From UHGV virus genome UHGV-0113858: DNA of 64,000 bases; one strand, written 5' to 3'. Both the position numbers and the translations under genes were made by a program. The stretch comes from a virus. The notes beneath the pieces were generated by a model. It was not told where the DNA came from. It did no database searches and saw nothing but the letters and a program-made list of their open reading frames with translations. Below are positions 1 through 64,000 of the stretch, piece after piece. How positions within the stretch are numbered: the stretch's first letter is position 1; each line of letters starts with the position of its first letter.

Positions 1-5
1 ACATC

Positions 6-377
6 ATGCGCTTAACTAACTTTGACCGTTACTACATCCGCGACGAACAAGCCAGCGCTTTCGGGTATGATCGTTCTATGTGTATGCAGCAGCACAAAGA
101 AGGCGCACGTTTACACGTTGAAACCGTTGCTTTTGAAAATTATTTCATGGCTACTTTTACCGATGGTTTGCAAATGTCTATTGAGTTTAAAAATGGCGTT
201 ATGACCCTCGCAACCGAAGACAAATTTCGTAAAAAAGATCTCCGCGCTCATCCTTGTTTTGCAACTAATAAAGAATTATTGATCCGTGTTTATATCCGCC
301 ACGTTGTAGGCCGCATCGCTAACGAACAGCAGATCGCCGCCCTTGTTGATCTGGCCCTGAATCTCGATTTAAACTAA
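6..377 (+). CDS. hypothetical protein (123 aa)
   Basis: ORF in six-frame track; no recognisable motif. Confidence 0.35.
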   Translation: MRLTNFDRYYIRDEQASAFGYDRSMCMQQHKEGARLHVETVAFENYFMATFTDGLQMSIEFKNGVMTLATEDKFRKKDLRAHPCFATNKELLIRVYIRHVVGRIANEQQIAALVDLALNLDLN

Positions 378-407
378 TTGACAACGGGGCCGAAAGGCCC
401 CATAATA
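378..407 (+). promoter_or_regulatory. sigma70-like promoter; its 18-nt spacer is a GGGGCC-GAAA-GGCCCC hairpin
   Basis: TTGACA at 378-383, ATAATA at 402-407, hairpin 386-401 upstream of ORF 440. Confidence 0.3.
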
Positions 408-439
408 CAGACTCACTAAACAAAACGAGGTAAACGGAA

Positions 440-754
440 ATGACTAAATCTAAATTCTTTGAAATGCTGGATAAATATCTATCAAGCCATAACGAGTGGG
501 CCAAACTTGGAAACGGTGGCGATTCATACAACGCTCGCCAGCTTAAACCCTACGTTTTCCACGAAGATCCGGCAAAACTGAAAGCATATCAAGAAAAAGA
601 TCCGTCATATCCCTGGACCGCTCACGCATCAGGTTTTACCCTAGCTGATTGTTGGCATGTTGAAGTAATGCAACATAAAACCGCCGAGGCGGCAGAAAAG
701 CAAGCCAAGATTTTTACCCGCTGGATCGCTGAATATAAAGAGCTTAACAAATAA
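440..754 (+). CDS. hypothetical protein (104 aa)
   Basis: ORF with AGG-rich RBS; followed by GC hairpin. Confidence 0.45.
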   Translation: MTKSKFFEMLDKYLSSHNEWAKLGNGGDSYNARQLKPYVFHEDPAKLKAYQEKDPSYPWTAHASGFTLADCWHVEVMQHKTAEAAEKQAKIFTRWIAEYKELNK

Positions 755-761
755 TTAAACC

Positions 762-779
762 GGGGCGCTAGCCGCCCCG
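762..779 (+). terminator. possible intrinsic terminator hairpin (GGGGCG-CTAGC-CGCCCC)
   Basis: stem-loop directly after ORF 440-754; weak T tract. Confidence 0.3.
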
Positions 780-802
780 TTATCCTTTGAGGTAAAGCAA
801 TT

Positions 803-1033
803 ATGATTAATATTAGTGTTGACAAGTTAGCCGAAATCATCCAGAAAGCAGGCGATGAAAAATATGGCGTAAACGATTGTTATTTCATTGGGCAGTATGA
901 GGACGGGCGCTATTATGGTGTGTTGTCTAACAAGGTGAAAAGCCGTAGCAGCGCCGCACAATTGCGCCGCCCGGAGTTTTTAGAACAAAAGGGCCTTAAA
1001 GTAATAAAAGTAATTAAACGCAAAAAAGGTTAA
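803..1033 (+). CDS. hypothetical protein (76 aa)
   Basis: ORF, GAGG RBS. Confidence 0.4.
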   Translation: MINISVDKLAEIIQKAGDEKYGVNDCYFIGQYEDGRYYGVLSNKVKSRSSAAQLRRPEFLEQKGLKVIKVIKRKKG

Positions 1034-1245
1034 TGATCATGAGAACTGTAAAAGCGAAGGAATTAAAAGGCGGAATGGTCATTGAGTTACCGGACATTGC
1101 ACCAGGCTTTAAGCCGGGTAGCGTCCTCATCACACAAATAGAAATCGAAGCGCCCCACATTGTGGAAGTATCTTTCTATTACAAAAAGCGCTATATGGCC
1201 GACCTTTATCACCCTGAGGCGGAATTTAAACTAATCGGTGAATGA
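1033..1245 (+). CDS. hypothetical protein (70 aa)
   Basis: ORF, start overlaps previous stop (ATGA). Confidence 0.4.
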   Translation: MIMRTVKAKELKGGMVIELPDIAPGFKPGSVLITQIEIEAPHIVEVSFYYKKRYMADLYHPEAEFKLIGE

Positions 1246-1358
1246 GGCTGTAAAGAAAAGGCAACTAATTAAAAAGCGCTTGCCTGGCCAGATGTTTTCG
1301 ACTATTATTTATTTCAGGGCGGGAAGATAATCAACCCGCAAAACCGAAGGTAAATAAA

Positions 1359-1529
1359 ATGTCAAATATCCGCTACAATATCAAAAGCACTTCAAAAACC
1401 GGTTATGTGTCTTATGTTCGCCAGGGGTCTACAACTGCTTGGACCTTTGAAGAATGTATGAAAATTGTTACTACGCTTTCAGGTGATGATCGCTATATGG
1501 GCGTTTTATTTGAGATTGAATTAGCTTAA
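1359..1529 (+). CDS. small hypothetical protein (56 aa, below ORF-track cutoff)
   Basis: ATG with GAAGG RBS; ends just before terminator. Confidence 0.3.
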   Translation: MSNIRYNIKSTSKTGYVSYVRQGSTTAWTFEECMKIVTTLSGDDRYMGVLFEIELA

Positions 1530-1546
1530 TTAGCAAAATAACACCG

Positions 1547-1570
1547 GGGCGCTATTGCAGCGCCCTTTTT
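1547..1570 (+). terminator. rho-independent terminator
   Basis: GGGCGCT-ATTGC-AGCGCCC stem followed by TTTTT. Confidence 0.7.
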
Positions 1571-1614
1571 CGTCTGTTATTCTTCTATCTCCTTCATTAA
1601 ACGAGTAACACCAA

Positions 1615-1878
1615 ATGACAAACATGATTTACACTGTAAGCAAAACAAGCCTTTTACGCGCTACCCTGCTGGCTTGCCTTATTGCTTTAGTGTCTAATAC
1701 GTGTTTTAACTCGCTGGCTTGCCTGGTAACGACTGAGACAATGGCGCAAGGTTTTAACACCATGATCGACGTTTTACAATTGACGTTTTACACTCTGATT
1801 AAACTTAATCGCTTTAATCGTTTAGACCGTTATGATCTCCCTTTCTTGATCGCTGGCCTGCTGGCTATCGCGCTGTAA
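1615..1878 (+). CDS. hypothetical hydrophobic protein (87 aa)
   Basis: ORF, hydrophobic segments. Confidence 0.35.
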   Translation: MTNMIYTVSKTSLLRATLLACLIALVSNTCFNSLACLVTTETMAQGFNTMIDVLQLTFYTLIKLNRFNRLDRYDLPFLIAGLLAIAL

Positions 1879-2252
1879 GTCTCCACTACTCCCCAAAAAT
1901 AATGCCGGGCAACTCCCGCTTTTGTGTTTTTATACTTTAGGTTTTATCAATCAATAATCAAAAAGTGATAGATGACTAAAACCTGCATAATCGAGATCTC
2001 CAGACGGTAACCCACTAACCAGGGTAAGAGATAAAGCCCCTCAAAATGGCACATATTGCGCTTAAAATGGTATGGCCCTACCTAACAACCCCAACAATTA
2101 ATAACGCATGTTATTAACTGAATAAAACATGCATTTTTAAGCATTATGTATGCATAGTGTGAGAATCGCTATCAAATGACAACTTTTATCATCTAGCCTA
2201 TTGTGTGAACTGGTTTTATTGAGCATAAAAATAAAATCTTGTCAAATAAAAA

Positions 2253-2270
2253 TCGTTCGCGTAATCGTGG
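2253..2270. repeat. direct repeat copy 1 (TCGTTCGCGTAATCGTGG)
   Basis: 18-mer repeated at 2392-2409 with one mismatch. Confidence 0.8.
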
Positions 2271-2292
2271 GGAGTGGCGCGAGCGTAGCGAG

Positions 2293-2311
2293 CGACACAA
2301 TAACACGGGAG
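2293..2311. repeat. left arm of a perfect 19-bp inverted repeat (CGACACAATAACACGGGAG)
   Basis: exact reverse complement at 2529-2547. Confidence 0.9.
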
Positions 2312-2391
2312 TAACTCAAATGATAATCTCCCCGTCGCTAAAGCGATTAGCAACTAAAGTTGCTAACCCGTGGAACGGGCTATTATCATTT

Positions 2392-2409
2392 TCGTTCGCG
2401 TTATCGTGG
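2392..2409. repeat. direct repeat copy 2 (TCGTTCGCGTTATCGTGG)
   Basis: matches 2253-2270 at 17/18. Confidence 0.8.
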
Positions 2410-2528
2410 CTCGTAGACGCCTAAGAGCGAATGAAAATTGTTATCATTAAGATGATTACATACGTAATCATTAACAGCCTAATTTTATCACATCGCCACG
2501 ATAACACCGATCACGCCCTGCGTGATCG

Positions 2529-2547
2529 CTCCCGTGTTATTGTGTCG
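2529..2547. repeat. right arm of the perfect 19-bp inverted repeat
   Basis: CTCCCGTGTTATTGTGTCG is the exact reverse complement of 2293-2311. Confidence 0.9.
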
Positions 2548-2959
2548 ATAGATATCGATTAGCGTAAACGCTAACCCGTTTCGGGCATTGATTGTGTCGG
2601 TATGTGATGATAACACATGGTTACTATATGCGATCAAATCGCATTAAATCGTGAATAATGGTTGACAAACCAGAATTATTGATAATGAAAACATGTTGTT
2701 TTTGAGCATAGTTTGCCTGAAGTGTCAATATAAATTTATCATAGGGAATAGCTATCAATCCCTTGCGTAGCAATAAAGAAAATAGTTACCTATTGTAACT
2801 ATTTCAATGCTTTAGCATTGCCGGGTATCCGGTCCGTAACGGTGTTGATGGGAATGATTATCATTGCGGAAATGCTCAAAGTATAGCTGTGTGTTAAACA
2901 CAATTCTCTCTCCTTGTCAAGCTTTTATTTATAAATTTACAAAATATTTATATTTGCGG

Positions 2960-2972
2960 AATGATTCTCATT
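2960..2972. repeat. AATGATTCTCATT motif copy 1
   Basis: 13-mer repeated at 3001-3013 and as a palindromic doublet at 3609-3627. Confidence 0.8.
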
Positions 2973-3000
2973 TCGAAATTGAATTCGAAATCGAAATAAT

Positions 3001-3013
3001 AATGATTCTCATT
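3001..3013. repeat. AATGATTCTCATT motif copy 2
   Basis: identical 13-mer. Confidence 0.8.
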
Positions 3014-3505
3014 CGTCGTCTCATTCACAAAACAACCCTAAAACATGAATAATCACACATGAAACTATCACCACAGTAACAGTCACACCATGTAATGACC
3101 TGAAGCGGCTGGCCTATGCGTCGCACTGGTAACATTGGGGCATTATTAGCTTGCTATGTGTTGTTATCTAGTGCGTATAACGTGTTTTATGTTAAATGGC
3201 GTAATTCATATAAATATAAACAAGTCAATAGCAAATCGTGCTCTAAGCTGGCAAACCATATGCTTGCTATGTATCACACACAATTATTATTAGTTTCGGC
3301 AAGTAACTATCATGTCTGAGGAGGCCCCGAGGAACCGGGAACCGGATCGACCTTGCCCATGATATTTTGTAAAGATCCGTAAAAATAGTTGACGCCCGGA
3401 GCTGTCCGTCTAGCACCTCAGACAGTGCGAATGCTCCAAAACACCCAGACAGATATTTTTCGGCAAGTGATATTTTCGGCAGGGGGCATGTTTTGATTTC
3501 CCCAC

Positions 3506-3539
3506 GGGGGAAGGGGTGGTTATACGGGGAAAACAGGGG
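3506..3539 (+). other. G-quadruplex-type motif GGGGG-AA-GGGG-N9-GGGG-N6-GGGG inside a G-tract island (3482-3566)
   Basis: four G4+ tracts within 34 nt in an otherwise AT-rich non-coding region. Confidence 0.5.
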
Positions 3540-3608
3540 CCTGTTTACGGTATCGACATATCGGGGAGTCCCTTCAGATTGTGTGTTAATGAAATGAGTA
3601 CGTAGTAC

Positions 3609-3627
3609 AATGAGAATCATTCTCATT
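3609..3627. repeat. near-palindrome AATGAGAATCATTCTCATT (both orientations of the motif fused)
   Basis: contains the reverse complement and the forward copy of the 13-mer. Confidence 0.75.
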
Positions 3628-3731
3628 TACAGACAACCGGGCAGGTCCGGTGATTGTTTCGTGCAGCCTCAGCACCTGTTGCTGTGTGCAGGATAACAGG
3701 GTTGCCTATTCAGGTCAACCCCTTCGTGCGG

Positions 3732-4019
3732 TCACCACTGATGAAATCTTTTGTGCTCCCATCTCGCCCGGCTGATGATACACCACATAGCCTGTTCATC
3801 ATAGAAACCAAGCGCTTTAAGCTCTTGCTTCACATCGCTCAACTGTGCGTATAAATAAAGCTTTTTACTACCTTGACGCAGGAGGATAGCTGGTACAAGT
3901 GTCTTTGCATAGTCCAACAACACCTCTATTCTCTGCCTTTTCCCTTCAGATTTCTTGCGTGGGCAATTCCTGATGTGTGCCAGTTTTGCTGGCGCTTTTA
4001 CTACTTTGTTGAAAGCCAT
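3732..4019 (-). CDS. hypothetical basic protein (95 aa)
   Basis: ORF with AAGGAA RBS; last gene of the leftward block. Confidence 0.4.
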   Translation of the reverse strand: MAFNKVVKAPAKLAHIRNCPRKKSEGKRQRIEVLLDYAKTLVPAILLRQGSKKLYLYAQLSDVKQELKALGFYDEQAMWCIISRARWEHKRFHQW

Positions 4020-4028
4020 AGAGGTTCC

Positions 4029-4196
4029 TTAAAGAATGGTTGTGATGATCAGACATTGTTGTGTGGTTCTCATCATTGCATGGGTGGCCTGGCCCGTTGG
4101 AGGGTCGTTATTGTCATCATCGTCATCTACGAATAAGGTAAGGACCACCACCACGATGGCAACAATCCCCAACACCCAAAGAACTATAAGTCCCAT
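4029..4196 (-). CDS. small membrane peptide (55 aa, poly-Asp tail)
   Basis: hydrophobic helix; start coupled to upstream stop (TGATG). Confidence 0.3.
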   Translation of the reverse strand: MGLIVLWVLGIVAIVVVVLTLFVDDDDDNNDPPTGQATHAMMRTTQQCLIITTIL

Positions 4197-4312
4197 CATT
4201 CATCCTTCTTAGCCACTGGCCCAATAGATACGTACAACATCATCCCATAAGGGATAAGGATCAGGAGCACTGTAATCAGCATCCCTAGTAATAAGAAACC
4301 CATGTCGTCCAT
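4196..4312 (-). CDS. small membrane peptide (38 aa)
   Basis: GAGGAG RBS, single TM helix. Confidence 0.3.
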   Translation of the reverse strand: MDDMGFLLLGMLITVLLILIPYGMMLYVSIGPVAKKDE

Positions 4313-4435
4313 AAAATTCTCCTCGTGTAATTGATAGAGGGAGTATAATCGCCGAGCCTGTTTACGTCAAGGTAAATTGATGCTCCACTTTAGATAAAAG
4401 AAAAGGAGCCTCTTCAGACTCCCTTGTGGTGTGGG

Positions 4436-4864
4436 TCAGATATTCTTGACTGCGATCAGGTTTGGGACATACGTACATGTTGGGGAGTAAGGGGTGTCCT
4501 TCCTGCGAAGCTGTGTCTTGCACAGAGAAGCATGTGATTGTGTGTCCACAGGCTCTCGGTCATAGAACGGATATCCGCTGCACATGTACGGGCGATCCTC
4601 GTAAATTGAGCACTTGTTGTCTTTCAGCTTTGTGCAGGTAAAGTAGCTGGTGAAGTGATTTGTTCCTTTACCAACTTCCTCACGACCTGTAACAACAAGA
4701 GGATTCCGTTTGTAGGCCTCATCCCTGGAGATTGGTTTCATCATCTCCCCGTGGATAGCAGATATTCTTCCGGCCCTGATTTTTTCGTGGAAGTCTTCGT
4801 GGGTGATGTTGTCTATGGCGATAACTTCACAACAGGCACTGCAATTATGGCAATGTTTTATCAT
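4436..4864 (-). CDS. YkgJ-family CxxCxxCC zinc/iron-chelating domain protein
   Basis: N-terminal CHNCSACC motif (C-x2-C-x2-CC) plus extra Cys. Confidence 0.45.
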   Translation of the reverse strand: MIKHCHNCSACCEVIAIDNITHEDFHEKIRAGRISAIHGEMMKPISRDEAYKRNPLVVTGREEVGKGTNHFTSYFTCTKLKDNKCSIYEDRPYMCSGYPFYDREPVDTQSHASLCKTQLRRKDTPYSPTCTYVPNLIAVKNI

Positions 4865-5182
4865 TTATAACCTCATCCAGGTTTGATAGTCAGCTTCTGT
4901 GTGGTGCTCATCCCGTGCAACCTTTTGTGGTGGAGCAGGGTTCTTTGCAGCAGCTTCCATGATTCCCCGTGGGTCGGGGTCTTCAATCAGGTGTTTGTGT
5001 TCATCACAGGCGTAATGCTTGTACCAGTCACGCAGTCCCCACGGTGGTTGGTATTTCGTCATAACTGTGCAGCGCCTGCGGATGCCAATGGCTTTGCAGA
5101 ATTTGCAGTAGGTTATAGGTTTGCACTTCTTCAGCGGGATAGCTTTCATTATCACCCCGCAAATGGATGGTGCAGAATACAC
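4865..5182 (-). CDS. hypothetical Cys-containing protein
   Basis: ORF; true start may be an internal Met. Confidence 0.35.
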   Translation of the reverse strand: MYSAPSICGVIMKAIPLKKCKPITYCKFCKAIGIRRRCTVMTKYQPPWGLRDWYKHYACDEHKHLIEDPDPRGIMEAAAKNPAPPQKVARDEHHTEADYQTWMRL

Positions 5183-5346
5183 ACAGCGAAGTTAAATAGT
5201 GTCAGCAACTGAAGTGGCAGCATCCACCACCGACGTCCTTCGGGAAAGAATTGCACCATACTTCTCCAACCAACACATTCGAAAACCGCTGCGACGGAGA
5301 TGAATAACCAAAGAAACCAGAGTATTGCCAATAGTGCTGTCATCAA
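5152..5346 (-). CDS. small membrane protein (64 aa)
   Basis: hydrophobic ORF. Confidence 0.3.
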   Translation of the reverse strand: MMTALLAILWFLWLFISVAAVFECVGWRSMVQFFPEGRRWWMLPLQLLTLFNFAVCILHHPFAG

Positions 5347-5546
5347 TAATATTCCCCCTCATCACCCATATACCACGAGTCCGGGCTATCGTCTAAAGCA
5401 GCCTCTCCCCAGTCACGGCTCTTTTTCCCTTTGGTCTGTTCCTTTCCAAAAAGAGCAGTCCCGTCAAGAAGATGGCCCATAGCTTTCTCGCCCTTTTTGA
5501 CGATCCTCCCACGGGCATTCCATTCTTCAAATGTTCTGTAGGCCAT
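5343..5546 (-). CDS. hypothetical protein (67 aa)
   Basis: ORF in leftward block. Confidence 0.35.
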   Translation of the reverse strand: MAYRTFEEWNARGRIVKKGEKAMGHLLDGTALFGKEQTKGKKSRDWGEAALDDSPDSWYMGDEGEYY

Positions 5547-5555
5547 AATTTTCCA

Positions 5556-5834
5556 TCACCAAAGAATTACATAGTTATGCTTCAAGCATCTCTTCATACC
5601 ATAAAGGTCGGCCTGAATGCACATGATGACCAACTCACGATCGAAAGATGTCATGCCGTCTTCATGGCAACTCTTTACATAGTTTTCGATCCAAACTTCA
5701 TCTGTTAACAGCGCCTCTGTGGTAGCAATTTCTTGCTTTATCCACTCACGCTCTTCAGGTGTTATTGGGGTCCCCATCCTTGCATCCGTAAAGATATTCA
5801 TGGTGTCATCTCCCACCAAACATTGAACATCCAT
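5556..5834 (-). CDS. hypothetical protein (92 aa)
   Basis: ORF. Confidence 0.4.
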   Translation of the reverse strand: MDVQCLVGDDTMNIFTDARMGTPITPEEREWIKQEIATTEALLTDEVWIENYVKSCHEDGMTSFDRELVIMCIQADLYGMKRCLKHNYVILW

Positions 5835-6031
5835 GCTGAAAGAAATGCATGGGCAATCATCATGAGACCAGGGAAAACAAACGGATCTTCTTTTTTACGA
5901 AGCAGGAGTGTTAATCCCTGCAACCCACAGCAAACCGTGTTCAAAATGAACAAGAAAAACGTAAATACTAAGACAAACATATCCTTACTCCCAAAGACCA
6001 AAGTGATTAAGTACCGCGATGATGAGAACAA
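5798..6031 (-). CDS. small membrane protein (77 aa)
   Basis: two hydrophobic helices. Confidence 0.3.
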   Translation of the reverse strand: MFSSSRYLITLVFGSKDMFVLVFTFFLFILNTVCCGLQGLTLLLRKKEDPFVFPGLMMIAHAFLSAWMFNVWWEMTP

Positions 6032-6192
6032 TGGCTACGACTTTCAGGATAAAAGGCAGACATCCGAGGTTCTCATAAACACCGCTTCTTTCCGCATTGA
6101 AGTGATCGCGGACGATCGCCCTCATTATCCAGAAATTCATAGCTCCTCCTCTTGATTAGATACCCTGAGGATATATTACTATCCATGAGGTG

Positions 6193-6438
6193 TCAAGGCT
6201 CTTTTCCAAAAAGAATACGATCATGACCAACAATAGCCTTCGTCTTTTCCTTCAGAGCGAACCGCTTTGTCCAGTCAGCCATGTCCTGAATGTACCAACA
6301 AGCCTCTGCCGCTGCACGAATATTCGCTACATATTCGAGTGCGCCCTGATACCCACGAGAAACACCCTCCGCCCACCGGATACCGGGGCGCGTTGTATCA
6401 AGATGCTCTAATGCCTTCTTAACATTTTCCATCATCAA
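6193..6438 (-). CDS. hypothetical protein (81 aa)
   Basis: ORF. Confidence 0.4.
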   Translation of the reverse strand: MMMENVKKALEHLDTTRPGIRWAEGVSRGYQGALEYVANIRAAAEACWYIQDMADWTKRFALKEKTKAIVGHDRILFGKEP

Positions 6439-6733
6439 CCTCCAGGAGATATTTTTGTCTACGTCGCACTCTCACATCATGCATACCTGTACTGCCGAGA
6501 AGATTTGCGATCTTCCATGATTTTACTTCAGGAAATTCCTTTTTTACCACACCCTGAAGATGTTTGTTTATTTTTCTACGGGTCTCCACTGCACGTTTAT
6601 AACCTTTAGTTTTGAACAGGTTACACCAGGTGTCTCTGGTATTTGCATCGATGCTGAAACTTCTCATCACTAATTGAAAGATCCGTTTACGGTGACCCGT
6701 ACATGTCTCATCGAGGACATAATAATTTTTCAC
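6419..6733 (-). CDS. hypothetical protein (104 aa)
   Basis: ORF. Confidence 0.4.
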   Translation of the reverse strand: MKNYYVLDETCTGHRKRIFQLVMRSFSIDANTRDTWCNLFKTKGYKRAVETRRKINKHLQGVVKKEFPEVKSWKIANLLGSTGMHDVRVRRRQKYLLEVDDGKC

Positions 6734-6820
6734 AAGAACTCCTTCACAAAAAGATCGACGGCAAAATCCAGGCCCCGGCGTAGCGGGGGTACTGGATTTG
6801 GACGGCGCGGCGCTTCGCGC

Positions 6821-7369
6821 CTATACACGATCACCAAACAGTTTTTCAAAGCTAGCCATTCTTTCTTTCACCCGTTCAGGGTCTGCGGACAAGAAGTGGC
6901 GACTATCGCCCCTGATAAGTGTTCCCGTGTAGCCGATACTTTTATTAAAGGCTGTGGCGATATCTTCCACAGCATATCCTCTCTTGTGCAGTTCCCTTAT
7001 GACCGCGACATCCTCGTCACTGAGTGCTTGATTTCCCGCCTTGATGTTCTTAGCAGTACCTTCGGGACCATTTTTACCCTTCACCATCCCCGTAACCTCA
7101 TAAAAGTATTCCGGGATTCTTGAAGGAACCAGCACAGGGTCTCTTAATCGGACGGCCTTTATAACCTTGTGGTATGAGATTCCCATCATTTCGGCTACTT
7201 TCGTCAAAGGCCATTTGGTGTACTTCTTGATGGCTTTCAGAAAGATAACCTCCTCGTTTGAGAGCGATCTCCCATTGGGGGTCCCACTCGGGTCCCACCA
7301 TTGGTAATCTCTTGCCATCTGCTGTAAAGACTGCGTTCCCATAGCCATATTTTTGCTTTCTATCTTCAT
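6821..7369 (-). CDS. hypothetical protein with two HTH-like segments (possible DNA-binding)
   Basis: LTKVAEMMGISYHKVIKA and YAVEDIATAFNKSIGYTGTLIRG helix-turn-helix-like patterns. Confidence 0.4.
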   Translation of the reverse strand: MKIESKNMAMGTQSLQQMARDYQWWDPSGTPNGRSLSNEEVIFLKAIKKYTKWPLTKVAEMMGISYHKVIKAVRLRDPVLVPSRIPEYFYEVTGMVKGKNGPEGTAKNIKAGNQALSDEDVAVIRELHKRGYAVEDIATAFNKSIGYTGTLIRGDSRHFLSADPERVKERMASFEKLFGDRV

Positions 7370-7528
7370 TCACCGCCACTCCATCTTTACGCAACCGTAG
7401 CCTTTGTCCTTACATTTTACCATCTGCCGAATGGCCTCGTCAAAGCTTTCGCCCTGCCAGAATACATAATATTTATACTCACCTTCGTAGGCGTTTGTCC
7501 AGTATTGGACAGTAAAAGTGCTTCCCAT
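7370..7528 (-). CDS. small hypothetical protein (52 aa)
   Basis: GGAGG RBS, stop adjacent to next ATG. Confidence 0.3.
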   Translation of the reverse strand: MGSTFTVQYWTNAYEGEYKYYVFWQGESFDEAIRQMVKCKDKGYGCVKMEWR

Positions 7529-7536
7529 TTAGCCTC

Positions 7537-7713
7537 CTAATGATTTTCTAATAGCCGCCAAAAACGATCCAGGAAAAGGTTAGCCCAGAATGCGAATGCT
7601 ATTCCAAACAACAACATCCCCAAGAACTCGCGAAATTCTGTTGTCAGCACCAGGCCAGTCCCCATGATAATGGTCATGATAACACAGCCCAAGGTTTTCC
7701 AGATCTCAATCAT
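7537..7713 (-). CDS. small membrane protein (58 aa)
   Basis: ATGA overlap with upstream ORF, two TM helices. Confidence 0.3.
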   Translation of the reverse strand: MIEIWKTLGCVIMTIIMGTGLVLTTEFREFLGMLLFGIAFAFWANLFLDRFWRLLENH

Positions 7714-7958
7714 AAAGCGCCATCCCAGATCTCAAAAGATTCACCACCAAGCCTGAGGAGATCATGCTCATGAATCGGACAACAACGAAATCCTTCCAGC
7801 AGGCACATTTTGTCTAAATTGTAAACAAGATATAAACTGCCTCCCTTAGACATGTAAATGTAAATGCCCTGTAACCACTTAGGGTCCCTGAAGTAAATTC
7901 CATTGCTCCGAGATTTCTTCAGAGCAGACTTTATCAAAACCAAATCATCGTAAATCAT
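7710..7958 (-). CDS. hypothetical protein (82 aa)
   Basis: ORF. Confidence 0.35.
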   Translation of the reverse strand: MIYDDLVLIKSALKKSRSNGIYFRDPKWLQGIYIYMSKGGSLYLVYNLDKMCLLEGFRCCPIHEHDLLRLGGESFEIWDGAL

Positions 7959-7970
7959 ATTTTATCCTCA

Positions 7971-8330
7971 TTAAGGCTTGGAAGGAGGGGCTGGTGGTGG
8001 ACCTGGTCGCAACATCTTAGCAGAGACTGCGGCGATAATCTCTTCCCGTGTGGGATAGTAAATGCACTCATCCTCTTTTTCCTGGACGTGCTCTGCAATC
8101 TTTGCCATTGCACTTTCTTTCGTCAAAGAGGAATTCCAAATGGTTAGCCACAGGAATCCAAAGAATTTTTCCTGCACCCACCAACGTCCACCTTGACATT
8201 TTAGCCTAAATTTATTCATCGTAAGAAATCCCCTTAACATAACGCCAAGTTTTACGGCAATAGGCGAGCCACTTGGCAAGTTCGTCTTCACCAACACCAG
8301 ATTTGCACAAATACCAGCCGTTGTCAACAC
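7971..8330 (-). CDS. hypothetical protein; probable true start at 8219 (MNKFRL, GGGGA RBS)
   Basis: ORF; N-terminal extension lacks an RBS. Confidence 0.35.
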   Translation of the reverse strand: MLTTAGICANLVLVKTNLPSGSPIAVKLGVMLRGFLTMNKFRLKCQGGRWWVQEKFFGFLWLTIWNSSLTKESAMAKIAEHVQEKEDECIYYPTREEIIAAVSAKMLRPGPPPAPPSKP

Positions 8331-8444
8331 TCACCCGCCCATAGATGCAGAAGTTTTTCATACGCCTCCCCATGATTTCTCCTTTGAAATTGTTTATCTT
8401 GGCATTATGACAGAAAAAGAGGTCGTGTCAACAGTTGATTGATA

Positions 8445-8473
8445 CCAAATTTGTTGGTATACTCCCCATACAG
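8445..8473 (+). promoter_or_regulatory. near-consensus sigma70 promoter (TTGATT-17-TATACT)
   Basis: drives the antisense plus-strand cassette. Confidence 0.5.
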
Positions 8474-8486
8474 ATTTTAGAGGAGA

Positions 8487-9983
8487 TTGATTTTGAACTA
8501 CAGTGATTTTGGGGTTACTTGTGCAGAAGAGCTTGAACAGGATGAGTGGTCACTGAGCAGACCAACATTCGAAACACCGAAGGGTGGGGTGTTGACAGTG
8601 ATTGGTCACAACGGAAAAAAGAGTAATATGAAAAGGTATATAGTCTACTGTAATAACTGCGCGTCAGATCCCCTCCTCTTTGGAGAGGCAGTATTTTCAT
8701 GCGGCAAAGAGTCATTAACTGGCGGGTCCTTTCCATGTGGGTGCTCTAAGAGACCCAAGTGGAATCAGAGACAACAGGTAGTAAGGGTGGAAAGGTTACT
8801 TGAAGGAACCAAGTTATCATTCATCGGATTTGCCGAAAAATACTCTAATGCCTCCACAAGATTACTCGTCTCATGTGGAAAGTGTTCACATGACCGTTTT
8901 GTAAAAGAGGGTTTTTGCAAAGGAGTTTTCATAACAACTTATGATGGGATAAAGGCGGGGACGTTACCCTGCCGATGCTCTCCCTGTTACAAATGGAGTC
9001 ATCAACAACAGGATGCAAGAATGAAATTTCTTGCAGAGGAGAATGGGCTAACCATTATTAAAAAGCTCGGTAGCGCACGTAATTACAACGATACCAAGTT
9101 TCTTCTTTCAGATAAGGATGGAAATCAGTGGTCTTGTTCCATACAATCCGCATTTTTCAGGAAAACACCTTTAGCATATCCGGGAAAAAATATAAAAATG
9201 AGGTCAGAAAACTCACGGGCCACGGAAAGGGATTGGGAAGAGAGGTTCCTCTCGACAGGTAAATTTGTTAAAGGAACAACTTTTAAAAGATTGGCAAAGA
9301 GGAATCATCAAGGGGTCTTTTCTTTTTGGGAGGTGTTTTGCCCTGTCTGCGCCGATGATGATTATTCACGCGCTGGCCTGTGCAATGGAACATTTATAAG
9401 CAACTCTACAAACCTGTCCAAAGGGCAGGTTCCGTGTAGGTGCAATACCAAAAAACACAACTGGACAGAGGAACAACAGATTTTCCGCATATCTCCTGAG
9501 CTAAAGGCCAGGGGGTGGGAATTTTTAGGGTGGGTAGATGGTTACAGAGGTAGTAAATCAAAATTTTATTACAAGTGCCCTCATCATCCACACCACAAAT
9601 GTGAGACTAACATCTCCTCATTCCTGTCATTGGGCAGGGGTTGCCCATTGTGCTCTGGGAAATCACAAAAACAGGCCTATCTCCATGCTGTGCAGGATGG
9701 AGAGATTATATGGGCGGTTAAGTTCGGAATCTCCAATGATTGGGAAAAGAGATTGTATATGCAGAATTATCTAAACGCGATTAAATTGGAGAACTTGGGG
9801 GTGTGGGAGTTCTCTTCAGTTAAAACTTGCAAATTAGCAGAGAAGGAGTGTAAAATGTCTTTACAAACAGGGGTTGTGTCTAAGAACGTGATGCCTGACG
9901 GGTGGAGTGAGACAACTCTCAGCCTTAATATTGAAAAAGTCATCGCCATTTATGAAAAACATGGTGGAAAAAGAATCAAATAG
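8487..9983 (+). CDS. T5orf172 (GIY-YIG-like) domain protein with three N-terminal Cys-rich zinc-ribbon-like repeats
   Basis: C-terminal VKFGISNDWEKRL resembles the T5orf172 K-I-G-x-T...R-L core; three repeated C-x2-C...C-x-C...W-x-QQ modules; TTG start, alternative TTG at 8493 after AGGAGA. Confidence 0.5.
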   Translation: MILNYSDFGVTCAEELEQDEWSLSRPTFETPKGGVLTVIGHNGKKSNMKRYIVYCNNCASDPLLFGEAVFSCGKESLTGGSFPCGCSKRPKWNQRQQVVRVERLLEGTKLSFIGFAEKYSNASTRLLVSCGKCSHDRFVKEGFCKGVFITTYDGIKAGTLPCRCSPCYKWSHQQQDARMKFLAEENGLTIIKKLGSARNYNDTKFLLSDKDGNQWSCSIQSAFFRKTPLAYPGKNIKMRSENSRATERDWEERFLSTGKFVKGTTFKRLAKRNHQGVFSFWEVFCPVCADDDYSRAGLCNGTFISNSTNLSKGQVPCRCNTKKHNWTEEQQIFRISPELKARGWEFLGWVDGYRGSKSKFYYKCPHHPHHKCETNISSFLSLGRGCPLCSGKSQKQAYLHAVQDGEIIWAVKFGISNDWEKRLYMQNYLNAIKLENLGVWEFSSVKTCKLAEKECKMSLQTGVVSKNVMPDGWSETTLSLNIEKVIAIYEKHGGKRIK

Positions 9984-9991
9984 GAGATAAA

Positions 9992-10231
9992 ATGTCAGAA
10001 CAAGTTCTTGAACAAGATAAGTACAAAATTTACGAAGTCGTCCTCATCGATGGTCAATACGAGGCAACGATTCGGGATATCTTTACCCGGACTGTCCGCA
10101 AGGACGAGGATACCGTTGAGGTTTATGTGTCTTATCGTCTTCACGAGAAGGATTGGTGGTGGCAGGAAATTCTCCCTCACCGTGTACAAAAGTTGAATGG
10201 CGAACTTAACTTTGGAGATAAAAAATGCTGA
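9992..10231 (+). CDS. hypothetical protein (79 aa)
   Basis: GGAG RBS; second gene of the antisense cassette. Confidence 0.45.
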   Translation: MSEQVLEQDKYKIYEVVLIDGQYEATIRDIFTRTVRKDEDTVEVYVSYRLHEKDWWWQEILPHRVQKLNGELNFGDKKC

Positions 10232-10521
10232 AATTAGAAGATAGTGGTATGCCTGATCGTAACGAGCCAGACCATAAGGTTTGTGTTGATTCCATCTGCC
10301 TGCTGTATGGATTCTCGGAGGATAATATCCTTAATGGAAAACGCTGTCTTGTGCTGGAGAAGACCATCCTCGGTGTAAATGGATATTACCCTCGTAACGA
10401 ATCCTGGTTTCTTTGTCACGTTGATGGACTCCCATATCTGCATGATATCCGATCTGATCACTTGATGCACCTGGACGATTCAGATCATCTCGTGATAGAA
10501 AAGCTATCCAAAGGTCAATAA
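10225..10521 (+). CDS. hypothetical protein (98 aa)
   Basis: GGAG RBS; third gene of the cassette. Confidence 0.45.
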   Translation: MLKLEDSGMPDRNEPDHKVCVDSICLLYGFSEDNILNGKRCLVLEKTILGVNGYYPRNESWFLCHVDGLPYLHDIRSDHLMHLDDSDHLVIEKLSKGQ

Positions 10522-10552
10522 AAAAAACCCGGCGATTGCCGGGTTTTTTTTT
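10520..10552. terminator. bidirectional rho-independent terminator
   Basis: A8-CCCGGC-GATT-GCCGGG-T9. Confidence 0.85.
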
Positions 10553-10925
10553 ATACATCTTTCAACCATTCATTCCTTTCGGTATAAATCATACGGTTTT
10601 TCTTCTTTCTGTTGAGGGTAGCAGGTATCACTTGGATATTATCACCACAGTTAAGGCCGGACACTTTAGTTGCCCTGAGCGGAAGCATATGGTCTGGTTC
10701 CCACTTTATTCCAGTATCTTCACAGCGAACAGAACACAAGTGGTCAGCCTCATCTCTGACAAACTCATCCCACTCACTATGGAGGGTAGCACGTTTCTCT
10801 GCTTCAATACGAGCAAGACGGATACGAAGTTGTTCTGCTTTACCTTCCGGTGTGGAACGCCGCTGACGATCAATCTCACGACGACGGGCGGCATACTGAC
10901 GATAATACTCCTGACGATCTCTCAT
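10551..10925 (-). CDS. HNH endonuclease
   Basis: C-x-x-C ... DH ... N ... N HNH core (CSVRCEDTG...EPDHMLPL...GLNCGDNIQVIPATLNRKK). Confidence 0.55.
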   Translation of the reverse strand: MRDRQEYYRQYAARRREIDRQRRSTPEGKAEQLRIRLARIEAEKRATLHSEWDEFVRDEADHLCSVRCEDTGIKWEPDHMLPLRATKVSGLNCGDNIQVIPATLNRKKKNRMIYTERNEWLKDV

Positions 10926-10937
10926 AAGAATCTCCTC

Positions 10938-11417
10938 TTAATGCAAGGTCAGAAATACCGTTAACAGGCCGTAGAGAACTGCCGCCAGAAGAAACCAGCG
11001 GTTATTGGAATTTCTGAACCAGTCTTTTACTCGGTATTTTACACCTAGCGTTTTCTTGTGTTCACTGATAATCCTATCCAACGATCTATAGAGATCACGA
11101 ATAGAGGCTTCGAACCCTTCATAACTATCAAAGGCCTCTTCCAGATGTTCTGGATCTAGCTTCCCCATGTCTCCAACACGAAAAGTGTAAGTTGTTGGTC
11201 TTATGGTATTTGAACCTCTAGTGACGTCCAGACGACCAACTTTGATAGAAAAAAGGATGCCGTTTTTGGCATCCCTTATGACGAGAACTCGTTCTTCTGT
11301 CACAGGCTCCCTTACGAGAGCGATGCAACCTTTTGAGTTTTCTATAAAACCCTTTTCCAGCAGAGTATGCCAGTGCTCTCGAAGGATAGGGTGTTCACGT
11401 ACAATCTTTTGAAACAT
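10938..11417 (-). CDS. hypothetical protein with C-terminal TM helix
   Basis: ORF. Confidence 0.4.
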   Translation of the reverse strand: MFQKIVREHPILREHWHTLLEKGFIENSKGCIALVREPVTEERVLVIRDAKNGILFSIKVGRLDVTRGSNTIRPTTYTFRVGDMGKLDPEHLEEAFDSYEGFEASIRDLYRSLDRIISEHKKTLGVKYRVKDWFRNSNNRWFLLAAVLYGLLTVFLTLH

Positions 11418-11489
11418 ACTAACCTCCTATCTTAATGATAGATCCATTTTATCATGAAAAACAGGGTTATCATATAAGATAGGGACGAT

Positions 11490-11720
11490 TCAGCACTTAA
11501 AACTGCACTTGGGACAAGGACAAGATATGCCGTGGAAGCATAAACCAGTGCCATCTTTTCTAACACCAGTGCCACCACAATTCGGACAAGAGTCATGCAA
11601 GCACTTCATAGTCCCGGTATCACCTGAAGAATGCCATACAACTTTCTCGATGCCTTGCTGGGCATAGTATCTTTCTCTCATAATCTTTGCCTGTTCTGGA
11701 GTGAGAAGACCATAACTCAT
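11490..11720 (-). CDS. small Cys-rich protein (76 aa)
   Basis: multiple CxxC pairs. Confidence 0.35.
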   Translation of the reverse strand: MSYGLLTPEQAKIMRERYYAQQGIEKVVWHSSGDTGTMKCLHDSCPNCGGTGVRKDGTGLCFHGISCPCPKCSFKC

Positions 11721-11879
11721 ACTGTATACCCCTTACATTGTAGCCAAACAAAGAAATCCTCCATCCAATCTTCCTGATCTCTGGTGTCGGGCCAGTTCTC
11801 AGGTTCTTCGGAGAGATTCCTGTGCATTTTATATTCTGATTGCCATTCTGAAATCAGTTCTACCATTCTACCCATAAAC

Positions 11880-12092
11880 TCAAGCTGTCGCATTTCTTCT
11901 CCTCATAACATAGTGGATTAAGGCCCCGAAGGGCCATGCAAAACCGATGGCAAAACAAATTTCAGACCAATCCCGATCCGTCTTGGCCTTATAGATTTGC
12001 TTCAGGACTGTATCCTTTTCCATCCTGATTGAGTATACCACGGCTATGATTGAATATGCAACACCAAATATCCCTACCAGCGCTTCAATCAT
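11880..12092 (-). CDS. small membrane protein (70 aa)
   Basis: hydrophobic. Confidence 0.3.
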   Translation of the reverse strand: MIEALVGIFGVAYSIIAVVYSIRMEKDTVLKQIYKAKTDRDWSEICFAIGFAWPFGALIHYVMRRRNATA

Positions 12093-13162
12093 ACCATTTT
12101 ACTCCAGCACATATCCTGAGCCGTCATGAGAACCCTGGCAAACAGGTCAAGATCCGCCATTTTAGGAAGCTGTGTCTTTTTGTACAAATCTTCCCGGATA
12201 TAATGGTCCTTCTCGTCAGCCCATGAGAGCAGTTCGTCAAGAGTCCACTTACCAGCCCGGATATCGAGAAGTTCCTGAGCATCAGGACGCTTCACAAGCA
12301 CCTTCCCATCAGAAAGAATCTCTTCTGCCATACGCATCAGGCGTACAAGGTGCATCGCGTGTTTGGTATCATAACCAAAGTCAACTTCGAGCTGATGACG
12401 AACTTCGTTTCGGTTCTGTTTCCATGTCCAATAGTTACGATGCTTCTCTTTCGCCTGCTTGTGGTCTTCTGCTAGGTACTTGACAATGAACACAGGCTTT
12501 CTTCTTTTATCAGCATCCGATAACTGCTGGTAGTCCACACGACGGATCGAACCATCGGTATTAAACATCCCTGAGCTGCTGAAGTTTTCCATCACCCCGT
12601 AGATATCATTCCCATAAGGCACAAGGATACACATATCGTTGAGGTTGTTCATTGCTTCCATGAAACGATCATGTTTAATTGCCCCGGCAAGGAATTCGTT
12701 CTCACTATAGTTGTGAACTAATCGGAAGAATTCCTTTTGCGTAGGCTTTGCCTCAGGCTGCGGGTTGCTGATCCATTTATCGTGACCACGAATACGCTTC
12801 AACTGAGCCATCGCATACCCAGAAAAGGAGAACGCTACCTTACTGGTCAGTAGCGCCGGGGCCATTGTGCGAAGATATTCATAAACTTCAGAGGTTTGCA
12901 GAATATCCATATCGTCGACAAACATCAGTTCGATAATGTTGGGGTTCATCTCTGCAAACAATTTCATGAAGTTTGTCAGCTCATAAATCTTCCCATCTTC
13001 TTCATCTTCCAGTGTCTGCTCTTTAATGTTAAAGAACGGTGTGCGAATGAATTTAGGAGGGGCGCAGAACAGACCCCGGATATCCACATCACTAGTTGGC
13101 AGATTTGTGCCATAAGCCAAACTTCCTGAGTGACATCGCATCACTTCGAAATTTTCCATCAT
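12089..13162 (-). CDS. Pol-beta superfamily nucleotidyltransferase-fold protein (357 aa)
   Basis: GSLAYGTNLPTSDVDIRG = G-S-x9-D-x-D motif; downstream acidic residues; helical C-terminal domain. Confidence 0.5.
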   Translation of the reverse strand: MMENFEVMRCHSGSLAYGTNLPTSDVDIRGLFCAPPKFIRTPFFNIKEQTLEDEEDGKIYELTNFMKLFAEMNPNIIELMFVDDMDILQTSEVYEYLRTMAPALLTSKVAFSFSGYAMAQLKRIRGHDKWISNPQPEAKPTQKEFFRLVHNYSENEFLAGAIKHDRFMEAMNNLNDMCILVPYGNDIYGVMENFSSSGMFNTDGSIRRVDYQQLSDADKRRKPVFIVKYLAEDHKQAKEKHRNYWTWKQNRNEVRHQLEVDFGYDTKHAMHLVRLMRMAEEILSDGKVLVKRPDAQELLDIRAGKWTLDELLSWADEKDHYIREDLYKKTQLPKMADLDLFARVLMTAQDMCWSKMV

Positions 13163-13168
13163 CTCTCC

Positions 13169-13543
13169 TTAGGAGGTTACCAGTTTCATCGGGCGTTTCA
13201 TATCCCAAAAGTTCAGGAGGCCCTGACACAGTTGCTTTGTGGGCAGACCATCTTTATTCATCGGGGCTTCGTCACGCAGACGGCGGATCTCTTCAAGCAG
13301 AAGGATCACCTCATCTGGATAATAACCAGTAGGCTCTTCCGCCTTGATCATGCAGATACCAGGTTTCCACTTAGACAAAGAGTAACGACTCTCGTCTTCT
13401 TCCCGGTTAGGGTATGCATCAACCAACACCTTAGCCAGCTTACCACGGATCTGCTTTACAATACCGGGTTTTAGTTCATTGTACCCGAAATAAATATAAA
13501 CAGAGTCGCCAACCTTGAGAGTATCGCCACGAACATCATTCAT
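13169..13543 (-). CDS. hypothetical protein (124 aa)
   Basis: ORF. Confidence 0.4.
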   Translation of the reverse strand: MNDVRGDTLKVGDSVYIYFGYNELKPGIVKQIRGKLAKVLVDAYPNREEDESRYSLSKWKPGICMIKAEEPTGYYPDEVILLLEEIRRLRDEAPMNKDGLPTKQLCQGLLNFWDMKRPMKLVTS

Positions 13544-13544
13544 G

Positions 13545-14036
13545 CTATTCTCCTTTCAGTCGGAAAGATTTGATCATGGTAATCAGGTCTTTCTCCACTT
13601 GGGTATAGTTGTGGATAACATTTCCCATCTCATCACGATACTGATTCGCAATTTGTGGACCTGACAGTTGACCTGGTCGGTATACTAGATCCGCAACTTC
13701 CATGTATTGTGGATTGTACATATACTCTGGTAGCACAACAGCAACCGCCGTCATTGCCCCGTTAAGAGCATCCTTTTCCTCACAGAACGAGGCCCACGGA
13801 TACGTGGCCGAAACAGGGATCAGCTTTTCACACAAGGATTGAAGGCTTGACTGATAACCGCCATTAAGAACAATGATAGTCTTATCTTCATCCGCCCATT
13901 CCAATACTAACTTACCTGCCTTTGTCTTGGCAGGGGTGTAGTCACGGAATACCTCCGCGATCGCATGAGCGGACTGAATTCCGGCATGGATACCTGCAAT
14001 ATATTGATTTACTACGCAATACATACGTGTCTTCAT
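13545..14036 (-). CDS. hypothetical protein (163 aa)
   Basis: ORF; weak resemblance to PTH2-like fold only. Confidence 0.4.
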   Translation of the reverse strand: MKTRMYCVVNQYIAGIHAGIQSAHAIAEVFRDYTPAKTKAGKLVLEWADEDKTIIVLNGGYQSSLQSLCEKLIPVSATYPWASFCEEKDALNGAMTAVAVVLPEYMYNPQYMEVADLVYRPGQLSGPQIANQYRDEMGNVIHNYTQVEKDLITMIKSFRLKGE

Positions 14037-14251
14037 TATTTCTTTCTCCTGTACACAACTGTCCTACTATTCAGATGCTTCCCTACCCAACCACAAATGG
14101 CGCATAAAATGGCTAGCCACCAAAAAACACCACAGATCAGGGAAATTAAAATATCTTCGACCCTCAGTAAATCTTGTTCACGAAGGATGTGATAAATTAT
14201 AGCCACTGCTGTGATGATACCGAGAACAATATAAATAATGGCAAAAATCAT
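14036..14251 (-). CDS. small membrane protein (71 aa)
   Basis: hydrophobic. Confidence 0.3.
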   Translation of the reverse strand: MIFAIIYIVLGIITAVAIIYHILREQDLLRVEDILISLICGVFWWLAILCAICGWVGKHLNSRTVVYRRKK

Positions 14252-14604
14252 TTTTCTTTCCTTTCTTTCAAAAACTTACCAAGAAGGAATGCCCCTAATG
14301 CCAAGATAGCAACCCCCGCAGCAAGCACAAGAATAGGGAGCAGTAGCACACCCATTGCAATAATTACTGGAAGGAATAATCCACACATGACCGCAAGGCA
14401 AGCTGGCAGGCCATACTTGTACCAGATAGTATCATCTTCTGCCCGGTAACTGATACCAATCCCCAGCCCAGCCAGGAGGCTGAACACGAACATAAGCAAG
14501 AATGCGTTATTAAAGATAAATCTCCATACAGGAAGTACAACATCATCGATATAATTCATTTTCCTATCCTTTTTTGAAGAACTCTGTGTATTTAAACATA
14601 GCAC
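14248..14604 (-). CDS. membrane protein (118 aa)
   Basis: three predicted TM helices. Confidence 0.35.
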   Translation of the reverse strand: MLCLNTQSSSKKDRKMNYIDDVVLPVWRFIFNNAFLLMFVFSLLAGLGIGISYRAEDDTIWYKYGLPACLAVMCGLFLPVIIAMGVLLLPILVLAAGVAILALGAFLLGKFLKERKEK

Positions 14605-14771
14605 CCTTGTAGCTTGGATGCAAGCGATAATTACAACCTTTTTCGATACACCAGTCTGTGGCCTTGTTACGCAGGGCTACTAAACCGCACCATGCACAAA
14701 CTTGCTTCCCTGCATGTTTGTCCAGAAAGAAATGATGTTTCTCGTAGGTGTACTCTTCTTTGTCCTTAGAC
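14564..14771 (-). CDS. small zinc-ribbon protein (69 aa; start MSKDKEEY)
   Basis: GGAGG RBS; CxxC...CxxxxC. Confidence 0.3.
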
Positions 14772-15224
14772 ATTGTTCTTCGCCTCCAGCCAATTCCCAA
14801 GTTCATCTCTGGCCTGTTTGAAAGATTCAAGTTCAAGCAGTTTTTCATCTTTTTCCGTGAGCCTATCTGCCAGGTTGAAAAGTCTTGCCAACGCATGGTT
14901 GAGCAGCGTTCTCTCAAACAGAGTAGCCCAAGAAATTCCTTTGAAGCTGATTGCGTGATCAGTCCCATACTCAGTTATATCGAAGATTTCCACCTTCTCT
15001 ATGCGGAAAGGAAGCTCTCCATTTTTCCACACAAGAAATTTCCTTTTCCCTTCATTTCTGGTCCTAAAGTTGTTCGCCTCTTTTTCCAAGAACTTAAGGA
15101 ATTCCCAAGCCGGGTAATCACATCTCGCCACAAGTCGAGCATACTCTGCCTTCGCGTCTATAGTATTCTTTGGAGAGCGTCTTATCCACCACAAGTTGAA
15201 ATCTTCGTGACTTACAAGTTTCAT
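14766..15224 (-). CDS. hypothetical protein (152 aa)
   Basis: ORF. Confidence 0.4.
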   Translation of the reverse strand: MKLVSHEDFNLWWIRRSPKNTIDAKAEYARLVARCDYPAWEFLKFLEKEANNFRTRNEGKRKFLVWKNGELPFRIEKVEIFDITEYGTDHAISFKGISWATLFERTLLNHALARLFNLADRLTEKDEKLLELESFKQARDELGNWLEAKNNV

Positions 15225-16468
15225 GGTCTCTCCTTAAGAACATTACGGATTGCATCGATACGTGCAACACGGATCGCCTCACCGATCTCCTTACCGCTTT
15301 TGCCTTTCTCCAGCATTGCGGAAGATACCGCCTTGCTGTCCGTATTTACAACCGCCTCGAAAGCATCAAGGAGAATTTTTCCTTGCGGGTATTCCTTATC
15401 TGCGTGCGTGGCACCACGACCACGGGCATCGCAGAAACAAGCGTCTGCTAAGGCAAACACCTTGTCCTGTGTCTTCTGACTAGCCACGTTACCTGCGGCT
15501 TCGAAAAGCTTCATCATGGAACGTGGCTTGATTCCTTTATTATTCCCACGGCCCAAAATGCAATGCACACGAGTATGGTGCTCTGTCACGTACAGCGCAA
15601 TATCCCTGAATTCGTTAGGAACTCGAATCCGACTGCACAGCGTCCGCACAGGATCAAGACCAGCCTCTTCATGACCGAGGAGATTACCGTACTTACGGAA
15701 AGTGATCGCCTTTCCAAAGTCATGGCACAGCACCGCAAATTTCACCTGAGGAGAGCAAAAGGTTTTGTCTGCATGATGTAGACACATTAATGTATGAATG
15801 AAAGCGTCTCCCTCCGGGTGATGTTCTGGTGGCTGCTCTACTCCACGTAGGGCATCCAGTTCTGGAAGTTCACCCATAATCGACATGTGGTAGGCGTAAT
15901 TATGGAAGTTTTTGGAATTTAAGGCCTTTTCCATTTCTTTCCATTTCCGCTCAGGGCTAATCTCCGCAAGACGGTGACGATTATTAAACATAAGTGTGTA
16001 TGTTTTATGGTCAACAGACCAACTCTCACCCAACTGCGACTTAAGACGGAAAAGACGCAGAATACGCAGCGGGTCATCCATGAACGCCGACGTAGTATGA
16101 CGAAGAATCATATTCGACAGGTCATGCATACCATTGAACGGGTCAATGATAAATCCTGTCTCCATGTCTTTAGCCATCGCATTGATCGTCAGGTCACGAC
16201 GCGATAAATCCTCTTCCAGAGTTACATCCGGGCTGAAGAAGGTCTCAAAGCCAGTATGGCCCTCACCCGTTTTGCGCTCAGTACGGGCCAGTGCGTATTC
16301 TTCTTTGGTTTCAGGATGCAAGTACACCGGGAAAGCAGCGCCAACCTGGGTGAAACCTTTTTCAATCATCTCTTCGTGTGTTGCACCCACAACCACGTAA
16401 TCACGGTCATGAACTGGACGACCCAGCAGACCATCACGAACAGCGCCACCTACCAGATATACTTTCAT
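15221..16468 (-). CDS. cca: class II tRNA nucleotidyltransferase (CCA-adding enzyme) with HD domain
   Basis: N-terminal GGAVRDGLLGRPVHDRDYVV head motif; HD-domain His/Asp residues downstream. Confidence 0.7.
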   Translation of the reverse strand: MKVYLVGGAVRDGLLGRPVHDRDYVVVGATHEEMIEKGFTQVGAAFPVYLHPETKEEYALARTERKTGEGHTGFETFFSPDVTLEEDLSRRDLTINAMAKDMETGFIIDPFNGMHDLSNMILRHTTSAFMDDPLRILRLFRLKSQLGESWSVDHKTYTLMFNNRHRLAEISPERKWKEMEKALNSKNFHNYAYHMSIMGELPELDALRGVEQPPEHHPEGDAFIHTLMCLHHADKTFCSPQVKFAVLCHDFGKAITFRKYGNLLGHEEAGLDPVRTLCSRIRVPNEFRDIALYVTEHHTRVHCILGRGNNKGIKPRSMMKLFEAAGNVASQKTQDKVFALADACFCDARGRGATHADKEYPQGKILLDAFEAVVNTDSKAVSSAMLEKGKSGKEIGEAIRVARIDAIRNVLKERP

Positions 16469-16477
16469 CTTTTCTCC

Positions 16478-16744
16478 TTAGAAATTGTCTGTGTTGATGA
16501 AGTGTATACCGTTCTTCTTCAACAAGTCAACCTTTAATTTCCGTAAAAGAAGATCGTGGTCTTTTTTAATGGAAATAAGGGTATTCCTATGACCATCTAT
16601 CTCATGTGACGGCCTCACATGGAGGACCTTTTCGCGATTGTATGTGCCAGATGCCGTTTTCACATCAAAATTCTCTTGCAGGTCACCCAAAACAACAGTG
16701 TAATACGGATACAGATCATATTTCACAAATGCAGTTACTTTCAT
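16478..16744 (-). CDS. hypothetical protein (88 aa)
   Basis: ORF. Confidence 0.35.
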   Translation of the reverse strand: MKVTAFVKYDLYPYYTVVLGDLQENFDVKTASGTYNREKVLHVRPSHEIDGHRNTLISIKKDHDLLLRKLKVDLLKKNGIHFINTDNF

Positions 16745-16748
16745 AGTA

Positions 16749-17033
16749 TCACCATATCACGTAAGTTTTATAAATTTGGGGAAGATTGTTTTTATTCATG
16801 AAGATATCGTACTCTTCAAGACCATTTTCACCTTCAACGAAAAATGTAAACTGAACACTGTTCCAGCCGTTTCCGTGCTCATTGAGAGTTATGGCTGTGC
16901 TGCTACGACCAATAGCAACTTCAAGCACAGAGAGAATTTCTTCCTCATCATGAGTTTTCAAAAACTCTTTTGCTCGTTTCTCATCATAAGGCCAACCCGC
17001 ATTCGGGCTAGTAAGCTTTGCGTAAAGATTCAT
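16749..17033 (-). CDS. hypothetical protein (94 aa)
   Basis: ORF. Confidence 0.35.
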   Translation of the reverse strand: MNLYAKLTSPNAGWPYDEKRAKEFLKTHDEEEILSVLEVAIGRSSTAITLNEHGNGWNSVQFTFFVEGENGLEEYDIFMNKNNLPQIYKTYVIW

Positions 17034-17338
17034 TCAGTAATCTCCAGCTCTTCTGCGGTATACACATCGTTACCTTCGTACACTGTACCACCAATACGCA
17101 CGACGAATGTACGATCAACAACCTTACCAAAGTGTAAAGTTCTTGATCCTCCGCCCGTGGTTAAGTAGACATCCCGACTAGTGCGTGCAGTCCCGCACAA
17201 CTTATCCTCGGAATAAATAGCCATCTCTGTCCCAGCAGGTATTGCTACGACTGCTGTTACAATTTGTCCAACAGTAGAAGATGTTCCCACAACTTCACTG
17301 CACAGATCTCTAACAACGGTATAGATTTTATTAATCAT
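17030..17338 (-). CDS. hypothetical protein (102 aa)
   Basis: ORF. Confidence 0.35.
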   Translation of the reverse strand: MINKIYTVVRDLCSEVVGTSSTVGQIVTAVVAIPAGTEMAIYSEDKLCGTARTSRDVYLTTGGGSRTLHFGKVVDRTFVVRIGGTVYEGNDVYTAEELEITE

Positions 17339-17666
17339 TGTGTCTCCCCCAAGTATTCATATAAGAAACCAGATCCTTAAGTGAGCGTTTGTCGGATAGT
17401 GGATAAATACCATCTGAAGGGACGCCACCAGAAGCTAGCATTTTGTTCAATCGATTATACACGGCCTCAGGACGATTGCAACGTTTAATTTTCCATTGCT
17501 CCCCATCCGGGCTAAAATCTTTCTCTTCACAAGAAACATGGATCAGATCGCCCATGTACTCTTTGAATTTGATGGTGTGCATAGGACGGTGATAAATGTA
17601 GAATTTCATAGCAATCTCCTCTGATACGAGAAGCATAATTGAAGCTGTGCAGGGAGTCAAGCACAA
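17331..17666 (-). CDS. hypothetical protein (111 aa)
   Basis: ORF. Confidence 0.4.
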   Translation of the reverse strand: MCLTPCTASIMLLVSEEIAMKFYIYHRPMHTIKFKEYMGDLIHVSCEEKDFSPDGEQWKIKRCNRPEAVYNRLNKMLASGGVPSDGIYPLSDKRSLKDLVSYMNTWGRHND

Positions 17667-17671
17667 AAACT

Positions 17672-17695
17672 AAAAAACCCGCCGAAGCGGGTTTA
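17672..17695 (-). terminator. rho-independent terminator with UUCG tetraloop on the minus-strand transcript
   Basis: CCCGC-CGAA-GCGGG flanked by A6 (plus strand). Confidence 0.7.
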
Positions 17696-17971
17696 CCATG
17701 TAATATACAATCGTGCTCTAATGCCTTGCATAGAGGGTTCAACTTCTACGACATCAACCTCGAAACCTCCACCACGAAGATCAGCAATAATATGAGGCAA
17801 ATAATCAAGCAGGTGATCCGGCAGGTCTATCACCATCCCCATCCCCAAAAGTCCCTTCTTGGCACATTGGTGAATCCCCTCCACCATGTTGTCGTACAAC
17901 TGGTTCATCTCGGGCGGGATTGCTGCGTTTGCGATTTCTGCGATCCCTCGCATCTTGCTTGCGGCACTCAT
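17693..17971 (-). CDS. hypothetical protein (92 aa); overlaps the 3' end of the MTase ORF
   Basis: ORF; frame conflict with 17805-18488. Confidence 0.3.
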   Translation of the reverse strand: MSAASKMRGIAEIANAAIPPEMNQLYDNMVEGIHQCAKKGLLGMGMVIDLPDHLLDYLPHIIADLRGGGFEVDVVEVEPSMQGIRARLYITW

Positions 17972-18488
17972 CGTCTTGTCCCTCCAAAAAATAAAATGGC
18001 TTAAGATTCAGCCTGTTCTTTCGATCCCAGACAAAGTAAGCATACCCACTTCCGTCTGTTTTACCATCTTCAGTAAATGATGGTCTTTGAGACAACACCA
18101 TCAGACTGGTGATAGGATTCTCTTGCCACCATTCCCATCGCTTCATACTCTCAAGGAACCCTAACCGCAAAAGCATAATCACGACATCGGCATCGTCAAG
18201 TGCTTTTGTCACAAACTCTTGGGCCAATGAATATGGCGGGTTGGTGATGATGCAATCCACATGATTTGGATAATAGGTGTTGAGATAATCCACACCTTCA
18301 CGAATTTCCCCCCAAGCTGAACCGAGAGGCATGTGATTATAGAACCTCCCAGACGCTCTACAAGGTTCTAGGTATGTCCATGAGGGGTTAATAGGGATAA
18401 CATCCAAAAGGGCCTGTACGGCCCATTCAGGAGTCTCATATACGTCCATAGGCTTGCGTTCAGATTTCTTTTTCAAAGGGACCATCAT
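17805..18488 (-). CDS. DNA N6-adenine methyltransferase (small phage Dam-like); C-terminal 50 aa dubious
   Basis: DCIITNPPYS motif IV; low-complexity tail overlapping next ORF. Confidence 0.5.
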   Translation of the reverse strand: MMVPLKKKSERKPMDVYETPEWAVQALLDVIPINPSWTYLEPCRASGRFYNHMPLGSAWGEIREGVDYLNTYYPNHVDCIITNPPYSLAQEFVTKALDDADVVIMLLRLGFLESMKRWEWWQENPITSLMVLSQRPSFTEDGKTDGSGYAYFVWDRKNRLNLKPFYFLEGQDDECRKQDARDRRNRKRSNPARDEPVVRQHGGGDSPMCQEGTFGDGDGDRPAGSPA

Positions 18489-19159
18489 TTCCTCAACGTC
18501 TTATGTGTCAAATTACCCTCTGCCAGATCTTGCAAAATGTTTTTGCAGATAGTCTTTATAGCTGCTCCCACCCTTTCATCTTGATAAGGTGACAACAGAT
18601 ACTTCTTCCTTGCCAGCATCAGTATTTCAACTTTTCTTTTTTGCCAAGAACGATGCGCCTCGTAGGCATTATCGAAATATCCCAAGAATTCTCTTTCGCC
18701 ACGGTTTGAAATCTGGGCCTTGTATTTACCAATCGCCTTATTAAAGTATACACCAAGTGGAAGATGTGAATCCCCCTGCCTATCGTTCAACAAACTATTT
18801 AACCATGATGGTATAAATACGCATTCCTCAGGGCCGTAGGTTTTCCCATCTCCCAAAAAGTCCTTGTCCAACTCTAGGGTCTTGTCAAGAAATCCCATCT
18901 TATTTCGGTTTTCCTGCACCCATGATTTAAAATTTTCGAAAGTGTGCCATACCTCCGCCACAACACAACCTCTGTAGCTGGGATTTTTCAAGAGATATAC
19001 TTCGGAGTAACAACGTCTTAAGATAGATGTCCAGAGAACGTAATAAGGGCATTTCCAGAGCATAACTTTGTTTTCGAAAGCATACACCTTTGTTGAAGGG
19101 GCCTTGTGGCCCACTCCAAACACCCTACGTTCCCCCTTTTTCTTTAGGGGAGCACTCAT
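18485..19159 (-). CDS. HNH_3/AP2-domain homing endonuclease-like protein
   Basis: YRGCVVAEVWHTFENF N-terminal module; AP2-like GVYFNKAIGKYKAQISNRGEREFLGYFDNAYEAHRSW. Confidence 0.5.
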   Translation of the reverse strand: MSAPLKKKGERRVFGVGHKAPSTKVYAFENKVMLWKCPYYVLWTSILRRCYSEVYLLKNPSYRGCVVAEVWHTFENFKSWVQENRNKMGFLDKTLELDKDFLGDGKTYGPEECVFIPSWLNSLLNDRQGDSHLPLGVYFNKAIGKYKAQISNRGEREFLGYFDNAYEAHRSWQKRKVEILMLARKKYLLSPYQDERVGAAIKTICKNILQDLAEGNLTHKTLRK

Positions 19160-20085
19160 TACTCGGCATTCCCAAAGGTGTCGATGATAACTTCACCTGC
19201 GGTCAGGAGAGCTTCGATTAGTGCTTGGCGATCACGAGAAGTGATCTCCAGAGCATTCTCTTCCCCTTGTGCAATAGCCCCGACCTGTGACAGGATGCTT
19301 TGCAGCTCATCAATGTTGAAGATATCAAAATCAGAGGCCTTCAGGTTTCTCACATCCAACGAGAAAGTCTCGCCATCGACATGTACCTTCAGGACAACAC
19401 TGCGGTCAGGATCTCCAGTAACAGTGTCCTCTTTCTGGGTATCTTTCACACCAACAGGGGTTACGATCGGATTTTTACCGGATTTCATCCTTTCGATATT
19501 TTTATCATCCAAAATCACTGCGCGGGTTCGTTTCGTGATCTCAACTTCATCCAGCCACACCTGCCCGCCACCTTTGATTGTGTTGATCTCCCCATCCGTC
19601 AATACACCTTTGTAGAAATAATCGATTAAGCGATCGAAGTGTTGTTTATAGAACAGCACCTGGGTATAAATATTAGCCCCATCACCAAATGCCCCGCCCT
19701 GATAGTTATGGAACATAAATTCCGTCATCGGGGCGACAGTTCGCTCTTTAGAAGCCAGCCATAAGATTGTTCCAGCAGAACACACCTGCCCCTCTGCATG
19801 GGTAACTACAGTTGCTTGACTCTCGCGCATCGCACTAACATAAGCCATTGCGATATCTACACGTCCACCGTAAGTGTTGATGATAACACGCACCATATCG
19901 TCTGGGTTGGCTTGACGTATTTGTTGCAATTTATTGAAATGATCTTCCATATAATCCAAATCATGAATATAGATCACATGCTCATGAGAGGGCATTGGAT
20001 AGCAGAAAGAACCTTCCCCACCAAAACCACCGCCAAAGCCAAAGTAATTCTTTTTGTCGTTATTCTGCATCTTGTGTCTCCCCAT
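19159..20085 (-). CDS. ClpP/S14-like serine peptidase domain protein with Gly-rich N-terminus
   Basis: VIINTYGGRVDIAMAYVSAMRE...GQVCSAGTILWLAS resembles ClpP core. Confidence 0.45.
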   Translation of the reverse strand: MGRHKMQNNDKKNYFGFGGGFGGEGSFCYPMPSHEHVIYIHDLDYMEDHFNKLQQIRQANPDDMVRVIINTYGGRVDIAMAYVSAMRESQATVVTHAEGQVCSAGTILWLASKERTVAPMTEFMFHNYQGGAFGDGANIYTQVLFYKQHFDRLIDYFYKGVLTDGEINTIKGGGQVWLDEVEITKRTRAVILDDKNIERMKSGKNPIVTPVGVKDTQKEDTVTGDPDRSVVLKVHVDGETFSLDVRNLKASDFDIFNIDELQSILSQVGAIAQGEENALEITSRDRQALIEALLTAGEVIIDTFGNAE

Positions 20086-20554
20086 TCGCGTCTACAATCA
20101 GTTGTCGTAATGTGTATGCATTCCGTAACAACCAGTCTATATTGAACCCTGAATCATCATCCACAAGGACTTGGTCGCTGTACTTAAAGCACAGGAGTAC
20201 CCTCTTGGCGCGTTCTGAGGCTACTGCCGCTTGATGCAACAGCGTAAAGTGGTTAAGCTCTTCTTTGGTCAAACTCACGTACTGAGATTTTCCATCTAGG
20301 TAAATCAAATGTTCCAACAGGTCACGACGATCCGGGAACATCCAAGAGGCATCCCGCTCGGCAGCGGAACGACTATAAATCATCCGGGTAAAGAACCCGT
20401 CATTCATTCTATAAAGTGATTCAGCCACAACCTTTAGATAGAGATTGTAATACTTTGTCACCTCGGACTCGAAAAATTCAGGCTCGACGACTCCACAATT
20501 CTTCAGTTCCATCAGTCTCCGATGGGAAAGAATCCCATGAATACTAACTGTCAT
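20060..20554 (-). CDS. hypothetical protein (164 aa)
   Basis: ORF. Confidence 0.4.
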   Translation of the reverse strand: MTVSIHGILSHRRLMELKNCGVVEPEFFESEVTKYYNLYLKVVAESLYRMNDGFFTRMIYSRSAAERDASWMFPDRRDLLEHLIYLDGKSQYVSLTKEELNHFTLLHQAAVASERAKRVLLCFKYSDQVLVDDDSGFNIDWLLRNAYTLRQLIVDANGETQDAE

Positions 20555-20561
20555 ACTCCTC

Positions 20562-20873
20562 CTATCGAGCTATAAGGTACTTAATACTTCCGTCTTTCTC
20601 ACGGTGACCGATATCTACCACATAGTATGGTCCAAACTTGTCAACGTTCACCTTGTCACCAACGAATAACTCTCTCTTACTTTGGTACTCAATGGATTCC
20701 AGGAAGTATCTGAATAAATCAGTATCGTCTGTGTTACAGATGTTTTTCATCCCGCCATCCTTGTAAGTAATGAAAATCACTTTGTTACCGATTTTACCAA
20801 CTGACCAGCCCTGCCCATCAACTTTAACGAGACAATAAGAATTATTAAGCTTATCGCGAAATCTGGATGCCAC
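20562..20873 (-). CDS. hypothetical protein (103 aa)
   Basis: ORF. Confidence 0.4.
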   Translation of the reverse strand: MASRFRDKLNNSYCLVKVDGQGWSVGKIGNKVIFITYKDGGMKNICNTDDTDLFRYFLESIEYQSKRELFVGDKVNVDKFGPYYVVDIGHREKDGSIKYLIAR

Positions 20874-21492
20874 GTTTTTCCTCCAAGGATCTTAAGAACC
20901 TCTCCAACAAGGCTAGTTTATCAGGTGTGTTCAGGTTAAGAACCCGAACTCCGTACTTTCTGGCTAAATTAACTGCGGTTGCAGTACCTCCCTTAGGATT
21001 TCCGTTCCTATCTTCTTTGGCATAGTACAAACAAAATGCAGAGGGACGTGGATCGAGGATATTGGCCCCCAAGACTTGATGCACATTACGAGAATGGAGC
21101 GCAAAAGCTCCTCTTTTTCTTTTAAGAGCTTCAAAATTAGGATGAATCTCCTCAACCAGTTCCTCACGTACAACCTTTTGGTCGGGAATCAGATAATCAA
21201 GATAATCTAAAGGATAATCCCAGAAATCCCAGAGATTGTCATTGTCAGATGCAAATCCATCCCAGGGTATATAGATCTCCGCCAAATGTGTACGATACTC
21301 TTCTTGCTTCCCATTGTCAAGAGATTCGTAATATTTTTGCATTCCGACCTGGAATGCTTCATCTGCGCCACCTGCTTTTCCACTTCTCAAGGTGAATCCG
21401 CACCTTGCAAGGCGGAAACCAGCATCTTCCATGATGCTGATAACCTCAGGAGGGGTCTCCCTGCTTCCTATGCCGCTGTAGTACGCTCTCAC
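20851..21492 (-). CDS. DprA/SLOG-like Rossmann-fold protein
   Basis: GIGSRETP...RSGKAGGADEAF resembles the DprA GSR...SGxAxGxD motif. Confidence 0.4.
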   Translation of the reverse strand: MRAYYSGIGSRETPPEVISIMEDAGFRLARCGFTLRSGKAGGADEAFQVGMQKYYESLDNGKQEEYRTHLAEIYIPWDGFASDNDNLWDFWDYPLDYLDYLIPDQKVVREELVEEIHPNFEALKRKRGAFALHSRNVHQVLGANILDPRPSAFCLYYAKEDRNGNPKGGTATAVNLARKYGVRVLNLNTPDKLALLERFLRSLEEKRGIQISR

Positions 21493-22094
21493 ATTCCCTC
21501 CCTTTTTGTTATATTACGGCAGAAGTCTAAAAATTCCTCTTCCGTAAGGTCGTTTTTCATCCTGTTTACCGCATAGGTTACCCATTCAACATTCCCTAAT
21601 GTATAGCCCTTGCTTGGTATTTTCCTATCTATAGATGGAAAATCCCTATGAGGTTGTCCCTTCTCTGAACACCGAAGGGTAAAATCCAGTTTCTTTCCTG
21701 TATATCGACATAACCCGCCCTGAGCATCAAACTCATGAATAAGATCTTCGGCAGTGAGATTGAACGGCAGGTTTTCACTCTTTGCTCTTGCCTTGAGCTG
21801 GGATAACAGTTTTTTGCAGTACCATTTATAATCTTCCTTTATTCTGGCGTTGTGCAAAGCTCTTTTTCTTACCATGCACAACTTACATGCTCCATCGTAA
21901 CCTACAGAAACAATCTTGCCGTTTTCATCCCTGTAGTATCTATGTACACCGAAGTTTTCTTTATTCAAGTCTTTTATTTCCTGACATGAACTGCAACAAC
22001 GTTTGCCTTGTGGATGAAATACATATCTATTCATCTTTCTTAATGTTTGCCCAGAGTAGGGTGGGCTTTCGCCCACGCCTGTATAATAAGCCAT
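21489..22094 (-). CDS. HNH_3-type homing endonuclease-like protein
   Basis: PSIDRKIPSKGYTLGNVEWV C-terminal motif; Cys pairs upstream. Confidence 0.45.
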   Translation of the reverse strand: MAYYTGVGESPPYSGQTLRKMNRYVFHPQGKRCCSSCQEIKDLNKENFGVHRYYRDENGKIVSVGYDGACKLCMVRKRALHNARIKEDYKWYCKKLLSQLKARAKSENLPFNLTAEDLIHEFDAQGGLCRYTGKKLDFTLRCSEKGQPHRDFPSIDRKIPSKGYTLGNVEWVTYAVNRMKNDLTEEEFLDFCRNITKREGM

Positions 22095-22103
22095 AATCCT
22101 CCG

Positions 22104-22892
22104 TTACGAAGCCAGTGGAGTATAGCGTCCTTCTGCACGGTCGGCGATTAACGCCTTGGCAATGTCACGAACCATACCACCACGGACGATGTCATCATCT
22201 GGGTTGTCGAAGTTTACAATACCCACACCCGCGATCCCGTTCCGGCTCAGGAAATCTTCCACCCACTCCAGACCGGATATTCCGTGGATATCTTTCTGAG
22301 AGGCATCCCCCATGACCACGAGTGTACAGTTGTCAGAGATACGTGTGATGATACTCAACATTTCCTCTGGGGTACTCTGCTGGGCTTCGTCGATCAGGAG
22401 ATAGCTTCTTTCATCGAATGAACGACCACGGATGCTTTCCAATTCCTGAACTTCAATACGCCCATTCAGACCATCTTTAAGCGCATTGTAATAGGCACCG
22501 TCGCCCATACGTTTACGGATGGTGTCTAACATGTTACGAACATACGGGAAGAGTTTTTCCAACGATGTTCCCGGTTTGAAGCCGGAGGTTTTACCCGTCT
22601 GCACATAAGGGCGAGCGACAATGATCTTGTCGAGTTCATTCTTACGGAGCAGATCAGCAGCGTAGGCCGATGCCAGGTAAGTTTTACCTGTACCGAAGAT
22701 ACCTTTTGCGATAACAATATTGCAAGTTTGCAACTTGTGAAGGTAATCTTGCTGCTTGTCATTCAGAGGAGTCAGCGGTTGAGCGCTATTCCTTTCCTCA
22801 TCGAATTTAGGGTGGTGCTTGGCTTGTCTCTCAGCACGTTGTTGCTGGCGAACGCTGAGTTTGGTTGCACGAGCCTCTTTGCTTCTTCCCAT
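22104..22892 (-). CDS. phoH: PhoH-like ATPase
   Basis: Walker A GIFGTGKTYLA and PhoH core. Confidence 0.8.
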   Translation of the reverse strand: MGRSKEARATKLSVRQQQRAERQAKHHPKFDEERNSAQPLTPLNDKQQDYLHKLQTCNIVIAKGIFGTGKTYLASAYAADLLRKNELDKIIVARPYVQTGKTSGFKPGTSLEKLFPYVRNMLDTIRKRMGDGAYYNALKDGLNGRIEVQELESIRGRSFDERSYLLIDEAQQSTPEEMLSIITRISDNCTLVVMGDASQKDIHGISGLEWVEDFLSRNGIAGVGIVNFDNPDDDIVRGGMVRDIAKALIADRAEGRYTPLAS

Positions 22893-22902
22893 GTGGTTCT
22901 CC

Positions 22903-23457
22903 TTAAGAGGTTAGAACAGATTTTGCCTTTTTGTAGTATGCGGTTCTTTCTGCGAGGTGGTTAGTCCCGCCATTTACCAGCTTGGTGATTTTGGTGATAT
23001 CATCAGCATCGCAAGCGGCGTTGATGTTTCTCATGTTCCAGTACCAACCAGCGCTGGCAACTGCATATTTCGGCTGTTCAAGTAATTCAGGGTGATTGAC
23101 GAGATCCAACCCTAAGGCTTTACCACAAGCTTTGTAGTTTGCAAGCCCGGTGACTTGGATCAGACCACGTCCCTTGTACTTAGCTCCGTCACCATCCTTT
23201 TCTGGTGTATTGCCAAGTCGCTTTGCAATTGGTCCGGTATCATACTTATTAAAGTAGGCATTGTTTCCAAGCTCTCTGGTATACAGGAACTCTGCGGACT
23301 CCACACCGATTTGGGAAAGGAATCCGGCAATGCGGTTGACAGTATTAATACCACCCTTCTCAAACAAATCATTCAAAGGACCAATAAACTTGGCATTTCT
23401 GCCAGCCTTCGCGCCATTCGGAAATATTTTGTTGAGTTGTTCCAGCGTAAGTTTCAA
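22903..23457 (-). CDS. endolysin, glycoside hydrolase family 19 (chitinase-like)
   Basis: KYKGRGLIQVTGLANY GH19 signature. Confidence 0.65.
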   Translation of the reverse strand: MKLTLEQLNKIFPNGAKAGRNAKFIGPLNDLFEKGGINTVNRIAGFLSQIGVESAEFLYTRELGNNAYFNKYDTGPIAKRLGNTPEKDGDGAKYKGRGLIQVTGLANYKACGKALGLDLVNHPELLEQPKYAVASAGWYWNMRNINAACDADDITKITKLVNGGTNHLAERTAYYKKAKSVLTS

Positions 23458-23475
23458 AAGACCTCCTTTTTCAGG

Positions 23476-23856
23476 TTAGGCCTCTCCCACCGCCTCTTCA
23501 AAAGCCGCTTCGAGCTGGGAGGCTACCCCATGAATCTTGATCGTAATCTTCTCTTGGAAGATCGCGTATCTCAGCTCTTCTTCTGTCAAAGCCTCTGCCA
23601 ACTGGCAGACCAATTTATCAAACACTTTCTGTTGAACCCCTGTAGAGAGAGTTTTACGAAGGCGTTCTTTTTTCTCCTTTATTTCCTTGGCAAAATATAC
23701 GTCTTTCTCTCCCTTTACCATGTTCTGGAGACTTTCAACCTGCACCTGCAATCCAGTAGCAAAATCTCCGATCAGTCGGTCCCACACCAGAGAAACAAAC
23801 TCCTTTGCCAGAGAAGGTCGTAAGTCAGTGGTTACAACTGCGGCCTTTTTTGACAT
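23476..23856 (-). CDS. hypothetical protein (126 aa)
   Basis: ORF. Confidence 0.4.
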   Translation of the reverse strand: MSKKAAVVTTDLRPSLAKEFVSLVWDRLIGDFATGLQVQVESLQNMVKGEKDVYFAKEIKEKKERLRKTLSTGVQQKVFDKLVCQLAEALTEEELRYAIFQEKITIKIHGVASQLEAAFEEAVGEA

Positions 23857-23857
23857 T

Positions 23858-23995
23858 AGTAACCCCCGCGAGCGGCAGCGTCTGCTGCAAGTTGCTGAAG
23901 TTCTTCATCAGAAGAGCGTTTATTCTTCGGCTTTTTGCCACGCAGTTCCAGAGCCAGTTCCTTGGTATATGCCTTACGCAGTGCTTTCTTACTCA
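23858..23995 (-). CDS. small basic protein (45 aa, below ORF-track cutoff)
   Basis: ATG; MSKKALRKAYTKEL... Confidence 0.25.
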
Positions 23996-24075
23996 TTCGA
24001 ATTCTCCTCTAAATTTCCTGCCGGACAGATTTCTCGGCAGGATTACATAAATCATACAGACAGAAGGTTGCTATG

Positions 24076-24348
24076 TCAACAGGATTTCATATGTTTTTGC
24101 ACAAAAGCAATGAAGTCATCAGCGCCACCAATGTACTCCGTTGAGGAGTCCGTCTCACGGAAAATCTGCGGGACGGTGCGAGGGATAACCGGGGCGCACT
24201 GCTCCACCAGCTCTTCCTTGGTGTAATTCTTCCCGAGTGTCAGATAGATATACTCGATCCCGTTTGCAATGGCGAACTCCTTCGCGCGGGTGCAGTGCTG
24301 GCAGTTCTCCTTACCATAAATGGTAAAGGTGGAATTCTTCAGATTCAT
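24076..24348 (-). CDS. glutaredoxin/NrdH-like redoxin
   Basis: CQHC active site in the N-terminal third; sits next to nrdAB. Confidence 0.65.
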   Translation of the reverse strand: MNLKNSTFTIYGKENCQHCTRAKEFAIANGIEYIYLTLGKNYTKEELVEQCAPVIPRTVPQIFRETDSSTEYIGGADDFIAFVQKHMKSC

Positions 24349-24357
24349 TGTTACTCC

Positions 24358-25446
24358 TTAAAAATCCCAGACTTCGTCTTCAGCGTCATTGACTGTCGCA
24401 TTAAGACGATAATCGGTGTTTGTTTGTTCCTGATTCGCATTCTGTTGCTTGGAAGGATTCATCCAAACATCCATGAACGGGAGAGGATCACGTTTTGGTG
24501 CTACGAAATCTTTTTCAATGCCGTAGTAATCGTAGATCGGAGCACAGTTCCAGTCAGTCCAATCTTTCAGCAATGGAGCGTTCAACCCGATGATCGCACG
24601 GCCTTCACTGAAGAGATAATCGCCCCAACCATATTCATTGGTACGAACTTCATCCAGAATTGCTTTCAGCTCGTGCTTGATTGCGATAAAACTGGCCTTC
24701 CATACCGGGTCTTTCAGAAGGATATCGATAACTCCGAAATCCATCTTGGTATGCAGCATCTCATCCAACATAATTTTCTGCACTAGCTGCCCCACCTGGA
24801 CAAACACACCCTGTTCTGCAAGAGCGAACGTACAGGCAAAGCTAGAGATGAATTCAATACCTTCCAGCCCCAACAGGGAGAACATAGCTCTCAGGATTCC
24901 TCGACGGATTTCCTCTTTGTCGACAGAGTCCGGGTCAATACGGTATCGAGCACCGAGGATCTCTAATTCACGCATGAATTTGACAATGACTCCAGAGCGT
25001 TCAAGGACTGCTTGGTTGTTCTGAATATCTTCAATGATCTGGCGAGAATTAGGCAGACATTGACGAACGATATCAGAATACGTCAGAGCATGTAGGACTT
25101 CAATCTCTGATTGCTTCATCATCATGGCGAACAGTTCACTATTCGTGATGAACGGTGCAAACAGACAGATGATAGACTGTGCTGCAACACTATCAGCTTC
25201 CCATTGCCACATCAGGGTCTGCACCATGACGTCGTAAGTCGATTTGCTGCAAGTAGCAAAGTCAGTGATAGACTGGCTTAGTTCAACTTCATCTTCTGAC
25301 CAGTCCTGTTCTTTCTGCTTTTTATACAGGTCAAACAGTTGCGGATACTTTTTATTGATGGAGTCATACATCCCCATCTGTTGACCAAGGAACAGGGGGT
25401 AGTCCCCGGTCTTATGCGCGGTGTTTTCTACGTTAAAAACTGCCAT
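24358..25446 (-). CDS. nrdB: ribonucleotide reductase class Ia beta subunit
   Basis: ferritin-like diiron fold, conserved Tyr radical region, acidic C-terminal tail. Confidence 0.85.
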   Translation of the reverse strand: MAVFNVENTAHKTGDYPLFLGQQMGMYDSINKKYPQLFDLYKKQKEQDWSEDEVELSQSITDFATCSKSTYDVMVQTLMWQWEADSVAAQSIICLFAPFITNSELFAMMMKQSEIEVLHALTYSDIVRQCLPNSRQIIEDIQNNQAVLERSGVIVKFMRELEILGARYRIDPDSVDKEEIRRGILRAMFSLLGLEGIEFISSFACTFALAEQGVFVQVGQLVQKIMLDEMLHTKMDFGVIDILLKDPVWKASFIAIKHELKAILDEVRTNEYGWGDYLFSEGRAIIGLNAPLLKDWTDWNCAPIYDYYGIEKDFVAPKRDPLPFMDVWMNPSKQQNANQEQTNTDYRLNATVNDAEDEVWDF

Positions 25447-25483
25447 TTTCTCTCCTCAAAAACGGGGCCGAAGCCCCTACAAC

Positions 25484-27796
25484 TTATAAAGAACAACTTT
25501 CGCAATAAGGATCTTCAGTATCCCCGGCGATAAGTGGTGCAACAGCCCTTGTCTCTTCCTCAGCTTTTGCTTTAGCATGAAGTTCCTCAGTGAGGGAGTC
25601 TCCCGCCCCAACCTTGGAGTTCAGGTAATACCATGTCTTCATTCCCATCTTCGTGGCGCGAATCAGATACCCAAGTTGTTGTTTCATGGAAATCTTACCA
25701 TCCGGCAACTGGGTATAGTCGATGTAAAGATCCGCACTAATTGCTTGCCCTGCGAACTTCTGAATGATTGCATAGGTATCAATCAAGTCATTCGTATCGA
25801 TATCCCAAGCCGATGTGTAATATTCCTTCAGCTCTTCATACTCAGGCACGATAAACAGCACAGAGCCTTGAGGGGATTTCTTGAAGATCACATGGTCACG
25901 TACTGGATACAGGCCATTTGTTGTGTTGGTAGCCAATGATGAACTTTCGTTCGGCATATAAGCTTCCAGAACACTGTTACGGATACCACCATTTTCGATG
26001 ATTTCCTGGCGCAAAGTTTCCCAGTCCTGCTTCAGGCTCGGATTCTTCACGACACTATCAACTGCCTTATTATAGGTATCGATAGGCAACCAACCCTGCG
26101 GATACTTAGTCTTATTCATCCACGGAGCAACACCACGCTCTTTAGCCAGTCGCAGACTTGCCTTATGCAGACTGAAGCTATGCAGTTCTGCCAGATCGTG
26201 AACCAACTGCTTGCTCTCAGGAGAACCATACGCGACTTTGTGTTTCGCGATGTAGTGTGCAAGGTTGGTCAGGCCAACACCAATCGAACGACGAGATTCG
26301 GCTGTGTACTTCATGTTCTCATACGGATAATCCATGATATCCATAACGTTGTCGATCATCAGGACGGTGTAGTAAGCAACATCCTCGTATTCTTCTTCGG
26401 AAACACGACCAGCAACCAGAGAGGCGATAAAGCACAATGCAACTTCACCATCATCGATGGTCGGGTTGAAAATATTGCGCATATCTGTATACCCTTTTGT
26501 TGGCAGACAGATTTCTTGACACAAGTTAGATGAGTAAATTGTCTCAAGGAATGGCGTATGACGGTTCATTTCGTCAGGCCAGTAAACATAAAGACGACCA
26601 GTTTCAGCACGTTGAGTGATCAGTTCCATTGCCAGATCACGAGCCTTCACCCAAGTCTTTGGAATCTTAGTATCTGCTGCTACACGGGCAACCTCAGCAT
26701 CAAACTCCTGCATTGTCATTCGGAACATACCCTCATGCAGCTGAGGGGCATCCTTATACGACACCAACATCCAGTCCAGATTCTTAGCCACTCGATTCAT
26801 GAACGAGTGGTTGACACCGATCGAATAGTCCATCGTATTTATACGCTTTGAGGTAACCGTCATCGGGTTACGCAGGCGCATCAGTTCTTCAACTTGCGGG
26901 TCTAGCGCAAGGAAAGATACCGTTGCAGAACCACCACGGGATTGTTGGCGATTTTCCTTAACACCTACATCAATTCCACGGTAATAAGGGAGTTTACCCA
27001 TATGCTTGATCGTATTGTCACGAACACCATCGCCGATAGAACGAGAAGACAGATAATATCCAATCCCCGCTTGTGCTACTGTCATAGTGTACGCCACTTC
27101 ACGGGCAACACCAATACTTTTAGCTGTATCGTCTGCTTTGATAATGCAACAGGATGCATATCCAGTTTTACCAGTACGCAACCCATTCAGGTACGGCGTT
27201 GGTGCATTGATTTTAAGATCAGAAAGATACGTATACAGTCTGATGACGTCATTCTTCCTGCGGGATAGTGGCATATTCTTCATAACAGCCATAGCAATAC
27301 CCATGAACATCATCTGTGGGGATTCGAACAGGATATCATTGATGTTATCTTTGATACCATACTTATCCCGGAACTGTTTCAGAACCGCATACCCATAACT
27401 CAGGTCCTTACTGTGGTCAATGACTTGATCAAAGTTTAACAGCTCAGGTCCAGTATAGCCCATTTCTTCCCAGTACCCACGCATCACCATGTCCTGGTAA
27501 AACTCGGTAAGGCTTGGGATTTTCTTAAATCCGCCAAAAGCTTCCTTGTAGATTTGTCCAATCAGGACGCGCCCAGCCATCCGTGAATGGGCTTCGTCTT
27601 TACGACTCACACAGGCGTCGATCAATGCCTGGTTAACTTCACGAGTGGTGCAGCCGTCATACAGTCGCTTATATGCATCCATTGAGATATACGACCAGTT
27701 ACCATTACCGTCATCACCAAAGATAGCGGCCTTGTTTAGACGTTCTGGTTCAAATGGAACCACACTGCCATCACTCTTCACAACTGTATTGATCAA
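25484..27796 (-). CDS. nrdA: ribonucleotide reductase class Ia alpha subunit
   Basis: 770 aa, ATP-cone N-terminus, C-terminal CESCSL redox cysteines. Confidence 0.9.
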   Translation of the reverse strand: MINTVVKSDGSVVPFEPERLNKAAIFGDDGNGNWSYISMDAYKRLYDGCTTREVNQALIDACVSRKDEAHSRMAGRVLIGQIYKEAFGGFKKIPSLTEFYQDMVMRGYWEEMGYTGPELLNFDQVIDHSKDLSYGYAVLKQFRDKYGIKDNINDILFESPQMMFMGIAMAVMKNMPLSRRKNDVIRLYTYLSDLKINAPTPYLNGLRTGKTGYASCCIIKADDTAKSIGVAREVAYTMTVAQAGIGYYLSSRSIGDGVRDNTIKHMGKLPYYRGIDVGVKENRQQSRGGSATVSFLALDPQVEELMRLRNPMTVTSKRINTMDYSIGVNHSFMNRVAKNLDWMLVSYKDAPQLHEGMFRMTMQEFDAEVARVAADTKIPKTWVKARDLAMELITQRAETGRLYVYWPDEMNRHTPFLETIYSSNLCQEICLPTKGYTDMRNIFNPTIDDGEVALCFIASLVAGRVSEEEYEDVAYYTVLMIDNVMDIMDYPYENMKYTAESRRSIGVGLTNLAHYIAKHKVAYGSPESKQLVHDLAELHSFSLHKASLRLAKERGVAPWMNKTKYPQGWLPIDTYNKAVDSVVKNPSLKQDWETLRQEIIENGGIRNSVLEAYMPNESSSLATNTTNGLYPVRDHVIFKKSPQGSVLFIVPEYEELKEYYTSAWDIDTNDLIDTYAIIQKFAGQAISADLYIDYTQLPDGKISMKQQLGYLIRATKMGMKTWYYLNSKVGAGDSLTEELHAKAKAEEETRAVAPLIAGDTEDPYCESCSL

Positions 27797-27805
27797 ACTT
27801 TCCCC

Positions 27806-28036
27806 TTATTCTTCTTCAAATTGAGACAAAAACTTATCTGCCTCGTCAACATCCTGATCGTCTTTCTCGTTTTGATCTGGCGCAACGATGTTAACTATTT
27901 TACCAGAAAACTCATCATAGTAAACATCGTCGTACATTTTACTGTCATCGGTTAAATCGTTGAAGTAGAGCCACCCGGCATAATGATGCTTATCATCGAA
28001 GCCACGGTCTTTCCATTTCGTTTTTTCTTTACTCAT
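27806..28036 (-). CDS. small acidic protein (76 aa)
   Basis: ORF. Confidence 0.35.
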   Translation of the reverse strand: MSKEKTKWKDRGFDDKHHYAGWLYFNDLTDDSKMYDDVYYDEFSGKIVNIVAPDQNEKDDQDVDEADKFLSQFEEE

Positions 28037-28542
28037 TCGTCCTCCAGGCCAAATACATCGCCCAGACGAGCTTCGTCTTCAATATCGAAAGTGATTTCAA
28101 ATGTCTCTGGCCGATCCCCTCGCTTGGTATACTTGCGGGTGTTAACTTTTTCAGTTACAGGGATGTCGTAAGGAAGATCTAAAACAAATTCCATATCACT
28201 GCCTGAATAAACCCCTACATCAAGGATTTCAACACCGTTGTATATCTTCGCGTATTTATAATCAGGTCGCATTTCTCCGACAAAAATCATTGTCTTACGA
28301 TACGTCGATGGCATATTGGCACATCTTACATTTTTGTTTTGGAACACAGTTACGTGTTTAGGATTCCCATCTTTATCGGTAACCTGAAAACCGAGTGCGT
28401 ATAAGGCAGCGCGGAGGTCATTATCTTTCTGAACATCAAATCCTGGGACCGTTCTCAGGAAGTCAATGGTGACCGAAATATGTTGTGGTGGCTTGCGTTT
28501 CTCTTTACTCATGTAATCTCCATTCTGCCTGACAAGGGGCAA
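28033..28542 (-). CDS. hypothetical protein (169 aa)
   Basis: ORF between nrdA and thyX. Confidence 0.4.
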   Translation of the reverse strand: MPLVRQNGDYMSKEKRKPPQHISVTIDFLRTVPGFDVQKDNDLRAALYALGFQVTDKDGNPKHVTVFQNKNVRCANMPSTYRKTMIFVGEMRPDYKYAKIYNGVEILDVGVYSGSDMEFVLDLPYDIPVTEKVNTRKYTKRGDRPETFEITFDIEDEARLGDVFGLEDE

Positions 28543-28592
28543 AATCGCCCCTAATTAATATGCTTCTAAGATACGAATTAACGATATCTTTG

Positions 28593-29591
28593 TCAACCTG
28601 AAATTGCATTGTCAGGCACTAACTGGCGATGTTGTCGCCAACCACGCAGGTTACCGGACCAGAGTTGCCCTTGACGATCTGCGTGTGTGATACCTTCTTC
28701 CCAAGAGCTTGGATCACGGGGAAAGTTAATATGCCCGATAGTTAAATAATCAGAGTTCTCAATTTCCCTGTATTCTGCCATAGGTGTAGCCTGATGTTCG
28801 AATGGAGAGGCATGAACCTTGTTACCACTCACCAACTTCTCATAGATATCCAGAGCCTTTTCTTTGCTCGTATTCAGAACACGATAAGACACCTGAGCAC
28901 AACAAGATGCGGAAATAGCCAAAGCCTCTTCTAGGGTCAGCATTACAGGCTTGTTCTCTTCGTCAAGAACGCAATAGCCTTCAAATACTGCACACTCTTT
29001 GTCATCGATATCTTCAAAGCCATAAACGTGATCAACGTATGGTGTATGCCACTGTCCCGGTTCAAGAGGGTCTGGGATAGAATTATCGCTAGCCTCTTTC
29101 ATTTCCTTAGCTAGTTCATAGATCGTCGGGTCAGCATCCGGGTCAACCCGCAGCCAGAAGAAATTATTCCAGTCTGTAGCGGTGACAACTGTCTTCATTC
29201 TTTGGTATGGTTCCAGAAGGCGGTTTGCAATCTGCTTGTGATAACCAGCATCTGCAAATTCTGCTGCAAACCGGGCTGCACTAAGTCCTGCGAGTTTCCA
29301 CCATTCTTCTGCCGAGTACCCATCACCAAGCTGTGCTGAGTGCTCCCCGGCATCCTGCATTCCAGGTTGGTTCTTACCAAACTTCACAGGCATTGCAGGA
29401 TTTTGCTGAACCTGCTCGATCATTTTCTTAATCGGAATAGCACGACTGCTCATCGCATTCCGACTTAACAGTCGGTGAGTCATCAACTCACTGTGAATAA
29501 TGCGTGGATATTCAAGCTCGAAAGTTGTGATCCGAGAACCAGAAGGTGAAATGCTGTCAGCTACAATTTTTACGGAAATCAAATTACTCAC
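28593..29591 (-). CDS. thyX: flavin-dependent thymidylate synthase
   Basis: ThyX motif RHRxxS...R (ELMTHRLLSRNAMSSRAIP). Confidence 0.8.
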   Translation of the reverse strand: MSNLISVKIVADSISPSGSRITTFELEYPRIIHSELMTHRLLSRNAMSSRAIPIKKMIEQVQQNPAMPVKFGKNQPGMQDAGEHSAQLGDGYSAEEWWKLAGLSAARFAAEFADAGYHKQIANRLLEPYQRMKTVVTATDWNNFFWLRVDPDADPTIYELAKEMKEASDNSIPDPLEPGQWHTPYVDHVYGFEDIDDKECAVFEGYCVLDEENKPVMLTLEEALAISASCCAQVSYRVLNTSKEKALDIYEKLVSGNKVHASPFEHQATPMAEYREIENSDYLTIGHINFPRDPSSWEEGITHADRQGQLWSGNLRGWRQHRQLVPDNAISG

Positions 29592-29901
29592 TCATTGCTC
29601 CTAATTTCTCAATAATCTTGTCTTGGTTTTCAGCCATACGAGCGGCGATGGCAGTTTCAACTAACAGGTCAAGTTCAGCAAGACGGTCTTTGTATTTGAT
29701 CTGGGGGGTAATAATCTCTTCCAGCTCGCGGAGAGAGAATAAGTTCAGATAGACGTCATAAAAAAGACCTTTATTAAAATCCGCATCAATCCCCATGATA
29801 TCCGCAGTCAGTCCTGTACCTGGGAACATACCTTCAATAACACGATTCACACGAGCCGTTGCTTGTGTACGGATGTGTTCCGCCATTTCATCCTTTGTCA
29901 T
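29584..29901 (-). CDS. hypothetical protein (105 aa)
   Basis: ORF. Confidence 0.4.
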   Translation of the reverse strand: MTKDEMAEHIRTQATARVNRVIEGMFPGTGLTADIMGIDADFNKGLFYDVYLNLFSLRELEEIITPQIKYKDRLAELDLLVETAIAARMAENQDKIIEKLGAMSE

Positions 29902-30098
29902 TTTCCAACCCTCTTAATTTTGTAGTTAACATTTGGATCAAGTTCTGCCTTGAACACCAAGTAGCGGTTAAGCACATTCTTACACATGTCGCTTGTCGCT
30001 TTGAATGAGTACACGAAATTATCCTTCTCATCGAATACTTCGTACCACTTACCCTGACGGGCGATGAAATCACCGCCCTCGCATCTATTCCTTTTCAT
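29898..30098 (-). CDS. hypothetical protein (66 aa)
   Basis: ORF. Confidence 0.35.
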   Translation of the reverse strand: MKRNRCEGGDFIARQGKWYEVFDEKDNFVYSFKATSDMCKNVLNRYLVFKAELDPNVNYKIKRVGK

Positions 30099-30751
30099 CA
30101 GGAGAGGTCCAGAATAAAGTCCTGAATATGACTCCAGTCGGATGTCTCAAGGTCAATCGAGACTTTCAACTCCTCAGATTGGTCATACGGAGTCCAGAAC
30201 TTAATCTTAAGTACGTCATCTCCGAACTGATTCAGGAATTCATTGCGATCATCAATAATGACGTCAAGCTTAAGACCTGCTTTGTTCTTCGTCGCATAAA
30301 AACCATGACCAGAACCCGGCTCAAGACTGAAGAACTCTTCTGTCTCACGTTTCAAGAAGCGTACCTTAGACGAAAAGTGTCCCTTTTTGCAGTATGATAC
30401 AAATTGGTTGAAGTGACCAGCTTCAGCAAATGCGGCCACTGCTTCAACAGCGCCAGGGCGTGGTTTCAGCCTATCGTACAAATAAGGATCTTCCCAGAAC
30501 TCATACGGAGGTAATTGATTCACCTTCGCGGGTGGAAAATATTTAGAAAGATTATAGTAAGTCTTCCCCTGTGGGTTCGGGGGTGGCAAACTACAGTCCG
30601 CCTTAACGCCATACATCAGTTCCAACCAATGAAGCCAAGGAGTACCAGAATCTACAAAAGTTAGATCGACATCAATACCTATATTCATCGGTTTACGCAT
30701 CATCTTCTCCATAGCTAATTGACCTAGCCCACTCAAGGATCTCTTCTGCAC
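30098..30751 (-). CDS. HAD-family 5'(3')-deoxyribonucleotidase-like protein
   Basis: HAD motif I IGIDVDLTF; size and context fit dNMP phosphatases. Confidence 0.45.
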   Translation of the reverse strand: MQKRSLSGLGQLAMEKMMRKPMNIGIDVDLTFVDSGTPWLHWLELMYGVKADCSLPPPNPQGKTYYNLSKYFPPAKVNQLPPYEFWEDPYLYDRLKPRPGAVEAVAAFAEAGHFNQFVSYCKKGHFSSKVRFLKRETEEFFSLEPGSGHGFYATKNKAGLKLDVIIDDRNEFLNQFGDDVLKIKFWTPYDQSEELKVSIDLETSDWSHIQDFILDLS

Positions 30752-31298
30752 AATCGATCATAGCGCCCTCTTTGTTATCAAAGTCACGTTCATGACCTCG
30801 GATACCATCAAGGTATAACCAGTTACGACTGTCATTCCCCCAATCATAACCTTTTCGGTGGATACGTGCAAGGAAGAATTCACCACCAGTCGAGTATGCA
30901 TAATCTGACAACTCTTTGATTTCCTCAGCAAAGCCACCATCTGAGAATACAATCACCTCGTCGTTGGCATAGGTCTGCTTCAGCTTTTCCACAGCAGCTT
31001 TACCGAATGCTGACTTTCCGAACAACGGCTTGATTACCTTCTCAGAGCAATGGATCATCCATTCGCGGGGAGAAACAAAGAAGCCGTCTATCATCAGGTA
31101 AGGTGTTGGTTTCTCTTTGTAGCGGCGCGTGTACAGAGAGTCCCATAGCTCGCGAGAGATACCTGCACTTCGAATAGCGACCTCAAAAAGGAGTTCCTTC
31201 ACCTCTTCGTGGTTGATGTTTGGGTTACCTTTACAAAGGTACGCAGAAATCTCATCTTTACCGCTCTGTGGTGGAGCATTCAGAACAATAATATCCAT
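30693..31298 (-). CDS. deoxynucleoside monophosphate kinase
   Basis: MDIIVLNAPPQSGKD P-loop resembling T4 gp1 MKLIFLSGVKRSGKD. Confidence 0.5.
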   Translation of the reverse strand: MDIIVLNAPPQSGKDEISAYLCKGNPNINHEEVKELLFEVAIRSAGISRELWDSLYTRRYKEKPTPYLMIDGFFVSPREWMIHCSEKVIKPLFGKSAFGKAAVEKLKQTYANDEVIVFSDGGFAEEIKELSDYAYSTGGEFFLARIHRKGYDWGNDSRNWLYLDGIRGHERDFDNKEGAMIDCAEEILEWARSISYGEDDA

Positions 31299-31482
31299 TA
31301 GTACCCCGTATACTGTTGGAGTGCATCAATGATGTCAAGACAAGCACCTAACTTATCAAAGCTTTCTTCGTTATCCTCAACCTCTACAACAGCCTCGATC
31401 CTTACACGTAAGGATTCGATCTGCTCTCGCAGCCAATCATCATCTGCGGCATCAGGAACTTTAACAACAATTTCTCTTCCCA
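31298..31482 (-). CDS. small hypothetical protein (61 aa, start MGREIVV)
   Basis: AAAGGAGA RBS; ORF-track version is N-terminally extended into the upstream gene. Confidence 0.3.
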
Positions 31483-31518
31483 TAGGATCTCCTTTGCAAA
31501 GGGCCGAAGCCCTTAAAG

Positions 31519-32460
31519 TTAAACCAAAATATTTGACAGAAGTTGCGCTCGTTTCTCTTTCGAGAGAAGGTTTGTTCTCCCACGGCGCTGTTGCCCGGTG
31601 ACCTTGTGACGGTAACGTTGGTACTTGCCAAGATTGGTGTAATGGAAACCATCCTCTATCCACTCGCTCATATCCAGAACACCATCAACATACAGATCGA
31701 AGTTAGGCAGACGAGAATCCCAAGGCATGAAGATTTCGTACAACTCTTGGTTCGATAAAACGTCGAACTTGTTATACTCTTCCATCTCATCCCAAGCCTC
31801 GGGGTTACCTTTCAAGCACTCATCCCACAGTAGGTGTCCTGGGAATTTGGTGTGCTTAGACTTCTTGTATTTCGTACACAGGCGATCGGTCAGATATTCC
31901 AGCTTGTTGGAGGTGAATCCAAACAGGGCTTTGGCGATAAGCATGGTATCGATAATACGGAAGGTTGATGGCTTATCCATTCCATTCAATAGGAAACGAG
32001 CATTGACCTTCTTAATGTCGAACTTACGGACATTATGCCCAACAACAAAATCCGCTTCATCAAGCAAGTCCCACAGGTCTTGAAGGATAGATGCATCACT
32101 TTCCTTATCGTAGTTATCACGGATATCGCGATAAATGACCTCGTCCTGGTCAGCCCATTTGGCTACGAAAGATAGCATGTACCAGTCAGAAACCATCTGG
32201 TTAAGCCCAATTCCATTCTGCCATAGACTCCAGAGATGCCCCTTCAGCGGTGCAGTCTCGATATCTAAGAACAGGATCTTGGCTTTCTTATAGTCCGATA
32301 CTAAGGCCTTTGTTAAAGGCGTAGACTCTGCGCTATGACGCTTAAGAACCAAACGGATGTATGACTCTCTCGACTCTTTTCCAAGAAATGTGCGAGCAAT
32401 TTCACGGTTACTCATTCCGCTTTCATGAAGTTCTATAATCTTTTTATCTACAGGTAGCAT
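31519..32460 (-). CDS. DEDD-family 3'-5' exonuclease with N-terminal HTH
   Basis: ILFLDIETAP (Exo I), VVGHNVRKFD (Exo II), YNKFDV (Exo III). Confidence 0.55.
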   Translation of the reverse strand: MLPVDKKIIELHESGMSNREIARTFLGKESRESYIRLVLKRHSAESTPLTKALVSDYKKAKILFLDIETAPLKGHLWSLWQNGIGLNQMVSDWYMLSFVAKWADQDEVIYRDIRDNYDKESDASILQDLWDLLDEADFVVGHNVRKFDIKKVNARFLLNGMDKPSTFRIIDTMLIAKALFGFTSNKLEYLTDRLCTKYKKSKHTKFPGHLLWDECLKGNPEAWDEMEEYNKFDVLSNQELYEIFMPWDSRLPNFDLYVDGVLDMSEWIEDGFHYTNLGKYQRYRHKVTGQQRRGRTNLLSKEKRAQLLSNILV

Positions 32461-32663
32461 TACACCTCTCGGACGAATTCAATGATATCATTCACAGCGA
32501 AATCTCTAAAGTCTTGTTTATCTAGATCATAACCTCTAATAAACCATTGAGAGTTCTTGTGATACTGGGTAGACCCATACCACATGACGGGTTCTTCTAC
32601 AGTACGATATCCGCACTTACCTCGCCAATTTCTGTAAAAGAATTTAAGTGGTTTCTTTGGCAT
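32460..32663 (-). CDS. hypothetical protein (67 aa)
   Basis: ORF. Confidence 0.35.
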   Translation of the reverse strand: MPKKPLKFFYRNWRGKCGYRTVEEPVMWYGSTQYHKNSQWFIRGYDLDKQDFRDFAVNDIIEFVREV

Positions 32664-33138
32664 GTTTTTCCTCCGTCTGCTTGACGAACTCTGTAAGGTA
32701 TAGCAAGAGGCTGTCTTGTTTCTGAGTACCTTCGGGGATAATTATGCCAAGGTCCGCCTTAGCTCTTTCAATTATCTTCTCGTTGGTGCATCTTCTCAAA
32801 AACTTCAACATATCGTTCTTAAACCCGCCGTGAAGCGGATAGCCACTGAAGTCTTGCTCTAAGTAATCTGCCAAATTTCTAAGAGCGGTGGATAACGACG
32901 TCTGAGTATTCTCTGAAACGTACTTCATCCAAGCCTTCAGGACATATCCCTCAAAAGTATTCACGCACTGACTAAGGACACCTCTGCATTTACCTTCGAA
33001 GTGGTCATGATCCAAGCACGGTTTGCGAAGTGGCTCGCCGAGTATAGGATCTAACCCTTGCTGCTCCAGAATCAATTTGTTTCTGAAAGCAGCAATCTGC
33101 TTTGCATCTTTCACCCAAAGTTCCGGTGTTAATGGCAC
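32644..33138 (-). CDS. endonuclease VII-type Holliday junction resolvase
   Basis: CLDHDHFEGKCRGVLSQCVN matches the Endo VII C...DHDH...RG.LC..CN core. Confidence 0.6.
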   Translation of the reverse strand: MPLTPELWVKDAKQIAAFRNKLILEQQGLDPILGEPLRKPCLDHDHFEGKCRGVLSQCVNTFEGYVLKAWMKYVSENTQTSLSTALRNLADYLEQDFSGYPLHGGFKNDMLKFLRRCTNEKIIERAKADLGIIIPEGTQKQDSLLLYLTEFVKQTEEKHAKETT

Positions 33139-33182
33139 AACTACTGGCTTCTTCCTTGCTTTTGGTTTGGATGCTCGACTCT

Positions 33183-33797
33183 TTATTCTTTTCCTACGGA
33201 TATATCCTCCAAGAACTTCTTCCCTATCAAATATGCATCTGCGTAGTCAGCCTTTCCGGCGGCAAGAGTCATTCCATCAAGCCAACCTGGAAAATCACAA
33301 TCTACTGCTCTCACCATGTGCGATTTTTCCATTTTAACCTGACCTGTTGAGTATACCTTTTTCCCGGTCTTTTTGTCAACCTTTTCTTTAACAACTGTGC
33401 GTTCTGATTCAGGCAAAAGTGCTCTGGCATAAGCCTTCACAGAGGTAGGGGCTACAGTATGGATCGCTTGATACCCCAAAATTGCTGACTGATACAACCC
33501 GTACACAATACAGTAGAACAGACCAGCCAAATCCCGAGTGGCGCTGCCGATAGAACTAAGGCTAAGGGCCTCCATAACATATTTGTCAATCCGATGTTCT
33601 TCAGCCAAAGTAAGGATTCTGCCAACAATGAACCTAATCTGTTCATGAACATTGTCAAAATAAATAACATCCTTGTTTTTCTTGCTCTTGCTATTGTTTG
33701 AGCCTGTTCTGATCATTTCCCGGTAAACAGGCACTCCATCATCGAATATGACAACAGCACAATGGCTAAGACTCTGATCAACCGACATCAGCTTCAT
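33183..33797 (-). CDS. RuvC-like / RNase H-fold nuclease
   Basis: N-terminal MSVDQSLSHCAVVIFDDG and C-terminal DYADAYLIG catalytic-Asp motifs. Confidence 0.4.
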   Translation of the reverse strand: MKLMSVDQSLSHCAVVIFDDGVPVYREMIRTGSNNSKSKKNKDVIYFDNVHEQIRFIVGRILTLAEEHRIDKYVMEALSLSSIGSATRDLAGLFYCIVYGLYQSAILGYQAIHTVAPTSVKAYARALLPESERTVVKEKVDKKTGKKVYSTGQVKMEKSHMVRAVDCDFPGWLDGMTLAAGKADYADAYLIGKKFLEDISVGKE

Positions 33798-34098
33798 CGG
33801 TTACCTCCGAGTCATTTTGGTCCTTGAAGACAACAAGCGAGAATTCTTGAGTGTCTAGCAAAACGCTTGTTAACATCAACAGCTTCTCACCTTCTACCAG
33901 CTCGCAATCATCCAGAAGCAATACGGTGAATGCAACATTCGGATCAGTATAGTCATCAGTGAAAATCACATAGCAATCATCACCAGACTCAACCATGCGC
34001 CACAATCCTGTGGCGACTAAGAATTTACCCTTGACGCTGGGAACAGCCAGCGCCTCAGCATCCCTCATAACTGCCTGCATGATTAAGTTATCAATCAT
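33778..34098 (-). CDS. hypothetical acidic protein (106 aa)
   Basis: ORF. Confidence 0.35.
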   Translation of the reverse strand: MIDNLIMQAVMRDAEALAVPSVKGKFLVATGLWRMVESGDDCYVIFTDDYTDPNVAFTVLLLDDCELVEGEKLLMLTSVLLDTQEFSLVVFKDQNDSEVTDEADVG

Positions 34099-35228
34099 AT
34101 AACCCCCACACGGCGTAACTCGCTTGAAAGGGTTGTCTTATCATTTGCAGAACGTTTCATGTAGACCATCTGGAAGATGATAGATGCCCACTGGCCTGCA
34201 CTCATTTTCCGTTGTGTGCCGTCCCACGAAGTAAACTCAACACCGTTCGGGAACCAGGTTTTATACTGGTTAATGATCGCTTGCCACATGGATTTCTCAT
34301 CCTGAAGGTGTCCGATCAGATTGAATGCCGCCGTATCACCGAAACGTCCAGCGATATCGAAACACTGGTAAGGCTTGATGTTATCTGAACTGTCACCGCA
34401 AAGCATCTGGTAACCGAAGAACTTACGCCCCCATCCCTTGACCTTACTACCTTCCATCCAGATCTCTCCCATCGAATCGTCGATCAACATAGGGATCGGG
34501 TGCTTCCATGTCTTCTCTTCTGAATCGCGCATAGTATCGAAGATAAGCCCAGGGTTTCCTTTCTGGTCTTTATCAAACGATGCCACGATGTAGTTGAACT
34601 TCCCGGTCTTCTGGTAATTCTCCCACCCCATATAAGCAAGAACAGACAGATAGTCATCTGCTTCAACACCATTGATCACCTTAGCGTTATACTTCCGGGT
34701 AACATAATCCCTTGTTTCCTGAAGAAGGAGTGGGCGTAATGTATCCTCACGATTACCCTTGTAACGCTCTGGAGCTGGGAGCATAAGGCGGAAGTTACCC
34801 TCACCACCAAGTACACCCATCCCTGTATTGCTTTCCATCTCAAGGTGTTCAAAGATAGCATTGATCTTTGTCTTCAGGATATGAAGGCAGTTTTCTACAG
34901 GTTCCGGTTCCTGAATGTCTTTAATCGTGAAGTCATCCCTACCCCACGGTACAAACACTCGGCCTTCGGCCTTTGCCTTCGCCTCCATGTTCATGTTTTG
35001 GTCTTTGATCCATCCACCGACAACTTTCTTTGTCGATCCCCAAAACTCAGTCCTGTTTTTGAAAATCTTTGTTCTTCCAGACTCAATGTGAGTGACCTCA
35101 ATTGTACGCTTTTCAGCACCAGCGGCTGATACAAAGCATGTCTGGTCGAGATCCAAAGCTAATACGCAGTCTTTTGTGACTTTATTTTTCCAATCTTTAT
35201 CATACGGATATCCCACTAGCCCTCTCAA
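34095..35228 (-). CDS. 5'-3' exonuclease / flap endonuclease (T4 RNase H / T5 D15 type)
   Basis: GVEADD motif and FEN-like acidic clusters. Confidence 0.65.
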   Translation of the reverse strand: MRGLVGYPYDKDWKNKVTKDCVLALDLDQTCFVSAAGAEKRTIEVTHIESGRTKIFKNRTEFWGSTKKVVGGWIKDQNMNMEAKAKAEGRVFVPWGRDDFTIKDIQEPEPVENCLHILKTKINAIFEHLEMESNTGMGVLGGEGNFRLMLPAPERYKGNREDTLRPLLLQETRDYVTRKYNAKVINGVEADDYLSVLAYMGWENYQKTGKFNYIVASFDKDQKGNPGLIFDTMRDSEEKTWKHPIPMLIDDSMGEIWMEGSKVKGWGRKFFGYQMLCGDSSDNIKPYQCFDIAGRFGDTAAFNLIGHLQDEKSMWQAIINQYKTWFPNGVEFTSWDGTQRKMSAGQWASIIFQMVYMKRSANDKTTLSSELRRVGVI

Positions 35229-35716
35229 TCTTTACTCAAATACTCGTCCAAATACCGGACATCCAATTCCCACTTTTCGCGCTTGCTTCGTTCATGATAC
35301 AAATCAAACGCTTCCTTAACATATTTCTCTGCCACAGGGCGACTAACTTCATTCACTCTCATAAAGTGACGAAGGGCAATTTCACCACGCCCACGGATCC
35401 CTGCCAAACCAATATGCTTGACTTCATGACAGGAAGGACATAGCGCGATTAGACCTATCAGAGTTATCTTACCGTCTCCGAAATTCCACTTCTCATGGCA
35501 TTCAACAGGGTGTTTTGTTCCTTTGCCCCCGCAGATTTCACATCGATAATTGGCCTTCGCATAACACTTCTTTCTGACAACATCCCACTGGGCTTTGGGG
35601 AGACGAGATCGGAGATTAGTAAACCACGCGGTCTTTGGAACTAGTTCAATCTCTAATTTCAAATCACCTCCACGTTGCAGCAACAACAATATCAATAGCT
35701 CGTTCCCAGCACTCAC
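35225..35716 (-). CDS. HNH endonuclease
   Basis: CEICGGKG...HPVECHEKWNF...CPSCHEVKH. Confidence 0.45.
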   Translation of the reverse strand: MSAGNELLILLLLQRGGDLKLEIELVPKTAWFTNLRSRLPKAQWDVVRKKCYAKANYRCEICGGKGTKHPVECHEKWNFGDGKITLIGLIALCPSCHEVKHIGLAGIRGRGEIALRHFMRVNEVSRPVAEKYVKEAFDLYHERSKREKWELDVRYLDEYLSKD

Positions 35717-36218
35717 CGAGAAGATTCAAACCACGCCAGTTGGTTGGGTCATCGATACGTGTGTCATATTCGTTTAATTTAACACCCCAGATGGCATCAT
35801 AAGGGGAGGCTTCCACAAACTTACGCCCAGCATCTCGATGCCCAAGAGCAGCTTCGAGAACAGATCTGTTGGCCTTCATTTTCAATACAAGACCTGAAGT
35901 CACTATATCCATTCTATTTTCTTCCCAGACGCTGTTGTCGAAACCTTTTACCTGACGACCAAGAGCTTTGGCCTCATTAGGGTTATCAACCGTAGCGATA
36001 CGGGAAGCAATTTCTTTGTCATCGAAGAGCATTGCCTTCTGGAACATCATGTAATGTTCTACAGTGAAAAACTCGTAACCACCACAACGAATAGGAATAA
36101 CTTGGCGGTAGTGATTACTGAACATATCCCGGTAAGTGAAGAAAAAGACGTATTTATCAGTTACTCGCATTATTCCCTCAATGAAATGTTTTCTTACTTG
36201 GACAAGAACCAGCGCCAT
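35664..36218 (-). CDS. NADAR (YbiA/DUF1768) domain protein
   Basis: FFFTYRDMFSN...EHYMMFQKA...EAKALGRQV...SPYDAIWGV...WRGLNLLGECW matches NADAR signature; likely start MRVTDKY. Confidence 0.55.
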   Translation of the reverse strand: MALVLVQVRKHFIEGIMRVTDKYVFFFTYRDMFSNHYRQVIPIRCGGYEFFTVEHYMMFQKAMLFDDKEIASRIATVDNPNEAKALGRQVKGFDNSVWEENRMDIVTSGLVLKMKANRSVLEAALGHRDAGRKFVEASPYDAIWGVKLNEYDTRIDDPTNWRGLNLLGECWERAIDIVVAATWR

Positions 36219-36372
36219 CTTTTGTTACAGTCTCTGTTCGATGACCGTCGCTGTAAACGCAGACCTTAGAGCTGCCGTTGGTATATTCATCAACCAAATC
36301 GAGAGTGTTTACAGTTGCGAATACCGGAGAAGAGAGCAGCAATGCTGCGATAAGAATTTTTGTGCGGATCAT
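36178..36372 (-). CDS. small secreted protein (64 aa)
   Basis: N-terminal signal peptide. Confidence 0.3.
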   Translation of the reverse strand: MIRTKILIAALLLSSPVFATVNTLDLVDEYTNGSSKVCVYSDGHRTETVTKDGAGSCPSKKTFH

Positions 36373-36434
36373 TGTGTATCTCCTTTTGTAAGTAGAGACC
36401 CGATGATACTAATCACCGGGCCTTTTGTCAACCT

Positions 36435-37325
36435 TTACTTACCTGCTGGCAGATTTACGAAAGGTACTGCACCGTTGCCACCCATAATGGTCGGGGTTTT
36501 ACCGTCCCACTTGTTGATCGCTTCCAGTTGCATGATTTCAGGGTTCTTACGGAGAGCATCACCACGCAGTTGGATGGATTCTGCTTCACCTTTTGCCAGA
36601 GCTACTTTAGCATCTGCCTGGCCCTGAGCTTGCAGTCGCTGGGATTCTGCTTCACCGCGAGCTGCTTCAATTTGTTTCTGAGCTTCAGCTTTAGTCTGCT
36701 GGATTTCGTTTTCACGCAGCAGCGCTTTCTGAGTCGCTTCGATCTTAGCGTTGATGGACGCAGTTACCTGAGGAGGATAACCAAGGTCATCAGTGTAAGA
36801 CAGTTTCACAATAATGATACCTACCGGATCAAGTTTCTGCTTCAGCGTCTTGGTCACTCGGTCCAGAAGCTGAGATTTACCATCACCAGCAAGTGTACCA
36901 ATATCCATCGTACCAGCTTCTTTGATCAGCGCATCAGAGATGTTCTGACGGATGTTGACATCGGTAATCTCTTGGACGCCTTTACGGTAGGTCTGGAAGA
37001 TCTTGGTAACCTTGGAGCGGTCAACGTAATACTCAACACCGATCTTTGCAGTAACCGTCATAGAATCTTTGGTCTGGAAGTTAAACGGTTGTTCGTAGTT
37101 GTTCAACTGGTTAAACGTCGGGAACTGATAGATCTCTTCGTTCCAGGTTAACCAATACTTACCAACGCCCACTTCTTGCTGCTGAACGCCTTTCTCATCA
37201 CCATACAGGTCAACCTTAACACCCACATAACCCGCCGGAACAGTTGCACGTTCACAACCAGTCAGACCAATTGCACCCAGGGCGATCAGTCCAGCAAATA
37301 CTACGCGTTTGATATTCTTAAGCAT
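36435..37325 (-). CDS. SPFH/band-7 (HflK/HflC-like) lipoprotein
   Basis: lipobox LTGC, SPFH core and Ala/Glu/Gln-rich coiled-coil tail. Confidence 0.7.
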   Translation of the reverse strand: MLKNIKRVVFAGLIALGAIGLTGCERATVPAGYVGVKVDLYGDEKGVQQQEVGVGKYWLTWNEEIYQFPTFNQLNNYEQPFNFQTKDSMTVTAKIGVEYYVDRSKVTKIFQTYRKGVQEITDVNIRQNISDALIKEAGTMDIGTLAGDGKSQLLDRVTKTLKQKLDPVGIIIVKLSYTDDLGYPPQVTASINAKIEATQKALLRENEIQQTKAEAQKQIEAARGEAESQRLQAQGQADAKVALAKGEAESIQLRGDALRKNPEIMQLEAINKWDGKTPTIMGGNGAVPFVNLPAGK

Positions 37326-37486
37326 CAGTTTGTTTCTCCTCTTTGATTTTATACTCAGTCTTTACGTTTTCATCAACGTGGTCATCTACGATTTTTGCAA
37401 CATAAGATGCCGCAGACTTACCTTTGGACTTTGCCAAGTGCTGCAACTTTTCCCAAGTTGCCGCCTTCAAATTTAGCAACATTATC
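37322..37486 (-). CDS. small ribbon-helix-helix-like protein (54 aa, below ORF-track cutoff)
   Basis: GGAGGAG RBS; MLLNLKAATWEKLQHLAKSKGKSAASYVAKIV fits the RHH strand-helix pattern. Confidence 0.3.
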
Positions 37487-37682
37487 GATCTCCTCCAGCG
37501 CTTGTCTTCGGAATGAAGACCTTACGCAACCAGTACCACACGACAACCGGGGCGGTGAAGACTAAGGCAAACCCGCCAATAACACTGATTGTATCTTTGG
37601 CAGAAACCAGAGTTGGGACACCAAACCCGAATACGACGCAGATGAAGACAAATAGGCCAACACCATTAAGGTAGTATTTCAT
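37482..37682 (-). CDS. small membrane protein (66 aa)
   Basis: two TM helices. Confidence 0.35.
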   Translation of the reverse strand: MKYYLNGVGLFVFICVVFGFGVPTLVSAKDTISVIGGFALVFTAPVVVWYWLRKVFIPKTSAGGDR

Positions 37683-38041
37683 TATTCAGTGTCCTCAGCT
37701 CCATCATCGGCTTCAGTCTGTGCAACATTGGGTGTTCCACGACCAAACAGAATATCTGCCTCGGTGAAGACTTCTTTTTCAGCCTCTAATGCAGCAGTTT
37801 TCTTTTCGGCTTCGAAGCGAACATCATACTCGCGCTTCACCAAACTATTGAAGAATTTTGGAGAGATATTATGCGTTTCTTTCTCCACAGAGCGAATATC
37901 TTTGATCTGGTCTTTCAGATCAGCGATTTGACGCTGGAGATCAACCACTTCAGTTACGCTATCTTTCAGGCGTTTACGTTGAACCGGGTCAGACGGCAGA
38001 GAGGTGATCAGTTCGATTTTGATTTTTGGCATACGTGGCAT
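37682..38041 (-). CDS. hypothetical coiled-coil protein (119 aa)
   Basis: ORF. Confidence 0.4.
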   Translation of the reverse strand: MPRMPKIKIELITSLPSDPVQRKRLKDSVTEVVDLQRQIADLKDQIKDIRSVEKETHNISPKFFNSLVKREYDVRFEAEKKTAALEAEKEVFTEADILFGRGTPNVAQTEADDGAEDTE

Positions 38042-38103
38042 ATATTGCTCCTTTGTTTGGTTTAGTGTGGTCAGTATAACCGTTCAGTTTTATTTGTCAA
38101 GCT

Positions 38104-38388
38104 TCAATTGTCAATGCCGACAATTTTTCCGCCCATTCTCTCGATCTGGTTGACATGAGATACCAGTGTGCCGAGTGTGCATTCATAAGCGTATTTCTTT
38201 ACGCCACCCCAACGACGCTTCATCGTGAAGCGGATAACATGACGGGAAGATGCCCCGCGATTCATGATGGTCATTTTAAGGCGTTTAGCCAAGGCACCAA
38301 TTTCAGAATAATCAATATTTTCTTCCACTTCGTTCTCCTTTTGTCTTGATGGGGTAATTATACAGACCCCGATACGATTGTCAAACAA
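38104..38388 (-). CDS. hypothetical protein (94 aa)
   Basis: ORF. Confidence 0.35.
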   Translation of the reverse strand: MFDNRIGVCIITPSRQKENEVEENIDYSEIGALAKRLKMTIMNRGASSRHVIRFTMKRRWGGVKKYAYECTLGTLVSHVNQIERMGGKIVGIDN

Positions 38389-39052
38389 TAATGTTTGGTT
38401 TTTTGAAAGTCCCTGGCTTCATGATTTTACCGCCTTTGTCGAAGAATACTACGCGGTCTTCCTGGCCCAAAACACCTTTAACAATACTGAAGTGAACACC
38501 TTCATAACGACCCTTGTTACGCTCCTCAATACAAGCACATTCTGCCTCAAGTGCCTCTACCAAGTCAAGATCTTTATGCAAAGACCGGACTTCGATCACA
38601 GTTGGGTATTTAGAATCGTTAGACTCAAGAACGCTACTCATGTTCTTATCCAATTGCATATCAAGACTAAACAGAAGAGCCGTGCTCAGTTTGAGCATTT
38701 CTTCATAATCTTCATTCGCAAAAGCATCAAAAGCTTTACCAGGAGAAAACTTAAGATCAGGATTATAGGTTAAGGATAGCGAATAGTTATTACTCATACT
38801 CAACCAATAAGCATACGACGCCACAACAAACAAGTCACACGCTCCATCAACAACTTCCTTACGGTCATTTTCGATTAATGCTGTAACGGTTTCTTGTAAC
38901 TCCTCTCCTACAAACTCCCACTGCTTTTCCAATGGGGTAAATTCACCCTTTGCAGAGGCTGCGATAGAATTCCAATCTACAACATGTTTCGCATACTTAA
39001 CAAGAGAGGTTGGGCGCAGCATAGCATTCAGAGTATCATAAGCTTCTTTCAT
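38381..39052 (-). CDS. possible MazG-like all-alpha NTP pyrophosphohydrolase
   Basis: WEFVGEELQETVTAL...EVVDGACDLFVV resembles the MazG EExxE/D motif; weak. Confidence 0.3.
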   Translation of the reverse strand: MKEAYDTLNAMLRPTSLVKYAKHVVDWNSIAASAKGEFTPLEKQWEFVGEELQETVTALIENDRKEVVDGACDLFVVASYAYWLSMSNNYSLSLTYNPDLKFSPGKAFDAFANEDYEEMLKLSTALLFSLDMQLDKNMSSVLESNDSKYPTVIEVRSLHKDLDLVEALEAECACIEERNKGRYEGVHFSIVKGVLGQEDRVVFFDKGGKIMKPGTFKKPNIIV

Positions 39053-39060
39053 TAAGTCTC

Positions 39061-39339
39061 CTAAATTGTTTTTTCAAAAACACCATCGATGGCGTATTTA
39101 ATTTTTTCCCAAGTTTCTTTGTCGAAACCTACCATACCACGCTGCTCATAGCCTTGGCGAGAACGGTTGTCATAATGAGCTAACTCATTATAAGAAAGAT
39201 TAACTGAACCGGGTAGGTCAGGATCTGGACGAATTGACCATCTATAGTTGTCGTTCATCGCAGAATCGTAGATATGCGCTTCAAAATCTACAGTATTTTC
39301 TTTAATTTGATGCATCACTATCTCCTTGCGGTTGATCAC
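39061..39339 (-). CDS. hypothetical protein (92 aa)
   Basis: ORF. Confidence 0.35.
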   Translation of the reverse strand: MINRKEIVMHQIKENTVDFEAHIYDSAMNDNYRWSIRPDPDLPGSVNLSYNELAHYDNRSRQGYEQRGMVGFDKETWEKIKYAIDGVFEKTI

Positions 39340-39652
39340 GACTGATACCTAAAGGTAGCCATGCCCCTGTCTTGCTTTTATACAGGCAGGTTGATTTGTA
39401 CCATGAATAACTGGTCTCTGTATTCGCGGCCCAGCCGTCGAACTGACAAGTCATAGTATGCCATAATGGGACAGTAAGGGCCAGCGTAACAAGGCCCATA
39501 ACAAATACCCAGATGATCAGCAGACGTTTAACCTTTCCAGCAACCCAGTCAAAGAAATCATCCAGCTTATCTTTTCGGAATCTGTAAGCGGCATAAATGC
39601 CGCCTCCTGTTACAAATGATGCGCCTAGTAGCGCTAGCCAATACCAGATCAT
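39302..39652 (-). CDS. membrane protein (116 aa)
   Basis: TM helices. Confidence 0.35.
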   Translation of the reverse strand: MIWYWLALLGASFVTGGGIYAAYRFRKDKLDDFFDWVAGKVKRLLIIWVFVMGLVTLALTVPLWHTMTCQFDGWAANTETSYSWYKSTCLYKSKTGAWLPLGISRDQPQGDSDASN

Positions 39653-39653
39653 T

Positions 39654-40133
39654 TTACTGTGCCTTTGTTACGATAATTTGAGTATCAGGGCGCACAGGGA
39701 TTTGGGAACCATCACCGAGAGTCAGGATAACATCCTCCCCCATCGCACCAGTATTCGTTACGGTATAAACCTTTCCGCAAAACATGATCTCATCACCCTT
39801 ACGGATTGCTTTAGCTGGGTAGTTCCCAGGTTCCCGATCAGTGTCTTCCAGCGGGTCATATGTTGCATGGAAAATTTCTGATTTGCAAGGATAGAATTCT
39901 CCAGCCACCCCTTTAATTACATAATCCCCAGCAGAGGCTACAACCACACCCTCTGGGGTTTTTATCTCTACAGTACGACCACAATCACGCGTGTGGATTT
40001 CGGAATCCTTCCACACACCAGTTTCCATCCAATTATGGATCTGCCCTGCGCTGGTTGACGACCCGTCAAACTTATGTGCTTCAACCTCTACAGGTTTTTT
40101 ACGATAAAATCCCATTAGTATACAGGCTCCCAT
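39654..40133 (-). CDS. hypothetical protein (159 aa)
   Basis: ORF. Confidence 0.4.
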   Translation of the reverse strand: MGACILMGFYRKKPVEVEAHKFDGSSTSAGQIHNWMETGVWKDSEIHTRDCGRTVEIKTPEGVVVASAGDYVIKGVAGEFYPCKSEIFHATYDPLEDTDREPGNYPAKAIRKGDEIMFCGKVYTVTNTGAMGEDVILTLGDGSQIPVRPDTQIIVTKAQ

Positions 40134-41419
40134 GTTAATGTATCGAGTTCACGAACGCTTTGGCCCACAGGGAACTGAGGAACACCATCATCAGTTCTAG
40201 CCTGGAACGTGAAGTTAATAAACTTATCCACCAGCAGGAGCATTCTTTCCTGAGATCGCTCTGCGTGGGTTCCCTTCATTTTACAGTTGAAACGTGTACC
40301 ATCTTTCTCTTCACAAAGAAGGACACCCTCACCGTTCTTATCTTCCACAGAATCAAGGACTTTAGCCTCACCATCTTGGAACAATTTCCATTTTAGAAGG
40401 TCTGATGAACGCTGTCCAAATTCATACAGGCCTTTGTAGTTTCGAATGATAATACCCTCGAAACCACTCTGCATGTAATGTCCAATAAAACTCTTGACCA
40501 GAAGCTCGTTGTTCACAAACTCGCCAGTAAGAGTTTTTACCAGGGGGATGTCCAGTTCACACTCAACAGCTTCCTGCACAGTGTACAGATCTGCAAGGCG
40601 ACACTGTTCTGGTTCATCTGGATCGTGCCACGGGCGTCCTGCGTTTACAGGGATATCGAAGATATGATATTCAAGATCAAGGCTTGAATAACCACCATAA
40701 CGATCAACATCTTTAACGGGTTCAATTGCGACGGAATAAACCTCACCATCATGATCTTTCCAGCTTTCTTCTCCGTTGTCAACAGCTTTCTGATGACGCT
40801 TCAGGTCTGACTGATAATCCTTTTCAATCTCTTCTTGAATCTGCTCTGGTGTACGCCACTTCTTAGCAAGAGCGACAATCTTTTGCAGACTCAGGCCATG
40901 AATGTACAGCTCCCCATCGAATTTGTCAAACCCTGAATGCTCAGAAAGGGATTTAACCTGTTCAGACAACTCAGAATCAAGCGGTACAGGATACAGTTTG
41001 TTACCACGGCTATTGAATTGTGGGAAGCCATCTGCATCAAGAGTAACCAGAGCACGTACACCATCGAGCTTTGGCTGCACGTATGCAGGATAAACTATTG
41101 ATTTTGAACGTTTAGTTGCATCATGGGCCAGCATTGGGGAGAAGTTCTCTTCCTGCTCAAGCTTGCTTGTATCGTCACGATATCCAAGGCGAACCTGTTT
41201 CTCCCATTTGGAAACCGCCTCAGCCAATGCCTGCTGTTCTGCGGTGGTTTCGTTAGAACGTCCAACGTTCTTCGGTTCACAGGTGGTAACCTTTTGTTGC
41301 TTCTTACCACCAACCTTGCCAAACTCTACAACTACCTGATTACCAGAAATAAACACCTTCCAACACTGGAAAGAACCATCTTTATTAAGGGCGTACAGTG
41401 TACTGTTTACTTGTTGCAT
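40115..41419 (-). CDS. ATP-dependent DNA ligase
   Basis: motif I KLDGVRAL and downstream NTase/OB motifs. Confidence 0.8.
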   Translation of the reverse strand: MQQVNSTLYALNKDGSFQCWKVFISGNQVVVEFGKVGGKKQQKVTTCEPKNVGRSNETTAEQQALAEAVSKWEKQVRLGYRDDTSKLEQEENFSPMLAHDATKRSKSIVYPAYVQPKLDGVRALVTLDADGFPQFNSRGNKLYPVPLDSELSEQVKSLSEHSGFDKFDGELYIHGLSLQKIVALAKKWRTPEQIQEEIEKDYQSDLKRHQKAVDNGEESWKDHDGEVYSVAIEPVKDVDRYGGYSSLDLEYHIFDIPVNAGRPWHDPDEPEQCRLADLYTVQEAVECELDIPLVKTLTGEFVNNELLVKSFIGHYMQSGFEGIIIRNYKGLYEFGQRSSDLLKWKLFQDGEAKVLDSVEDKNGEGVLLCEEKDGTRFNCKMKGTHAERSQERMLLLVDKFINFTFQARTDDGVPQFPVGQSVRELDTLTWEPVY

Positions 41420-42195
41420 TATTTCTCCTTGCTTTGCAATGGTGTCTTACCTTCAAGGTGATTCTCAACTATCTTGATAAGGCCGGGATTATTAAAGGCA
41501 TCAACAGCTCCGGTACGATATACAAGAACACCCGCATTCTCATACATCATTTGTTCATCATACCTAATAGCAGGATTAACAACAACAACTTTTGTCCCCC
41601 GCATAACCGCAGGGAACAACTCCCAGTTGAAGTTAATAACTGTATTTGAACAGCCTACAACAATTACAAGATCCTGATTTGTCAATGACTCCAAGGTATC
41701 ATTCATAGGGCCATAGGCCGGAGCATTCTCACCAAAGAAAACTACGTTTGGTTTACACCAATGAAATTGGTCGGGGTCTACCTCATCGTAACCGATGTCA
41801 ACCAACTGCTCTTCAGAATCTTCATGGAGCTTGTATCGAATTTCTTTCAGATACCCGTGGATGTAAAGAGTATCTTCTTTAGGGACACCCGCACGTTCCA
41901 GAAGGTCATCAACGTTAGTTGTCATGTTAACAACCTGCCCAGGATAACGTCTGTACCACTCAGCCACGCGAAGATGCGCCGCATTCGGATGTACCGTTGG
42001 TAACTCTGCACGACGCTTGTTATAAAACATGTGCGTTTTATGGTAGAAGTTACCACGGAAGGCGTGTATGTTACAAACCTCCTCAAGGTCGTATTCATCC
42101 CACAGGGCTTTACCAGATTCAGTATCTGTGCGGAATGTACGTACACCACTCTCCGCAGAGAAGCCAGCACCACTTATAACGATAAGACGTCTCAT
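41419..42195 (-). CDS. Sir2-family NAD-dependent deacylase / ADP-ribosyltransferase homologue
   Basis: GAGFSAESGVRTFR, VVFFGE, VVGCS Sir2 motifs. Confidence 0.65.
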   Translation of the reverse strand: MRRLIVISGAGFSAESGVRTFRTDTESGKALWDEYDLEEVCNIHAFRGNFYHKTHMFYNKRRAELPTVHPNAAHLRVAEWYRRYPGQVVNMTTNVDDLLERAGVPKEDTLYIHGYLKEIRYKLHEDSEEQLVDIGYDEVDPDQFHWCKPNVVFFGENAPAYGPMNDTLESLTNQDLVIVVGCSNTVINFNWELFPAVMRGTKVVVVNPAIRYDEQMMYENAGVLVYRTGAVDAFNNPGLIKIVENHLEGKTPLQSKEK

Positions 42196-42416
42196 GGATT
42201 TTCCCCTATAACATTATTTATCTCATTCATAGCCTCATTATAACCATTGCACCGCTCGGTAATACCTTTCATATAACGAATTTTATTAAGAACTCGTAAA
42301 TTTGAAAACTTCCAGGCTTCCCATGCAGCAGATTTTGCTTCTGGTGTTGACCAAGGATCGCTAAGAGAGTCCCACCAATTTTCGAACGATTCCCGTAGGT
42401 TATTTCCTTTATACAT
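42192..42416 (-). CDS. hypothetical protein (74 aa)
   Basis: ORF. Confidence 0.35.
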   Translation of the reverse strand: MYKGNNLRESFENWWDSLSDPWSTPEAKSAAWEAWKFSNLRVLNKIRYMKGITERCNGYNEAMNEINNVIGENP

Positions 42417-42424
42417 ATCTTTCC

Positions 42425-42829
42425 TTACTGTAATTTCAATGAGTTACGCAGACGAAGCTCTTGAGCATCACGAGTTTCCTGCGGAACATTGTGAATAGAA
42501 TCATTACCATGCCTATTCTCGACCACCAAGCTAATAACTTGGTATCCGTGCTCATCAGCAAGGGCAATGTAGGGTTTTAGTTCCTTCTCTGTTGTCGAAG
42601 TGTTGGATACGATAATTTTTGCAATACGGCACACCATAGCCTCACGTACCTGTTCTTGACACCACTTATGAGCAACAGCCATGTTTTCAGGCTTCCAGTC
42701 GTAAACCCCGTCCCGATAATGGTATTTATCGGCCTCAAATACAGGCCATGCTTTACCAGCGATTGTTTCAGCAACTGTAGACTTACCAGCACCAGACACG
42801 CCGCGTAAGATAATCAGAATCTTTTCCAT
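42425..42829 (-). CDS. P-loop polynucleotide 5'-kinase-like protein (Pnk kinase-domain type)
   Basis: GVSGAGKST Walker A then ADKYHYRDG, paralleling T4 Pnk GCPGSGKST...RDDYRQS. Confidence 0.45.
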   Translation of the reverse strand: MEKILIILRGVSGAGKSTVAETIAGKAWPVFEADKYHYRDGVYDWKPENMAVAHKWCQEQVREAMVCRIAKIIVSNTSTTEKELKPYIALADEHGYQVISLVVENRHGNDSIHNVPQETRDAQELRLRNSLKLQ

Positions 42830-42838
42830 CTCTTCTCC

Positions 42839-43183
42839 TCAGTAATTGTTTCTTAAGATCGTAATACGATACTTCGAGAAGCTCTCTTTTGCAAGCATGA
42901 ACTTTTGTGCCGCAGAAGGGTTAGACGTATGGACATAGAGTTTAGCATCATGCACAGGAAGTTTTCCATACACAAGCTTCTCTTCCAAGGCCAACAGGCA
43001 GTCATAGCCCTCCATTTCTGACCCTTCCCCAAGGTCATTATCGAAATGCCACTCTGTGACATAACGATAGAACTTTGACCTGTTGTCCAGAAAGTCCATA
43101 AATTTCTGAGAGGTCTTGAACCACAAGGCATCAGGATACCCGTAGTCTTTTGGATCTCTCAGGTCATCAAGCCAGATAATCAT
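42839..43183 (-). CDS. hypothetical protein with receiver(CheY)-like acidic pocket pattern
   Basis: MIIWLDDLRDP ... HFDNDLG ... VHTS ... K. Confidence 0.25.
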   Translation of the reverse strand: MIIWLDDLRDPKDYGYPDALWFKTSQKFMDFLDNRSKFYRYVTEWHFDNDLGEGSEMEGYDCLLALEEKLVYGKLPVHDAKLYVHTSNPSAAQKFMLAKESFSKYRITILRNNY

Positions 43184-44142
43184 TTTGGAACCCCAACATA
43201 AAAACGACTACCACGATCAAACATGTCTTCGATAGCGAAGTAATCTTCAACAACCTGACGTCGTTTTTGAGAATCCATCGCGGACCAAACATCTTTAGAG
43301 TAATACTCACGAATATGGTCTAGCAACTCGTAATACTCTTCGTCAATACGCTTCTTGGCCTCTTTCGGGTTATCCCAGATCATATCCCACTTGTTATCAC
43401 CTCCACGCATCAGGAATTTCTTCGCCAGGTAATGTGGGGACTTGATTTTCAAAAGTAGTTCGCTATTTTCGTCATCTGTCCCGATATTTCGGACAACAAA
43501 ACCTTCGTGGCTAACAGCATGACTGGCTGCAACGACATCGCCAAATGCACGGACATCCCATTGAGGACGTTTTGCACCGATCACTTCAGCGATGCGATCA
43601 AGTTTGTGCTCTTCAACCATAACACCGTTTAAAGCGAGGTCACGGACACCAATCAGATAAGCACCTTCTTTCTCTTCCACAATATGTGGGTCGCTGCTAT
43701 CGCATATTTCGAAAATGAAAGTGTAATCTTCACGGAAAGAAATCAGATCAAAATTCATTTTTTCGAGGTACTTACGAGCCAATTCTGAAAACTCAGAATC
43801 CAATGTCCCTGTTGTTGAAACGAGAAGCTTGTCTTTGTGTATTGCCGCTGTAGCCATAAAACCATTGACCTTGCGGGAACAAATAACCGGTTTGTCAAGA
43901 GGAAGGTCAGTTCCATTCTCGAAGCGGTTGAAAATCTTAGTGAAAGGCCAGATAATCACGTTGTCTTCTGAATCAACAACCATGCCACGGCACTCAAGCA
44001 GGCGTGGATCAGTATGCCACAGGTTATCCCAGAACACATTGTTCTTATACTTCAGCACAGACAGACCTGCGAACGGGCCTTCGGTGTAAGTCTTTTTGGT
44101 TACCAGTTTTTTAGCGACCAAATCGTCTACGTTGAATTTCAT
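43180..44142 (-). CDS. ATP-dependent nucleic acid ligase-like nucleotidyltransferase, probable RNA ligase
   Basis: motif I SRKVNGF (K-x-N-G) followed by LLVSTTG, reminiscent of T4 Rnl1 KEDGSLVST. Confidence 0.4.
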   Translation of the reverse strand: MKFNVDDLVAKKLVTKKTYTEGPFAGLSVLKYKNNVFWDNLWHTDPRLLECRGMVVDSEDNVIIWPFTKIFNRFENGTDLPLDKPVICSRKVNGFMATAAIHKDKLLVSTTGTLDSEFSELARKYLEKMNFDLISFREDYTFIFEICDSSDPHIVEEKEGAYLIGVRDLALNGVMVEEHKLDRIAEVIGAKRPQWDVRAFGDVVAASHAVSHEGFVVRNIGTDDENSELLLKIKSPHYLAKKFLMRGGDNKWDMIWDNPKEAKKRIDEEYYELLDHIREYYSKDVWSAMDSQKRRQVVEDYFAIEDMFDRGSRFYVGVPK

Positions 44143-44308
44143 GTTCTCTCCTTCGTCTGAGATTTTTCAATAGTTTGAGCACTTCTTTTTGTGCTGATTT
44201 CATTTCACTGTAGTCATCATAGATGCTCAGGTCTAGTTCGTCAACATATTCTTCAAGCTCGCTAATCAAAAAGGCCACGTTATGGATAAGATCAAGATCT
44301 TTTTTCAT
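44111..44308 (-). CDS. hypothetical protein (65 aa)
   Basis: ORF. Confidence 0.3.
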   Translation of the reverse strand: MKKDLDLIHNVAFLISELEEYVDELDLSIYDDYSEMKSAQKEVLKLLKNLRRRREHEIQRRRFGR

Positions 44309-44648
44309 AACCTTCCGCCTGATAATATGTTGTATTATAAGGGGTTTCGATACTGAAGCTTATCTGGCACATCTCCTGAGCAAGATATTTTCCAAGTTCG
44401 ACAGCCATTGATAATATCTCATGCTCCTGACGCTGAAAACGTGGATACTGCATCAACCGCACAGTCATACCATCTTCGACACCACCTGTGTAAACATAGA
44501 TGCATGGAGCAATCTGCACACAAGCACCTTGCATAACCCAATGGCGACACAAATTCTTGGCCTGAGCATAATCCCCGGCAATGTGAATAGTAGCGAAGAA
44601 AGACTTCGCCGTGTTACGTGCTATGAAATTTCGTTCTTTGTTATGCAT
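44292..44648 (-). CDS. hypothetical protein (118 aa)
   Basis: ORF. Confidence 0.35.
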   Translation of the reverse strand: MHNKERNFIARNTAKSFFATIHIAGDYAQAKNLCRHWVMQGACVQIAPCIYVYTGGVEDGMTVRLMQYPRFQRQEHEILSMAVELGKYLAQEMCQISFSIETPYNTTYYQAEGYEKRS

Positions 44649-44649
44649 C

Positions 44650-45246
44650 TTATTCTCCGTGGTCAGCAGTGTAGATTGGTTTTTTGAGGCACATCAGGAC
44701 GGCCTCACGCATCGTCAGAGGACGACCATGAACATCCCAACCTACATCGAGAATACGTCCACCGGGGGCTGTATAGGAGCCGTGGCTATGCCCGTGCAAC
44801 ATAACTGACCCGTGGTGCGCTTTGTTCCACGATGCGAACGGATAGTGAGACATACACACATGCACCTTATCTTTTCCAGTGCTGAAGTTAATCTCTTTAT
44901 AATCAACGACTTCATGACCGAATTCACGGAAGATACGTTTCGTATCTCTGTTGTCATGGTTACCACCAACCAGAATGATCTTTCCGTTGATCTTTTCAAG
45001 GATGTCACGAACGCGAGGCTCCATGTAACGTCCGTAAGCAATCACGAAGTCACCAAGGTGCGCTACGACATCATCTGGTTTAACGTGCTTATTCCAGATT
45101 TCAATCATACCTTCATTCATTGCATACAGACTTTCACGGTCTTCTTTTGGACCGTACAGGTTCTTACGGAATTTATCACACGATGGGAAACCAAGGATGT
45201 TGGTATGATGCCACCAATGCGTGTCTGACGTGACGTGGTCGATCAT
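44650..45246 (-). CDS. calcineurin-like metallophosphoesterase (Ser/Thr phosphatase or 2',3' phosphoesterase type)
   Basis: GD...GNHD...GHSH metallophosphatase motifs. Confidence 0.65.
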   Translation of the reverse strand: MIDHVTSDTHWWHHTNILGFPSCDKFRKNLYGPKEDRESLYAMNEGMIEIWNKHVKPDDVVAHLGDFVIAYGRYMEPRVRDILEKINGKIILVGGNHDNRDTKRIFREFGHEVVDYKEINFSTGKDKVHVCMSHYPFASWNKAHHGSVMLHGHSHGSYTAPGGRILDVGWDVHGRPLTMREAVLMCLKKPIYTADHGE

Positions 45247-45482
45247 GTATCCTCCTGATATCTTTTTACAAGTTCCTCTTGAATATGAAGTGTAACATCA
45301 CGAACTTCACCTTCAAGGTCGTGGAGCACAGGACGAAGAATATCACGGATCAACTGTCTCTGCGAAGGTGTTATCAGATTTGCCTTCATAGCCTCTCGGC
45401 ATACTTGGAAAGTAGCCGTGATGTTTTTCTGCTTTTCTTTCAACATTTTCTTTCTTCTGTTTAGTTTTGCAAGTCTGCTCAT
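45243..45482 (-). CDS. hypothetical protein (79 aa)
   Basis: ORF. Confidence 0.35.
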   Translation of the reverse strand: MSRLAKLNRRKKMLKEKQKNITATFQVCREAMKANLITPSQRQLIRDILRPVLHDLEGEVRDVTLHIQEELVKRYQEDT

Positions 45483-45763
45483 TTTTTCTTCCTCTTCGTA
45501 GTTTTCTTATACAGACCCAGTGCAGCATTTTCCTGAGCACATGTCAATACACGTGTTAATCCGCGACGATCAACCTCCGGCATGTTAAGCTCCCACCAAC
45601 CCATCCAATAGATCTGATCCTTTGTCAGTGGTTCCGCTTCAGGATCTGCCTCCTGTTCATTCAGTCGCTGTAGAGCATCTTTAATCACACCCACATCGGT
45701 TGTGAACACAAATGCAGAGGTATCAAACTTTTCCTTGACAGGTTTCCTGATATCTTTCTTCAT
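45479..45763 (-). CDS. hypothetical protein (94 aa)
   Basis: ORF. Confidence 0.35.
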   Translation of the reverse strand: MKKDIRKPVKEKFDTSAFVFTTDVGVIKDALQRLNEQEADPEAEPLTKDQIYWMGWWELNMPEVDRRGLTRVLTCAQENAALGLYKKTTKRKKK

Positions 45764-46050
45764 TTCATATCCTCAGCCGGGTAGGCGAACAGAATCCCAT
45801 CCCTGATTTTCTGGTAATGTTGCCACACAATAAGTTTCATGCACACCAAGTTAACGATATGCCTATCACCATGAATGTAAACTGAAGCATCCATCCATGT
45901 CTTTCCCCAGTCTACCCGGCTATCTAAGTACAGTTTCACACCATACTTTTTCTCCATAGACTTCATGATGTCTCTCAGAGCTAGATAAGCACCTTTATAG
46001 ATGGAGTCATCACGGGTAATGCTCTTCATATCCAAAATAATCCTCCACAA
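45760..46050 (-). CDS. hypothetical protein (96 aa)
   Basis: ORF. Confidence 0.35.
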   Translation of the reverse strand: MWRIILDMKSITRDDSIYKGAYLALRDIMKSMEKKYGVKLYLDSRVDWGKTWMDASVYIHGDRHIVNLVCMKLIVWQHYQKIRDGILFAYPAEDMK

Positions 46051-46146
46051 TACCTCTCAGAGCCTCTGGGAGGCCCTGTATTTAATTTAATATGGGTTGG
46101 TAACCCAAGTGTACTACCACACCATTAAAACGCCTTATAACACGTT

Positions 46147-46470
46147 CTAGAGCGTTACATGGATTTCACTTAGATCCACCACAACATTGTTGTTCTCGAT
46201 GTGTTCCACAGTCAAGTCCTTTGAATATGTTACACACACATTACGTCGAGCTAGTCTCGACTTTATTGAAGCATAGAAGTTATCGAAGACCTTGTCAACA
46301 GGTATACCATCCGGTAATACCACGCACACATTTTGATCTTCACCACATTCATGATACACTTCACGTATCATCATCAACTTGGTCTTCTCTTCATCGGTCT
46401 GCTCCGGTTTACGTCGTGGCTTACCACAGACCATTTCACCGATAATTTTTGTTTCTTTACTTGAAAACAT
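46147..46470 (-). CDS. hypothetical protein; first gene of the leftward early block (start MFSSKETK)
   Basis: AAGGAG RBS 7 nt upstream of the second Met. Confidence 0.4.
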   Translation of the reverse strand: MFSSKETKIIGEMVCGKPRRKPEQTDEEKTKLMMIREVYHECGEDQNVCVVLPDGIPVDKVFDNFYASIKSRLARRNVCVTYSKDLTVEHIENNNVVVDLSEIHVTL

Positions 46471-46495
46471 AACAATCTCCTTTAACATTCCCTAG

Positions 46496-46523
46496 ATTCT
46501 ACACGTTAAAAAGTTCATGTCAA
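46496..46523 (-). promoter_or_regulatory. leftward sigma70-like promoter (TTGACA ... TAGAAT on minus strand)
   Basis: -35 is one arm of the ATGTCAA-CAC-TTGACAT palindrome. Confidence 0.45.
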
Positions 46524-46526
46524 CAC

Positions 46527-46555
46527 TTGACATCATCTTTTCTTCATACGATAAT
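46527..46555 (+). promoter_or_regulatory. rightward sigma70-like promoter (TTGACA-17-GATAAT)
   Basis: -35 is the other palindrome arm. Confidence 0.5.
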
Positions 46556-46586
46556 CCAACGCATCGAGTCACCGATTCTATGATAT

Positions 46587-46602
46587 AGAGTATTTATACT
46601 CT
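46587..46602. promoter_or_regulatory. operator-like palindrome AGAGTAT-TT-ATACTCT
   Basis: perfect 7-bp arms inside the divergent promoter region. Confidence 0.4.
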
Positions 46603-46793
46603 GTAGTAAAAGATCTTGTTTTAGATCTTATGTTTTATTGTTTTTAAAGATCATAAGTTAGTTTAAATGATAAGTTAGTATTGTATTCCTGTTCGGGAAT
46701 AATTAGATATTCCTAATCGGGTATAATTAGAGTTGACAGTGTTGGTTTAGTAGTGTAGCTTCTAGTTATATCTGCTTAGGAATAATTAGGAGA

Positions 46794-47168
46794 TTGGTGG
46801 TGGAGATAAAGATTGGTGAGCACTCGGTTAAAGTACGTGACGGTTCATATGTCACAATACCTACCATGTGGCTTTTCGATGAAAACCTCTCCCCTCAAGA
46901 TTTGCAAAGGCTCGTAAAGTTGTGGTGGAGGTATGATTACTTCAGAAACCTTAACCCAGAGGGTGGTGAAGAAGTCTTCTTTCCCTCGCAGAAGTCTTTG
47001 TGCCATCTGTTTGGGTTGAGTGAAAAATCACAACCGAAGGTTTCTGAGTTCCTCTCTAAAATGGAGAAGCTCGGCTACATTCGAAGAATACGTTCTGGAT
47101 TTAAGGATTCCTCTGGGAATGCGAAGCCAAGACATTACATCATTGTTAACAGAGGTACAAATGCTTGA
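46794..47168 (+). CDS. winged-helix DNA-binding protein (124 aa)
   Basis: KSLCHLFGLSEKSQPKVSEFLSKMEKLGYIRR wHTH-like; first gene after the promoter hub. Confidence 0.4.
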   Translation: MVVEIKIGEHSVKVRDGSYVTIPTMWLFDENLSPQDLQRLVKLWWRYDYFRNLNPEGGEEVFFPSQKSLCHLFGLSEKSQPKVSEFLSKMEKLGYIRRIRSGFKDSSGNAKPRHYIIVNRGTNA

Positions 47169-47724
47169 AATTCTAAAATCAAAAGAACTAGGGGCATCTG
47201 AAAAGGTTATCGTCATGTTCATGGGTCTGAATGGTAATGGTGTATATACCTATCAAGATTTTATGGACTCCACAGGGTTGAGTAGGGCAACTGTTGGCAG
47301 GTCTCTTTCAAAACTATATGATGATGGTTGGATCGATAAGAAAACTACCATCTCCCCGTCAGGTGCAGAAAGTATAGAGTACGTATTGCTACTGCAAAAG
47401 GCTTCTGTTGCTGAGAGACTGAACAGACCGTGCTTCGTATACGTGCAACGACTGACAGGCCCAGGCCTTACAGTAGGTAAGGTGGGAATCGCGTTTAATG
47501 TTTTTGAGAGAATGCGTCAACAAGGGAAAAGTAGTCTTTTCCGTCATGAGCTTGTTTACTCAAGGTTGTTTGAGTGCTATGCTGATGCTTCAAACGTTGA
47601 GAAACAAGTTCTACGAGAACTTCCACAATTTATTTGTGAAAAGGATTGGTTACCAGATGGTTACACCGAAACAATACATGTAGATGATATATTACGCGCT
47701 ATAAAAATTATTGAGGAGAAATGA
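47160..47724 (+). CDS. winged-helix DNA-binding protein (188 aa)
   Basis: ATG overlaps upstream stop (ATGCTTGA); TYQDFMDSTGLSRATVGRSLSKLYDDGWI wHTH-like. Confidence 0.4.
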
Positions 47725-47725
47725 A

Positions 47726-48526
47726 ATGAGTTTAGAACTTCGTCTGAACAAACTGGTAGTTCCTGTCGATCACTTTACGTTCAAAGGTGGTGAAGAACAG
47801 GTTAGAATCGATATGGCGCATACTCCGAAAGGTGGTATTGGTTTCGTTGATATCACTGCTAAAATCAAGAATTCCACCGATGTCATGGCGTTAGCTATGT
47901 TGGTGGATGCATGTTCTCGTCTGGAAGGACTGCATAACCATGCTGAGTTTACCCTGCATCTGCCATACATCCCGTATGCACGTCAGGACCGTGTGATGAA
48001 TCCGGGTGAAGCGTTATCCATCAAAGTTTTCGCAAATATCGTCAACTCTCTTGGGTTTGACAAGATCATTGTCGATGATCCGCACAGCGATGTCTCCGCC
48101 GCGTTGCTTAACAACGTTAAAATCCGTGGTCAGGACGCTCTTATTGCGGAATTCCATGAAGGTCTTGCCGGAAAAGATGTTGTTATCGTTGCCCCTGACG
48201 CCGGAGCACGTAAAAAAGCTCAGAAAGTTTCCGATCGACTTCGCCTTCCTCTGGTGGAAGCTGGAAAAGTGCGCGACCTGAAGACAAATGAAATTACCGG
48301 GACTGCTGTTTTCGGTGATGTTGAAGGACGTGAGTGTGTTATTGTCGATGATATCTGCGATGGTGGTCGCACATTCATCGCCCTGGCACAAGCATTGAAG
48401 GCAAAAGGAGCAAAACGTGTTATTCTTTACGTAACTCACGGTATCTTTTCCTTCGGTAAAGAAGTTATCTACGAAGGCGGCGTTGATGAAATCTACGCGT
48501 ACCACGACTGGACCGAAAACTTTTAA
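47726..48526 (+). CDS. prs: ribose-phosphate pyrophosphokinase (PRPP synthetase)
   Basis: PYIPYARQDR and VDDICDGGRT PRPP-binding motifs; GAGGAG RBS before ATG 47726 (ORF track starts at TTG 47711). Confidence 0.8.
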   Translation: MSLELRLNKLVVPVDHFTFKGGEEQVRIDMAHTPKGGIGFVDITAKIKNSTDVMALAMLVDACSRLEGLHNHAEFTLHLPYIPYARQDRVMNPGEALSIKVFANIVNSLGFDKIIVDDPHSDVSAALLNNVKIRGQDALIAEFHEGLAGKDVVIVAPDAGARKKAQKVSDRLRLPLVEAGKVRDLKTNEITGTAVFGDVEGRECVIVDDICDGGRTFIALAQALKAKGAKRVILYVTHGIFSFGKEVIYEGGVDEIYAYHDWTENF

Positions 48527-48587
48527 TTGACAAATAAATAAGTGGGCGTACAATCGCCCTATTAAACAAACAAAGGAGAAACAAAAC

Positions 48588-50273
48588 ATGCTTAATCAAG
48601 AAAGTCCTATCCTGTTCGCTGACTTTTACAAACCTTCACACATCTCCATGTATGATAAACGTTCTGAAATTGTTCAGGATAACATGACCCCTCGTAATGC
48701 GAAGCACTTCATCCACTTCGCTGATAACGACCAGCGTGTCATGTTTGCTGGCCTTCAGGGATTTATTAAGTGGTTCCTTATCGACATGTTCAACAATAAC
48801 TTCTTCAACCTCCCGAAAGAAGAAGCGGTTGCTGATTATCGTGAGGTTTGCGACTCCAGCATTGGCATTGGCATGGTAGAAACCTGGGGCTTTGAGGCTC
48901 TTCATGATCTCGGTTATCTTCCTCTGGAAATCCGTGCTCTTCCAGAAGGAACGCTTTCTCCGGTTCAGGTCCCAATGTTTACAATCCAGAATACGCACCC
49001 GGATTTTTACTGGTTGCCTAACTTCCTGGAAAGTGTGATCTCCGCAGAAACCTGGAAAACTATCACAACTGCAACGACGTTCTGGCAGTATCGCAAGCTG
49101 TCTGAAAAATGGGCTGCTGAGACCTGTGATAACAACGACCATGTTGCATTCCAGAACCACTGCTTCGCCTATCGCGGTGAAGCTGGTACTCACGACGCAG
49201 CACAGAGCGAATTTGGTCAACTGATCAACTCTATGGGTACAGACACTATCCCAGCGATTCTGTATGCTCGCCGTTATTACAACATGAAAGGTAAGTTCGT
49301 TGCTGGTTCTATTCCTGCATCTGAACACTCTGTTGCAACCACGAACATCGGTTTCATTGTTGGTCGTTTACAAGGTGAAAACCCGGACCTGACTCTGGAC
49401 GAAGCACGTTTCTTGGCTGAAGTTGAATTCATGAAACGCTACATTACGGAAATTTTCCCTAAAGGTTTTGTTTCCTACGTGGCAGACAGTTATGACTTCT
49501 GGGCGATTATCACCAAAGCAGCAGCGATCCTGAAACAGGACATCATGGCCCGTGATGGTCGTGTTGTTTTCCGTCCTGACTCCGGCATTCCTGAACATAT
49601 CATTGCAGGCTATCGTAGCCTCGGTGAGTTTGATGACTGGTCTGATGCACACTCAGCACTACAGGAAGATTCAAATTCAGAAGTTGCCAAGATTGAAGGT
49701 AAATACTACCGGATTCTTGTTGACGATGAAGATAATGCCTACTTCGACTTCCAACCTTCAGGTCTTGAAGAGCATGAAGTTAAGGGTGCAATTCAGTGTA
49801 TGTGGGAAATCTTTGGTGGTGAAGTTAACTCCAAGGGTTACAAAGTTCTGGACAGTCATGTAGGTCTGATCTATGGTGATTCCATCACTGTTGCTCGTGC
49901 AAAAGACATCTTTGAACGTCTGAAAGATAAAGGCTTTGCATCCAGCAATATCGTGTACGGTGTTGGTTCCTTTACCACCCAGTACACAACCCGTGATTCA
50001 CTGGGTATGGCTGTGAAAGCAACTGGCGCTGTGATTGATGGTCAGCAGATCATGGTTGTCAAAGAGCCTAAGACTGACCTCGGTAAGAAATCTGCGAAAG
50101 GTTTCCTCAAAGTTGTTCGCAACATGTTCGGTCAGTTAGAACTGATTGACAATTGTCAGCTTGAAGATGTACAGTCTGACGATAACGAACTGCGTCGTGT
50201 GTTCTACAACGGTAAACTTATTGTCGATGAAGATCTTACAACGATTCGTGAACGCGCAGCCGCTCAACTGTAA
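48588..50273 (+). CDS. nadV: nicotinamide phosphoribosyltransferase (NadV-type NAMPT)
   Basis: 561-aa NAPRTase/NAMPT-family protein; AAGGAG RBS. Confidence 0.75.
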   Translation: MLNQESPILFADFYKPSHISMYDKRSEIVQDNMTPRNAKHFIHFADNDQRVMFAGLQGFIKWFLIDMFNNNFFNLPKEEAVADYREVCDSSIGIGMVETWGFEALHDLGYLPLEIRALPEGTLSPVQVPMFTIQNTHPDFYWLPNFLESVISAETWKTITTATTFWQYRKLSEKWAAETCDNNDHVAFQNHCFAYRGEAGTHDAAQSEFGQLINSMGTDTIPAILYARRYYNMKGKFVAGSIPASEHSVATTNIGFIVGRLQGENPDLTLDEARFLAEVEFMKRYITEIFPKGFVSYVADSYDFWAIITKAAAILKQDIMARDGRVVFRPDSGIPEHIIAGYRSLGEFDDWSDAHSALQEDSNSEVAKIEGKYYRILVDDEDNAYFDFQPSGLEEHEVKGAIQCMWEIFGGEVNSKGYKVLDSHVGLIYGDSITVARAKDIFERLKDKGFASSNIVYGVGSFTTQYTTRDSLGMAVKATGAVIDGQQIMVVKEPKTDLGKKSAKGFLKVVRNMFGQLELIDNCQLEDVQSDDNELRRVFYNGKLIVDEDLTTIRERAAAQL

Positions 50274-50312
50274 TCAATAAGCCCCTTCTGGGGCTTTTCT
50301 GATAGGTACACT

Positions 50313-50624
50313 ATGGAAAATCCATGCAAGTGGCATGAAGTCCCGGTACATGATTGCCTGACATGTAATAATACACCGACAAACCCGTATTATATTAAGG
50401 AGCCTAAAATGTTTGGACCCGTAATGATGGAATGTAAAGTCTGTAAACAGGAGTTTGAAGCCGATCTTGAGGCTCATGGACCAGGTGTTTGCATCATTTC
50501 CTTTGGTTGTGGACATACAATGCACGCAACAAAGACCGAAACCCGCTGGGTAAATACGAAAACGGGAAATGTAGATCTCGTTGAAACCGCAAAACAGATT
50601 AAGGGGTCTGATTTCAGTGCGTAA
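50313..50624 (+). CDS. small Cys-rich protein (103 aa)
   Basis: CxxC ... CxxC pairs. Confidence 0.4.
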   Translation: MENPCKWHEVPVHDCLTCNNTPTNPYYIKEPKMFGPVMMECKVCKQEFEADLEAHGPGVCIISFGCGHTMHATKTETRWVNTKTGNVDLVETAKQIKGSDFSA

Positions 50625-50829
50625 TTTAGTCGCTAAACACGATTTCAATAGGGCATCTGTTCATGAAGATCAGAAGAAGTCTTGGGTTCCTGAGATTGAA
50701 GATGGTCTTGATGAATATTACGATGATGACTGTGAATGGGAAACTGATGATGAGTTCATAGAACGTATCAGAGCACTTTCTATAGCAGAATACCGGCGTG
50801 GTGTCAACGACTCAGGTATCATGGATTGA
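50616..50829 (+). CDS. small acidic protein (71 aa, GTG start)
   Basis: AAGGGG RBS; overlaps upstream stop. Confidence 0.3.
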
Positions 50830-50903
50830 CAAAAAAGGTGTCCGCTGGTAAGATTAAGTTATCAAAATAACTTGACTCTTAACAACTTACACGGTAGGAC
50901 ACT

Positions 50904-51149
50904 ATGTTTAAACTAAAACTCGTTTACAAAACTGACAACGGAGAGTATATTGAACACGAATCGAATCATAGGGAACTGGATGAAGCCACTGATGAAGCGG
51001 ATGAGATCGCTTTTTCTACAACTGGTTTTGGAATTGAAGCCTGGAAATACGTTGCCTCCTTCGGTGAAGAAGGTGGATTATACTATTTCTACCCCAATGA
51101 TGAAGATCTCACAATCAAATACGCTCTCCGAATCTTCCGAACAATTTAA
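50904..51149 (+). CDS. hypothetical protein (81 aa)
   Basis: ORF. Confidence 0.35.
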   Translation: MFKLKLVYKTDNGEYIEHESNHRELDEATDEADEIAFSTTGFGIEAWKYVASFGEEGGLYYFYPNDEDLTIKYALRIFRTI

Positions 51150-51212
51150 GAATCGAAAACAACGTCGTGCTGAAGCGGCGATCATTCGTTCAAAACGAAA
51201 AGGAGCAAAACG

Positions 51213-51332
51213 ATGAAAGATGAATTTGACGGCTTTATTGGTTACGGCGAAGGGATTCGTCAGTCTGAAGACGTAGATGTTTTCGTTGGTTTCGGAGAGG
51301 GGATTTCTTCTGACGAGCACCCAGACTTCTGA
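51213..51332 (+). CDS. micro-ORF (39 aa)
   Basis: AGGAG RBS. Confidence 0.25.
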   Translation: MKDEFDGFIGYGEGIRQSEDVDVFVGFGEGISSDEHPDF

Positions 51333-51342
51333 GAGGCATTAT

Positions 51343-51465
51343 ATGGAAACTTTAGAAAGAATGCATAGCCTCAGTCTTAGACTGAATGACATCATTGTTG
51401 AAATGAAGGCTAGGGCAAGACAATTGTTCCCAGAGGTATACACTGATGAACGACCTGACCTCTAA
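51343..51465 (+). CDS. micro-ORF (40 aa)
   Basis: GAGAGG RBS. Confidence 0.3.
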   Translation: METLERMHSLSLRLNDIIVEMKARARQLFPEVYTDERPDL

Positions 51466-51640
51466 TCACTGCATCGCATTCTCTGAAAGAGACTGGCCTA
51501 GTGAAAGTCTGCGGGGTATGTATTATCATTCAGCCTGTACTAACTGCGGGAAGGAGTACATAGGTCCTAAAAGAGAAATTTTCTGTTTTATTTGCAGTAA
51601 TAGTAAAAAAGACGTTGACAATGAAACAGGTGATCTATAA
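51446..51640 (+). CDS. small zinc-ribbon protein (64 aa)
   Basis: CTNCG ... CFIC. Confidence 0.35.
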   Translation: MNDLTSNHCIAFSERDWPSESLRGMYYHSACTNCGKEYIGPKREIFCFICSNSKKDVDNETGDL

Positions 51641-51656
51641 TATCTACCACATCAAG

Positions 51657-51729
51657 CGTTCAGTAGCTCAGTTGGTAGAGCAGGTTCTTCATACGGACAA
51701 GGTCAGTGGTTCAATTCCACTCTGAACGA
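51657..51729 (+). tRNA. tRNA with CAT anticodon (Met or lysidine-Ile); G27-A43 mismatch
   Basis: hand-folded cloverleaf: acceptor CGTTCAG/CTGAACG, D GCTC/GAGC, loop TTCATAC, T AGTGG-TTCAATT-CCACT. Confidence 0.55.
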
Positions 51730-51732
51730 TAA

Positions 51733-51810
51733 GGCCCTCAAGCTCATTAGGTATGAGCAATCGACTCATAATCGAGAGGTAGGCAGGTTCGAATCCTCCG
51801 GGGGCCACCA
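51733..51810 (+). tRNA. tRNA with CAT anticodon (second copy), encoded CCA
   Basis: acceptor GGCCCTC/GGGGGCC, anticodon loop CTCATAA, T loop TTCGAAT. Confidence 0.6.
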
Positions 51811-51820
51811 ATTAAAAATG

Positions 51821-51849
51821 TTGACGAGGATATCTGATTGAGTTAGTAT
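51821..51849 (+). promoter_or_regulatory. sigma70-like promoter TTGACG-17-TAGTAT overlapped by inverted repeat GAGGATA/TATCCTC
   Basis: upstream of a basic-protein gene with strong RBS. Confidence 0.5.
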
Positions 51850-51902
51850 CCTCATGAACATAAACGGGACAAATTCCCAAATAAAATGCAAAGGAGAAAA
51901 TT

Positions 51903-52214
51903 ATGACTAAGAAAAATACTGCTAAGAAAGTATCCGCCATCGATGCTATCAAACAGCCTTTCCAGTTTGAGTCGAAGTCTACTCAGACTCATTCTGCGCC
52001 GCACGATGTGCGTCTCGGTGGTGTAGAGAAAACCGTATCAGTTTTCGATCGCCGTAAAGGCGAGTATAAATCCGAAACCCGGATTGAAGGTGGTCAGATT
52101 ATCTCTGCTTCTTACCGCATCCGCACAGGCAAGACCAAGCGTGAACGTGCTGGTAAGGTAAAGGAAACTAAGGTTGTTGAAACCGTAGCCCCGAAGAGTA
52201 AAAAGAAAAAATAA
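51903..52214 (+). CDS. small lysine-rich basic protein (103 aa), possibly nucleic-acid binding
   Basis: AAAGGAGA RBS; K/R-rich termini. Confidence 0.45.
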   Translation: MTKKNTAKKVSAIDAIKQPFQFESKSTQTHSAPHDVRLGGVEKTVSVFDRRKGEYKSETRIEGGQIISASYRIRTGKTKRERAGKVKETKVVETVAPKSKKKK

Positions 52215-52275
52215 TTTCTCCGGCATGGAGAATGACGATTCCGTGAAACGTCTTTAAAAACACGGGTATGTTTTC

Positions 52276-52351
52276 GGGGTATTAACACAGCGGTTAGTGT
52301 AGCGGCCTCTTAAGCCGAAGGTCGAAGGTTCGAATCCTTCATGCCCCACCA
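52276..52351 (+). tRNA. tRNA-Lys (CTT), encoded CCA
   Basis: acceptor GGGGTAT/ATGCCCC, anticodon loop CTCTTAA, T GAAGG-TTCGAAT-CCTTC. Confidence 0.65.
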
Positions 52352-52479
52352 AGTTTGAAATGAGGGAGATACGGGTTCGACTCCCGTTCTTGCTGGCCCG
52401 GCTCGCGTAGTGGCACAGGGCGATAGCTTAAATGGACGAAAGTGCTCTCGTTTCAAATCTAAACCAAAAGGAGAACGAA

Positions 52480-52668
52480 ATGTTCGGATCCCTGTTACGT
52501 ATGGCTGGCGATATTGTTGGTACTGCTGTTGTTGTCACGGCAACTGTTGCAGAACCTTTTGTAGATGTAGCCGCAGAAGTTCTTGACGCCGCTGATGAGA
52601 TTATCGTATCACCTACCGCAGACGTCGTTGGTGAAGTTTGTGACTCCATTAAGGACGTTGTACGATGA
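52480..52668 (+). CDS. hypothetical protein (62 aa)
   Basis: AAAGGAGA RBS before internal ATG of ORF 52432. Confidence 0.35.
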   Translation: MFGSLLRMAGDIVGTAVVVTATVAEPFVDVAAEVLDAADEIIVSPTADVVGEVCDSIKDVVR

Positions 52669-52802
52669 GTGGCGGTGTTATCTTTATCATCATGTCAGTG
52701 ATCTCTTTCCTGCTTGTTCTTTGGTATTATTGGTCATGGTTTGAAAACAACCCTACCACCGAAGAAATAATCAAAGATTCGCTTGACAAACACAATCTGT
52801 AA
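52665..52802 (+). CDS. small membrane peptide (45 aa)
   Basis: ATGA overlap, single TM helix. Confidence 0.3.
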   Translation: MSGGVIFIIMSVISFLLVLWYYWSWFENNPTTEEIIKDSLDKHNL

Positions 52803-52842
52803 GTGTAGTATTTAAACCTAATTTAACGCAAAGGAGAACTTA

Positions 52843-53454
52843 ATGACTGATTCTAAAACTGTAATTTCCGTAACTGAACGTGCCACTAAAGCAGTAACCA
52901 CTGCCGCTACTGGTCTGACTAAAGTAGTCGCTGAACTGCAATCTCTGGCAGAAGGGTCTGAAAAGATCAGTCAGGAAATTCAGTTTAAGCAGCAGGAACT
53001 GGGACAAATTGAAGTTCAGTTCAACGAAAAACTGGCAGAAGAAAAATCCAAGCTGAAGATTAAAGTTCTGGAAAACGAAGATTCCGTTCTGAACTCTATC
53101 CTGAAAGCTCGCGGCCTTGTAGCTGTAGAACCGGGTGTTGTTGAAGACCTTCGTGCAGAGCTGGCGATCTCTCAGCAGAACAATGCTGAAGCTGTAGAAA
53201 GCGCAGTTGCCGACGTTAAACGTAGCGCTGCAATCGAACTGAATGCGGTTAAGGCAAATCTGGAATCTGCTCACAAGGTTGCAATTGCAGAACTTACTGC
53301 GAATAGCAAGGCTAAGGATGACCGTATTGCAATGCTGACAGAACAGCTTGAAGCAGCGCGTGGTGATCTGAAGGCTGAACGCGAAACCCGTCTGGAAATC
53401 GCAAAAGCTGATGCTAACCGCCAGGGCGTTGTTGTCAACACTGGCAAAAACTAA
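52843..53454 (+). CDS. coiled-coil protein (203 aa), probably abundant
   Basis: AAAGGAGA RBS; Ala/Glu/Lys heptad-rich. Confidence 0.45.
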   Translation: MTDSKTVISVTERATKAVTTAATGLTKVVAELQSLAEGSEKISQEIQFKQQELGQIEVQFNEKLAEEKSKLKIKVLENEDSVLNSILKARGLVAVEPGVVEDLRAELAISQQNNAEAVESAVADVKRSAAIELNAVKANLESAHKVAIAELTANSKAKDDRIAMLTEQLEAARGDLKAERETRLEIAKADANRQGVVVNTGKN

Positions 53455-53462
53455 TGCGTAGT

Positions 53463-53490
53463 GCCGACACGGATGTCGGCAAATATTTGA
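53463..53490 (+). terminator. possible terminator/attenuator hairpin GCCGACA-CGGA-TGTCGGC
   Basis: 7-bp stem then AAATATTT. Confidence 0.35.
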
Positions 53491-53528
53491 AGTAACTCAA
53501 ATTTTAAATTTCATGAGAGGAGAATTCT

Positions 53529-54176
53529 ATGTCTACTAAGATGTCTGTAACCCGCGCTCTGGCTACCCTGACCAAGGTTGAGGAAAAGATTCAGAAGCGT
53601 ATCGAAGCGCTGAACACGATTCACATCGCGAAAGGCACTGACGCAAACCGTCAGATCCCAGGCTCTATCCAGAGCGTTGAGGACTTCGAGAAATCTGCTC
53701 AGGCAGACTTCCAGGGTGTTCAGGATCTTCTGGCTGTTCGCGACGACCTGAAGGCGAAAGTTGTTCAGTCAAACGCTGTAACAAAAGTTGAGATCGCTGG
53801 CGAGTCTATGACCGTAGCTCAGGCGATTGAACGTAAACGCACCATCGTTTTCAAAGAGCTTCTGCTTGGAAAACTGAAGTCTCAGTATAATCATGCTCAG
53901 GTTCGCCTGAACCGTGATACACAGGAATTCGAAGCGAAGCTTGAAGCTGCTCGTGCTCCATATGTCCAACGTGATAAAGCGCCAGACGCTGCACAGTTGG
54001 CTGTAGTAGAAGCGCCAGTTCGTAGCATGGGAACTCCTTCCATTGTCGACCCACTGGGTCTGGCAGATCGCATTCGTTCTCTGGAAGCAGAGATTGAAGA
54101 CTTCAAGTCTAACGTTGACTTTGTTCTTTCCGAGTCAAATGCACGGACTGAAGTAGAGATTGAAGGATCAATCTAA
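53529..54176 (+). CDS. coiled-coil protein (215 aa), probably abundant
   Basis: GAGAGGAGA RBS; heptad-rich. Confidence 0.45.
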   Translation: MSTKMSVTRALATLTKVEEKIQKRIEALNTIHIAKGTDANRQIPGSIQSVEDFEKSAQADFQGVQDLLAVRDDLKAKVVQSNAVTKVEIAGESMTVAQAIERKRTIVFKELLLGKLKSQYNHAQVRLNRDTQEFEAKLEAARAPYVQRDKAPDAAQLAVVEAPVRSMGTPSIVDPLGLADRIRSLEAEIEDFKSNVDFVLSESNARTEVEIEGSI

Positions 54177-54454
54177 AATATTTGCAGGAATTCTTGATTA
54201 ACATCTTGTAATTCCTGTGAATAGCTGGTAAAGTTTTTAAATGCTGTTTTTGGTTAGCGAAGTCAGAAACATCTTGCCTCTACCGGGGCCGGAGGTTAAA
54301 CTGCTCCGAACATAATCATATAGGATGATACTTAAACGTATGTTTCCGTCAGTCCGCACAATGATGCGGTTTGATCGAAATTGTCGAATCGCGAATTCGA
54401 AAGACTTCAACATTCAGCATTCAAAGATTATCGTTCAAAGCTTAATGTTTAAAC

Positions 54455-54483
54455 TTGAAACTTCTAAACCATAAAGCTAAAAT
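54455..54483 (+). promoter_or_regulatory. sigma70-like promoter TTGAAA-17-TAAAAT
   Basis: upstream of the tRNA run starting at 54578. Confidence 0.4.
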
Positions 54484-54577
54484 TTCTTTGATTACTTAAA
54501 TCCTGGGTATAGGATCTTAGCTCCCAAGATATGGCTAACTGACTCCTCCAGGCTGTTAATCGGAAACAGCATTTCTT

Positions 54578-54653
54578 GCTCGTATAGCTCAGTTGGTAGA
54601 GCAACTCCCTTGTAAGGAGAAGGTCGTGGGTTCAAGTCCTACTGCGAGCACCA
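54578..54653 (+). tRNA. tRNA-Thr (TGT), encoded CCA
   Basis: acceptor GCTCGTA/TGCGAGC, anticodon loop CTTGTAA, T GTGGG-TTCAAGT-CCTAC. Confidence 0.7.
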
Positions 54654-54659
54654 AACAAT

Positions 54660-54734
54660 TTCTCGATAGCTTACTTTGGTTAGAGCGGTCCCACGATAGG
54701 GACGGTACAGGTTCGATTCCTGTTCGAGAAGCCA
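54660..54734 (+). tRNA. tRNA of uncertain identity with atypical anticodon arm (perfect GTCCC/GGGAC stem around a 6-nt loop ACGATA, or a 7-nt loop with mispairs)
   Basis: good acceptor TTCTCGA/TCGAGAA, D and T arms, encoded CCA. Confidence 0.4.
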
Positions 54735-54736
54735 AT

Positions 54737-54845
54737 GCAGGGTAGGCGGTTTGTCAACCGCGAGGTCCATCCAGACCTGAAAAATATGCCAGAACTAACA
54801 GTACGGCTAAATACATAGGTGGTTAGATTCCACCACCCTGCTCCA
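54737..54845 (+). tRNA. 109-nt tRNA-like RNA: canonical acceptor, D and T arms plus CCA, but ~40 extra nt between anticodon region and T arm
   Basis: acceptor GCAGGGT/ACCCTGC, D GCGG/CCGC, T GGTGG-TTAGATT-CCACC. Confidence 0.35.
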
Positions 54846-55027
54846 AATCTATTCTGCGAGGTTCTGAAACACTTAAAATCTCCTGCATCTAGTGGGGTGT
54901 GATCTCTGTGTCGGCTTTGATATCAAGTTGATGAAAGGGATGGCGTAGGCTCTTCTTCGCAAGTAGAGGCGCTTCGGAGAGGCAACGGCGGTTGTCAGGA
55001 CATCGGGACTTCACAAAATAGATTTCT

Positions 55028-55113
55028 GCGGGATTGGTGGTATTGGCAGTACACACGAGGCTTAAGACTTCGTAGGCCTCTGGGCCTTGAGGGTTCGAAT
55101 CCCTCATCCCGCA
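55028..55113 (+). tRNA. tRNA-Leu (TAA), long variable arm
   Basis: acceptor GCGGGAT/ATCCCGC, loop CTTAAGA, variable GGCC-TCTG-GGCC, T GAGGG-TTCGAAT-CCCTC. Confidence 0.65.
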
Positions 55114-55122
55114 TCAGTTTAA

Positions 55123-55204
55123 GAGGGCGTATCTCAACGGGCTTCTAACCCGTCGTTAATCGAGTAATTGGAGTATGCGGGTTCGAATCCTGCCGCCTTC
55201 GCCA
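55123..55204 (+). tRNA. aberrant tRNA-like gene with Arg (TCT) anticodon arm; no normal D arm and 23 nt before T arm
   Basis: acceptor GAGGGCG/CGCCTTC (G-U), perfect ACGGG-CTTCTAA-CCCGT, T GCGGG-TTCGAAT-CCTGC, CCA. Confidence 0.35.
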
Positions 55205-55320
55205 AATTCACAGGACAGCCGGGACGGGTTTACTCCGAGCTGTGGAAGCGTCGAAAGACTATAGGACACGTCTTGACCCGAATGTGTGGGAGCGAATTGA
55301 AATAATCGGGTCCCCCAAAA

Positions 55321-55394
55321 GCACGGTTGCTGGAGTGGCAACAGCTTCGGCTGCAAACCGAATGTCAGGTGTTCGATTCACCTACCGTGCTCCA
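55321..55394 (+). tRNA. tRNA-Cys (GCA), encoded CCA
   Basis: acceptor GCACGGT/ACCGTGC, TTCGG-CTGCAAA-CCGAA, T AGGTG-TTCGATT-CACCT. Confidence 0.65.
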
Positions 55395-55433
55395 AGTTGT
55401 TGAATATTTTTATAAAAAATGATAAAATGGCCC

Positions 55434-55462
55434 TTGACAGATAAATTTAAATCTGATAACAT
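55434..55462 (+). promoter_or_regulatory. sigma70-like promoter TTGACA-17-TAACAT
   Basis: upstream of ORF 55480. Confidence 0.4.
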
Positions 55463-55479
55463 TAATAAGTGGGGTTATT

Positions 55480-55830
55480 ATGGCAGTAAAACAACAACTT
55501 ACAAAGCGTCGTAGAGGAAAAGGTAGACCCCTTAAAGAAGAGTCTAATGCTATTCAGCTTGAGAAGAATATCCTTGACCTTAAGACCAATATGATTGCTA
55601 TGATTCCTGATGCTCATAAGGTATTGAAAGATCTTATGACAAGTGCCACAACAAAGGACAATATCAGGGAAAATATTGCTCGATTTGTAATTGAGAAAGG
55701 TGAACAAATGCTTTCTGATTACTTCGATGAAGAGAATGAAGAAGCTGAAACAACTAATGTTGATGATAAGAAATCTACTCCTATGAGTAAGCCATTCACA
55801 ACAGATATTGTTCAGTTCAAACAAGGTTAA
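55480..55830 (+). CDS. hypothetical protein (116 aa) with basic N-terminus and acidic C-terminus
   Basis: ORF with GGGG RBS inside the tRNA island. Confidence 0.4.
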   Translation: MAVKQQLTKRRRGKGRPLKEESNAIQLEKNILDLKTNMIAMIPDAHKVLKDLMTSATTKDNIRENIARFVIEKGEQMLSDYFDEENEEAETTNVDDKKSTPMSKPFTTDIVQFKQG

Positions 55831-55832
55831 TT

Positions 55833-55916
55833 GGCTCGTTGGCAGAATGGCTATTGCAGCGGATTGTAAATCCGTGCCCTTCGGGGTTCCTGGTTCGAGT
55901 CCAGGGTGGGCCACCA
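55833..55916 (+). tRNA. tRNA-Tyr (GTA), long variable arm, CCA
   Basis: GCGGA-TTGTAAA-TCCGT, variable GCCC-TTC-GGGG, T CCTGG-TTCGAGT-CCAGG. Confidence 0.6.
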
Positions 55917-55922
55917 ATTAAT

Positions 55923-55998
55923 GGGAGTATAGCTCAGTCAGTAGAGCGCTCGACCGATAATCGAGAGGTCGCAGGAGCAAAGCCTGCTACTCCCACCA
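55923..55998 (+). tRNA. tRNA-Ile (GAT) with non-canonical T loop AGCAAAG and C33
   Basis: acceptor GGGAGTA/TACTCCC, CTCGA-CCGATAA-TCGAG, CCA. Confidence 0.45.
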
Positions 55999-56087
55999 TT
56001 CTCCGTCATAGTACCGCATCCTGACGTTTCGGATTGCATAATCAAGGTACTGGGAACTAGTAAGATACTATGACGGGATCGATTTAA

Positions 56088-56164
56088 AGCGTTATTAGTG
56101 TTAGCGGTCCAGCACTCCGTCCTTCCAAGTCGGAAGCATCGGTTCGAATCCGATATAACGCTCC
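56088..56164 (+). tRNA. tRNA-Gly (TCC), U-U mismatch in anticodon stem, CCA
   Basis: acceptor GCGTTAT/ATAACGC, CCGTC-CTTCCAA-GTCGG, T ATCGG-TTCGAAT-CCGAT. Confidence 0.6.
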
Positions 56165-56247
56165 AAATACGCCCCTAAACTGATGAACGTCTGCGCGGCT
56201 GGAAACACCCACTCAATAGTTCAGATACCCAGGGGCAATAAACAAAT

Positions 56248-56323
56248 GCTCCTATCGGCTAAATGGACAGGCCGTCAGACTTTCAATCTGGAAATCCGAG
56301 TTCGATCCTCGGTGGGAGTACCA
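56248..56323 (+). tRNA. tRNA-Glu (TTC), CCA
   Basis: acceptor GCTCCTA/TGGGAGT (G-U pairs), TCAGA-CTTTCAA-TCTGG, T CCGAG-TTCGATC-CTCGG. Confidence 0.6.
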
Positions 56324-56328
56324 AATAA

Positions 56329-56440
56329 TGGGTATCTAAGGCGAATTGGAAAACGCCCGGTGAAGTGGGTGCGCACCTTGTAGCTCACTGGCATACTTGC
56401 TGAGGTTCGTTCGAATCGGACTGATGCCCACCAAACAATG
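56329..56440 (+). tRNA. 112-nt tRNA-like RNA (second long element): acceptor, D and T arms plus CCA with ~37 extra nt centrally
   Basis: acceptor GGGTATC/GATGCCC, D GGCG/CGCC, T GTTCG-TTCGAAT-CGGAC. Confidence 0.35.
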
Positions 56441-56444
56441 TGCG

Positions 56445-56520
56445 GGTAACTTAATTGCTCCGGGAGCAAGCTGGTCTCCAAAGCCAGTCGTAAGGGGTTC
56501 GACTCCTCACCTTCATGCCA
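56445..56520 (+). tRNA. tRNA-like/pseudo-tRNA with Trp (CCA) anticodon arm and T arm but no acceptor pairing
   Basis: CTGGT-CTCCAAA-GCCAG; preceded by hairpin TTGCTC-CGG-GAGCAA; T-like AGGGG-TTCGACT-CCTCA; ends ...GCCA. Confidence 0.3.
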
Positions 56521-56675
56521 GATAATGGGGGCGACCGGATGTTGAAAATGACTATGATCTACCGCTGCAACGGGAAATCTTGTCGGTCATAAGTAAGCAT
56601 GGCGGCAACAAAATAAGCTGAGGATTGCAGTCCGATACTTAGCCTGGCTCGGTTTCAGGCGCCCTCACCGATTGT

Positions 56676-56751
56676 AGGGAGATGGTGTAATAGGTTAGCA
56701 CACGGGTCTTTGAAATCCGTAGTTCAGGTTCAAGTCCTGATCTCCCTGCCA
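56676..56751 (+). tRNA. tRNA-Gln (TTG), CCA
   Basis: acceptor AGGGAGA/TCTCCCT, CGGGT-CTTTGAA-ATCCG, T TCAGG-TTCAAGT-CCTGA. Confidence 0.7.
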
Positions 56752-56945
56752 AGTTTGAGTGTTTTCTTTTGAGAATACTCATGCGTGGCCTAAGCATTTA
56801 TCAGATGATGTTCAACCTGTGACGTTGAGGAAGTGGGAGCGATACCCACAGGTCACCCCAATTTGCAGATACGTGATTATCTCTATCTTCCCACGTCATG
56901 TGTTCTAGTCGAGATTTTCGTTTGTACGATATCTGCCGCGAATTT

Positions 56946-57036
56946 GGTGGAATGGTCGAGAGGTTTAAGACAGCACCTTGGAAAGGTGTAGGCCCCCAAA
57001 AGGGGTCCGTAGGTTCGAATCCTACTTCCACCGCCA
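56946..57036 (+). tRNA. tRNA-Ser (GGA), long variable arm, CCA
   Basis: acceptor GGTGGAA/TTCCACC, GCACC-TTGGAAA-GGTGT, variable GGCCCC-CAAAA-GGGGTC, T GTAGG-TTCGAAT-CCTAC. Confidence 0.65.
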
Positions 57037-57197
57037 CTTTATGGAGGATTTATGCAGAAACTTTTGCGTTGCAAGAAAGTGTTTGGACGCTGTAGGCTCC
57101 ACGGTAGTAACTGTGGTGTTGCAGAAGAAATTCAATCCGTCCCTATTACTCGTGCGAAAGAAAAAGCAGATCTTCGTAAAGAAATTAAAGAACAATT

Positions 57198-57291
57198 GGA
57201 AGATTAACCCTAATCAGGTAAGGGATCTCTTTGCTAAAGAGACAGTAGCTCCGAAAGGGGTGTGCGAGTTCAAGTCTTGCATCTTCCACCA
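57198..57291 (+). tRNA. tRNA-Ser (GCT), long variable arm, CCA
   Basis: acceptor GGAAGAT/ATCTTCC, TCTCT-TTGCTAA-AGAGA, T GCGAG-TTCAAGT-CTTGC. Confidence 0.65.
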
Positions 57292-57315
57292 AAACAACAA
57301 GGAGGAACAAATCGA

Positions 57316-57762
57316 ATGGCGACGAAAACTGTTTTGAAAACAGCCGAGCATGATGAGTGCCTTGGGAGTTCAACTCTCCCTTCCTCCGCCAAATATTGCA
57401 ATGGGTGCGCAACAACGTATCCAATAAGCGAGTTCTACACGATAGGTAAGTACAAAGACAAAATGAAATATAAACCTTTGTGCAAACGTTGTGAGAATAA
57501 ACGCAGAAAAGAAAGGAATCTTGAGATAATCAAGGAAGTGTTTGGAGAAAATCTCTGCTGCTCATCTTGTGGATATGACAAGTGCTTTGCTGCTCTTGAC
57601 TTCCATCATGTAGATGCAGAATCGAAAGACTTCAATATCGCTAAGATGCTACTTGGGACGCCAGCAAAAGAGAAGCTGGCAGCAGAATTGAAGAAGTGTA
57701 TGATTCTTTGTGCGAATTGTCACAGGGAGCACCACGCAGAAGAAAGATTATCGGGTAGGTAG
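57316..57762 (+). CDS. HNH homing endonuclease inside the tRNA island
   Basis: AAGGAGG RBS before MATKTVLK; DFHHVD...N...CANCHREHH HNH core. Confidence 0.55.
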   Translation: MATKTVLKTAEHDECLGSSTLPSSAKYCNGCATTYPISEFYTIGKYKDKMKYKPLCKRCENKRRKERNLEIIKEVFGENLCCSSCGYDKCFAALDFHHVDAESKDFNIAKMLLGTPAKEKLAAELKKCMILCANCHREHHAEERLSGR

Positions 57763-57828
57763 CCGAGCGGTCAGGCATTCGCCTTTTAAGCGAAGAGACG
57801 ATGGGTTCAAATCCCTCCCTTCCCACCA
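57753..57828 (+). tRNA. tRNA-Lys (TTT)-like, weak T stem, CCA
   Basis: acceptor GGGTAGG/CCTTCCC (one mismatch), D GCC-GAGCGGTCA-GGC, TTCGC-CTTTTAA-GCGAA. Confidence 0.45.
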
Positions 57829-57888
57829 AATTGAATCGGTTAAAATAATTCTTGCAAAAGGTTGTTTTCACTGGTAAAGTATTAAAAT

Positions 57889-57973
57889 GACGAGCTGGTT
57901 CATTGGTAGAACGGCGGACTGTTAATCCGCGAGCATTAGCTCTATGTAGGTTCAATTCCTACGCTCGTCGCCA
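57889..57973 (+). tRNA. tRNA with Asn (GTT) anticodon and an unusual 15-nt variable arm, CCA
   Basis: acceptor GACGAGC/GCTCGTC, GCGGA-CTGTTAA-TCCGC, variable GAGC-ATTA-GCTC-TAT, T GTAGG-TTCAATT-CCTAC. Confidence 0.5.
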
Positions 57974-57980
57974 AATTTAT

Positions 57981-58057
57981 GGGGGCGTGGCAGACTTGGT
58001 AATTGTACCGCACTGTCTATGCGGAATATGAGGGTTCGAATCCCTTCGCTCTCGCCA
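57981..58057 (+). tRNA. tRNA-Asp (GTC), CCA
   Basis: acceptor GGGGGCG/CGCTCTC (G-U), CCGCA-CTGTCTA-TGCGG, T GAGGG-TTCGAAT-CCCTT. Confidence 0.6.
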
Positions 58058-58236
58058 ATTTGATATGTTGATGTAAATTGCCGGAAGGCACTCAAAATGA
58101 GTTCGACGTATCAAACCAAAGTAAACTGTGGAACAATCTTCAGGACATCCATTAACGGACCCTGCAACCCACAGTAATGAATTAGCTAGCCAGCAATACC
58201 AGTTGTAAGATCTGGGACAATTAAAACTTTCACCCT

Positions 58237-58314
58237 CTCTCCTTAGCGCAGTCTGGTCAGCGTGGGTGCTTTGGATGCATCGGGTCCCAGGTTCGAATCC
58301 TGGAGGGGAGACCA
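58237..58314 (+). tRNA. tRNA-Pro (TGG), CCA
   Basis: acceptor CTCTCCT/AGGGGAG, GGTGC-TTTGGAT-GCATC, T CCAGG-TTCGAAT-CCTGG. Confidence 0.65.
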
Positions 58315-58361
58315 ATTTTTAGTGTTAGCAAGCCAGAGATGGCAAACCACAGGAGAAGCTA

Positions 58362-58556
58362 ATGTTAACAGTTAAAATAATGTCACCAAACGGTGGTGAA
58401 GAGATCCATGATGGTATGAGTGTTGGTTTTAATCCAGCCCAGAAAAGTATTTCCATCTCTGGTCTTGATAAGAATATCTTCCTCAAAGAGGATGAGGTAG
58501 CATACGTGATGAATCAGAATGGTAAAACTGTCTCGGTTTATTACGGTAAAAATTAA
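58362..58556 (+). CDS. small hypothetical protein (64 aa)
   Basis: CAGGAGAAG RBS; between tRNA-Pro and tRNA-Arg. Confidence 0.4.
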   Translation: MLTVKIMSPNGGEEIHDGMSVGFNPAQKSISISGLDKNIFLKEDEVAYVMNQNGKTVSVYYGKN

Positions 58557-58557
58557 T

Positions 58558-58630
58558 GTGGGTGTCCTGACGGACAGGCAACGGTCTACGAAGCCGTTTG
58601 ATGTAGGTTCGAGTCCTTCCATCCACACCA
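58558..58630 (+). tRNA. tRNA-Arg (ACG), compact D arm, CCA
   Basis: acceptor GTGGGTG/CATCCAC, ACGGT-CTACGAA-GCCGT, T GTAGG-TTCGAGT-CCTTC. Confidence 0.55.
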
Positions 58631-58877
58631 TATTTGCTCTCCTGTAGAGACCTTAGGGCTTGCAGGATTTACGTGTGGCGTAACAGAGCAAACTAATAAA
58701 GAGGAAGCCCGACTCGGTGTACAACGATACGGCAAAGTCTTCGGCTGTTGATAGGTTCGCAATGCGTCCTCGGACGGTAACGATTATCAGAACGGAGCAA
58801 GGATTGATGAATATATTGCCTATAACTGTTCATCATGGTAACTGTCCGAGGGTGGCATTCTCCCGAAGGATCGATTA

Positions 58878-58962
58878 GGGCAAGTGGCGGAATTGGTAGA
58901 CGCACCAGATTTAGGTTCTGGCGTCCTATGGCGTGAGAGTTCGAGTCTCTCCTTGCCCACCA
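58878..58962 (+). tRNA. tRNA-Leu (TAG), long variable arm, CCA
   Basis: acceptor GGGCAAG/CTTGCCC, CCAGA-TTTAGGT-TCTGG, T GAGAG-TTCGAGT-CTCTC. Confidence 0.65.
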
Positions 58963-58968
58963 CATATT

Positions 58969-59045
58969 GGGTCGGTAGCTCAGTTTGGTAGAGCACTTGA
59001 TTGAAGATCATGGTGTCGGTGGTTCGAATCCACCCCGTCCCGCCA
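58969..59045 (+). tRNA. tRNA-Phe (GAA), U-U mismatch in anticodon stem, CCA
   Basis: acceptor GGGTCGG/CCGTCCC, CTTGA-TTGAAGA-TCATG, T GGTGG-TTCGAAT-CCACC. Confidence 0.65.
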
Positions 59046-59051
59046 AACAAT

Positions 59052-59130
59052 TGCGTGTTAGTGAAACGGATATATAGATCACGTTGGCCTCATAAGCCGA
59101 AAATTGTGGGTTCGACTCCCATCCACGCAT
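59052..59130 (+). tRNA. third CAT-anticodon tRNA (Met/initiator/Ile2 candidate) with long D loop, no encoded CCA
   Basis: acceptor TGCGTGT/CCACGCA (7-66 mismatch), TTGGC-CTCATAA-GCCGA, T GTGGG-TTCGACT-CCCAT. Confidence 0.45.
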
Positions 59131-59262
59131 CTAAAATTCAAAGTGGACACTAAGGAAGGTTTCGGCTGTGGAAACGGTTAGACACCCTCGACGAGTAAAA
59201 TCCCTTCGCCACTTTTCTTATTCTAATAACAATAAATTCTTATATCTCCTCTCCTTTGCCTC

Positions 59263-59290
59263 GCCCCGCTCTTGCGGGGCTTTTCTTTTT
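59263..59290 (+). terminator. rho-independent terminator closing the tRNA island
   Basis: GCCCCGC-TCTT-GCGGGGC then TTTTCTTTTT. Confidence 0.8.
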
Positions 59291-59329
59291 CTGGTACACT
59301 CTAAAAGTAACTTACTAAAGGAGACCAGA

Positions 59330-60787
59330 ATGATCCACACTTACGAGAAGAATGAGCATCTTCGAGAATACCGTTTACTAAAAAGTTTTTTCTCTGAGGA
59401 TATTTACCATATCCTTCGTAGCCTCGATGTTATAATCGCAGGTGGCGCTATCACGGCTCTCTTTACCAACCGGGAAGTTAATGATCTCGACCTGTACTTC
59501 CGTTCATGGGATGACTTGGAGATCTTCATTACTTACATGATGGATATAGACCTACGAAAAGGTGAACATGACCTGTCACCTAAAACGATGGGATACAATG
59601 AAGAGAAACGTGTTTATCGTGATTTCTTCATTTTAGACAATGGGAAAGAGGTATGGGAATCCCGTGCGCCAAGATTCAAGGTTCTTTCTCAGAAAGTGTC
59701 TAAGCAAGAGATCTTGGAGATGGAAGATAAGTTTGCCAGTGACTGCCCTTTTGATCTGTCTGATATCTCTGAATCAACTTGGGATGGTATTGAAAAACTG
59801 CTCGAAAGTAGAAAGAAGAAAGTCTCATATGTTCGTAATATCGGCATGACAGACAAAAGCATTATGTTTTCAGATGGTTCTAATCCGGTGATGCAATGCA
59901 TTGCATTCTCGGTATTTGAGAACGCTGGGCAGATCTTTGATAAGTTTGACTATACCATCAACATGGGTGCCTTCTCATTTGGTGATGAAACATGGGTGTT
60001 TGATAGTCGTTTCCTTAAACATGCTGCACAAAAAGTGTTGGTGCTTAATCCGGCTACAGATTACCCAATTATCAGTATGCTCCGAGCATCCAAGTATGAG
60101 GCCCGTGGGTATACAATCTCCCGTCGGGAAACAATGAAGTTGGGTGTTGCCGTCGCAAGTCTCAAAATGGAAAGCTGGGAAGATGCCAAAAAGCATCTTA
60201 GCGGTATGTACGGGACAAACGTTGAAGAACTCTTCGATACAAAAGAGCCGTTTTCATTTGAGGGATTATTTGATAAACTGGATAATGCAGGTGATATTGC
60301 TATCAGCACGATTGCCACTATCACCGACAAGCGTAAAGGCCAACGGCGTTTTAATCTCGAAGCTAAAGATATCTTCAATGTTTTCCAACGCCTGCGTAAA
60401 AACACCGATCGCCTGTATTTCAAGGAATTCTGGGCTGTATCTAGTGCTGTGCATTTTTACATGATGCAGGCGCATACCGAAAAACACGTATTCGGTCTTA
60501 ACAGCAATAGCATCGACAATCCAGAGATGCTAGATAAGATCAGGATTTATTTTGATCTTGATGCTGCACAAGAGAGGTACAAGCTCTTATGCAAGAATGG
60601 GGTTCAGGGCAGTTGGCACGCAGGAGCGATAGAACCTGGAGCTTGCCTCTTTAAAGTTGACGTGGAAGACCCACTTGCCCTTGAATACGAGGGTGATGGT
60701 AGAGTATCTGTAAACCGAGAAGATAAAGCGCCTCGAAATAAAGTGACCATTGTTGAATTATTAGATTGTGATGGGGATCTCTCATGA
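59330..60787 (+). CDS. nucleotidyltransferase-fold protein (485 aa) with CCA/poly(A)-polymerase-like head motif
   Basis: AAAGGAGA RBS; IIAGGAITALFTNREVNDLDLYF parallels GGAVRDxLLGxxxxDxDxx; ORF-track N-terminal extension crosses the terminator so start set at 59330. Confidence 0.45.
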   Translation: MIHTYEKNEHLREYRLLKSFFSEDIYHILRSLDVIIAGGAITALFTNREVNDLDLYFRSWDDLEIFITYMMDIDLRKGEHDLSPKTMGYNEEKRVYRDFFILDNGKEVWESRAPRFKVLSQKVSKQEILEMEDKFASDCPFDLSDISESTWDGIEKLLESRKKKVSYVRNIGMTDKSIMFSDGSNPVMQCIAFSVFENAGQIFDKFDYTINMGAFSFGDETWVFDSRFLKHAAQKVLVLNPATDYPIISMLRASKYEARGYTISRRETMKLGVAVASLKMESWEDAKKHLSGMYGTNVEELFDTKEPFSFEGLFDKLDNAGDIAISTIATITDKRKGQRRFNLEAKDIFNVFQRLRKNTDRLYFKEFWAVSSAVHFYMMQAHTEKHVFGLNSNSIDNPEMLDKIRIYFDLDAAQERYKLLCKNGVQGSWHAGAIEPGACLFKVDVEDPLALEYEGDGRVSVNREDKAPRNKVTIVELLDCDGDLS

Positions 60788-61188
60788 TGGATTTTATCAG
60801 TATGGTTTTGACCTTTATCAAGGGACATACCAAACTGGTTATCATTGCTGTCCTTTCTCTGGCGCTCCTGTGGGGCGCTTTTGAAGTTAAGGGGTGGTAT
60901 GATTACCAAATACAGCAGGCCTATAGCCGTGGAGTTAATGATACGGATAACAAATGGGATCTGCAAATGAGAAACAACAAAGATGCAAATCAAGATTTTA
61001 AAAATGGGCAGCAAGACTTTTCGGATGAACTAAGTCGTCAGCTTGCAGAAGAGAAAGCTAAGAATGAACTGCTTAGGTCTCGCCTCGATGAAAAACAAGA
61101 GGCATATAACAAATCTGAAGCAGGTAAAAAGTTTGGGCTGGATAACGATTTTGTTGATATCTATAATGAAAGCTTGGGGGTTAAATGA
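60784..61188 (+). CDS. i-spanin (Rz-like; N-terminal TM anchor plus coiled coil)
   Basis: type II membrane topology, Q/E/K-rich periplasmic coiled coil; start overlaps upstream stop. Confidence 0.5.
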   Translation: MMDFISMVLTFIKGHTKLVIIAVLSLALLWGAFEVKGWYDYQIQQAYSRGVNDTDNKWDLQMRNNKDANQDFKNGQQDFSDELSRQLAEEKAKNELLRSRLDEKQEAYNKSEAGKKFGLDNDFVDIYNESLGVK

Positions 61189-61475
61189 GAAAGAGTTTGC
61201 TTGCCATATTCCTCTCTGTAATCATGCTGGTTGGATGCGAATCACCACAGAAGGTAGTTCCCGTGGTTGAAAAGTTTAATCCCTCTGAAGTGCTTTCTAA
61301 GCCTCCTGCTCACGCAATGATTCCCCCTTCAGACCCAACACCACTCCCCTACGGTGCTGATAACGCTAAAAACATTGCGATTGTTAAGAAAAATAATCTC
61401 GAAGCAGCAGATACACGTAGCAAGTTGCTTATCCTTCAGGCATACATTCGTAACATATTTACACCTCAAAAGTAA
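61185..61475 (+). CDS. o-spanin (Rz1-like outer-membrane lipoprotein)
   Basis: lipobox LVGC, Pro-rich; overlaps i-spanin stop by 4 nt. Confidence 0.55.
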   Translation: MRKSLLAIFLSVIMLVGCESPQKVVPVVEKFNPSEVLSKPPAHAMIPPSDPTPLPYGADNAKNIAIVKKNNLEAADTRSKLLILQAYIRNIFTPQK

Positions 61476-61483
61476 TTGACAAG

Positions 61484-61514
61484 GCCCTTATTTCGTGATA
61501 AGGGCTTTATTTTT
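61484..61514 (+). terminator. rho-independent terminator
   Basis: GCCCTTAT-TTCGTG-ATAAGGGC then TTTATTTTT. Confidence 0.75.
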
Positions 61515-61564
61515 ATGATCTTTCGTGGTAAAATCCTCCTATAGCATATAATAATGGAGGTCCT

Positions 61565-63064
61565 TTGAGTAAGACTTTTGGACCCGCCAGCCCTAAGCAG
61601 AAAATGATCCTGGAAAATAAGGCGCAAATCCTGATCATTGGGGGCGCTGCGGGATCAGGTAAATCTTACCTGTTGCAACTTATGCCCTTAGCCTTAATAG
61701 ATGACCCTCGATCAAACTGTATCATGTTCCGAAGACTTACACCGCAGATTGTCGGTGCGGGTGGTTTGTATGAAACAGCTCGTGGTATCTATAGTGAATT
61801 GTCGCCTGAGTGGAAGCCGCGATTCCGAGAAAAAGACCTGAAGGCTATCTTTCCTTCTGGTGCAAAAGTTAAATGGTCGCACATGGAATATGAGAAAGAC
61901 AAGCTTTCTCATCAAGGTCTTCAGTATACTTTTGTAGGGTTTGACGAAGGTACACAGTTTGAATGGACGCAGATTGAGTATCTGATGTCTCGTTTACGTT
62001 CTGAATCGAAATACCCCAGTCGTATGGTCATTTCTTGTAACCCGGACCCAGATCATAAGATTAAAGAGTTGATCGATTGGTATCTCGATGAGGATGGTTA
62101 TCCTATTCCAGAACGTGACGGGGTTATCCGTTGGTTCATCCGCCGTGATGGTGATTTCGTTTGGGGTGACAGTGCAGAAGAATTGATTGAACGATACTGG
62201 GATGGTGAAGATATTCACAAGAAGCCTAAACCGCTCTCCTTCTCATTCATCAGTGCAACAATTTTCGATAATCCGCCAATGCTGGAAAACAACCCTGATT
62301 ATCTTGCATTCCTTGAAGGTCTTCCTGAAGTTGAAAAAGCACAGCTGTTGTATGGTAACTGGAAGGTTCGCCCAGAAGGTGCAAACTATTTCCAAAGGTC
62401 TTTCTTGAAAGAAGTCGCGACGCTACCTTTAGGCTGTACTTCTGTAAGACCATACGACAAGGCGGGAACTGAACGCTCAACAGGCAACAAGTTCCCTGAT
62501 TTTACTGCATCGGTCAAGGTAAGTAAAGATACCGAGGGATTCTATTATCTTTCTGGTGACTATCACCCAGATTTTGTTGATGATGGTCCTTATTCTACCG
62601 GGACGCAGGGCCGCTTCTGTAAGAAAGCTGGCGAACGTGATGCAATTATCAAAAAACAAGCAGAACATGATGGCGATGATGTAACGATTATTTTCTCAGT
62701 TGACCCAGGCCAAGCCGGTATAAGCGAATTCCTCACCAGCTCAAGAGCATTGCTCGCGGATGGTTATGTGGTTGAGAAAGACCCTACGCCAGGCAACAAG
62801 TCGAAACTTACTCGTTTTGCACCATTTGCCCAGCTTGCACAGCAAGGCTTTGTCCGTATTGTACGTAGTAGTTTTGATGCAAAGACATATGAAGCCCTCA
62901 TGAATGAACTTGAGAAATTTAATGGCGAGCGAAGCACCGTGTCCCGTAAGGACGATTGGGTTGACGCCATCTCTTCAGGTATTAACTTCCTGGAGAAAAC
63001 GGAGATCATCAGACCTGTCGTAATCCCAAGGATTGTTGCTCCGACTATGTATACACGATTATAA
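61565..63064 (+). CDS. terL: terminase large subunit
   Basis: Walker A ILIIGGAAGSGKSY near N-terminus; 499 aa; GGAGG RBS with TTG start. Confidence 0.8.
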   Translation: MSKTFGPASPKQKMILENKAQILIIGGAAGSGKSYLLQLMPLALIDDPRSNCIMFRRLTPQIVGAGGLYETARGIYSELSPEWKPRFREKDLKAIFPSGAKVKWSHMEYEKDKLSHQGLQYTFVGFDEGTQFEWTQIEYLMSRLRSESKYPSRMVISCNPDPDHKIKELIDWYLDEDGYPIPERDGVIRWFIRRDGDFVWGDSAEELIERYWDGEDIHKKPKPLSFSFISATIFDNPPMLENNPDYLAFLEGLPEVEKAQLLYGNWKVRPEGANYFQRSFLKEVATLPLGCTSVRPYDKAGTERSTGNKFPDFTASVKVSKDTEGFYYLSGDYHPDFVDDGPYSTGTQGRFCKKAGERDAIIKKQAEHDGDDVTIIFSVDPGQAGISEFLTSSRALLADGYVVEKDPTPGNKSKLTRFAPFAQLAQQGFVRIVRSSFDAKTYEALMNELEKFNGERSTVSRKDDWVDAISSGINFLEKTEIIRPVVIPRIVAPTMYTRL

Positions 63065-63079
63065 TAGAGGGGATGACTC

Positions 63080-64000
63080 GTGTCAAATCGCAGAAACAGA
63101 AAAAGAAAGAATGCGGTGGCAAAAGCAGGGAATGAAAACCTTGCTGTGAGTCGTGTCCGTACTGGAGAACTTGGTAGTGGAGCATTGTCTCAGATTCGTG
63201 CTGAATCTGAGATTATGAAGGTTGAAGAACTCCGCTGGCCTATGTTCCTCGCAACAGTGGATTCCATGAAGCAAGACCATACTGTTGCCACAGCGCTGGA
63301 TACGAAATATGTTTTTGTCACCAAGGCTTTCAATGATTTTAAAATTCTTTTCAACCGAGATAGTGAAGAGTCTAAAAAAGCGGCAGATTTCGTCGAGTAT
63401 GCTCTGAAGAATCTTGCTAACCAACAGACGCTTCGCGATGTGGCGAGAAGTGCTGCGACATTTAACGAGTATGGTTTCTCTGTATTCGAAAAGGTCTACA
63501 GAACAGAATCCGCGCCATCTAAGTACGCAGGCTATATGACGATCGACAAAATTGCTTTCCGTCCTCAGTCAAGCCTCTCTCGTACAAAACCTTTTGTCTT
63601 CAGCGATGATGGAAGGACAATCACGGGTGTTTATCAAAGCGCACTGGCTTTTGCTAATTTTCGGAATGGGATGAACCAGATTGCTGGGGCGATGAGTCTC
63701 GTCACAAATCTGTCAGGAAGTGCTGATGAGAAATTCATTCCTGTGAATAAGTTGATGATAATGTCTCTTGGTGGGACAGAATCAAATCCTACAGGTGTAT
63801 CACCTCTTGTTGGCTGTTACCGTGCGTTCCGTGAAAAAATCCTGATCGAAAACCTTGAAGTTATAGGGGCATCTAAGGATCTCGGTGGTATCATTGAATT
63901 AAAGATCCCTTCTTCAATTCTGAATAAGGCGTCTATGGACCCGAGATCACCTGAAGCAGATATGGTTCGTGGTCTGATGGCTGACGCCGCAAACGCACAC
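63080..64000 (+). CDS. portal protein (5' partial; runs off window end)
   Basis: GTG start after AGAGGGGA RBS; open frame to end of window directly downstream of terL; MSNRRNRKRKN basic N-terminus. Confidence 0.45.
   Translation, partial: MSNRRNRKRKNAVAKAGNENLAVSRVRTGELGSGALSQIRAESEIMKVEELRWPMFLATVDSMKQDHTVATALDTKYVFVTKAFNDFKILFNRDSEESKKAADFVEYALKNLANQQTLRDVARSAATFNEYGFSVFEKVYRTESAPSKYAGYMTIDKIAFRPQSSLSRTKPFVFSDDGRTITGVYQSALAFANFRNGMNQIAGAMSLVTNLSGSADEKFIPVNKLMIMSLGGTESNPTGVSPLVGCYRAFREKILIENLEVIGASKDLGGIIELKIPSSILNKASMDPRSPEADMVRGLMADAANAH

Follow-up and report, generated by a model that had tools for sequence, protein, structure and literature searches.

Probable chromosome-end region of a Klebsiella Mydovirus, with a 514-bp direct terminal repeat and a conserved four-way-junction fold

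Gene layout of the locus

The window analyzed here is the whole 64,000-nucleotide stretch of virus genome UHGV-0113858. Its core genes are 98.5% identical to those of Klebsiella Mydovirus phages, and its source is, on sequence, a Klebsiella Mydovirus (i.e., an rV5-like myovirus of the Vequintavirinae). Two convergent gene blocks border the region of interest: the last gene of the rightward block stops at 1878, and the leftward block stops at 3732. Only short ORFs lie between them, in keeping with the ORF-poor label of the first-pass annotation, and the flanking ORFs encode small proteins of unknown function. That annotation had placed terminators at about 1570 and 1880; we found terminator-like hairpins at 1546 to 1566 and at about 1904 to 1930. 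The second, a plus-strand hairpin with a T-run, ends the rightward block; the homologous site in Mydo is annotated as a bidirectional terminator, and the site is also flagged in KPP-1. The rV5 map has a similar gene-free stretch between convergent transcription units, a "non-coding" box in which the rV5 paper found none of the expected bidirectional terminators and to which it gave no function.

Repeats and hairpins are dense in this region. Perfect short hairpins numbered 16 (about 11 distinct) between 2001 and 3000, versus 0 to 8 in every other kilobase of the window. The repeats noted in the first pass are real and far beyond chance, but they do not form one single architecture; they are of several kinds, namely, conserved structural stems such as a 19-bp inverted repeat, conserved palindromic boxes, and lineage-specific hairpin insertions. 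Several of the palindromes noted in the first pass belong to hairpin cassettes that only some relatives have.

A 514-bp direct terminal repeat

A 514-bp direct terminal repeat (DTR), present as a single collapsed copy, was mapped to 2897 to 3410 by homology to the phages KPP-1, DP, and KP12. In the KPP-1 paper, a 514-bp DTR at 116,316 to 116,829 was established by doubled coverage and PhageTerm and classed as T7 type. The corresponding 514 nt of the window are 96% identical to it, without indels, and at each end the outermost 60 nt match the KPP-1 DTR exactly. The record of phage DP carries the same 514 bp as a repeat_region at both ends, with edges identical to those of the window, and the KP12 record is linearised exactly between 3410 and 3411. 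DTRs have also been reported for KPP-X1 (Mydovirus) and Gotham (Vequintavirus, 459 bp). Homology to these measured relatives shows the predicted physical chromosome ends at 2896/2897 and 3410/3411. It is likewise through homology that the window has the attributes of a T7-type DTR (i.e., the same sequence at both virion ends, with fixed edges).

With the edges located from relatives, 1880 to 2896 and 3411 to 3730 become the two non-coding subterminal arms, one at each chromosome end, and the flanking gene blocks are transcribed towards the ends. The region appears as one continuous junction because assembly collapsed both end copies of the repeat. We therefore read it as the Mydovirus chromosome-end region, comprising the terminal repeat, its subterminal arms, and the processing proposed below, and give this reading a probability of roughly 0.85. 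A packaging or terminus region was among the alternatives offered in the first pass, and the predicted ends and repeat of this phage genus indeed map inside.

Within the repeat, two palindromic boxes (2954 to 2972 and 2995 to 3013) flank three TCGAAAT repeats, an arrangement (2954 to 3013) conserved across genera. Of the three copies of AATGATTCTCATT recorded earlier, two are exact, at 2960 to 2972 and 3001 to 3013; the third reads on the minus strand and forms part of the perfect 19-bp palindrome AATGAGAATCATTCTCATT (3609 to 3627). A plus-strand promoter-like site, TTCACA-18-AATAAT (3024 to 3053), matches at 10/12 positions in the window and KPP-1 and at 9/12 in PVP-SE1. The repeat also contains a 67-amino-acid ORF (3116 to 3319) that is an annotated CDS in some relatives. 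We rejected it as protein coding: it has no PHROG family, its sole Pfam match was below threshold, and relatives show premature stops, a lost start, and variable truncation.

The right arm

On the right of the repeat, the "tandem TTTTCGGCA" repeats of the first pass are present, but their actual unit is GATATTTT(T)CGGCA, which occurs twice on the plus strand (3452 to 3465 and 3469 to 3481, within 3452 to 3481); Mydovirus phages have both copies and Seunavirus phages have one. The G-tract island was confirmed at 3482 to 3539 (plus strand) and includes the hairpin TTCCCCACGGGGGAA (3498 to 3512). Next comes an element at 3609 to 3660, consisting of the perfect 19-bp palindromic box followed by a hairpin at 3636 to 3651. 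It is about 85% identical to non-coding gaps of Vequintavirus, Certrevirus, Pectobacterium, and Erwinia phages; the box itself (3609 to 3627) is absent from close relatives within Mydovirus. On the minus strand, 3690 to 3718 hold a promoter-like sequence, TTGACC-17-TATCCT, whose -10 is extended by an upstream TG. It is directed from the leftward block towards the repeat and is conserved, being found at the homologous place in the window, KPP-1, and PVP-SE1.

Leader block and hairpin cassettes of the left arm

A non-coding leader block at 2090 to 2292 is conserved across Mydovirus and Seunavirus. Its parts are a hairpin (2098 to 2117), a box (2175 to 2193), the two-part motif TTGAGCATA-N13-TGTCAA (2219 to 2246), and the first copy of an 18-nt direct repeat (2253 to 2270). 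The ATGCAT boxes reported earlier are also there, at 2128 to 2158. A search of 2086 to 2296 for further structure gave one covarying hairpin only, that at 2098 to 2117, with one compensatory pair. The two-part motif recurred in a repeat-family search at 2702 to 2728 (TTGAGCATA-N12/13-TGTCAA). A sigma-70 reading of the TTGACA hexamers in these units (TTGAGCATA/TGTCAA) and at the repeat edges was discarded for a poor -10 or wrong spacing.

Three hairpin cassettes interrupt the arm. The first, a 54-nt triple hairpin at 2330 to 2383, holds the GCAACTAAAGTTGC and CCCGTGGAACGGG palindromes, which were confirmed at 2350 to 2379. It shows presence/absence variation, occurring in only five records from two genera, always at the same site, and being absent from most relatives; its GCAACT..AGTTGC and CCCGT..ACGGG hairpins are among the lineage-specific insertions. 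A second, similar cassette (2552 to 2603; TTAGCG-TAAA-CGCTAA, then CCCG-TTT-CGGG) was found, among the aligned phages, in the window and FENT2 only. The third, a 68-nt multi-hairpin cassette at 2779 to 2846, is likewise polymorphic, being present in 25 records and missing from Ro1, AV124, GAP31, 4MG, and others. No extra copies of the cassettes were found within the 64-kb window. Another palindrome (TGTGTTAAACACA), at the left edge of the window, was dropped, as it is not conserved in KPP-1.

A covarying four-way-junction fold

The left arm also holds a conserved 255-nt four-way-junction fold at 2293 to 2547. It is closed by the 19-bp inverted repeat reported in the first pass, which is indeed perfect (CGACACAATAACACGGGAG at 2293 to 2311 and its complement at 2529 to 2547, 217 nt apart); about 6e-6 such perfect pairs would be expected by chance in 1.85 kb. 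This repeat forms stem P1. The other stems are P2 (2313 to 2326 with 2383 to 2396), whose loop holds the 54-nt cassette; P3 (2400 to 2410 with 2495 to 2505), which has a hypervariable apex; and P4 (2509 to 2515 with 2522 to 2528), which has GATC in both arms.

Covariation and folding statistics both support the fold. Across 17 sequences, the 45 pairs were 99.6% paired, with 8 pairs showing compensatory changes and none a one-sided change. None of 500 shuffles matched the covariation score or the paired fraction, and 3/500 matched the count of compensatory pairs; slid registers gave 0 compensatory pairs. Folding z-scores ranged from -9.8 to -11.6. No G-U intermediates were seen, though two pairs split between G-C and A-U. 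The block from 2082 to 2547 is 75 to 88% identical to Seunavirus phages, whereas core genes are mostly 60 to 80% identical in non-Mydovirus records; at the sequence level, conservation of the block is at least as high as that of core genes. When IMG/VR and metagenome contigs were pattern-scanned for more diverse junction homologues, mostly the same isolates came back.

Gotham has an analogue 200 bp outside the homologous edge. There, a perfect 18-bp inverted repeat encloses inner hairpins and is flanked by a 20-bp direct repeat that is also perfect; the element folds with a z-score of -9.1. The three available sequences of this element are nearly identical, too similar for covariation.

The strong covariation and z-scores could also belong to a structured non-coding RNA. 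Under this explanation, which we consider rather unlikely, 2090 to 2700 would be a plus-strand gene of roughly 250 to 490 nt, starting at a weak promoter near 2176 to 2204 and ending at the hairpin and T-run seen in relatives, and the four-way junction would be an RNA fold unrelated to the chromosome ends. Variable insertions in hairpin loops, as in many structured RNAs, are in keeping with it, and the plus-strand terminator-like hairpin lying 100 to 190 nt downstream of the fold in KPP-1 and PVP-SE1 would also fit a transcript. However, this GC-rich terminator is missing from the window itself, and the promoter-like site at 2176 to 2204 matches at 9/12 positions, a score that dinucleotide shuffles often reach. 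A search of Rfam 15 with positions 1 to 8000, both strands, gave no match at an E value of ≤1. The zero G-U intermediates among 45 pairs in 17 sequences are no less compatible with DNA pairing than with RNA pairing, and the analogous inverted-repeat element of Gotham has the same position with respect to the repeat edge. The literature on Vequintavirinae transcriptomes yielded nothing usable; Bas63, the phage of PhageMaP, was set aside as a Vequintavirinae source when it proved to be a Felixounavirus.

Origin-like features

The region might instead hold the phage replication origin, another of the first-pass alternatives, where AT-rich DNA, direct repeats, and fold-backs would load a helicase or primase and which the terminal repeat would merely adjoin. 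GC content falls to 31% at 2600 to 2800 and 2900 to 3100, and other replicons use multi-hairpin single-strand folds as priming signals. The literature gives no assigned origin for rV5-like phages. A conserved 18-nt direct repeat is present twice, at 2253 and 2392, as noted in the first pass; the copies are 17/18 identical and so not perfect. Against an origin, direct repeats occur in pairs only (the 18-nt repeat and two copies of GATATTTTCGGCA, besides TCGAAAT three times), and they form no clear iteron array. The first-pass finding that DnaA boxes are lacking was borne out, since TTATCCACA with ≤1 mismatch did not occur in 1880 to 3730. Moreover, the small flanking ORFs of unknown function leave no replication-initiator gene adjacent, and GC-skew changes in rV5 track transcription direction. 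Overall, we regard an origin here as improbable.

Palindromic boxes resembling Fur sites

Palindromes of 19 bp that resemble Fur boxes (AATGA-N9-TCATT) are clustered in the region. One, with the core AATGATTATCATT, lies 32 bp outside the left DTR edge (2847 to 2865) and agrees with the Fur 19-mer consensus at 14/19 positions. These palindromes could be operators for host Fur or for a phage dimeric regulator, and the region would then serve mainly in transcription control of promoters into and out of the repeat. Matches to the Fur consensus of 14 to 15/19 occur at four loci within 1.2 kb (2427/2433, 2844/2850, 2998, and 3606/3612), whereas the remaining 62 kb has five loci with similar scores. 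When the palindromic box itself was scored, the best five matches in the window all fell at 2430 to 3627 (four of at least 15/19 and one of 14/19), and five weaker matches, each of 14/19, lay elsewhere. In CR3 and Murica, a TATAAT-like -10 is preceded by two or three tandem boxes, and the Gotham repeat also contains boxes.

The window boxes are like the Fur box (GATAATGATAATCATTATC; 7-1-7 TGATAATnATTATCA) in being clustered 19-bp AT-rich palindromes with 14 to 15/19 positions in agreement, a likeness that comes easily to AT-rich palindromes. Unlike the Fur box, they carry a symmetric T-to-G change that gives TGAGAAT. The box that forms P2 shows paired substitutions in both halves, from AATGATAA..TTATCATT to AATGCGAA..TTCGCATT; such compensatory changes are typical of a base-paired stem, and they keep the pairing while altering the putative recognition sequence. 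Binding of Fur or another regulator is putative, and a mainly regulatory region seems doubtful to us.

Finally, a MITE-like non-autonomous element in the intergenic zone, with the 19-bp inverted repeats as its terminal inverted repeats, is suggested by the 255-bp length and perfect ends but is largely refuted and very improbable, as there is no target-site duplication (GCGAG before, ATAGA after), each genome has one copy with no second in the 64-kb window, the same site is occupied in two genera, and the internal stems are conserved and covarying.

Edge motifs and a proposed packaging mechanism

Both DTR edges share a short motif, GYY/TRRCA (the slash marks the edge), in inverted orientation. 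The left-edge outer motif lies on the minus strand at 2892 to 2896; read outward, it is TAACA, preceded by GTGTT inside the repeat, and most relatives have TAGCA in place of TAACA. The right-edge outer motif, TAGCA (3411 to 3415, plus strand), is preceded by CCGTC inside the repeat and is conserved in all aligned phages. The motif is short, and it was defined with the edges already known; it is kept in 14 aligned phages from two genera, as well as in the distant coliphage Gotham, both of whose edges are homologous to those of the window (its right edge reads CGCC/TGGCA).

Within the chromosome-end reading, we propose that terminase cuts concatemers at 2896/2897 and 3410/3411 during packaging. 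Because the GYY/TRRCA sites are inverted, equivalent strands would be nicked at the two edges, so that the cuts would fall on opposite strands, 514 bp apart; DNA synthesis would then duplicate the repeat, as in T7-type packaging. More weakly inferred is the part of the junction fold, 350 bp outside the left edge. It may be a cis-acting fold-back element that forms in single-stranded DNA, possibly in a transcript, and has a part in processing concatemers, packaging, or replicating the ends. Its distance from the repeat edge varies, however, between 200 and 400 bp, so that it is not obvious how it would prime synthesis directly. At the same weaker level, the AATGA-N9-TCATT palindromes might belong to this terminal control region as modules that form hairpins or bind protein. 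In its boldest form, the proposal is that the Watson-Crick-covarying junction and its Vequintavirus counterpart represent an undescribed, subfamily-wide kind of cis-acting fold-back DNA that, with the inverted GYY/TRRCA sites, directs concatemer cutting and repeat regeneration; this version is speculative, and we think it unlikely as it stands.

Relation to known systems

The repeat joins a known kind, the short DTRs of Mydovirus and Vequintavirus (514 bp in KPP-1 and DP, 459 bp in Gotham). It is like those of KPP-1 and DP in length, edges, 96% identity, and position between gene blocks converging on the ends, with the ends of the window given by homology. The region has little sequence similarity to Vequintavirus, the exceptions being the edges of the repeat and the 52-nt box element. 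The exact short repeat also recalls the T7/T3-type concatemer junction, with its exact cuts and terminal repeat duplication, and KPP-1 was classed as T7 type by PhageTerm. According to the rV5 paper, rV5-like phages encode a T7 gp4-like primase-helicase. In contrast to T7 and T3, however, the window comes from a myovirus of about 145 kb, which relies on the RNA polymerase of its host; the repeat is 514 bp long (versus 160 bp), and there is no sequence similarity to the T7 pac elements. T7 also offers a precedent for a folded intermediate, as its concatemer processing is known to involve a hairpin DNA that carries the repeat (Chung, Nardone and Hinkle 1990, cited at second hand); the fold in the window is a four-way junction 200 to 400 bp from the edge.

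The linear genome of T5 is likewise terminally redundant and has repeat-rich non-coding DNA close to its ends. The T5-style injection-stop or first-step-transfer boundary raised in the first pass is nevertheless not supported: the T5 repeat is about 10 kb long with pre-early genes, and that of the window is 514 bp with no conserved ORF.

Implications for Vequintavirinae

The terminal repeat is already known from close relatives, and the identity of the region is ordinary. The inverted edge motif, the four-way-junction fold, and the Fur-like palindrome family seem to be undescribed so far; none of the three appears in the published descriptions consulted, which cover KPP-1, Gotham, rV5, and KPP-X1. 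The interesting part of the region is the junction fold, whose function we infer.

For annotation, the start and end of the chromosome are fixed here by homology, and several CDS calls within the zone in the records of relatives are probably spurious. The region offers conserved, mutable candidates (i.e., two inverted cut-site motifs, a covarying junction fold that always lies on one side of the repeat, and a family of boxes) in a group of phages widely isolated to treat Klebsiella, E. coli, and Salmonella infections. If fold-back DNA and cut sites do act together, they would give defined sequences through which to study how DTR phages, by a still poorly understood mechanism, package their DNA.

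Gene-free region and terminal repeat

Megablast placed the window in the genus Mydovirus (Vequintavirinae), among rV5-like myoviruses of about 145 kb. Its core genes are 98.5% identical to those of Klebsiella phages KpS8 and Seu621; the ORF-poor region at 1880-3730 shows 83 to 91% identity to relatives, with many indels. The rightward gene block ends at 1878, followed by a terminator-like hairpin (about 1904-1930), and the leftward block ends at 3732. The flanking ORFs encode small proteins of unknown function, one of them T4 Gp30.7-like and another with a CxxCxxCC domain. At the corresponding convergent junction, the rV5 paper draws a "non-coding" box, where bidirectional terminators had been expected but were not located. 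A cluster of 21 tRNA genes at 51.6 to 59.0 kb contains a tRNA-like gene (54660-54734) to which ARAGORN assigned an undetermined two-base anticodon (ga).

In GenBank, each end of Klebsiella phage DP is annotated with a 514-bp repeat_region; by BLAST, DP position 1 corresponds to window position 2897 and the final base of DP to 3410. For KPP-1, the published read coverage doubles across 116,316-116,829, and PhageTerm assigned T7-type direct terminal repeats of 514 bp. That 514-nt segment is 96% identical to window 2897-3410 without indels, and its first and last 60 nt are identical to the ends of the window segment. The first base of the KP12 record is homologous to 3410 and its last base to 3411, so this record was opened exactly at 3410|3411. 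The segment is single copy in the window, as expected when an assembler collapses two end copies. From these matches and the single copy, we identify 2897-3410 as the terminal repeat; by the same homology, 1880-2896 and 3411-3730 correspond to subterminal non-coding arms, one for each chromosome end. Transcription of the neighbouring genes runs towards these ends from either side. Terminal repeats have also been reported for KPP-X1 (Mydovirus) and Gotham (Vequintavirus, 459 bp).

The first-pass annotation, made from sequence alone, had proposed a packaging or terminus region, a replication origin, or a T5-style transfer boundary. The first reading was correct, given the match to the DP and KPP-1 repeats. 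A replication origin in the region is possible, but nothing positive spoke for it; no DnaA box was found there at ≤1 mismatch, and the first-pass annotation had likewise seen no DnaA-box consensus. The T5-style reading does not hold, given the length of the repeat and what it contains.

An ORF within the repeat (3116-3319, 67 aa) is called a CDS in DP, KPP-1, BIS47, Ro1, AV124, and EspYZU15. It was rejected as a conserved gene, and is probably not a gene, because its start and stop vary, it is missing in Seunavirus, and it matched no PHROG family. In KP12, a 951-nt CDS for a hypothetical protein (KP12_246; L038 113-1063, KP12 record 144812-145762) is inserted in the left subterminal arm between window positions 3509 and 3551, a stretch that spans about 40 nt in the window and in other relatives.

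Inverted motif at the repeat edges

Read outward from inside the repeat, the right edge (3410|3411) is ...CTGTCCGTC|TAGCAC. The reverse complement of the left edge (2896|2897) is ...GAATTGTGTT|TAACAC in the window, with TAGCAA in most relatives. This likeness was seen in 14/14 aligned Mydovirus and Seunavirus phages, and the sequence just beyond it diverges. The independently determined Gotham edges are CCGTCCGCC|TGGCAG and CTTGTC|TGACAT, and its TTGACAAAGAGGAGAAAAACTTGTC edge has a clear homologue in the TTGACAAGGAGAGAGAATTGTGTT edge of the window. Both edges share the form GYY|TRRCA in inverted orientation, a short motif that was read off once the edges were known. We infer that terminase would cut at both sites. 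Because the motifs are inverted, the two nicks would fall on opposite strands, 514 bp apart, as required by any fill-in or strand-displacement scheme that duplicates the repeat.

On either side of the terminal repeat stands one copy of a direct repeat, AATGCTCAAAG / AATGCTCCAAA, at 2872-2882 and 3430-3440 (15 to 25 bp outside the left edge and 20 to 30 bp outside the right); conservation reaches across genera for the left copy and is limited to Mydovirus for the right. Just outside its repeat edge (L019 496-580), Gotham carries an iteron-like array of four or five TGTTTACA copies spaced about 16 bp apart, without a counterpart in the window.

A conserved four-way junction beside the repeat

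All repeats and palindromes listed in the first-pass annotation were found. Perfect short hairpin matches number 16 in kilobase 2001-3000, versus 0 to 8 in each other kilobase of the window. The arms of the 19-bp inverted repeat (2293-2311 / 2529-2547) match perfectly; by chance, about 6e-6 such pairs would be expected in 1.85 kb. Two descriptions needed amendment: the 18-nt direct repeat is present with 17/18 positions identical rather than perfect, and the supposed tandem repeat takes the form GATATTTT(T)CGGCA, in two copies.

Block 2082-2547 shows 75 to 88% identity to Seunavirus phages (PVP-SE1, GAP31, 4MG, and NINP13076), in which it has no consistent gene annotation. Its conservation equals or exceeds that of the core genes (mostly 60 to 80% identity in non-Mydovirus records) and ends exactly at the right arm of the inverted repeat. 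From 17 distinct sequences, RNAalifold predicted a four-way junction of which the inverted repeat is the closing stem, P1. The other stems are P2 (2313-2326 / 2383-2396), P3 (2400-2410 / 2495-2505; invariant, with a hypervariable apex of about 84 nt), and P4 (2509-2515 / 2522-2528; GATC in both arms). Across 45 pairs, 99.6% of cells held a standard pair; compensatory two-sided changes occurred in 8 pairs (32 cells) and one-sided changes in none. Neither the covariation score nor the paired fraction was matched in 500 shuffles, the count of compensatory pairs was matched in 3 of 500, and slid registers gave no compensatory pairs. Fold z-scores were -11.6 for plus-strand DNA and -9.8 and -10.6 for plus- and minus-strand RNA, respectively. 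Rfam returned no match. Since two pairs split between G-C and A-U with no G-U intermediate, pairing at the DNA level fits at least as well as RNA pairing; 17 related sequences do not settle which applies.

Although nothing in Gotham can be aligned here, its layout on the corresponding side of the homologous edge is the same: an 18-bp inverted repeat without mismatches (659-676 / 793-810) encloses nested hairpins and, with a perfect 20-bp direct repeat around it, lies 200 bp away from the edge (fold z = -9.1).

Palindromic boxes

Boxes of the form AATGA-N9-TCATT (19 bp) lie at 2175, 2318 (this box forms P2), 2430, 2847, 2954, 2995, and 3609. Among the matches listed, the five best to the perfect palindrome (four at ≥15/19, one at 14/19) all fall at 2430-3627, and five others elsewhere in the window, at 14/19, are the weakest; with a degenerate pattern, 4 of 12 window matches fall within the 1.45 kb that hold the boxes. 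Of the three AATGATTCTCATT copies noted previously, the third is on the minus strand, within the perfect palindrome at 3609-3627. The boxes match 14 to 15 of 19 positions of the Fur consensus, and further boxes lie within the Gotham repeat.

Non-coding gaps of Vequintavirus, Certrevirus, Pectobacterium, and Erwinia phages share about 85% identity with the 52 nt at 3609-3660 (box plus hairpin); in these gaps, a TATAAT-like -10 is preceded by two or three tandem boxes. The box at 3609 is absent from close Mydovirus relatives. In Murica and CR3 (Vequintavirus and Certrevirus; L017 and L018, both 2440-2620), tandem Fur-like boxes start about 29 bp apart within a gene-free gap of ~950 nt, inside a block transcribed one way. 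The boxes might be simple operators. Against this, the halves of the P2 box carry paired substitutions that preserve the stem. "Campylobacter phage" records D1, C15, C5, A12a, and A13b (BLAST hits H183-H187, MG0656xx; 75 to 141 kb) contain the 52-nt element of the rV5 type, just as E. coli Vequintavirus phages do, and their host label looks doubtful.

Hairpin cassettes and other conserved signals

A 54-nt triple-hairpin cassette in the P2 loop (2330-2383), which includes GCAACT..AGTTGC and CCCGT..ACGGG, occurs in only five records (100% identical in Mydo and NDO71, 92.6% in Salmonella phages NINP13076 and SalP219) and is absent from most relatives. Similar cassettes lie at 2552-2603 (only the window and FENT2), at 2779-2846 (68 nt; 25 records, absent from Ro1, AV124, GAP31, 4MG, and others), and, in Mydo and Ro1, at window position 2228. 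The cassettes are single copy and site specific, with a distribution at odds with phylogeny. In Cronobacter phage Csp-D17 (BLAST hit H239, 115407-115471), the 68-nt cassette matches the strand opposite its flanking conserved block; either it is inverted, or its palindromic makeup allows BLAST alignment in both orientations.

On the minus strand, a promoter-like site with an extended -10 (3718-3690) is directed towards the repeat and is found again at the homologous position in KPP-1 and PVP-SE1; another promoter-like site, on the plus strand within the repeat (3024-3053), also recurs. In KPP-1 and PVP-SE1, the junction fold is followed by a plus-strand terminator-like hairpin, which is replaced in the window. 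The conserved two-part motif TTGAGCATA-N12/13-TGTCAA occurs at 2219-2246 and 2702-2728, each time preceded by a T-run, and TGTCAA recurs at the left repeat edge (2914-2919); the spacing of the two-part motif misfits a sigma-70 promoter on either strand. Five G-runs with short loops (G5, G5, G4, G4, G4; 3482-3539), the first runs being conserved in Seunavirus, lie about 70 to 130 bp outside the right edge and could form a plus-strand G-quadruplex.

Implications for chromosome-end formation

The identity of this region is already known for the genus, and the finding is therefore ordinary in kind. The inverted edge motif, the covarying four-way junction by the repeat, and the clustered boxes go beyond what the consulted papers and records describe. 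T7 is known to form a hairpin intermediate, although the mechanism still counts as poorly understood. By analogy with T7, the edge motif, the junction fold, and the boxes may have roles in concatemer cutting and repeat regeneration.

Follow-up and report, generated by a model that had tools for sequence, protein, structure and literature searches.

A NADAR protein, a class III sirtuin and the NARP1 enzymes in a Klebsiella Mydovirus genome segment are probably separate accessory modules

Introduction

The proximity of a NADAR gene, a Sir2 gene and a gene pair annotated as Prs/NAMPT in virus genome UHGV-0113858 raises the question whether these genes constitute one NAD+/ADP-ribose toolkit, as an earlier note on this DNA had proposed, or modules that serve different purposes. 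The window, i.e. the whole stretch of 64,000 nucleotides that was analyzed, is 97-98% identical at the nucleotide level to the Klebsiella phages KpS11, KpS8 and KB57, and by this measure it is a segment of a Klebsiella Mydovirus (Vequintavirinae) genome. Both flagged open reading frames are present on the minus strand, at 35664-36218 and 41419-42195, and RefSeq labels the products at the orthologous positions 'NADAR family protein' and 'Sir2 (NAD-dependent deacetylase)'. The two domain calls hold in a Pfam profile search, and the catalytic apparatus of both proteins looks intact as judged from the sequence. Of the earlier interpretation as a whole, these calls and the link of NADAR to DarT were borne out, but not the description of the genes as unusual, the reading of Prs/NAMPT, the defence-effector fold of Sir2 or the notion of one toolkit. 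We consider it likely that NADAR, Sir2 and the NARP1 pathway, to which the Prs/NAMPT pair belongs, are separate, lineage-conserved accessory modules and not a single system.

Table 1. Features of the window discussed in the text.
Feature	Coordinates	Strand	Evidence
NADAR-domain protein, 168 aa	35664..36170	-	Pfam, 8bau match, Bas61 identity, conserved residues
MazG-like nucleotide pyrophosphohydrolase	38381..39052	-	Pfam PRA-PH 4.8e-5; PHROG 671
ATP-dependent DNA ligase	40115..41419	-	Pfam DNA_ligase_A_M and OB_2
Class III (CobB/SIRT5-like) sirtuin without zinc site, 258 aa	41419..42195	-	Pfam, CobB match, motifs, AlphaFold2, Foldseek
74-aa protein, function unassigned	42192..42416	-	PHROG 343; stop overlaps Sir2 start (ATGA)
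P-loop kinase, polynucleotide kinase-like, 134 aa	42425..42829	-	Pfam AAA_33 1.8e-10; PHROG 2071
cREC protein (cyclic-phosphate-processing receiver domain), 114 aa	42839..43183	-	Pfam cREC_REC PF20274 4.2e-17
T4 Rnl1-type RNA ligase, 320 aa	43180..44142	-	Pfam RNA_lig_T4_1 2.9e-13; PHROG 562 1.6e-65
Calcineurin-type metallophosphoesterase, 198 aa	44650..45246	-	PHROG 547 'phosphoesterase' 3e-48
Adps (ADP-ribose pyrophosphokinase, usual annotation 'Prs'), NARP1 enzyme 1	47726..48526	+	98% identical to KB57 protein
Namat (nicotinamide ADP-ribose transferase, usual annotation 'NAMPT'), NARP1 enzyme 2	48588..50273	+	KB57/Mydo identity

The NADAR protein

The NADAR protein matches Pfam PF08719 with 120.4 bits (cut-off 35.1, E 1.2e-34), and its best match among solved structures is the NADAR 8bau (2.2e-15). 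The open reading frame listed for it begins inside an upstream gene of 64 aa, while an ATG at position 36170 lies 7 nt past the stop of that gene, has a GAGGG Shine-Dalgarno sequence 6 nt upstream and is the start chosen for RefSeq KB57_119. On these grounds we take the gene to begin at 36170, so that the domain assignment stands and its start is revised, giving a protein of 168 and not 184 aa. The catalytic residues by which the assignment had proposed to be judged are present: E38, K45, K68 and E120 align to E43, K50, K75 and E125 of PnNADAR, positions that matter according to mutagenesis of the equivalent residues in E. coli C7 NADAR. Together with D125 they are kept in 99-100% of 118 NADAR homologues, and all four are also found in the NADAR of phage Bas61. 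The last-strand residue is of the glutamate type, as in PnNADAR (Phytophthora nicotianae, PDB 8BAU) and YbiA (E. coli, PDB 2B3W), and the aspartate of DarT1-linked NADARs is absent from this strand. Both of these proteins belong to the same fold family (2.2e-15 and 2e-4) and the window protein carries the equivalents of E43, K50 and E125, but they are cellular proteins, and YbiA is an N-glycosidase of riboflavin intermediates.

Over its full length the window NADAR is 40% identical to bas61_0107 of Bas61 (E 4e-37), a moderate similarity to the tested AdfN. AdfN-Bas60 of the BASEL phages Bas60-62 is likewise a phage NADAR that stands alone, similar in length (183 vs 168 aa), with the E/K/K/E catalytic set and the VEASPYD motif in common, and neither protein is linked to a DarT gene. 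In E. coli an AdfN-Bas60-type NADAR counteracted DarT1 and let three DarTG1-sensitive phages form plaques again, and it was placed in a bacterial clade that is neither YbiA nor DarG1 (Johannesman et al. 2025, PMC11825919). It is these experiments on a homologue that uphold the proposed link to DarT, and by analogy the window NADAR is most likely a stand-alone, orphan-antitoxin DNA guanine de-ADP-ribosylase of the AdfN type. It would hydrolyse the N-glycosidic bond that joins ADP-ribose to guanine N2 on phage ssDNA modified by DarT1-type toxins, and with the ADP-ribose released replication could proceed. While fold and catalytic residues were read in the window protein itself, we infer this activity from the tested homologues. 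Bas61 belongs to the genus Justusliebigvirus and infects E. coli, and its NADAR has a different genomic neighbourhood from that in the Klebsiella Mydovirus. Note that de-ADP-ribosylation in vitro does not guarantee protection in cells; neither E. coli YbiA nor T4 gp30.3 rescued DarT1 toxicity in uninfected cells.

The glutamate in the last strand is that of the YbiA-type subfamily, and some homologue records are labelled 'GTP cyclohydrolase II' or 'ribA/ribD-fused' proteins. Both observations would fit an enzyme that in vivo acts off DNA and, like E. coli YbiA, clears soluble ADP-ribose derivatives or reactive riboflavin intermediates, with RNA-repair by-products and immune signals as candidate soluble targets. 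We regard this as unlikely, as PnNADAR hydrolyses guanine-ADPr with the same glutamate-type active site, and the homologue that rescued both DarT1 toxicity and phage growth lies outside the YbiA clade. The assignment as a DNA guanine de-ADP-ribosylase is also in line with the patchy distribution of the gene within the subfamily, which is typical of an anti-defence gene: NADAR is present in PVP-SE1-type genomes, but rV5 gave no NADAR match up to 12 kb from Sir2, nor did Henunavirus up to 8 kb. In the window the gene is flanked by an HNH endonuclease and a small lipoprotein-like gene, with no ADP-ribosyltransferase annotated beside it.

Sequence and fold of the sirtuin

The Sir2 assignment is confirmed by matches to Pfam PF02146 (84.4 bits, cut-off 24, E 1.3e-23) and PHROG 2162 'Sir2' (1.8e-109), the best sequence match being CobB 1s5p (5.6e-21). 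The catalytic histidine, which the earlier note had singled out, is H113, and it is accompanied by N94, D96 and the GAGxSxxSG..FR loop of the catalytic and NAD-binding set. These motifs, Y58/R61 and FFxE are invariant in 42-120 phage homologues, in which the class III pair Y58-x-x-R61 is thus kept, as are both Phe and Glu of the FGE motif. An AlphaFold2 model (pLDDT 90.9, pTM 0.88) was compared with the PDB by Foldseek, and the best 50 matches were all deacylases of CobB, Sir2Af1/Af2, Sir2Tm type or SIRT5, with TM scores up to 0.85 and no defence-type Sir2 among them. The suggestion of a defence-effector fold is therefore not supported, as the closest matches in both sequence and fold are the deacylases CobB, Sir2Af1 and SIRT5. 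The nearest cellular relatives, at 33-42% identity, are ordinary class III sirtuins with YxxR in 79 of 80, and a motif scan of 185,579 species genomes gave no relative above about 42% among the best 80 loci listed. By these motifs Sir2 belongs with the zinc-free, CobB-like class III sirtuins and is predicted to be catalytically competent.

CobB and SIRT5, with TM scores of 0.75-0.85 the best fold matches, have the GAGxSxxSG..FR loop, the N/D/H residues, the YxxR pair for acidic-acyl recognition and the FGE loop in common with the phage-borne protein, but identity is only 28-29%. The zinc-binding cysteines are missing in Sir2, as they are in many relatives from the Bacteroidota, GCSNTVINFNW stands in place of the GTSxxVYPAA loop (GTSGQVINVAW in Campylobacterales relatives), an invariant Cys41 is found at the pocket position of CobB A76, and the C-terminus is longer by about 50 residues. 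T5.102, a 'putative Sir2-like protein' of phage T5, is 60% identical to the window Sir2, and both belong to the PHROG 2162 family, whose clade was termed RNA-repair sirtuin by Iyer et al. 2022. The partners differ: in T5-like phages Sir2 is paired with a HAD_SAK_2 phosphatase and DUF7415 proteins, in the window with cREC, Rnl1 and the kinase.

Gene neighbourhood of the sirtuin

Sir2 lies next to the DNA ligase gene, as previously noted, and directly upstream of it, and the TAATG overlap read at the junction indicates translational coupling; NADAR follows on the same strand about 4 kb further downstream of the ligase. The order Sir2 to DNA ligase recurs in 13 of 60 IMG/VR loci, where the centre of the ligase lies 1-2.5 kb downstream, and in 2 further loci the ligase match is about 7 kb from Sir2. 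The 74-aa protein gave no match in a Pfam search. The kinase also matches PHROG 505 'polynucleotide kinase' (3.2e-9) and has a GVSGAGKST P-loop in its translation, the KVNG of the Rnl1-type ligase is read by eye as ligase motif I, and the metallophosphoesterase, with DxH, GD and GNHD motifs, is upstream of Rnl1 in relatives as well. Kinase, cREC, Rnl1-type ligase and phosphoesterase are kept near Sir2 in metagenomic relatives and in rV5, where the cREC orthologue adjoining Sir2 is 61% identical, and Henunavirus retains all but cREC. MazG was listed in the Sir2 neighbourhood by Iyer et al. 2022. The window also encodes RlaP, a CCA-adding enzyme and 21 tRNAs.

Function of the sirtuin

As a sirtuin the protein would split NAD+, releasing nicotinamide, and an oxygen nucleophile on the substrate would accept the ADP-ribose. 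Tentatively, at somewhat under an even chance, we assign to it an NAD+-dependent deacylase activity on protein lysines, in which the acyl groups are probably acidic. Its targets probably lie in the repair and ligation machinery or its substrates, because Sir2 is co-translated with DNA ligase and adjoins a cassette for tRNA and RNA end repair. This substrate assignment is thus an extrapolation from motifs, fold and context, which were observed directly. Evidence against protein deacylation comes from the recurrent linkage of Sir2 to RNA-end-processing genes of different families, which favours a role on nucleic acids.

The latter possibility, to which we give perhaps a one-in-four standing, is that Sir2 is an RNA-repair enzyme that stands in functionally for KptA/Tpt1, spending NAD+ on the removal of a 2'-phosphate or on the ADP-ribosylation of RNA ends. 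Host anticodon nucleases would cut tRNA, and cREC, kinase and Rnl1 would heal and seal the ends. No sirtuin with an RNA substrate is known to us, and Sir2 has the sequence and fold of an ordinary lysine deacylase, with the acyl-pocket residues Y58/R61, FGE, V95 and V151 kept. A KptA-like role was nevertheless predicted by Iyer et al. 2022, who name neighbourhoods of phage V5 and phage Mydo that are identical to that of the window; we found no experimental test of the prediction in the literature. The analogy is one of function only: KptA/Tpt1 also consumes NAD+ and is associated with genes for RNA ligase, kinase and cyclic-phosphate processing (Iyer et al.), but its fold is that of the ART superfamily, unrelated to the sirtuin Rossmann fold. 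In support, cREC_REC (4.2e-17), Rnl1, kinase and phosphoesterase were reproduced here and are near Sir2 in relatives, and all 28 T5-like loci that have a HAD_SAK_2 'Swiss-army-knife RNA repair' phosphatase place it 0.6-1.2 kb from Sir2; it still adjoins Sir2 in Erwinia phage KEY, in spite of a different gene order. A Nudt16-like Nudix gene adjoins Sir2 in jumbo phage G17 / Asteriusvirus, contig L073 has RlaP about 4.4 kb upstream of Sir2, and the RlaP, CCA-adding enzyme and tRNAs of the window itself, as well as the lack of an annotated KptA homologue in the phage, fit the same picture. On the other side, contig L070 has Sir2, DNA ligase, NARP1 and NADAR, but Rnl1, kinase, cREC and phosphoesterase were undetected within 8 kb, and Justusliebigvirus (Bas61) and KVP40-like phages carry the sirtuin without such neighbours. 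Moreover, the metallophosphoesterase could take the phosphate off directly, which would make a 2'-phosphotransferase needless.

We find it improbable that Sir2 serves host takeover or anti-defence, by ADP-ribosylating or deacylating a specific host protein or by degrading an NAD-derived immune signal, with its place beside repair genes a matter of mere synteny in an early-gene block. Sir2 does lie in an early-type leftward block with many small genes of unassigned function, protein ADP-ribosyltransferases are known among sirtuins (references in Iyer et al. 2022), and both its position directly after a NAMPT homologue in the distant contig L073 and its distance of about 5.5 kb from NARP1 in the window would fit a high demand for NAD+. 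However, Sir2 has no extra domain and no macrodomain partner beside it, defence-type proteins are absent from its best 50 fold matches, and the adjacency to RNA repair recurs in unrelated gene orders.

NARP1 and the question of a common system

The genes referred to as Prs/NAMPT fall outside the flagged region 35664-42195. Their orthologues in KB57 were reported in the supplement of Osterman et al., the Adps protein among phage Prs/Adps homologues that have Namat next to them and the Namat entries of KB57 and KpS8 as 'Adps-associated', and the window Namat is 89% identical to that of KB57 and 99.8% to that of phage Mydo. By this homology the two genes encode Adps and Namat, the published NARP1 pathway, and not a PRPP synthetase with a NAMPT; the adjacent Prs-like and NAMPT-like genes are the same as in NARP1 (Osterman et al. 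2024), from which the function in the window is taken. From ADP-ribose and nicotinamide, which arise through host NADases as well as through sirtuin and NADAR, NARP1 would rebuild NAD+, and recycling of NAD+ might in this way connect the three modules.

A single integrated and unusual toolkit is nonetheless very improbable in our view. NADAR, Sir2 and NARP1 share a stretch of about 15 kb, six IMG/VR loci (L017, L018, L020, L021, L050 and L070) carry all three with the other two no more than 8 kb from Sir2, and nicotinamide, ADP-ribose and NAD+ interlock on paper as products and substrates, but the modules are on different strands or about ten unrelated genes apart, and each has a separate published explanation. 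NADAR is lacking in relatives that retain Sir2, whether or not NARP1 is there too, and in T5-like phages, which have the sirtuin, NARP1 and NADAR were undetected within 8 kb of it. The context of Sir2 suggests a part in RNA and DNA end repair, as proposed by Iyer et al. 2022, and not to one NAD toolkit with NADAR. Nor are the genes unusual: genomes of Mydovirus and Seunavirus type, as well as metagenomic relatives, have in common the block of NARP1, phosphoesterase, Rnl1, cREC, kinase, Sir2, DNA ligase, MazG, Band_7 and NADAR. All three modules have been described before in this group of Klebsiella and E. coli phages. Among 50,697 phage records, homologues of NADAR were found in 719, of Sir2 in 991, T5 among them, and of Namat/Nampt in 2048.

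Identity and setting of the two genes

The earlier note had placed a NADAR gene and a Sir2 gene on the minus strand, and both assignments hold, as the products exceed the Pfam cut-offs for PF08719 (NADAR; 120.4 bits, cut-off 35.1, E = 1.2e-34) and PF02146 (Sir2; 84.4 bits, cut-off 24, E = 1.3e-23). It had also made them depend on catalytic residues, and in the alignments NADAR E38, K45, K68 and E120 and Sir2 H113 are present. The coordinates of the Sir2 gene stand, while the NADAR start at 36218 had to be moved: the frame 35664-36218 begins within an upstream gene for a 64-aa protein. An ATG at 36170 lies 7 nt past the stop codon of that gene and has a GAGGG ribosome-binding site, and as the RefSeq start is identical we assign to NADAR a gene for a 168-aa protein beginning there (see table).

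Between positions 35000 and 43000 the window is 97-98% identical in nucleotide sequence to the Klebsiella phages KpS11, KpS8, Seu621 and KB57, the latter classified in the genus Mydovirus of the Vequintavirinae, and the same bases give weaker matches in Salmonella, Escherichia and Cronobacter relatives. Both products are 99-100% identical to RefSeq-annotated proteins. Their orthologs in KB57 are KB57_119 ('NADAR family protein') and KB57_107 ('Sir2 (NAD-dependent deacetylase)'), and at a distance of about 5 kb, on the opposite strand, the RefSeq record of this phage also has a 'ribose-phosphate pyrophosphokinase' and a 'nicotinamide phosphoribosyl transferase'. The suggestion of an unusual NAD+/ADP-ribose toolkit cannot be upheld, as the arrangement is kept across the lineage and each module has already been annotated and published. 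The finding is already known, from the RefSeq annotation, a tested NADAR type, the published NARP1 pathway and an interpretation of the sirtuin neighborhood from 2022. NMNAT and PnuC, annotated under the match in a single relative (H23), were set aside for want of a counterpart in the RefSeq relatives. The OY-series records look mis-registered; H5, for example, gives rII genes at the matched region.

Positions of the features discussed in the text
Feature	Coordinates	Strand	Remarks
RlaP-family 'RNA repair pathway' nucleotidyltransferase	12089-13162	-	E = 3.4e-15
DUF7205 protein	within 12089-16468	-	
163-aa 'hydrolase'	13545-14036	-	sub-threshold match to PTH2 peptidyl-tRNA hydrolase, E = 0.008
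CCA-adding enzyme with HD domain	15221-16468	-	
HNH endonuclease	35225-35662	-	abuts the NADAR stop codon; RefSeq form 145 aa
NADAR	35664-36170	-	
SPFH/Band_7 lipoprotein	36435-37325	-	located between the MazG and NADAR genes in every Mydovirus-type relative
MazG-like pyrophosphohydrolase	38381-39052		downstream of Sir2
159-aa protein	39654-40133	-	weak PGDYG match, E = 0.006; matches eleven PHROG families without assigned function
ATP-dependent DNA ligase	40115-41419	-	
Sir2 (sirtuin)	41419-42195	-	
Split tRNA/RNA end-repair cassette	42425-45246	-	directly upstream of Sir2
P-loop kinase	in cassette	-	upstream of Sir2; AAA_33; PHROG 'polynucleotide kinase'
cREC cyclic-phosphate-processing domain protein	in cassette	-	PF20274, 4.2e-17
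T4 Rnl1-type RNA ligase	in cassette	-	PF09511, 2.9e-13
118-aa protein	in cassette	-	no assigned function; between the Rnl1-type ligase and the phosphoesterase
Calcineurin-type phosphoesterase	in cassette	-	two genes beyond the Rnl1-type ligase
Adps (annotated Prs)	47726-48526	+	adjoins Namat
Namat (annotated NAMPT)	48588-50273	+	adjoins Adps; Adps-associated clade
tRNA cluster, 21 genes	51657-59045	+	includes two tRNA-Lys (CTT, TTT) and tRNA-Tyr

A stand-alone NADAR protein

Among solved structures, the window NADAR is closest to PDB entry 8BAU (E = 2.2e-15), with E. coli YbiA in second place. We take 8BAU to be the NADAR protein of Phytophthora nicotianae (PnNADAR), as its residue numbering fits that of Schuller et al. 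The mechanistically relevant residues of PnNADAR are E43, K50 and E125, with K75 nearby, and their equivalents in the NADAR of E. coli C7 are E88, K95, D171/E173 and K115, respectively (Schuller et al.). In the window protein E38, K45, E120 and K68 align to these PnNADAR residues, and all four, together with D125 of a DAIWG motif, are kept to 99-100% in 118 database homologs and in the protein of phage Bas61. The last-strand residue is a glutamate, as in YbiA and PnNADAR, whereas the NADARs linked to DarT1 have an aspartate and T4 gp30.3 a histidine in its place. Membership in the DarG1 type (BC4488, DarT1-linked) was considered and rejected: this type needs an aspartate, D171 in E. coli C7, at the second position ahead of the glutamate of the last strand, and the window protein reads F118-V119-E120, without that aspartate. 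It also has no N-terminal extension of the DarG1 kind and consists of the bare 168-aa domain.

The neighbors of the gene are the HNH endonuclease and the 64-aa gene, which is lipoprotein-like, and no ART is annotated next to NADAR in the records of the relatives, so that we are dealing with a stand-alone phage NADAR. A distinct protein of this kind, AdfN-Bas60, is encoded by the BASEL phages Bas60-62; it neutralises DarT1 in uninfected E. coli and brought three DarTG1-sensitive phages back to full titer, but does not counter the thymidine-specific DarT2 (Johannesman et al. 2025, PMC11825919). The Bas61 gene bas61_0107, annotated as a 'YbiA-like N-glycosidase', encodes the type common to Bas60-62, and with 40% identity over the full length (E = 4e-37) the window NADAR is homologous to this validated AdfN type. 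Of 50,697 phage records, 719 hold a homolog. In the subfamily, Mydovirus and PVP-SE1-type genomes carry the gene, and no copy turned up in the vicinity of Sir2 in rV5 or Henunavirus; such a patchy distribution is typical of counter-defense genes. Judging from its sequence, the protein is most likely an orphan-antitoxin DNA guanine de-ADP-ribosylase, with the caveat that NADAR activity in vitro does not always mean protection in cells. In Bas61 itself a macrodomain protein, a phosphoribosyltransferase and an HAD-like protein adjoin each other (6875-9090 of that genome), an ADP-ribose-related group that is unrelated to the arrangement in the window.

Sequence and fold of the sirtuin

The NAD+-binding loop GAGxSxxSGIxxFR of the sirtuins is present as GAGFSAESGVRTFR at residues 9-22 and is invariant in the clade. 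Conservation was analyzed in 120 homologs with 54-100% identity and in an aligned subset of 42 sequences. The GAGxSxxSG..FR loop, the stretch T93-N94-V95-D96, H113, the two phenylalanines and the glutamate of the FFGE motif, and the class III pair Y58-x-x-R61 are kept in at least 98% of the former and are invariant in the latter. The catalytic H113 aligns to H147 of E. coli CobB, and the class III pair to Y92/R95; this YxxR pair for acidic-acyl recognition is found in 79 of the 80 nearest cellular relatives among the matches listed. By sequence, CobB is the best solved relative (5.6e-21), followed by Sir2Af1/Af2 and SIRT5, and an AlphaFold2 model (pLDDT 90.9, pTM 0.88) gave a Foldseek result in which the top 50 PDB matches are all deacylase sirtuins, with CobB (TM 0.85 on the target) ahead of Sir2Af1 and SIRT5. 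From its motifs and fold the sirtuin is predicted to be an active NAD+-cleaving transferase.

The earlier note had also pointed to the effector fold of defense systems, a likeness that finds no counterpart in the model: defense-system Sir2 NADases are absent from these top 50 matches, and the protein has a single domain of 258 aa. A role as a NADase effector of the ThsA, DSR, Sir2-HerA or pAgo-Sir2 kind was rejected for the lack of any fused or adjacent sensor partner, meaning SLOG, HerA, Argonaute, TIR or a large sensor domain; the neighboring genes encode a 74-aa protein, a kinase and the DNA ligase.

The four-cysteine zinc ribbon of CobB is absent. Its cysteine positions are occupied by Y, F, W and C, and residues 114-152 hold one cysteine, although the region is still modeled as a confident beta module. 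For comparison with cellular sirtuins a motif-based scan of 185,579 species genomes was used, from which the 80 best-scoring loci were listed. The loss of the zinc site was dismissed as a phage-specific oddity, as 49 of these 80 nearest listed sirtuins have at most one cysteine there, and this also means that its absence is not disqualifying; the same 49 share a 'DIGY...RP(H/N)IV' module. The altered GTSxxVYPAA loop was likewise discarded as a phage-specific trait, the closest Campylobacterales relatives listed carrying GTSGQVINVAW together with a zinc ribbon. By these alignments the window protein belongs to the class III sirtuins without zinc and is not exceptional among them. None of the bacterial or archaeal loci among the 80 best-scoring ones listed exceeds about 42% identity to it, and homologs were found in 991 of the 50,697 phage records, including those of the model phages T5, whose gene T5.102 is 60% identical, and rV5. 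The phage clade accordingly looks virus-restricted in the sequences compared.

Gene neighborhood and possible substrates of the sirtuin

The start codon of Sir2 overlaps the stop codon of the 74-aa gene (ATGA) and its stop codon overlaps the start of the DNA ligase gene (TAATG), so that the three genes are translationally coupled. A 'type 2' sirtuin neighborhood was described for phages V5 and Mydo, with a T4-like RNA ligase, cREC, a nucleotide kinase, MazG and a calcineurin-like phosphoesterase as partners, and from it a KptA-like role in RNA repair was predicted for this sirtuin clade (Iyer, Burroughs, Anantharaman, Aravind 2022). The window conforms to this type, with all five partners within 3.2 kb of Sir2. 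Neither the Rnl1-like ligase nor the kinase had a match in phmmer searches of the PDB, and that of the phosphoesterase, 1xm7, was weak.

Our first, if tentative, choice of substrate is protein acyl-lysine, because all features of sequence and fold are those of CobB/SIRT5-type deacylases. The coupling of its gene to the DNA ligase gene and the nearby RNA ligase suggest that the enzyme may serve this machinery. Rather unlikely in our view, but worth weighing against protein acyl-lysine, is that the sirtuin of PHROG 2162 (T5.102, rV5, Mydo and the window) is a nucleic-acid enzyme that acts on RNA ends. It would use NAD+ to take off or ADP-ribosylate a phosphate where a tRNA has been broken or ligated anew, or would render some other service to the co-translated ligases. 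In such an enzyme an RNA phosphate might be bound by the YxxR pair. In our own comparison the linkage to RNA-repair genes recurs. The cassette is kept in rV5, in metagenomic relatives with no more than 51-56% identity in the sirtuin, and in Henunavirus, there without a detectable cREC. A HAD_SAK_2 'Swiss-army-knife RNA repair' phosphatase lies 0.6-1.2 kb from Sir2 in 28 T5-like loci and adjoins it, in a different gene order, in Erwinia phage KEY, a Nudt16-like Nudix gene stands beside Sir2 in the jumbo phage G17, and in the distant contig L073 the genes for RlaP, Band_7, two unknown proteins, NAMPT and Sir2 are consecutive. Evidence against a strict functional link is provided by the 146-kb IMG/VR contig L070, where Sir2, DNA ligase, NARP1, Band_7 and NADAR are clustered and no homologs of Rnl1, kinase, cREC or phosphoesterase were detectable within 8 kb of Sir2, and by Bas61 and KVP40-like phages, in which no RNA-repair neighbors of the sirtuin were seen. 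Other host-directed roles we hold to be improbable.

Among the papers covered by our literature search there was none that had studied a phage sirtuin experimentally. The enzyme is widespread in phages, has an intact active site, and its gene recurs beside genes of RNA-end repair. Action on RNA ends, if true, would make this the first RNA-substrate sirtuin and add a new step to phage tRNA repair against host anticodon nucleases, and the choice between protein deacylation and RNA action bears on how large lytic phages spend rebuilt NAD+.

NARP1 and the relation of the modules

Phage operons such as the one annotated as Prs and NAMPT, the names also used in the earlier note, do not encode PRPP synthetase and NAMPT (Osterman et al.). 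Adps pyrophosphorylates ADP-ribose and Namat joins nicotinamide to it, and the two enzymes constitute NARP1, a pathway by which NAD+ is restored once host NADase defenses have acted (Osterman et al.). In the supplementary tables of that work the KB57 and KpS8 proteins appear as an 'Adps-associated' pair, and by these orthologs the genes in the window are to be renamed Adps and Namat, their products sharing 98% and 89% identity with the KB57 proteins.

The NADAR protein, the sirtuin and NARP1 most likely represent three separate modules. In the first, NADAR would strip DarT1-type ADP-ribose from guanines in phage ssDNA, an action that we consider probable in view of the tested homolog with 40% identity. 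In the second, the sirtuin would cleave NAD+ and act as a transferase on protein acyl-lysine, and in the third, NARP1 would rebuild NAD+ from ADP-ribose and nicotinamide. As these two compounds are also by-products of NADAR and the sirtuin, the modules may be metabolically complementary.

Further RNA-maintenance genes and local variation

The tRNA cluster and the repair cassette suggest a heavy investment against tRNA-targeting host defenses, and a further group of genes around RlaP and a CCA-adding enzyme is found at 12089-16468. Within the tRNA cluster, the tRNA-like gene at 54660-54734 received an aberrant two-base anticodon call.

The window is mosaic relative to KB57, in that several proteins differ from their KB57 counterparts much more than those of the flanking genes, which are 97-100% identical: MazG and p118 (44292-44648) at 88%, the DNA ligase at 86%, and Namat. 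The window Namat has 99.8% identity with its counterpart in Proteus phage Mydo, and one relative (L016) has a DNA ligase with 100% identity. A Band_7 protein also lies near NAMPT and Sir2 in the 120-kb viral contig L073, at 3592-4710. The mechanically predicted HNH frame extends to a GTG start at 35716, which would make it overlap NADAR, and several close relatives match only from window position 35239 onward, which hints at a variable HNH/NADAR junction. Finally, the profile matches of the 159-aa protein suggest a small domain of wide occurrence, often joined to pyrophosphohydrolases in fusion proteins.

Follow-up and report, generated by a model that had tools for sequence, protein, structure and literature searches.

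A probable NARP1-type NAD+ reconstitution operon in a Klebsiella myophage of the Mydovirus/KB57/Ro1 group

The gene pair and its surroundings

The window analysed is a 64-kb stretch of the ~145-kb genome of a Klebsiella myophage belonging to the Mydovirus/KB57/Ro1 group. It includes two genes on the same strand, separated by 61 nucleotides, which encode proteins of 266 and 561 amino acids (Table 1). Pfam identifies Pribosyltran_N, Pribosyltran and Pribosyl_synth domains in the first and NAPRTase (E 7.8e-27) in the second. The NCBIfam matches are TIGR01251 ribP_PPkin (E 3e-49) and NF006629/PRK09198 (E 3e-144), respectively. The open reading frames, Pfam and NCBIfam agree with an earlier, sequence-only reading of this DNA, which had placed at 47726-50273 a Prs-family protein with the motif PYIPYARQDR and a NAMPT-family protein, and had named Pribosyltran and NAPRTase as the domains to look for. 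The Pfam and NCBIfam names, like the GenBank names in related phages, fit a canonical salvage pathway.

The same reading placed the pair after a divergent promoter hub and two winged-HTH proteins. Back-to-back sigma-70-like sites are indeed present in a region conserved in phage Mydo ('promoter' is used here in the sense of a consensus match only), but the winged-HTH matches are all below threshold. ORF1 has a weak HTH_5 match (E 0.003, below the cut-off). Its start is more likely GTG 46797/46800, which follows AGGAG (46788-46792), than TTG 46794. ORF2 has sub-threshold matches to a winged-HTH at its N-terminus and to MUG113/T5orf172-like domains (GIY-YIG clan) at its C-terminus. No similarity was found between ORF1 and Mydo gp177. 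A match to PF24409 ('wHTH-PRTase_assc') in the upstream genes was also considered but is weak (~19 bits, cut-off 27), and no match of this type occurs in the genes upstream of the Bas63, SPbetaL1, ICP1, Staph and PaC11 loci. The two upstream genes are absent or replaced in Mydo. Since they are swapped in this way, they are a variable upstream module outside the core of NAD+ reconstitution pathway 1 (NARP1), the system to which we assign the pair below.

The pair is probably transcribed from the rightward site at 46527, with an end at ~50280-50300, where the putative transcription unit is closed by a terminator-like hairpin. A 45-nucleotide segment containing this hairpin has a dG of -16.3 kcal/mol (z -3.25), and none of 200 shuffled sequences is equally stable. 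Transcription might possibly also start at the promoter-like site which fills the gap between the two genes; a small hairpin (GGGCG-TACAAT-CGCCC) carries its -10 element in the loop. As judged from these promoter-like sites, expression would be early.

Table 1. Features of the locus and of related genes in the window (nucleotide positions in the window unless residues are given)
Feature	Position	Strand	Details
NADAR protein	35664-36218	-	E 1.8e-33
SIR2-family protein	41419-42195	-	E 1.5e-22
Metallophosphoesterase	44650-45246		In RNA-repair cassette
Divergent sigma-70-like promoter pair	46496-46555		Back-to-back, in intergenic region 46489-46793
Leftward promoter match	46523-46496	-	TTGACA-16-TAGAAT, 11/12 positions
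Rightward promoter match	46527-46555	+	TTGACA-17-GATAAT, 11/12 positions
Upstream ORF1	46794-47168	+	124 aa if from TTG 46794
Upstream ORF2	47161-47724	+	187 aa from ATG 47161; stop 1 nt before adps ATG
adps ribosome-binding site	47713-47718	+	GAGGAG; ATG 47726 lies 1 nt past the upstream stop
Prs-like ORF (adps)	47711/47726-48526	+	266 aa from ATG 47726; contains LPYIPYARQDR
adps key residues	RQDR 86-89, DPHS 118-121, K181, DDICDGGRT 208-216
Sigma-70-like match in adps-namat gap	48527-48554	+	TTGACA-16-TACAAT, 11/12 positions; consensus match only
namat ribosome-binding site	48573-48578	+	AAGGAG
NAMPT-like ORF (namat)	48588-50273	+	561 aa
Namat clamp loop	T34-P-R-N-A-K39-H40-F41
Intrinsic-terminator-like hairpin	50279-50300	+	AAGCCCC-UUCU-GGGGCUU then UUCU; 6 nt past namat stop

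Assignment of the 266-residue protein to Adps

Trees were constructed by NJ with bootstrap from MAFFT alignments of few taxa, using verified outgroup sequences. The 266-residue protein falls into one clade with the validated Adps of Bas63, SPbetaL1 and FADO (100% bootstrap), and the Prs of E. coli, B. subtilis and human are separate from it. In the Adps clade, 97% of members have a Namat gene in their immediate vicinity, as is the case here.

The Prs-type catalytic residues, whose loss had been considered as a possible objection to a Prs-family enzyme, are retained. These include the ATP/Mg site (RQDR 86-89, H120, D158 and DD 208-209) and the catalytic lysine K181, equivalent to K162 of SPbetaL1 and K194 of E. 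coli Prs. The four canonical Prs features tested (N-terminal helix, DLHA, DTxGT and C-terminal helix) are all absent or altered. Both terminal helices are lost, as in Adps and unlike Prs; DPHS replaces DLHA, an Adps-type deviation; and DGGRT stands where Prs has the ribose-5-phosphate loop DTxGT, as it does in Bas63 (the segment DDICDGGRTF is identical in Bas63 Adps). The KxRDxxT[GN]xI loop, an Adps-specific deviation from Prs, is also present. Among the NCBIfam models scanned, the cut-off is reached only for the broad TIGR01251 subfamily model (167.6 bits, cut-off 113); for all more specific Prs models the score falls far short (for example, 135.9 against 297 bits). The protein is the shortest Adps of the set compared and lacks the C-terminal segment found in those of Bas63 and SPbetaL1.

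Validated Adps enzymes do not use ribose-5-phosphate but pyrophosphorylate ADP-ribose (ADPR) (Osterman et al. 2024, 10.1101/2024.02.11.579819). By analogy, and in line with its altered 5-phosphate loop, the 266-residue protein would use ADPR rather than ribose-5-phosphate as pyrophosphate acceptor.

Assignment of the 561-residue protein to Namat

In a search of the PDB the best matches of the 561-residue protein are 9W5X/9W5W (E 5e-124), which are SPbetaL1 Namat; human NAMPT gives E 5e-48. Entries 9KE8/9KEO (E 3e-106) also match; they have no aromatic clamp (GAQTYQRNTRD), and a tblastn search for their source found no matching phage in the phage collection used. In the tree, the protein lies within the clade of the validated Bas63, SPbetaL1 and FADO Namats (100% bootstrap, NJ), with the KVP40-like, T4-like (Nmnat-associated) and human Nampts set apart; the T4-like outgroup was confirmed as NARP2. 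Identity is 43-46% to Namats against 29-30% to Nampts, and in tblastn identity falls off steeply from the first group to the second.

The published Namat signature is GSX-phi-X-phi-X-phi-TRD whose positions 3 and 7 are aromatic. Here it reads GSFTTQYTTRD (G460-D470), in which F462 and Y466 are aromatic, and 119 of 120 close homologues retain it. In Nampts, GGGLLQ... stands where Namats have this aromatic clamp. At position 5, where published Namats are 'most often' aromatic, the protein has Thr464. The Namat clamp loop supplies a stacking residue, its third residue being Arg, Lys or Tyr. In the present protein, N37-A38-K39 followed by H40-F41 resembles the Lys type of Bas63, but since a Lys occupies the aligned position in human and KVP40-like Nampt as well, the sequence by itself does not discriminate. 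The catalytic core (D12, Y14, F193, R196, D219, H247, R329, D331 and G430-D431-S432) is conserved, and all residues used to define it in SPbetaL1 numbering (F189, R192, D215, the catalytic His, R306 and D308) are matched. The residue preceding F193 is Cys192 (HCF), where others have Asp. Two insertions, at about residues 254-280 and 342-390, are common to this protein and the Namats of Bas63 and PaC11.

SPbetaL1 Namat uses ADPR-PP by preference, with NAD+ as the direct product (Osterman et al. 2024, 10.1101/2024.02.11.579819). We infer by homology that the 561-residue protein likewise favours ADPR-PP over PRPP and yields NAD+ directly. There is a slim chance that the clade-specific short Adps and the Namat carrying Thr464 and Cys192 have a shifted substrate range.

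Comparison with known systems

The NARP1 of Escherichia phage JohannRWettstein (Bas63; gp79-gp80, 10.1101/2024.02.11.579819) likewise has adps before namat, a short gap lying between them. The two systems share clades (100% bootstrap), both Namat insertions, the Lys-type clamp loop and a GS[FY]T.QY.TRD helix. However, identity is only 38% (Adps) and 43% (Namat), the Adps described here is ~25 residues shorter at its C-terminus, clamp position 5 is Thr instead of Tyr, and the Lys is followed by His40, where Bas63 has Trp, as the candidate for stacking. The neighbourhood also differs, the Bas63 pair being located among nrd and rII genes.

For the NARP1 of Bacillus phage SPbetaL1 (genes 190-191), both biochemistry (Osterman 2024) and Namat structures (9W5X/9W5W; Lan et al. 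NAR 2026, PMC12774641) are available. Every residue that contacts NAM, NMN or AMP is either retained or exchanged conservatively (S190 to A, A362 to S), and F392, Y396, T398, R399 and D400 of SPbetaL1 correspond to F462, Y466, T468, R469 and D470. The SPbetaL1 Namat is smaller (491 amino acids, without the two insertions), and its clamp loop uses Arg40 directly where the present protein has Lys39-His40. Its genes overlap, whereas here a gap with a promoter-like site intervenes.

Two extended forms have the Adps and Namat core in common with the present pair: NARP1-AP (Adps-Adpp-Namat) of Vibrio phage Gary (Osterman et al. 2026, 10.64898/2026.01.28.702374) and the RyDEP-containing NARP1 of mycobacteriophage DyoEdafos (10.64898/2026.05.28.727677). 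Unlike these, the phage described here shows neither a Macro-domain (Adpp) phosphatase nor a RyR-domain glycosidase in the flanking ORFs or in any other ORF of at least 80 amino acids in the window. NARP2 (KVP40 Nampt with Nmnat) and cellular NAMPT and Prs belong to the same superfamilies and share the catalytic core chemistry. They differ in that NARP2 and cellular NAMPT form another clade with GGGLLQ and no aromatic clamp, NARP2 has an Nmnat partner for which there is no counterpart in the window, and cellular Prs has the DLHA, DTxGT and terminal helices missing here.

Other NAD+-related genes in the window

All ORFs of at least 80 amino acids in the window were scanned with Pfam (E<=1e-3). 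As the sequence-only reading had noted, there is no NMN adenylyltransferase (NMNAT) among them: no CTP_transf_like or NMNAT domain was found. No Nudix domain was found in the window either. The suggestion that an unrecognised NMNAT might be hidden among the NTase-fold proteins does not hold, these ORFs being an RlaP-type and a CCA-adding (PolyA_pol+HD) protein and not NMNAT-like.

The window also contains genes for a SIR2-family protein and an ADP-ribose hydrolase-like NADAR protein, 5-12 kb from the pair and on the opposite strand, and an RNA-repair cassette with a kinase, cREC_REC (a cyclic-phosphate-processing domain), Rnl1 and a metallophosphoesterase. The latter was considered as an analogue of Adpp but rejected as the primary reading because it lies within this cassette.

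Proposed pathway

The gene pair very probably constitutes a NARP1 operon, on the evidence of clade membership, signature residues and gene order. In the proposed pathway, a host effector of the SIR2, TIR or SEFIR type would cleave NAD+ to ADPR and nicotinamide. Adps would then move pyrophosphate from ATP onto the 1'' position of ADPR, yielding ADPR-PP, and Namat would exchange this pyrophosphate for nicotinamide by NAMPT-type chemistry (phospho-His247, R329, D219). ADPR-PP would be chosen over PRPP by an adenine clamp composed of F462 and Y466 together with K39/H40 and T468-R469-D470 of the partner protomer. The product would be NAD+ itself, so that neither an NMN adenylyltransferase nor a host salvage enzyme would be needed. 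The enzymatic activities and the anti-defence effect are extrapolated from homologues with 32-46% identity. Thr464, Cys192 and the short Adps are departures that weigh against the assignment. A role against NAD-depleting immunity, as proposed in the sequence-only reading, is likely and agrees with these NARP1 homologues.

Among the alternatives, the one that survives best, though still unlikely, is that the pair has a housekeeping role, recycling NAD+ and ADPR for NAD-using enzymes that the phage itself encodes, such as the SIR2-family protein, instead of or besides counter-defence. The phage does encode SIR2-family and NADAR proteins, but their genes lie at a distance from the pair on the other strand and, in Bas63, ADPR-PP is seen only when a defence system is present. 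We see only a slim chance for a related idea: that some of the SIR2-family, NADAR and RNA-repair proteins release or dephosphorylate ADPR derivatives, thereby feeding Adps and extending NARP1 to aRES- or DarT-type defences. Candidate derivatives would be ADPR-1''P, ADPR-cyclic-P and ADP-ribosylated nucleic acid. The idea that NARP1 may not act alone comes from the absence of the Macro-domain phosphatase.

A canonical salvage pathway is very improbable. This would proceed from Prs (making PRPP) through a NadV-type NAMPT (making NMN) to NAD+ by host NadR/NadD (or PncC with NadD/NadE), and is close to the sequence-only reading, which named the enzymes PRPP synthetase and NadV-type NAMPT and, as one of two options, had host NadR/NadD finish the pathway. 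It is what the Pfam, NCBIfam and GenBank names of these proteins and their relatives imply, and Namat homologues can still turn PRPP into NMN in vitro, with a rate about half that of human NAMPT. Both proteins, however, belong to the Adps and Namat clades and not to those of Prs and Nampt, with the DTxGT loop changed to DGGRT and an adenine clamp present. In homologues, Prs activity of Adps was not detected, and Namat given PRPP together with ADPR-PP made NAD+ only. In addition, SIR2-HerA is still overcome by Bas63 when the host has been deleted for both pncC and nadR (Osterman et al. 2024, 10.1101/2024.02.11.579819), which argues against the host as finisher. The puzzle of the missing NMNAT dissolves because the Adps and Namat homologues make NAD+ directly. 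A minor NMN route may exist beside NAD+ formation.

There is next to no probability that the system is of the NARP2 type, with a phage Nmnat located elsewhere: the scan covered 64 of ~145 kb, but the 561-residue protein lies outside the Nmnat-associated Nampt clade (with just 29-30% identity), its neighbour is an Adps-clade gene, no NMNAT occurs in window ORFs of at least 80 amino acids, and Osterman et al., who came across no phage having the two pathways together, class this phage group as 'Adps-associated'.

Prior listing and significance

NARP1 is present in many phages, and this phage group is already in the original tables. Osterman et al. (Supplementary Tables 1 and 2) record the Adps of Ro1, Mydo, KB57 and PVPSE1 as having a Namat within 10 genes ('Yes') and their Namats as 'Adps-associated'. 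These proteins are near-identical to those of the pair: the Adps described here is 99.2% identical to the Ro1 protein and the Namat 99.8% identical to that of Mydo. The pair is therefore an ordinary copy of the catalogued NARP1.

This Klebsiella phage group, which is used in therapy-oriented work, is predicted to resist NAD-depleting defences of the SIR2, TIR and SEFIR types. As no accessory phosphatase is present, it is predicted to be sensitive to aRES, an ADPR-1''-phosphate-forming defence known from K. pneumoniae; by the published logic, the plain NARP1 of this phage should not counter it.

The assignment also corrects a common misannotation. In phages, the combination 'Ribose-phosphate pyrophosphokinase' and 'nicotinamide phosphoribosyltransferase' usually represents Adps and Namat, a self-sufficient pathway for rebuilding NAD+ that explains the absence of an NMNAT.

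Identification of the gene pair

The window derives from a Klebsiella myophage of the Mydovirus/KB57/Ro1 group (Vequintavirinae), and many deposited phages are 92-98% identical over 5 kb around the two genes called here adps and namat (see table). In those phages they are annotated as 'ribose-phosphate pyrophosphokinase' and 'nicotinamide phosphoribosyl transferase'. The gene pair, its families and its coordinates had been correctly noted in the sequence-only reading, and both Pfam and NCBIfam support the Prs and NAMPT superfamilies for the 266-aa and 561-aa proteins. ATG 47726 is most plausibly the adps start, with GAGGAG at 47713-47718 and the stop of the upstream gene 1 nt before it.

Judged by sequence, the pair is already known, as NARP1 (NAD+ reconstitution pathway 1), since Osterman et al. 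(bioRxiv 10.1101/2024.02.11.579819) list near-identical proteins of Raoultella phage Ro1 (99.2% identity for Adps) and Proteus phage Mydo (99.8% for Namat). Their Supplementary Tables 1 and 2 record the Adps of Ro1, Mydo, Klebsiella phage KB57 and Salmonella phage PVPSE1 as 'Namat within 10 genes' Yes and the Namat of the same four phages as 'Adps-associated'.

Table: Features of the window (nucleotide positions)
Feature	Position	Strand	Remarks
RlaP-type NTase	12089-13162		farther from RNA-repair-like cassette
CCA-adding enzyme with HD domain	15221-16468		farther from RNA-repair-like cassette
AAA_33 kinase	42425-42829	-	RNA-repair-like cassette
cREC_REC 'cyclic-phosphate processing receiver' domain	42839-43183	-	RNA-repair-like cassette
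T4 Rnl1-type RNA ligase	43180-44142	-	RNA-repair-like cassette
Metallophosphoesterase	44650-45246	-	RNA-repair-like cassette; weak match
adps (Prs-like)	47726-48526	+	266 aa; contains LPYIPYARQDR
Third sigma-70-like site	48527-48554		fills adps-namat gap; 11/12 match
namat (NAMPT-like)	48588-50273	+	561 aa; AAGGAG at 48573-48578
Stable hairpin and U-tract	50279-50300		3' of namat

Family placement

We compared the two proteins with three experimentally validated NARP1 operons (Bas63 gp79-80, SPbetaL1 190-191 and FADO 78-77) and four more Adps-Namat pairs. The outgroups were E. coli Prs, B. subtilis Prs and human PRPS1 for Adps, and a KVP40-like Vibrio phage Nampt, a T4-like Klebsiella phage Nampt and human NAMPT for Namat. 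The human NAMPT, B. subtilis Prs and human PRPS1 sequences are 100% identical to PDB chains, and the T4-like Klebsiella phage Nampt is near-identical to a protein classed 'Nmnat-associated' by Osterman et al. The earlier identification of the enzymes as Prs and a NadV-type NAMPT is not borne out: neighbour-joining of MAFFT alignments places both window proteins within the Adps and Namat clades with 100% bootstrap. The window Namat is 43-46% identical to Namats versus 29-30% to Nampts, and tblastn against about 1,900 phage records gives a sharp identity step between the two groups.

Among solved structures, the 561-aa protein is closest to 9W5X/9W5W (E 5e-124; human NAMPT, ~5e-48), deposited by Lan et al. 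(NAR 2026, PMC12774641) as SPbetaL1 phage Namat; in tblastn against phage records their aligned chain is 100% identical to SPbetaL1. NCBIfam calls the protein a 'nicotinate' PRTase, but this is a naming matter because the solved relatives are all NAMPT-type. PDB 9KE8/9KEO, a solved 'nicotinamide phosphoribosyltransferase', is nearer phage Namats (58% to SPbetaL1) than NAMPT; it has no aromatic clamp, with GAQTYQRNTRD at that place, and was absent from the phage collection searched.

The window Adps retains the RQDR, His and Asp active-site residues of Prs, and its K181 aligns with E. coli Prs K194 and SPbetaL1 K162, the catalytic lysine targeted by mutation in the study of Osterman et al. All deviations of Adps from Prs in the alignment are also present in it. 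It lacks the N-terminal and C-terminal helices of Prs, has DPHS where Prs has DLHA, carries a KxRDxxT[GN]xI flexible loop and has DGGRT instead of the ribose-5-phosphate 5-phosphate loop DTxGT; the ten residues DDICDGGRTF are the same in Bas63 Adps. A short C-terminus is peculiar to its clade.

Namat is defined by a two-part 'selectivity clamp', a helix motif and a variable loop with Arg, Lys or Tyr at its third position (Lan et al., PMC12774641). In the window protein the helix reads G460-S-F462-T-T-Q-Y466-T-T468-R469-D470 and the loop T-P-R-N-A-K39-H40-F41; at the position of K39, human and KVP40-like Nampt align a Lys as well. Where Namat has the helix motif, the aligned Nampts read GGGLLQ... 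The motif is kept in 119 of 120 close homologues, and all catalytic-core residues named in the structure paper (F193, R196, D219, H247, R329, D331) are present. Clade-specific features are Thr at position 5 of the clamp and HCF instead of HDF. The protein is 70 residues longer than SPbetaL1 Namat owing to two insertions (aa ~254-280 and ~342-390), which are not new because Bas63 and Pseudomonas phage C11 Namats carry both. In Vibrio phage ICP1 isolate 2018_Mat_167 (~2500-2650) the Namat frame is broken by an in-frame stop at about codon 29, and a shortened CDS is all that the record annotates; its NARP1 may be inactivated.

Predicted pathway and counter-defence

In validated systems, Adps converts ADPR and ATP to ADPR-PP, with no Prs-type product in the assay, and Namat joins ADPR-PP to nicotinamide; offered ADPR-PP and PRPP together, Namat gives NAD+ as sole product (Osterman et al., bioRxiv 10.1101/2024.02.11.579819). 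By homology, the 266-aa protein would form ADPR-PP from ADPR and ATP and the 561-aa protein would use it with nicotinamide to make NAD+. The sequence-only reading had rightly found no NMN adenylyltransferase in the window, but its pathway required one from the host or a hidden gene. Validated NARP1 makes NAD+ directly from ADPR-PP without this enzyme, which removes the puzzle.

When every window ORF of at least 80 aa was searched with Pfam, none gave a CTP_transf_like, Nudix, Macro or RyR domain, and on this basis the operon is a plain NARP1 and not NARP2 (Nampt and Nmnat), NARP1-AP (with a Macro-domain Adpp) or the RyDEP-extended form (with a RyR-domain glycosidase).

The role first proposed, countering NAD-depleting immunity, holds for NARP1 homologues, although the enzymes and pathway given for it were wrong. 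NARP1 is effective against type I Thoeris, DSR1, DSR2, SIR2-HerA and SEFIR and ineffective against type II Thoeris, and Bas63 overcomes SIR2-HerA even in a pncC nadR double-deletion host (Osterman et al., bioRxiv 10.1101/2024.02.11.579819). By published logic, a plain NARP1 should not counter aRES, a system encoded by K. pneumoniae that leaves ADPR-1''-phosphate.

Expression signals and upstream module

The intergenic region 46489-46793 contains two back-to-back sigma-70-like sites (11/12 positions each), both kept in Mydo. From the promoter consensus matches, early expression of adps-namat is plausible. A perfect small hairpin (48544-48559, GGGCG-TACAAT-CGCCC) has as its loop the -10 hexamer of the promoter-like sequence before namat; it may be without significance.

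The module separating adps from the conserved divergent promoters differs between close relatives. From ~46655 to 47725 the window has ORF1 (HTH-like) and ORF2 (wHTH with a MUG113/T5orf172 (GIY-YIG-clan)-like domain); Mydo (6640-7066 of its record) has only one gene there, an unrelated wHTH gene (DUF6945; its annotation is 'replication initiation protein'). ORF1 and ORF2 are outside the NARP1 system, and the module resembles a mobile or regulatory cassette. The sequence GG[A/T]ATAATTAG is present in three exact copies (46696-46706, 46720-46730 and 46779-46789), embedded in longer repeats of ~20 bp (TTCCT..TCGGGWATAATTAGA); within the window these copies are confined to just upstream of ORF1, and Mydo lacks them. 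The last copy overlaps the RBS of ORF1, and one of the three contains a perfect TATAAT. They could serve as operators for the neighbouring HTH proteins or as additional promoters.

Other genes in the window

A NADAR-domain protein (PF08719, E 1.8e-33) is encoded at 35664-36218 (-). Among the members of the NADAR family are ADP-ribose hydrolases that undo DarT-type DNA ADP-ribosylation, and the phage may thus carry here another counter-defence gene, its second, that is related to ADP-ribose. A SIR2-family protein (PF02146, E 1.5e-22; 41419-42195, -), annotated in Mydo as similar to T5.102, belongs to an NAD-consuming enzyme family, here in a phage also predicted to rebuild NAD+. An RNA-repair-like cassette occupies 42425-45246 (-). 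From ~1.4 kb downstream of namat, 21 tRNA genes are arrayed at 51657-59045 (+), that at 54660-54734 with an odd anticodon call. The 498-aa product of the gene at 8487-9983 (+) carries four CapR-homology domains (PF21817, E 1e-48); the neighbouring genes are on the opposite strand.
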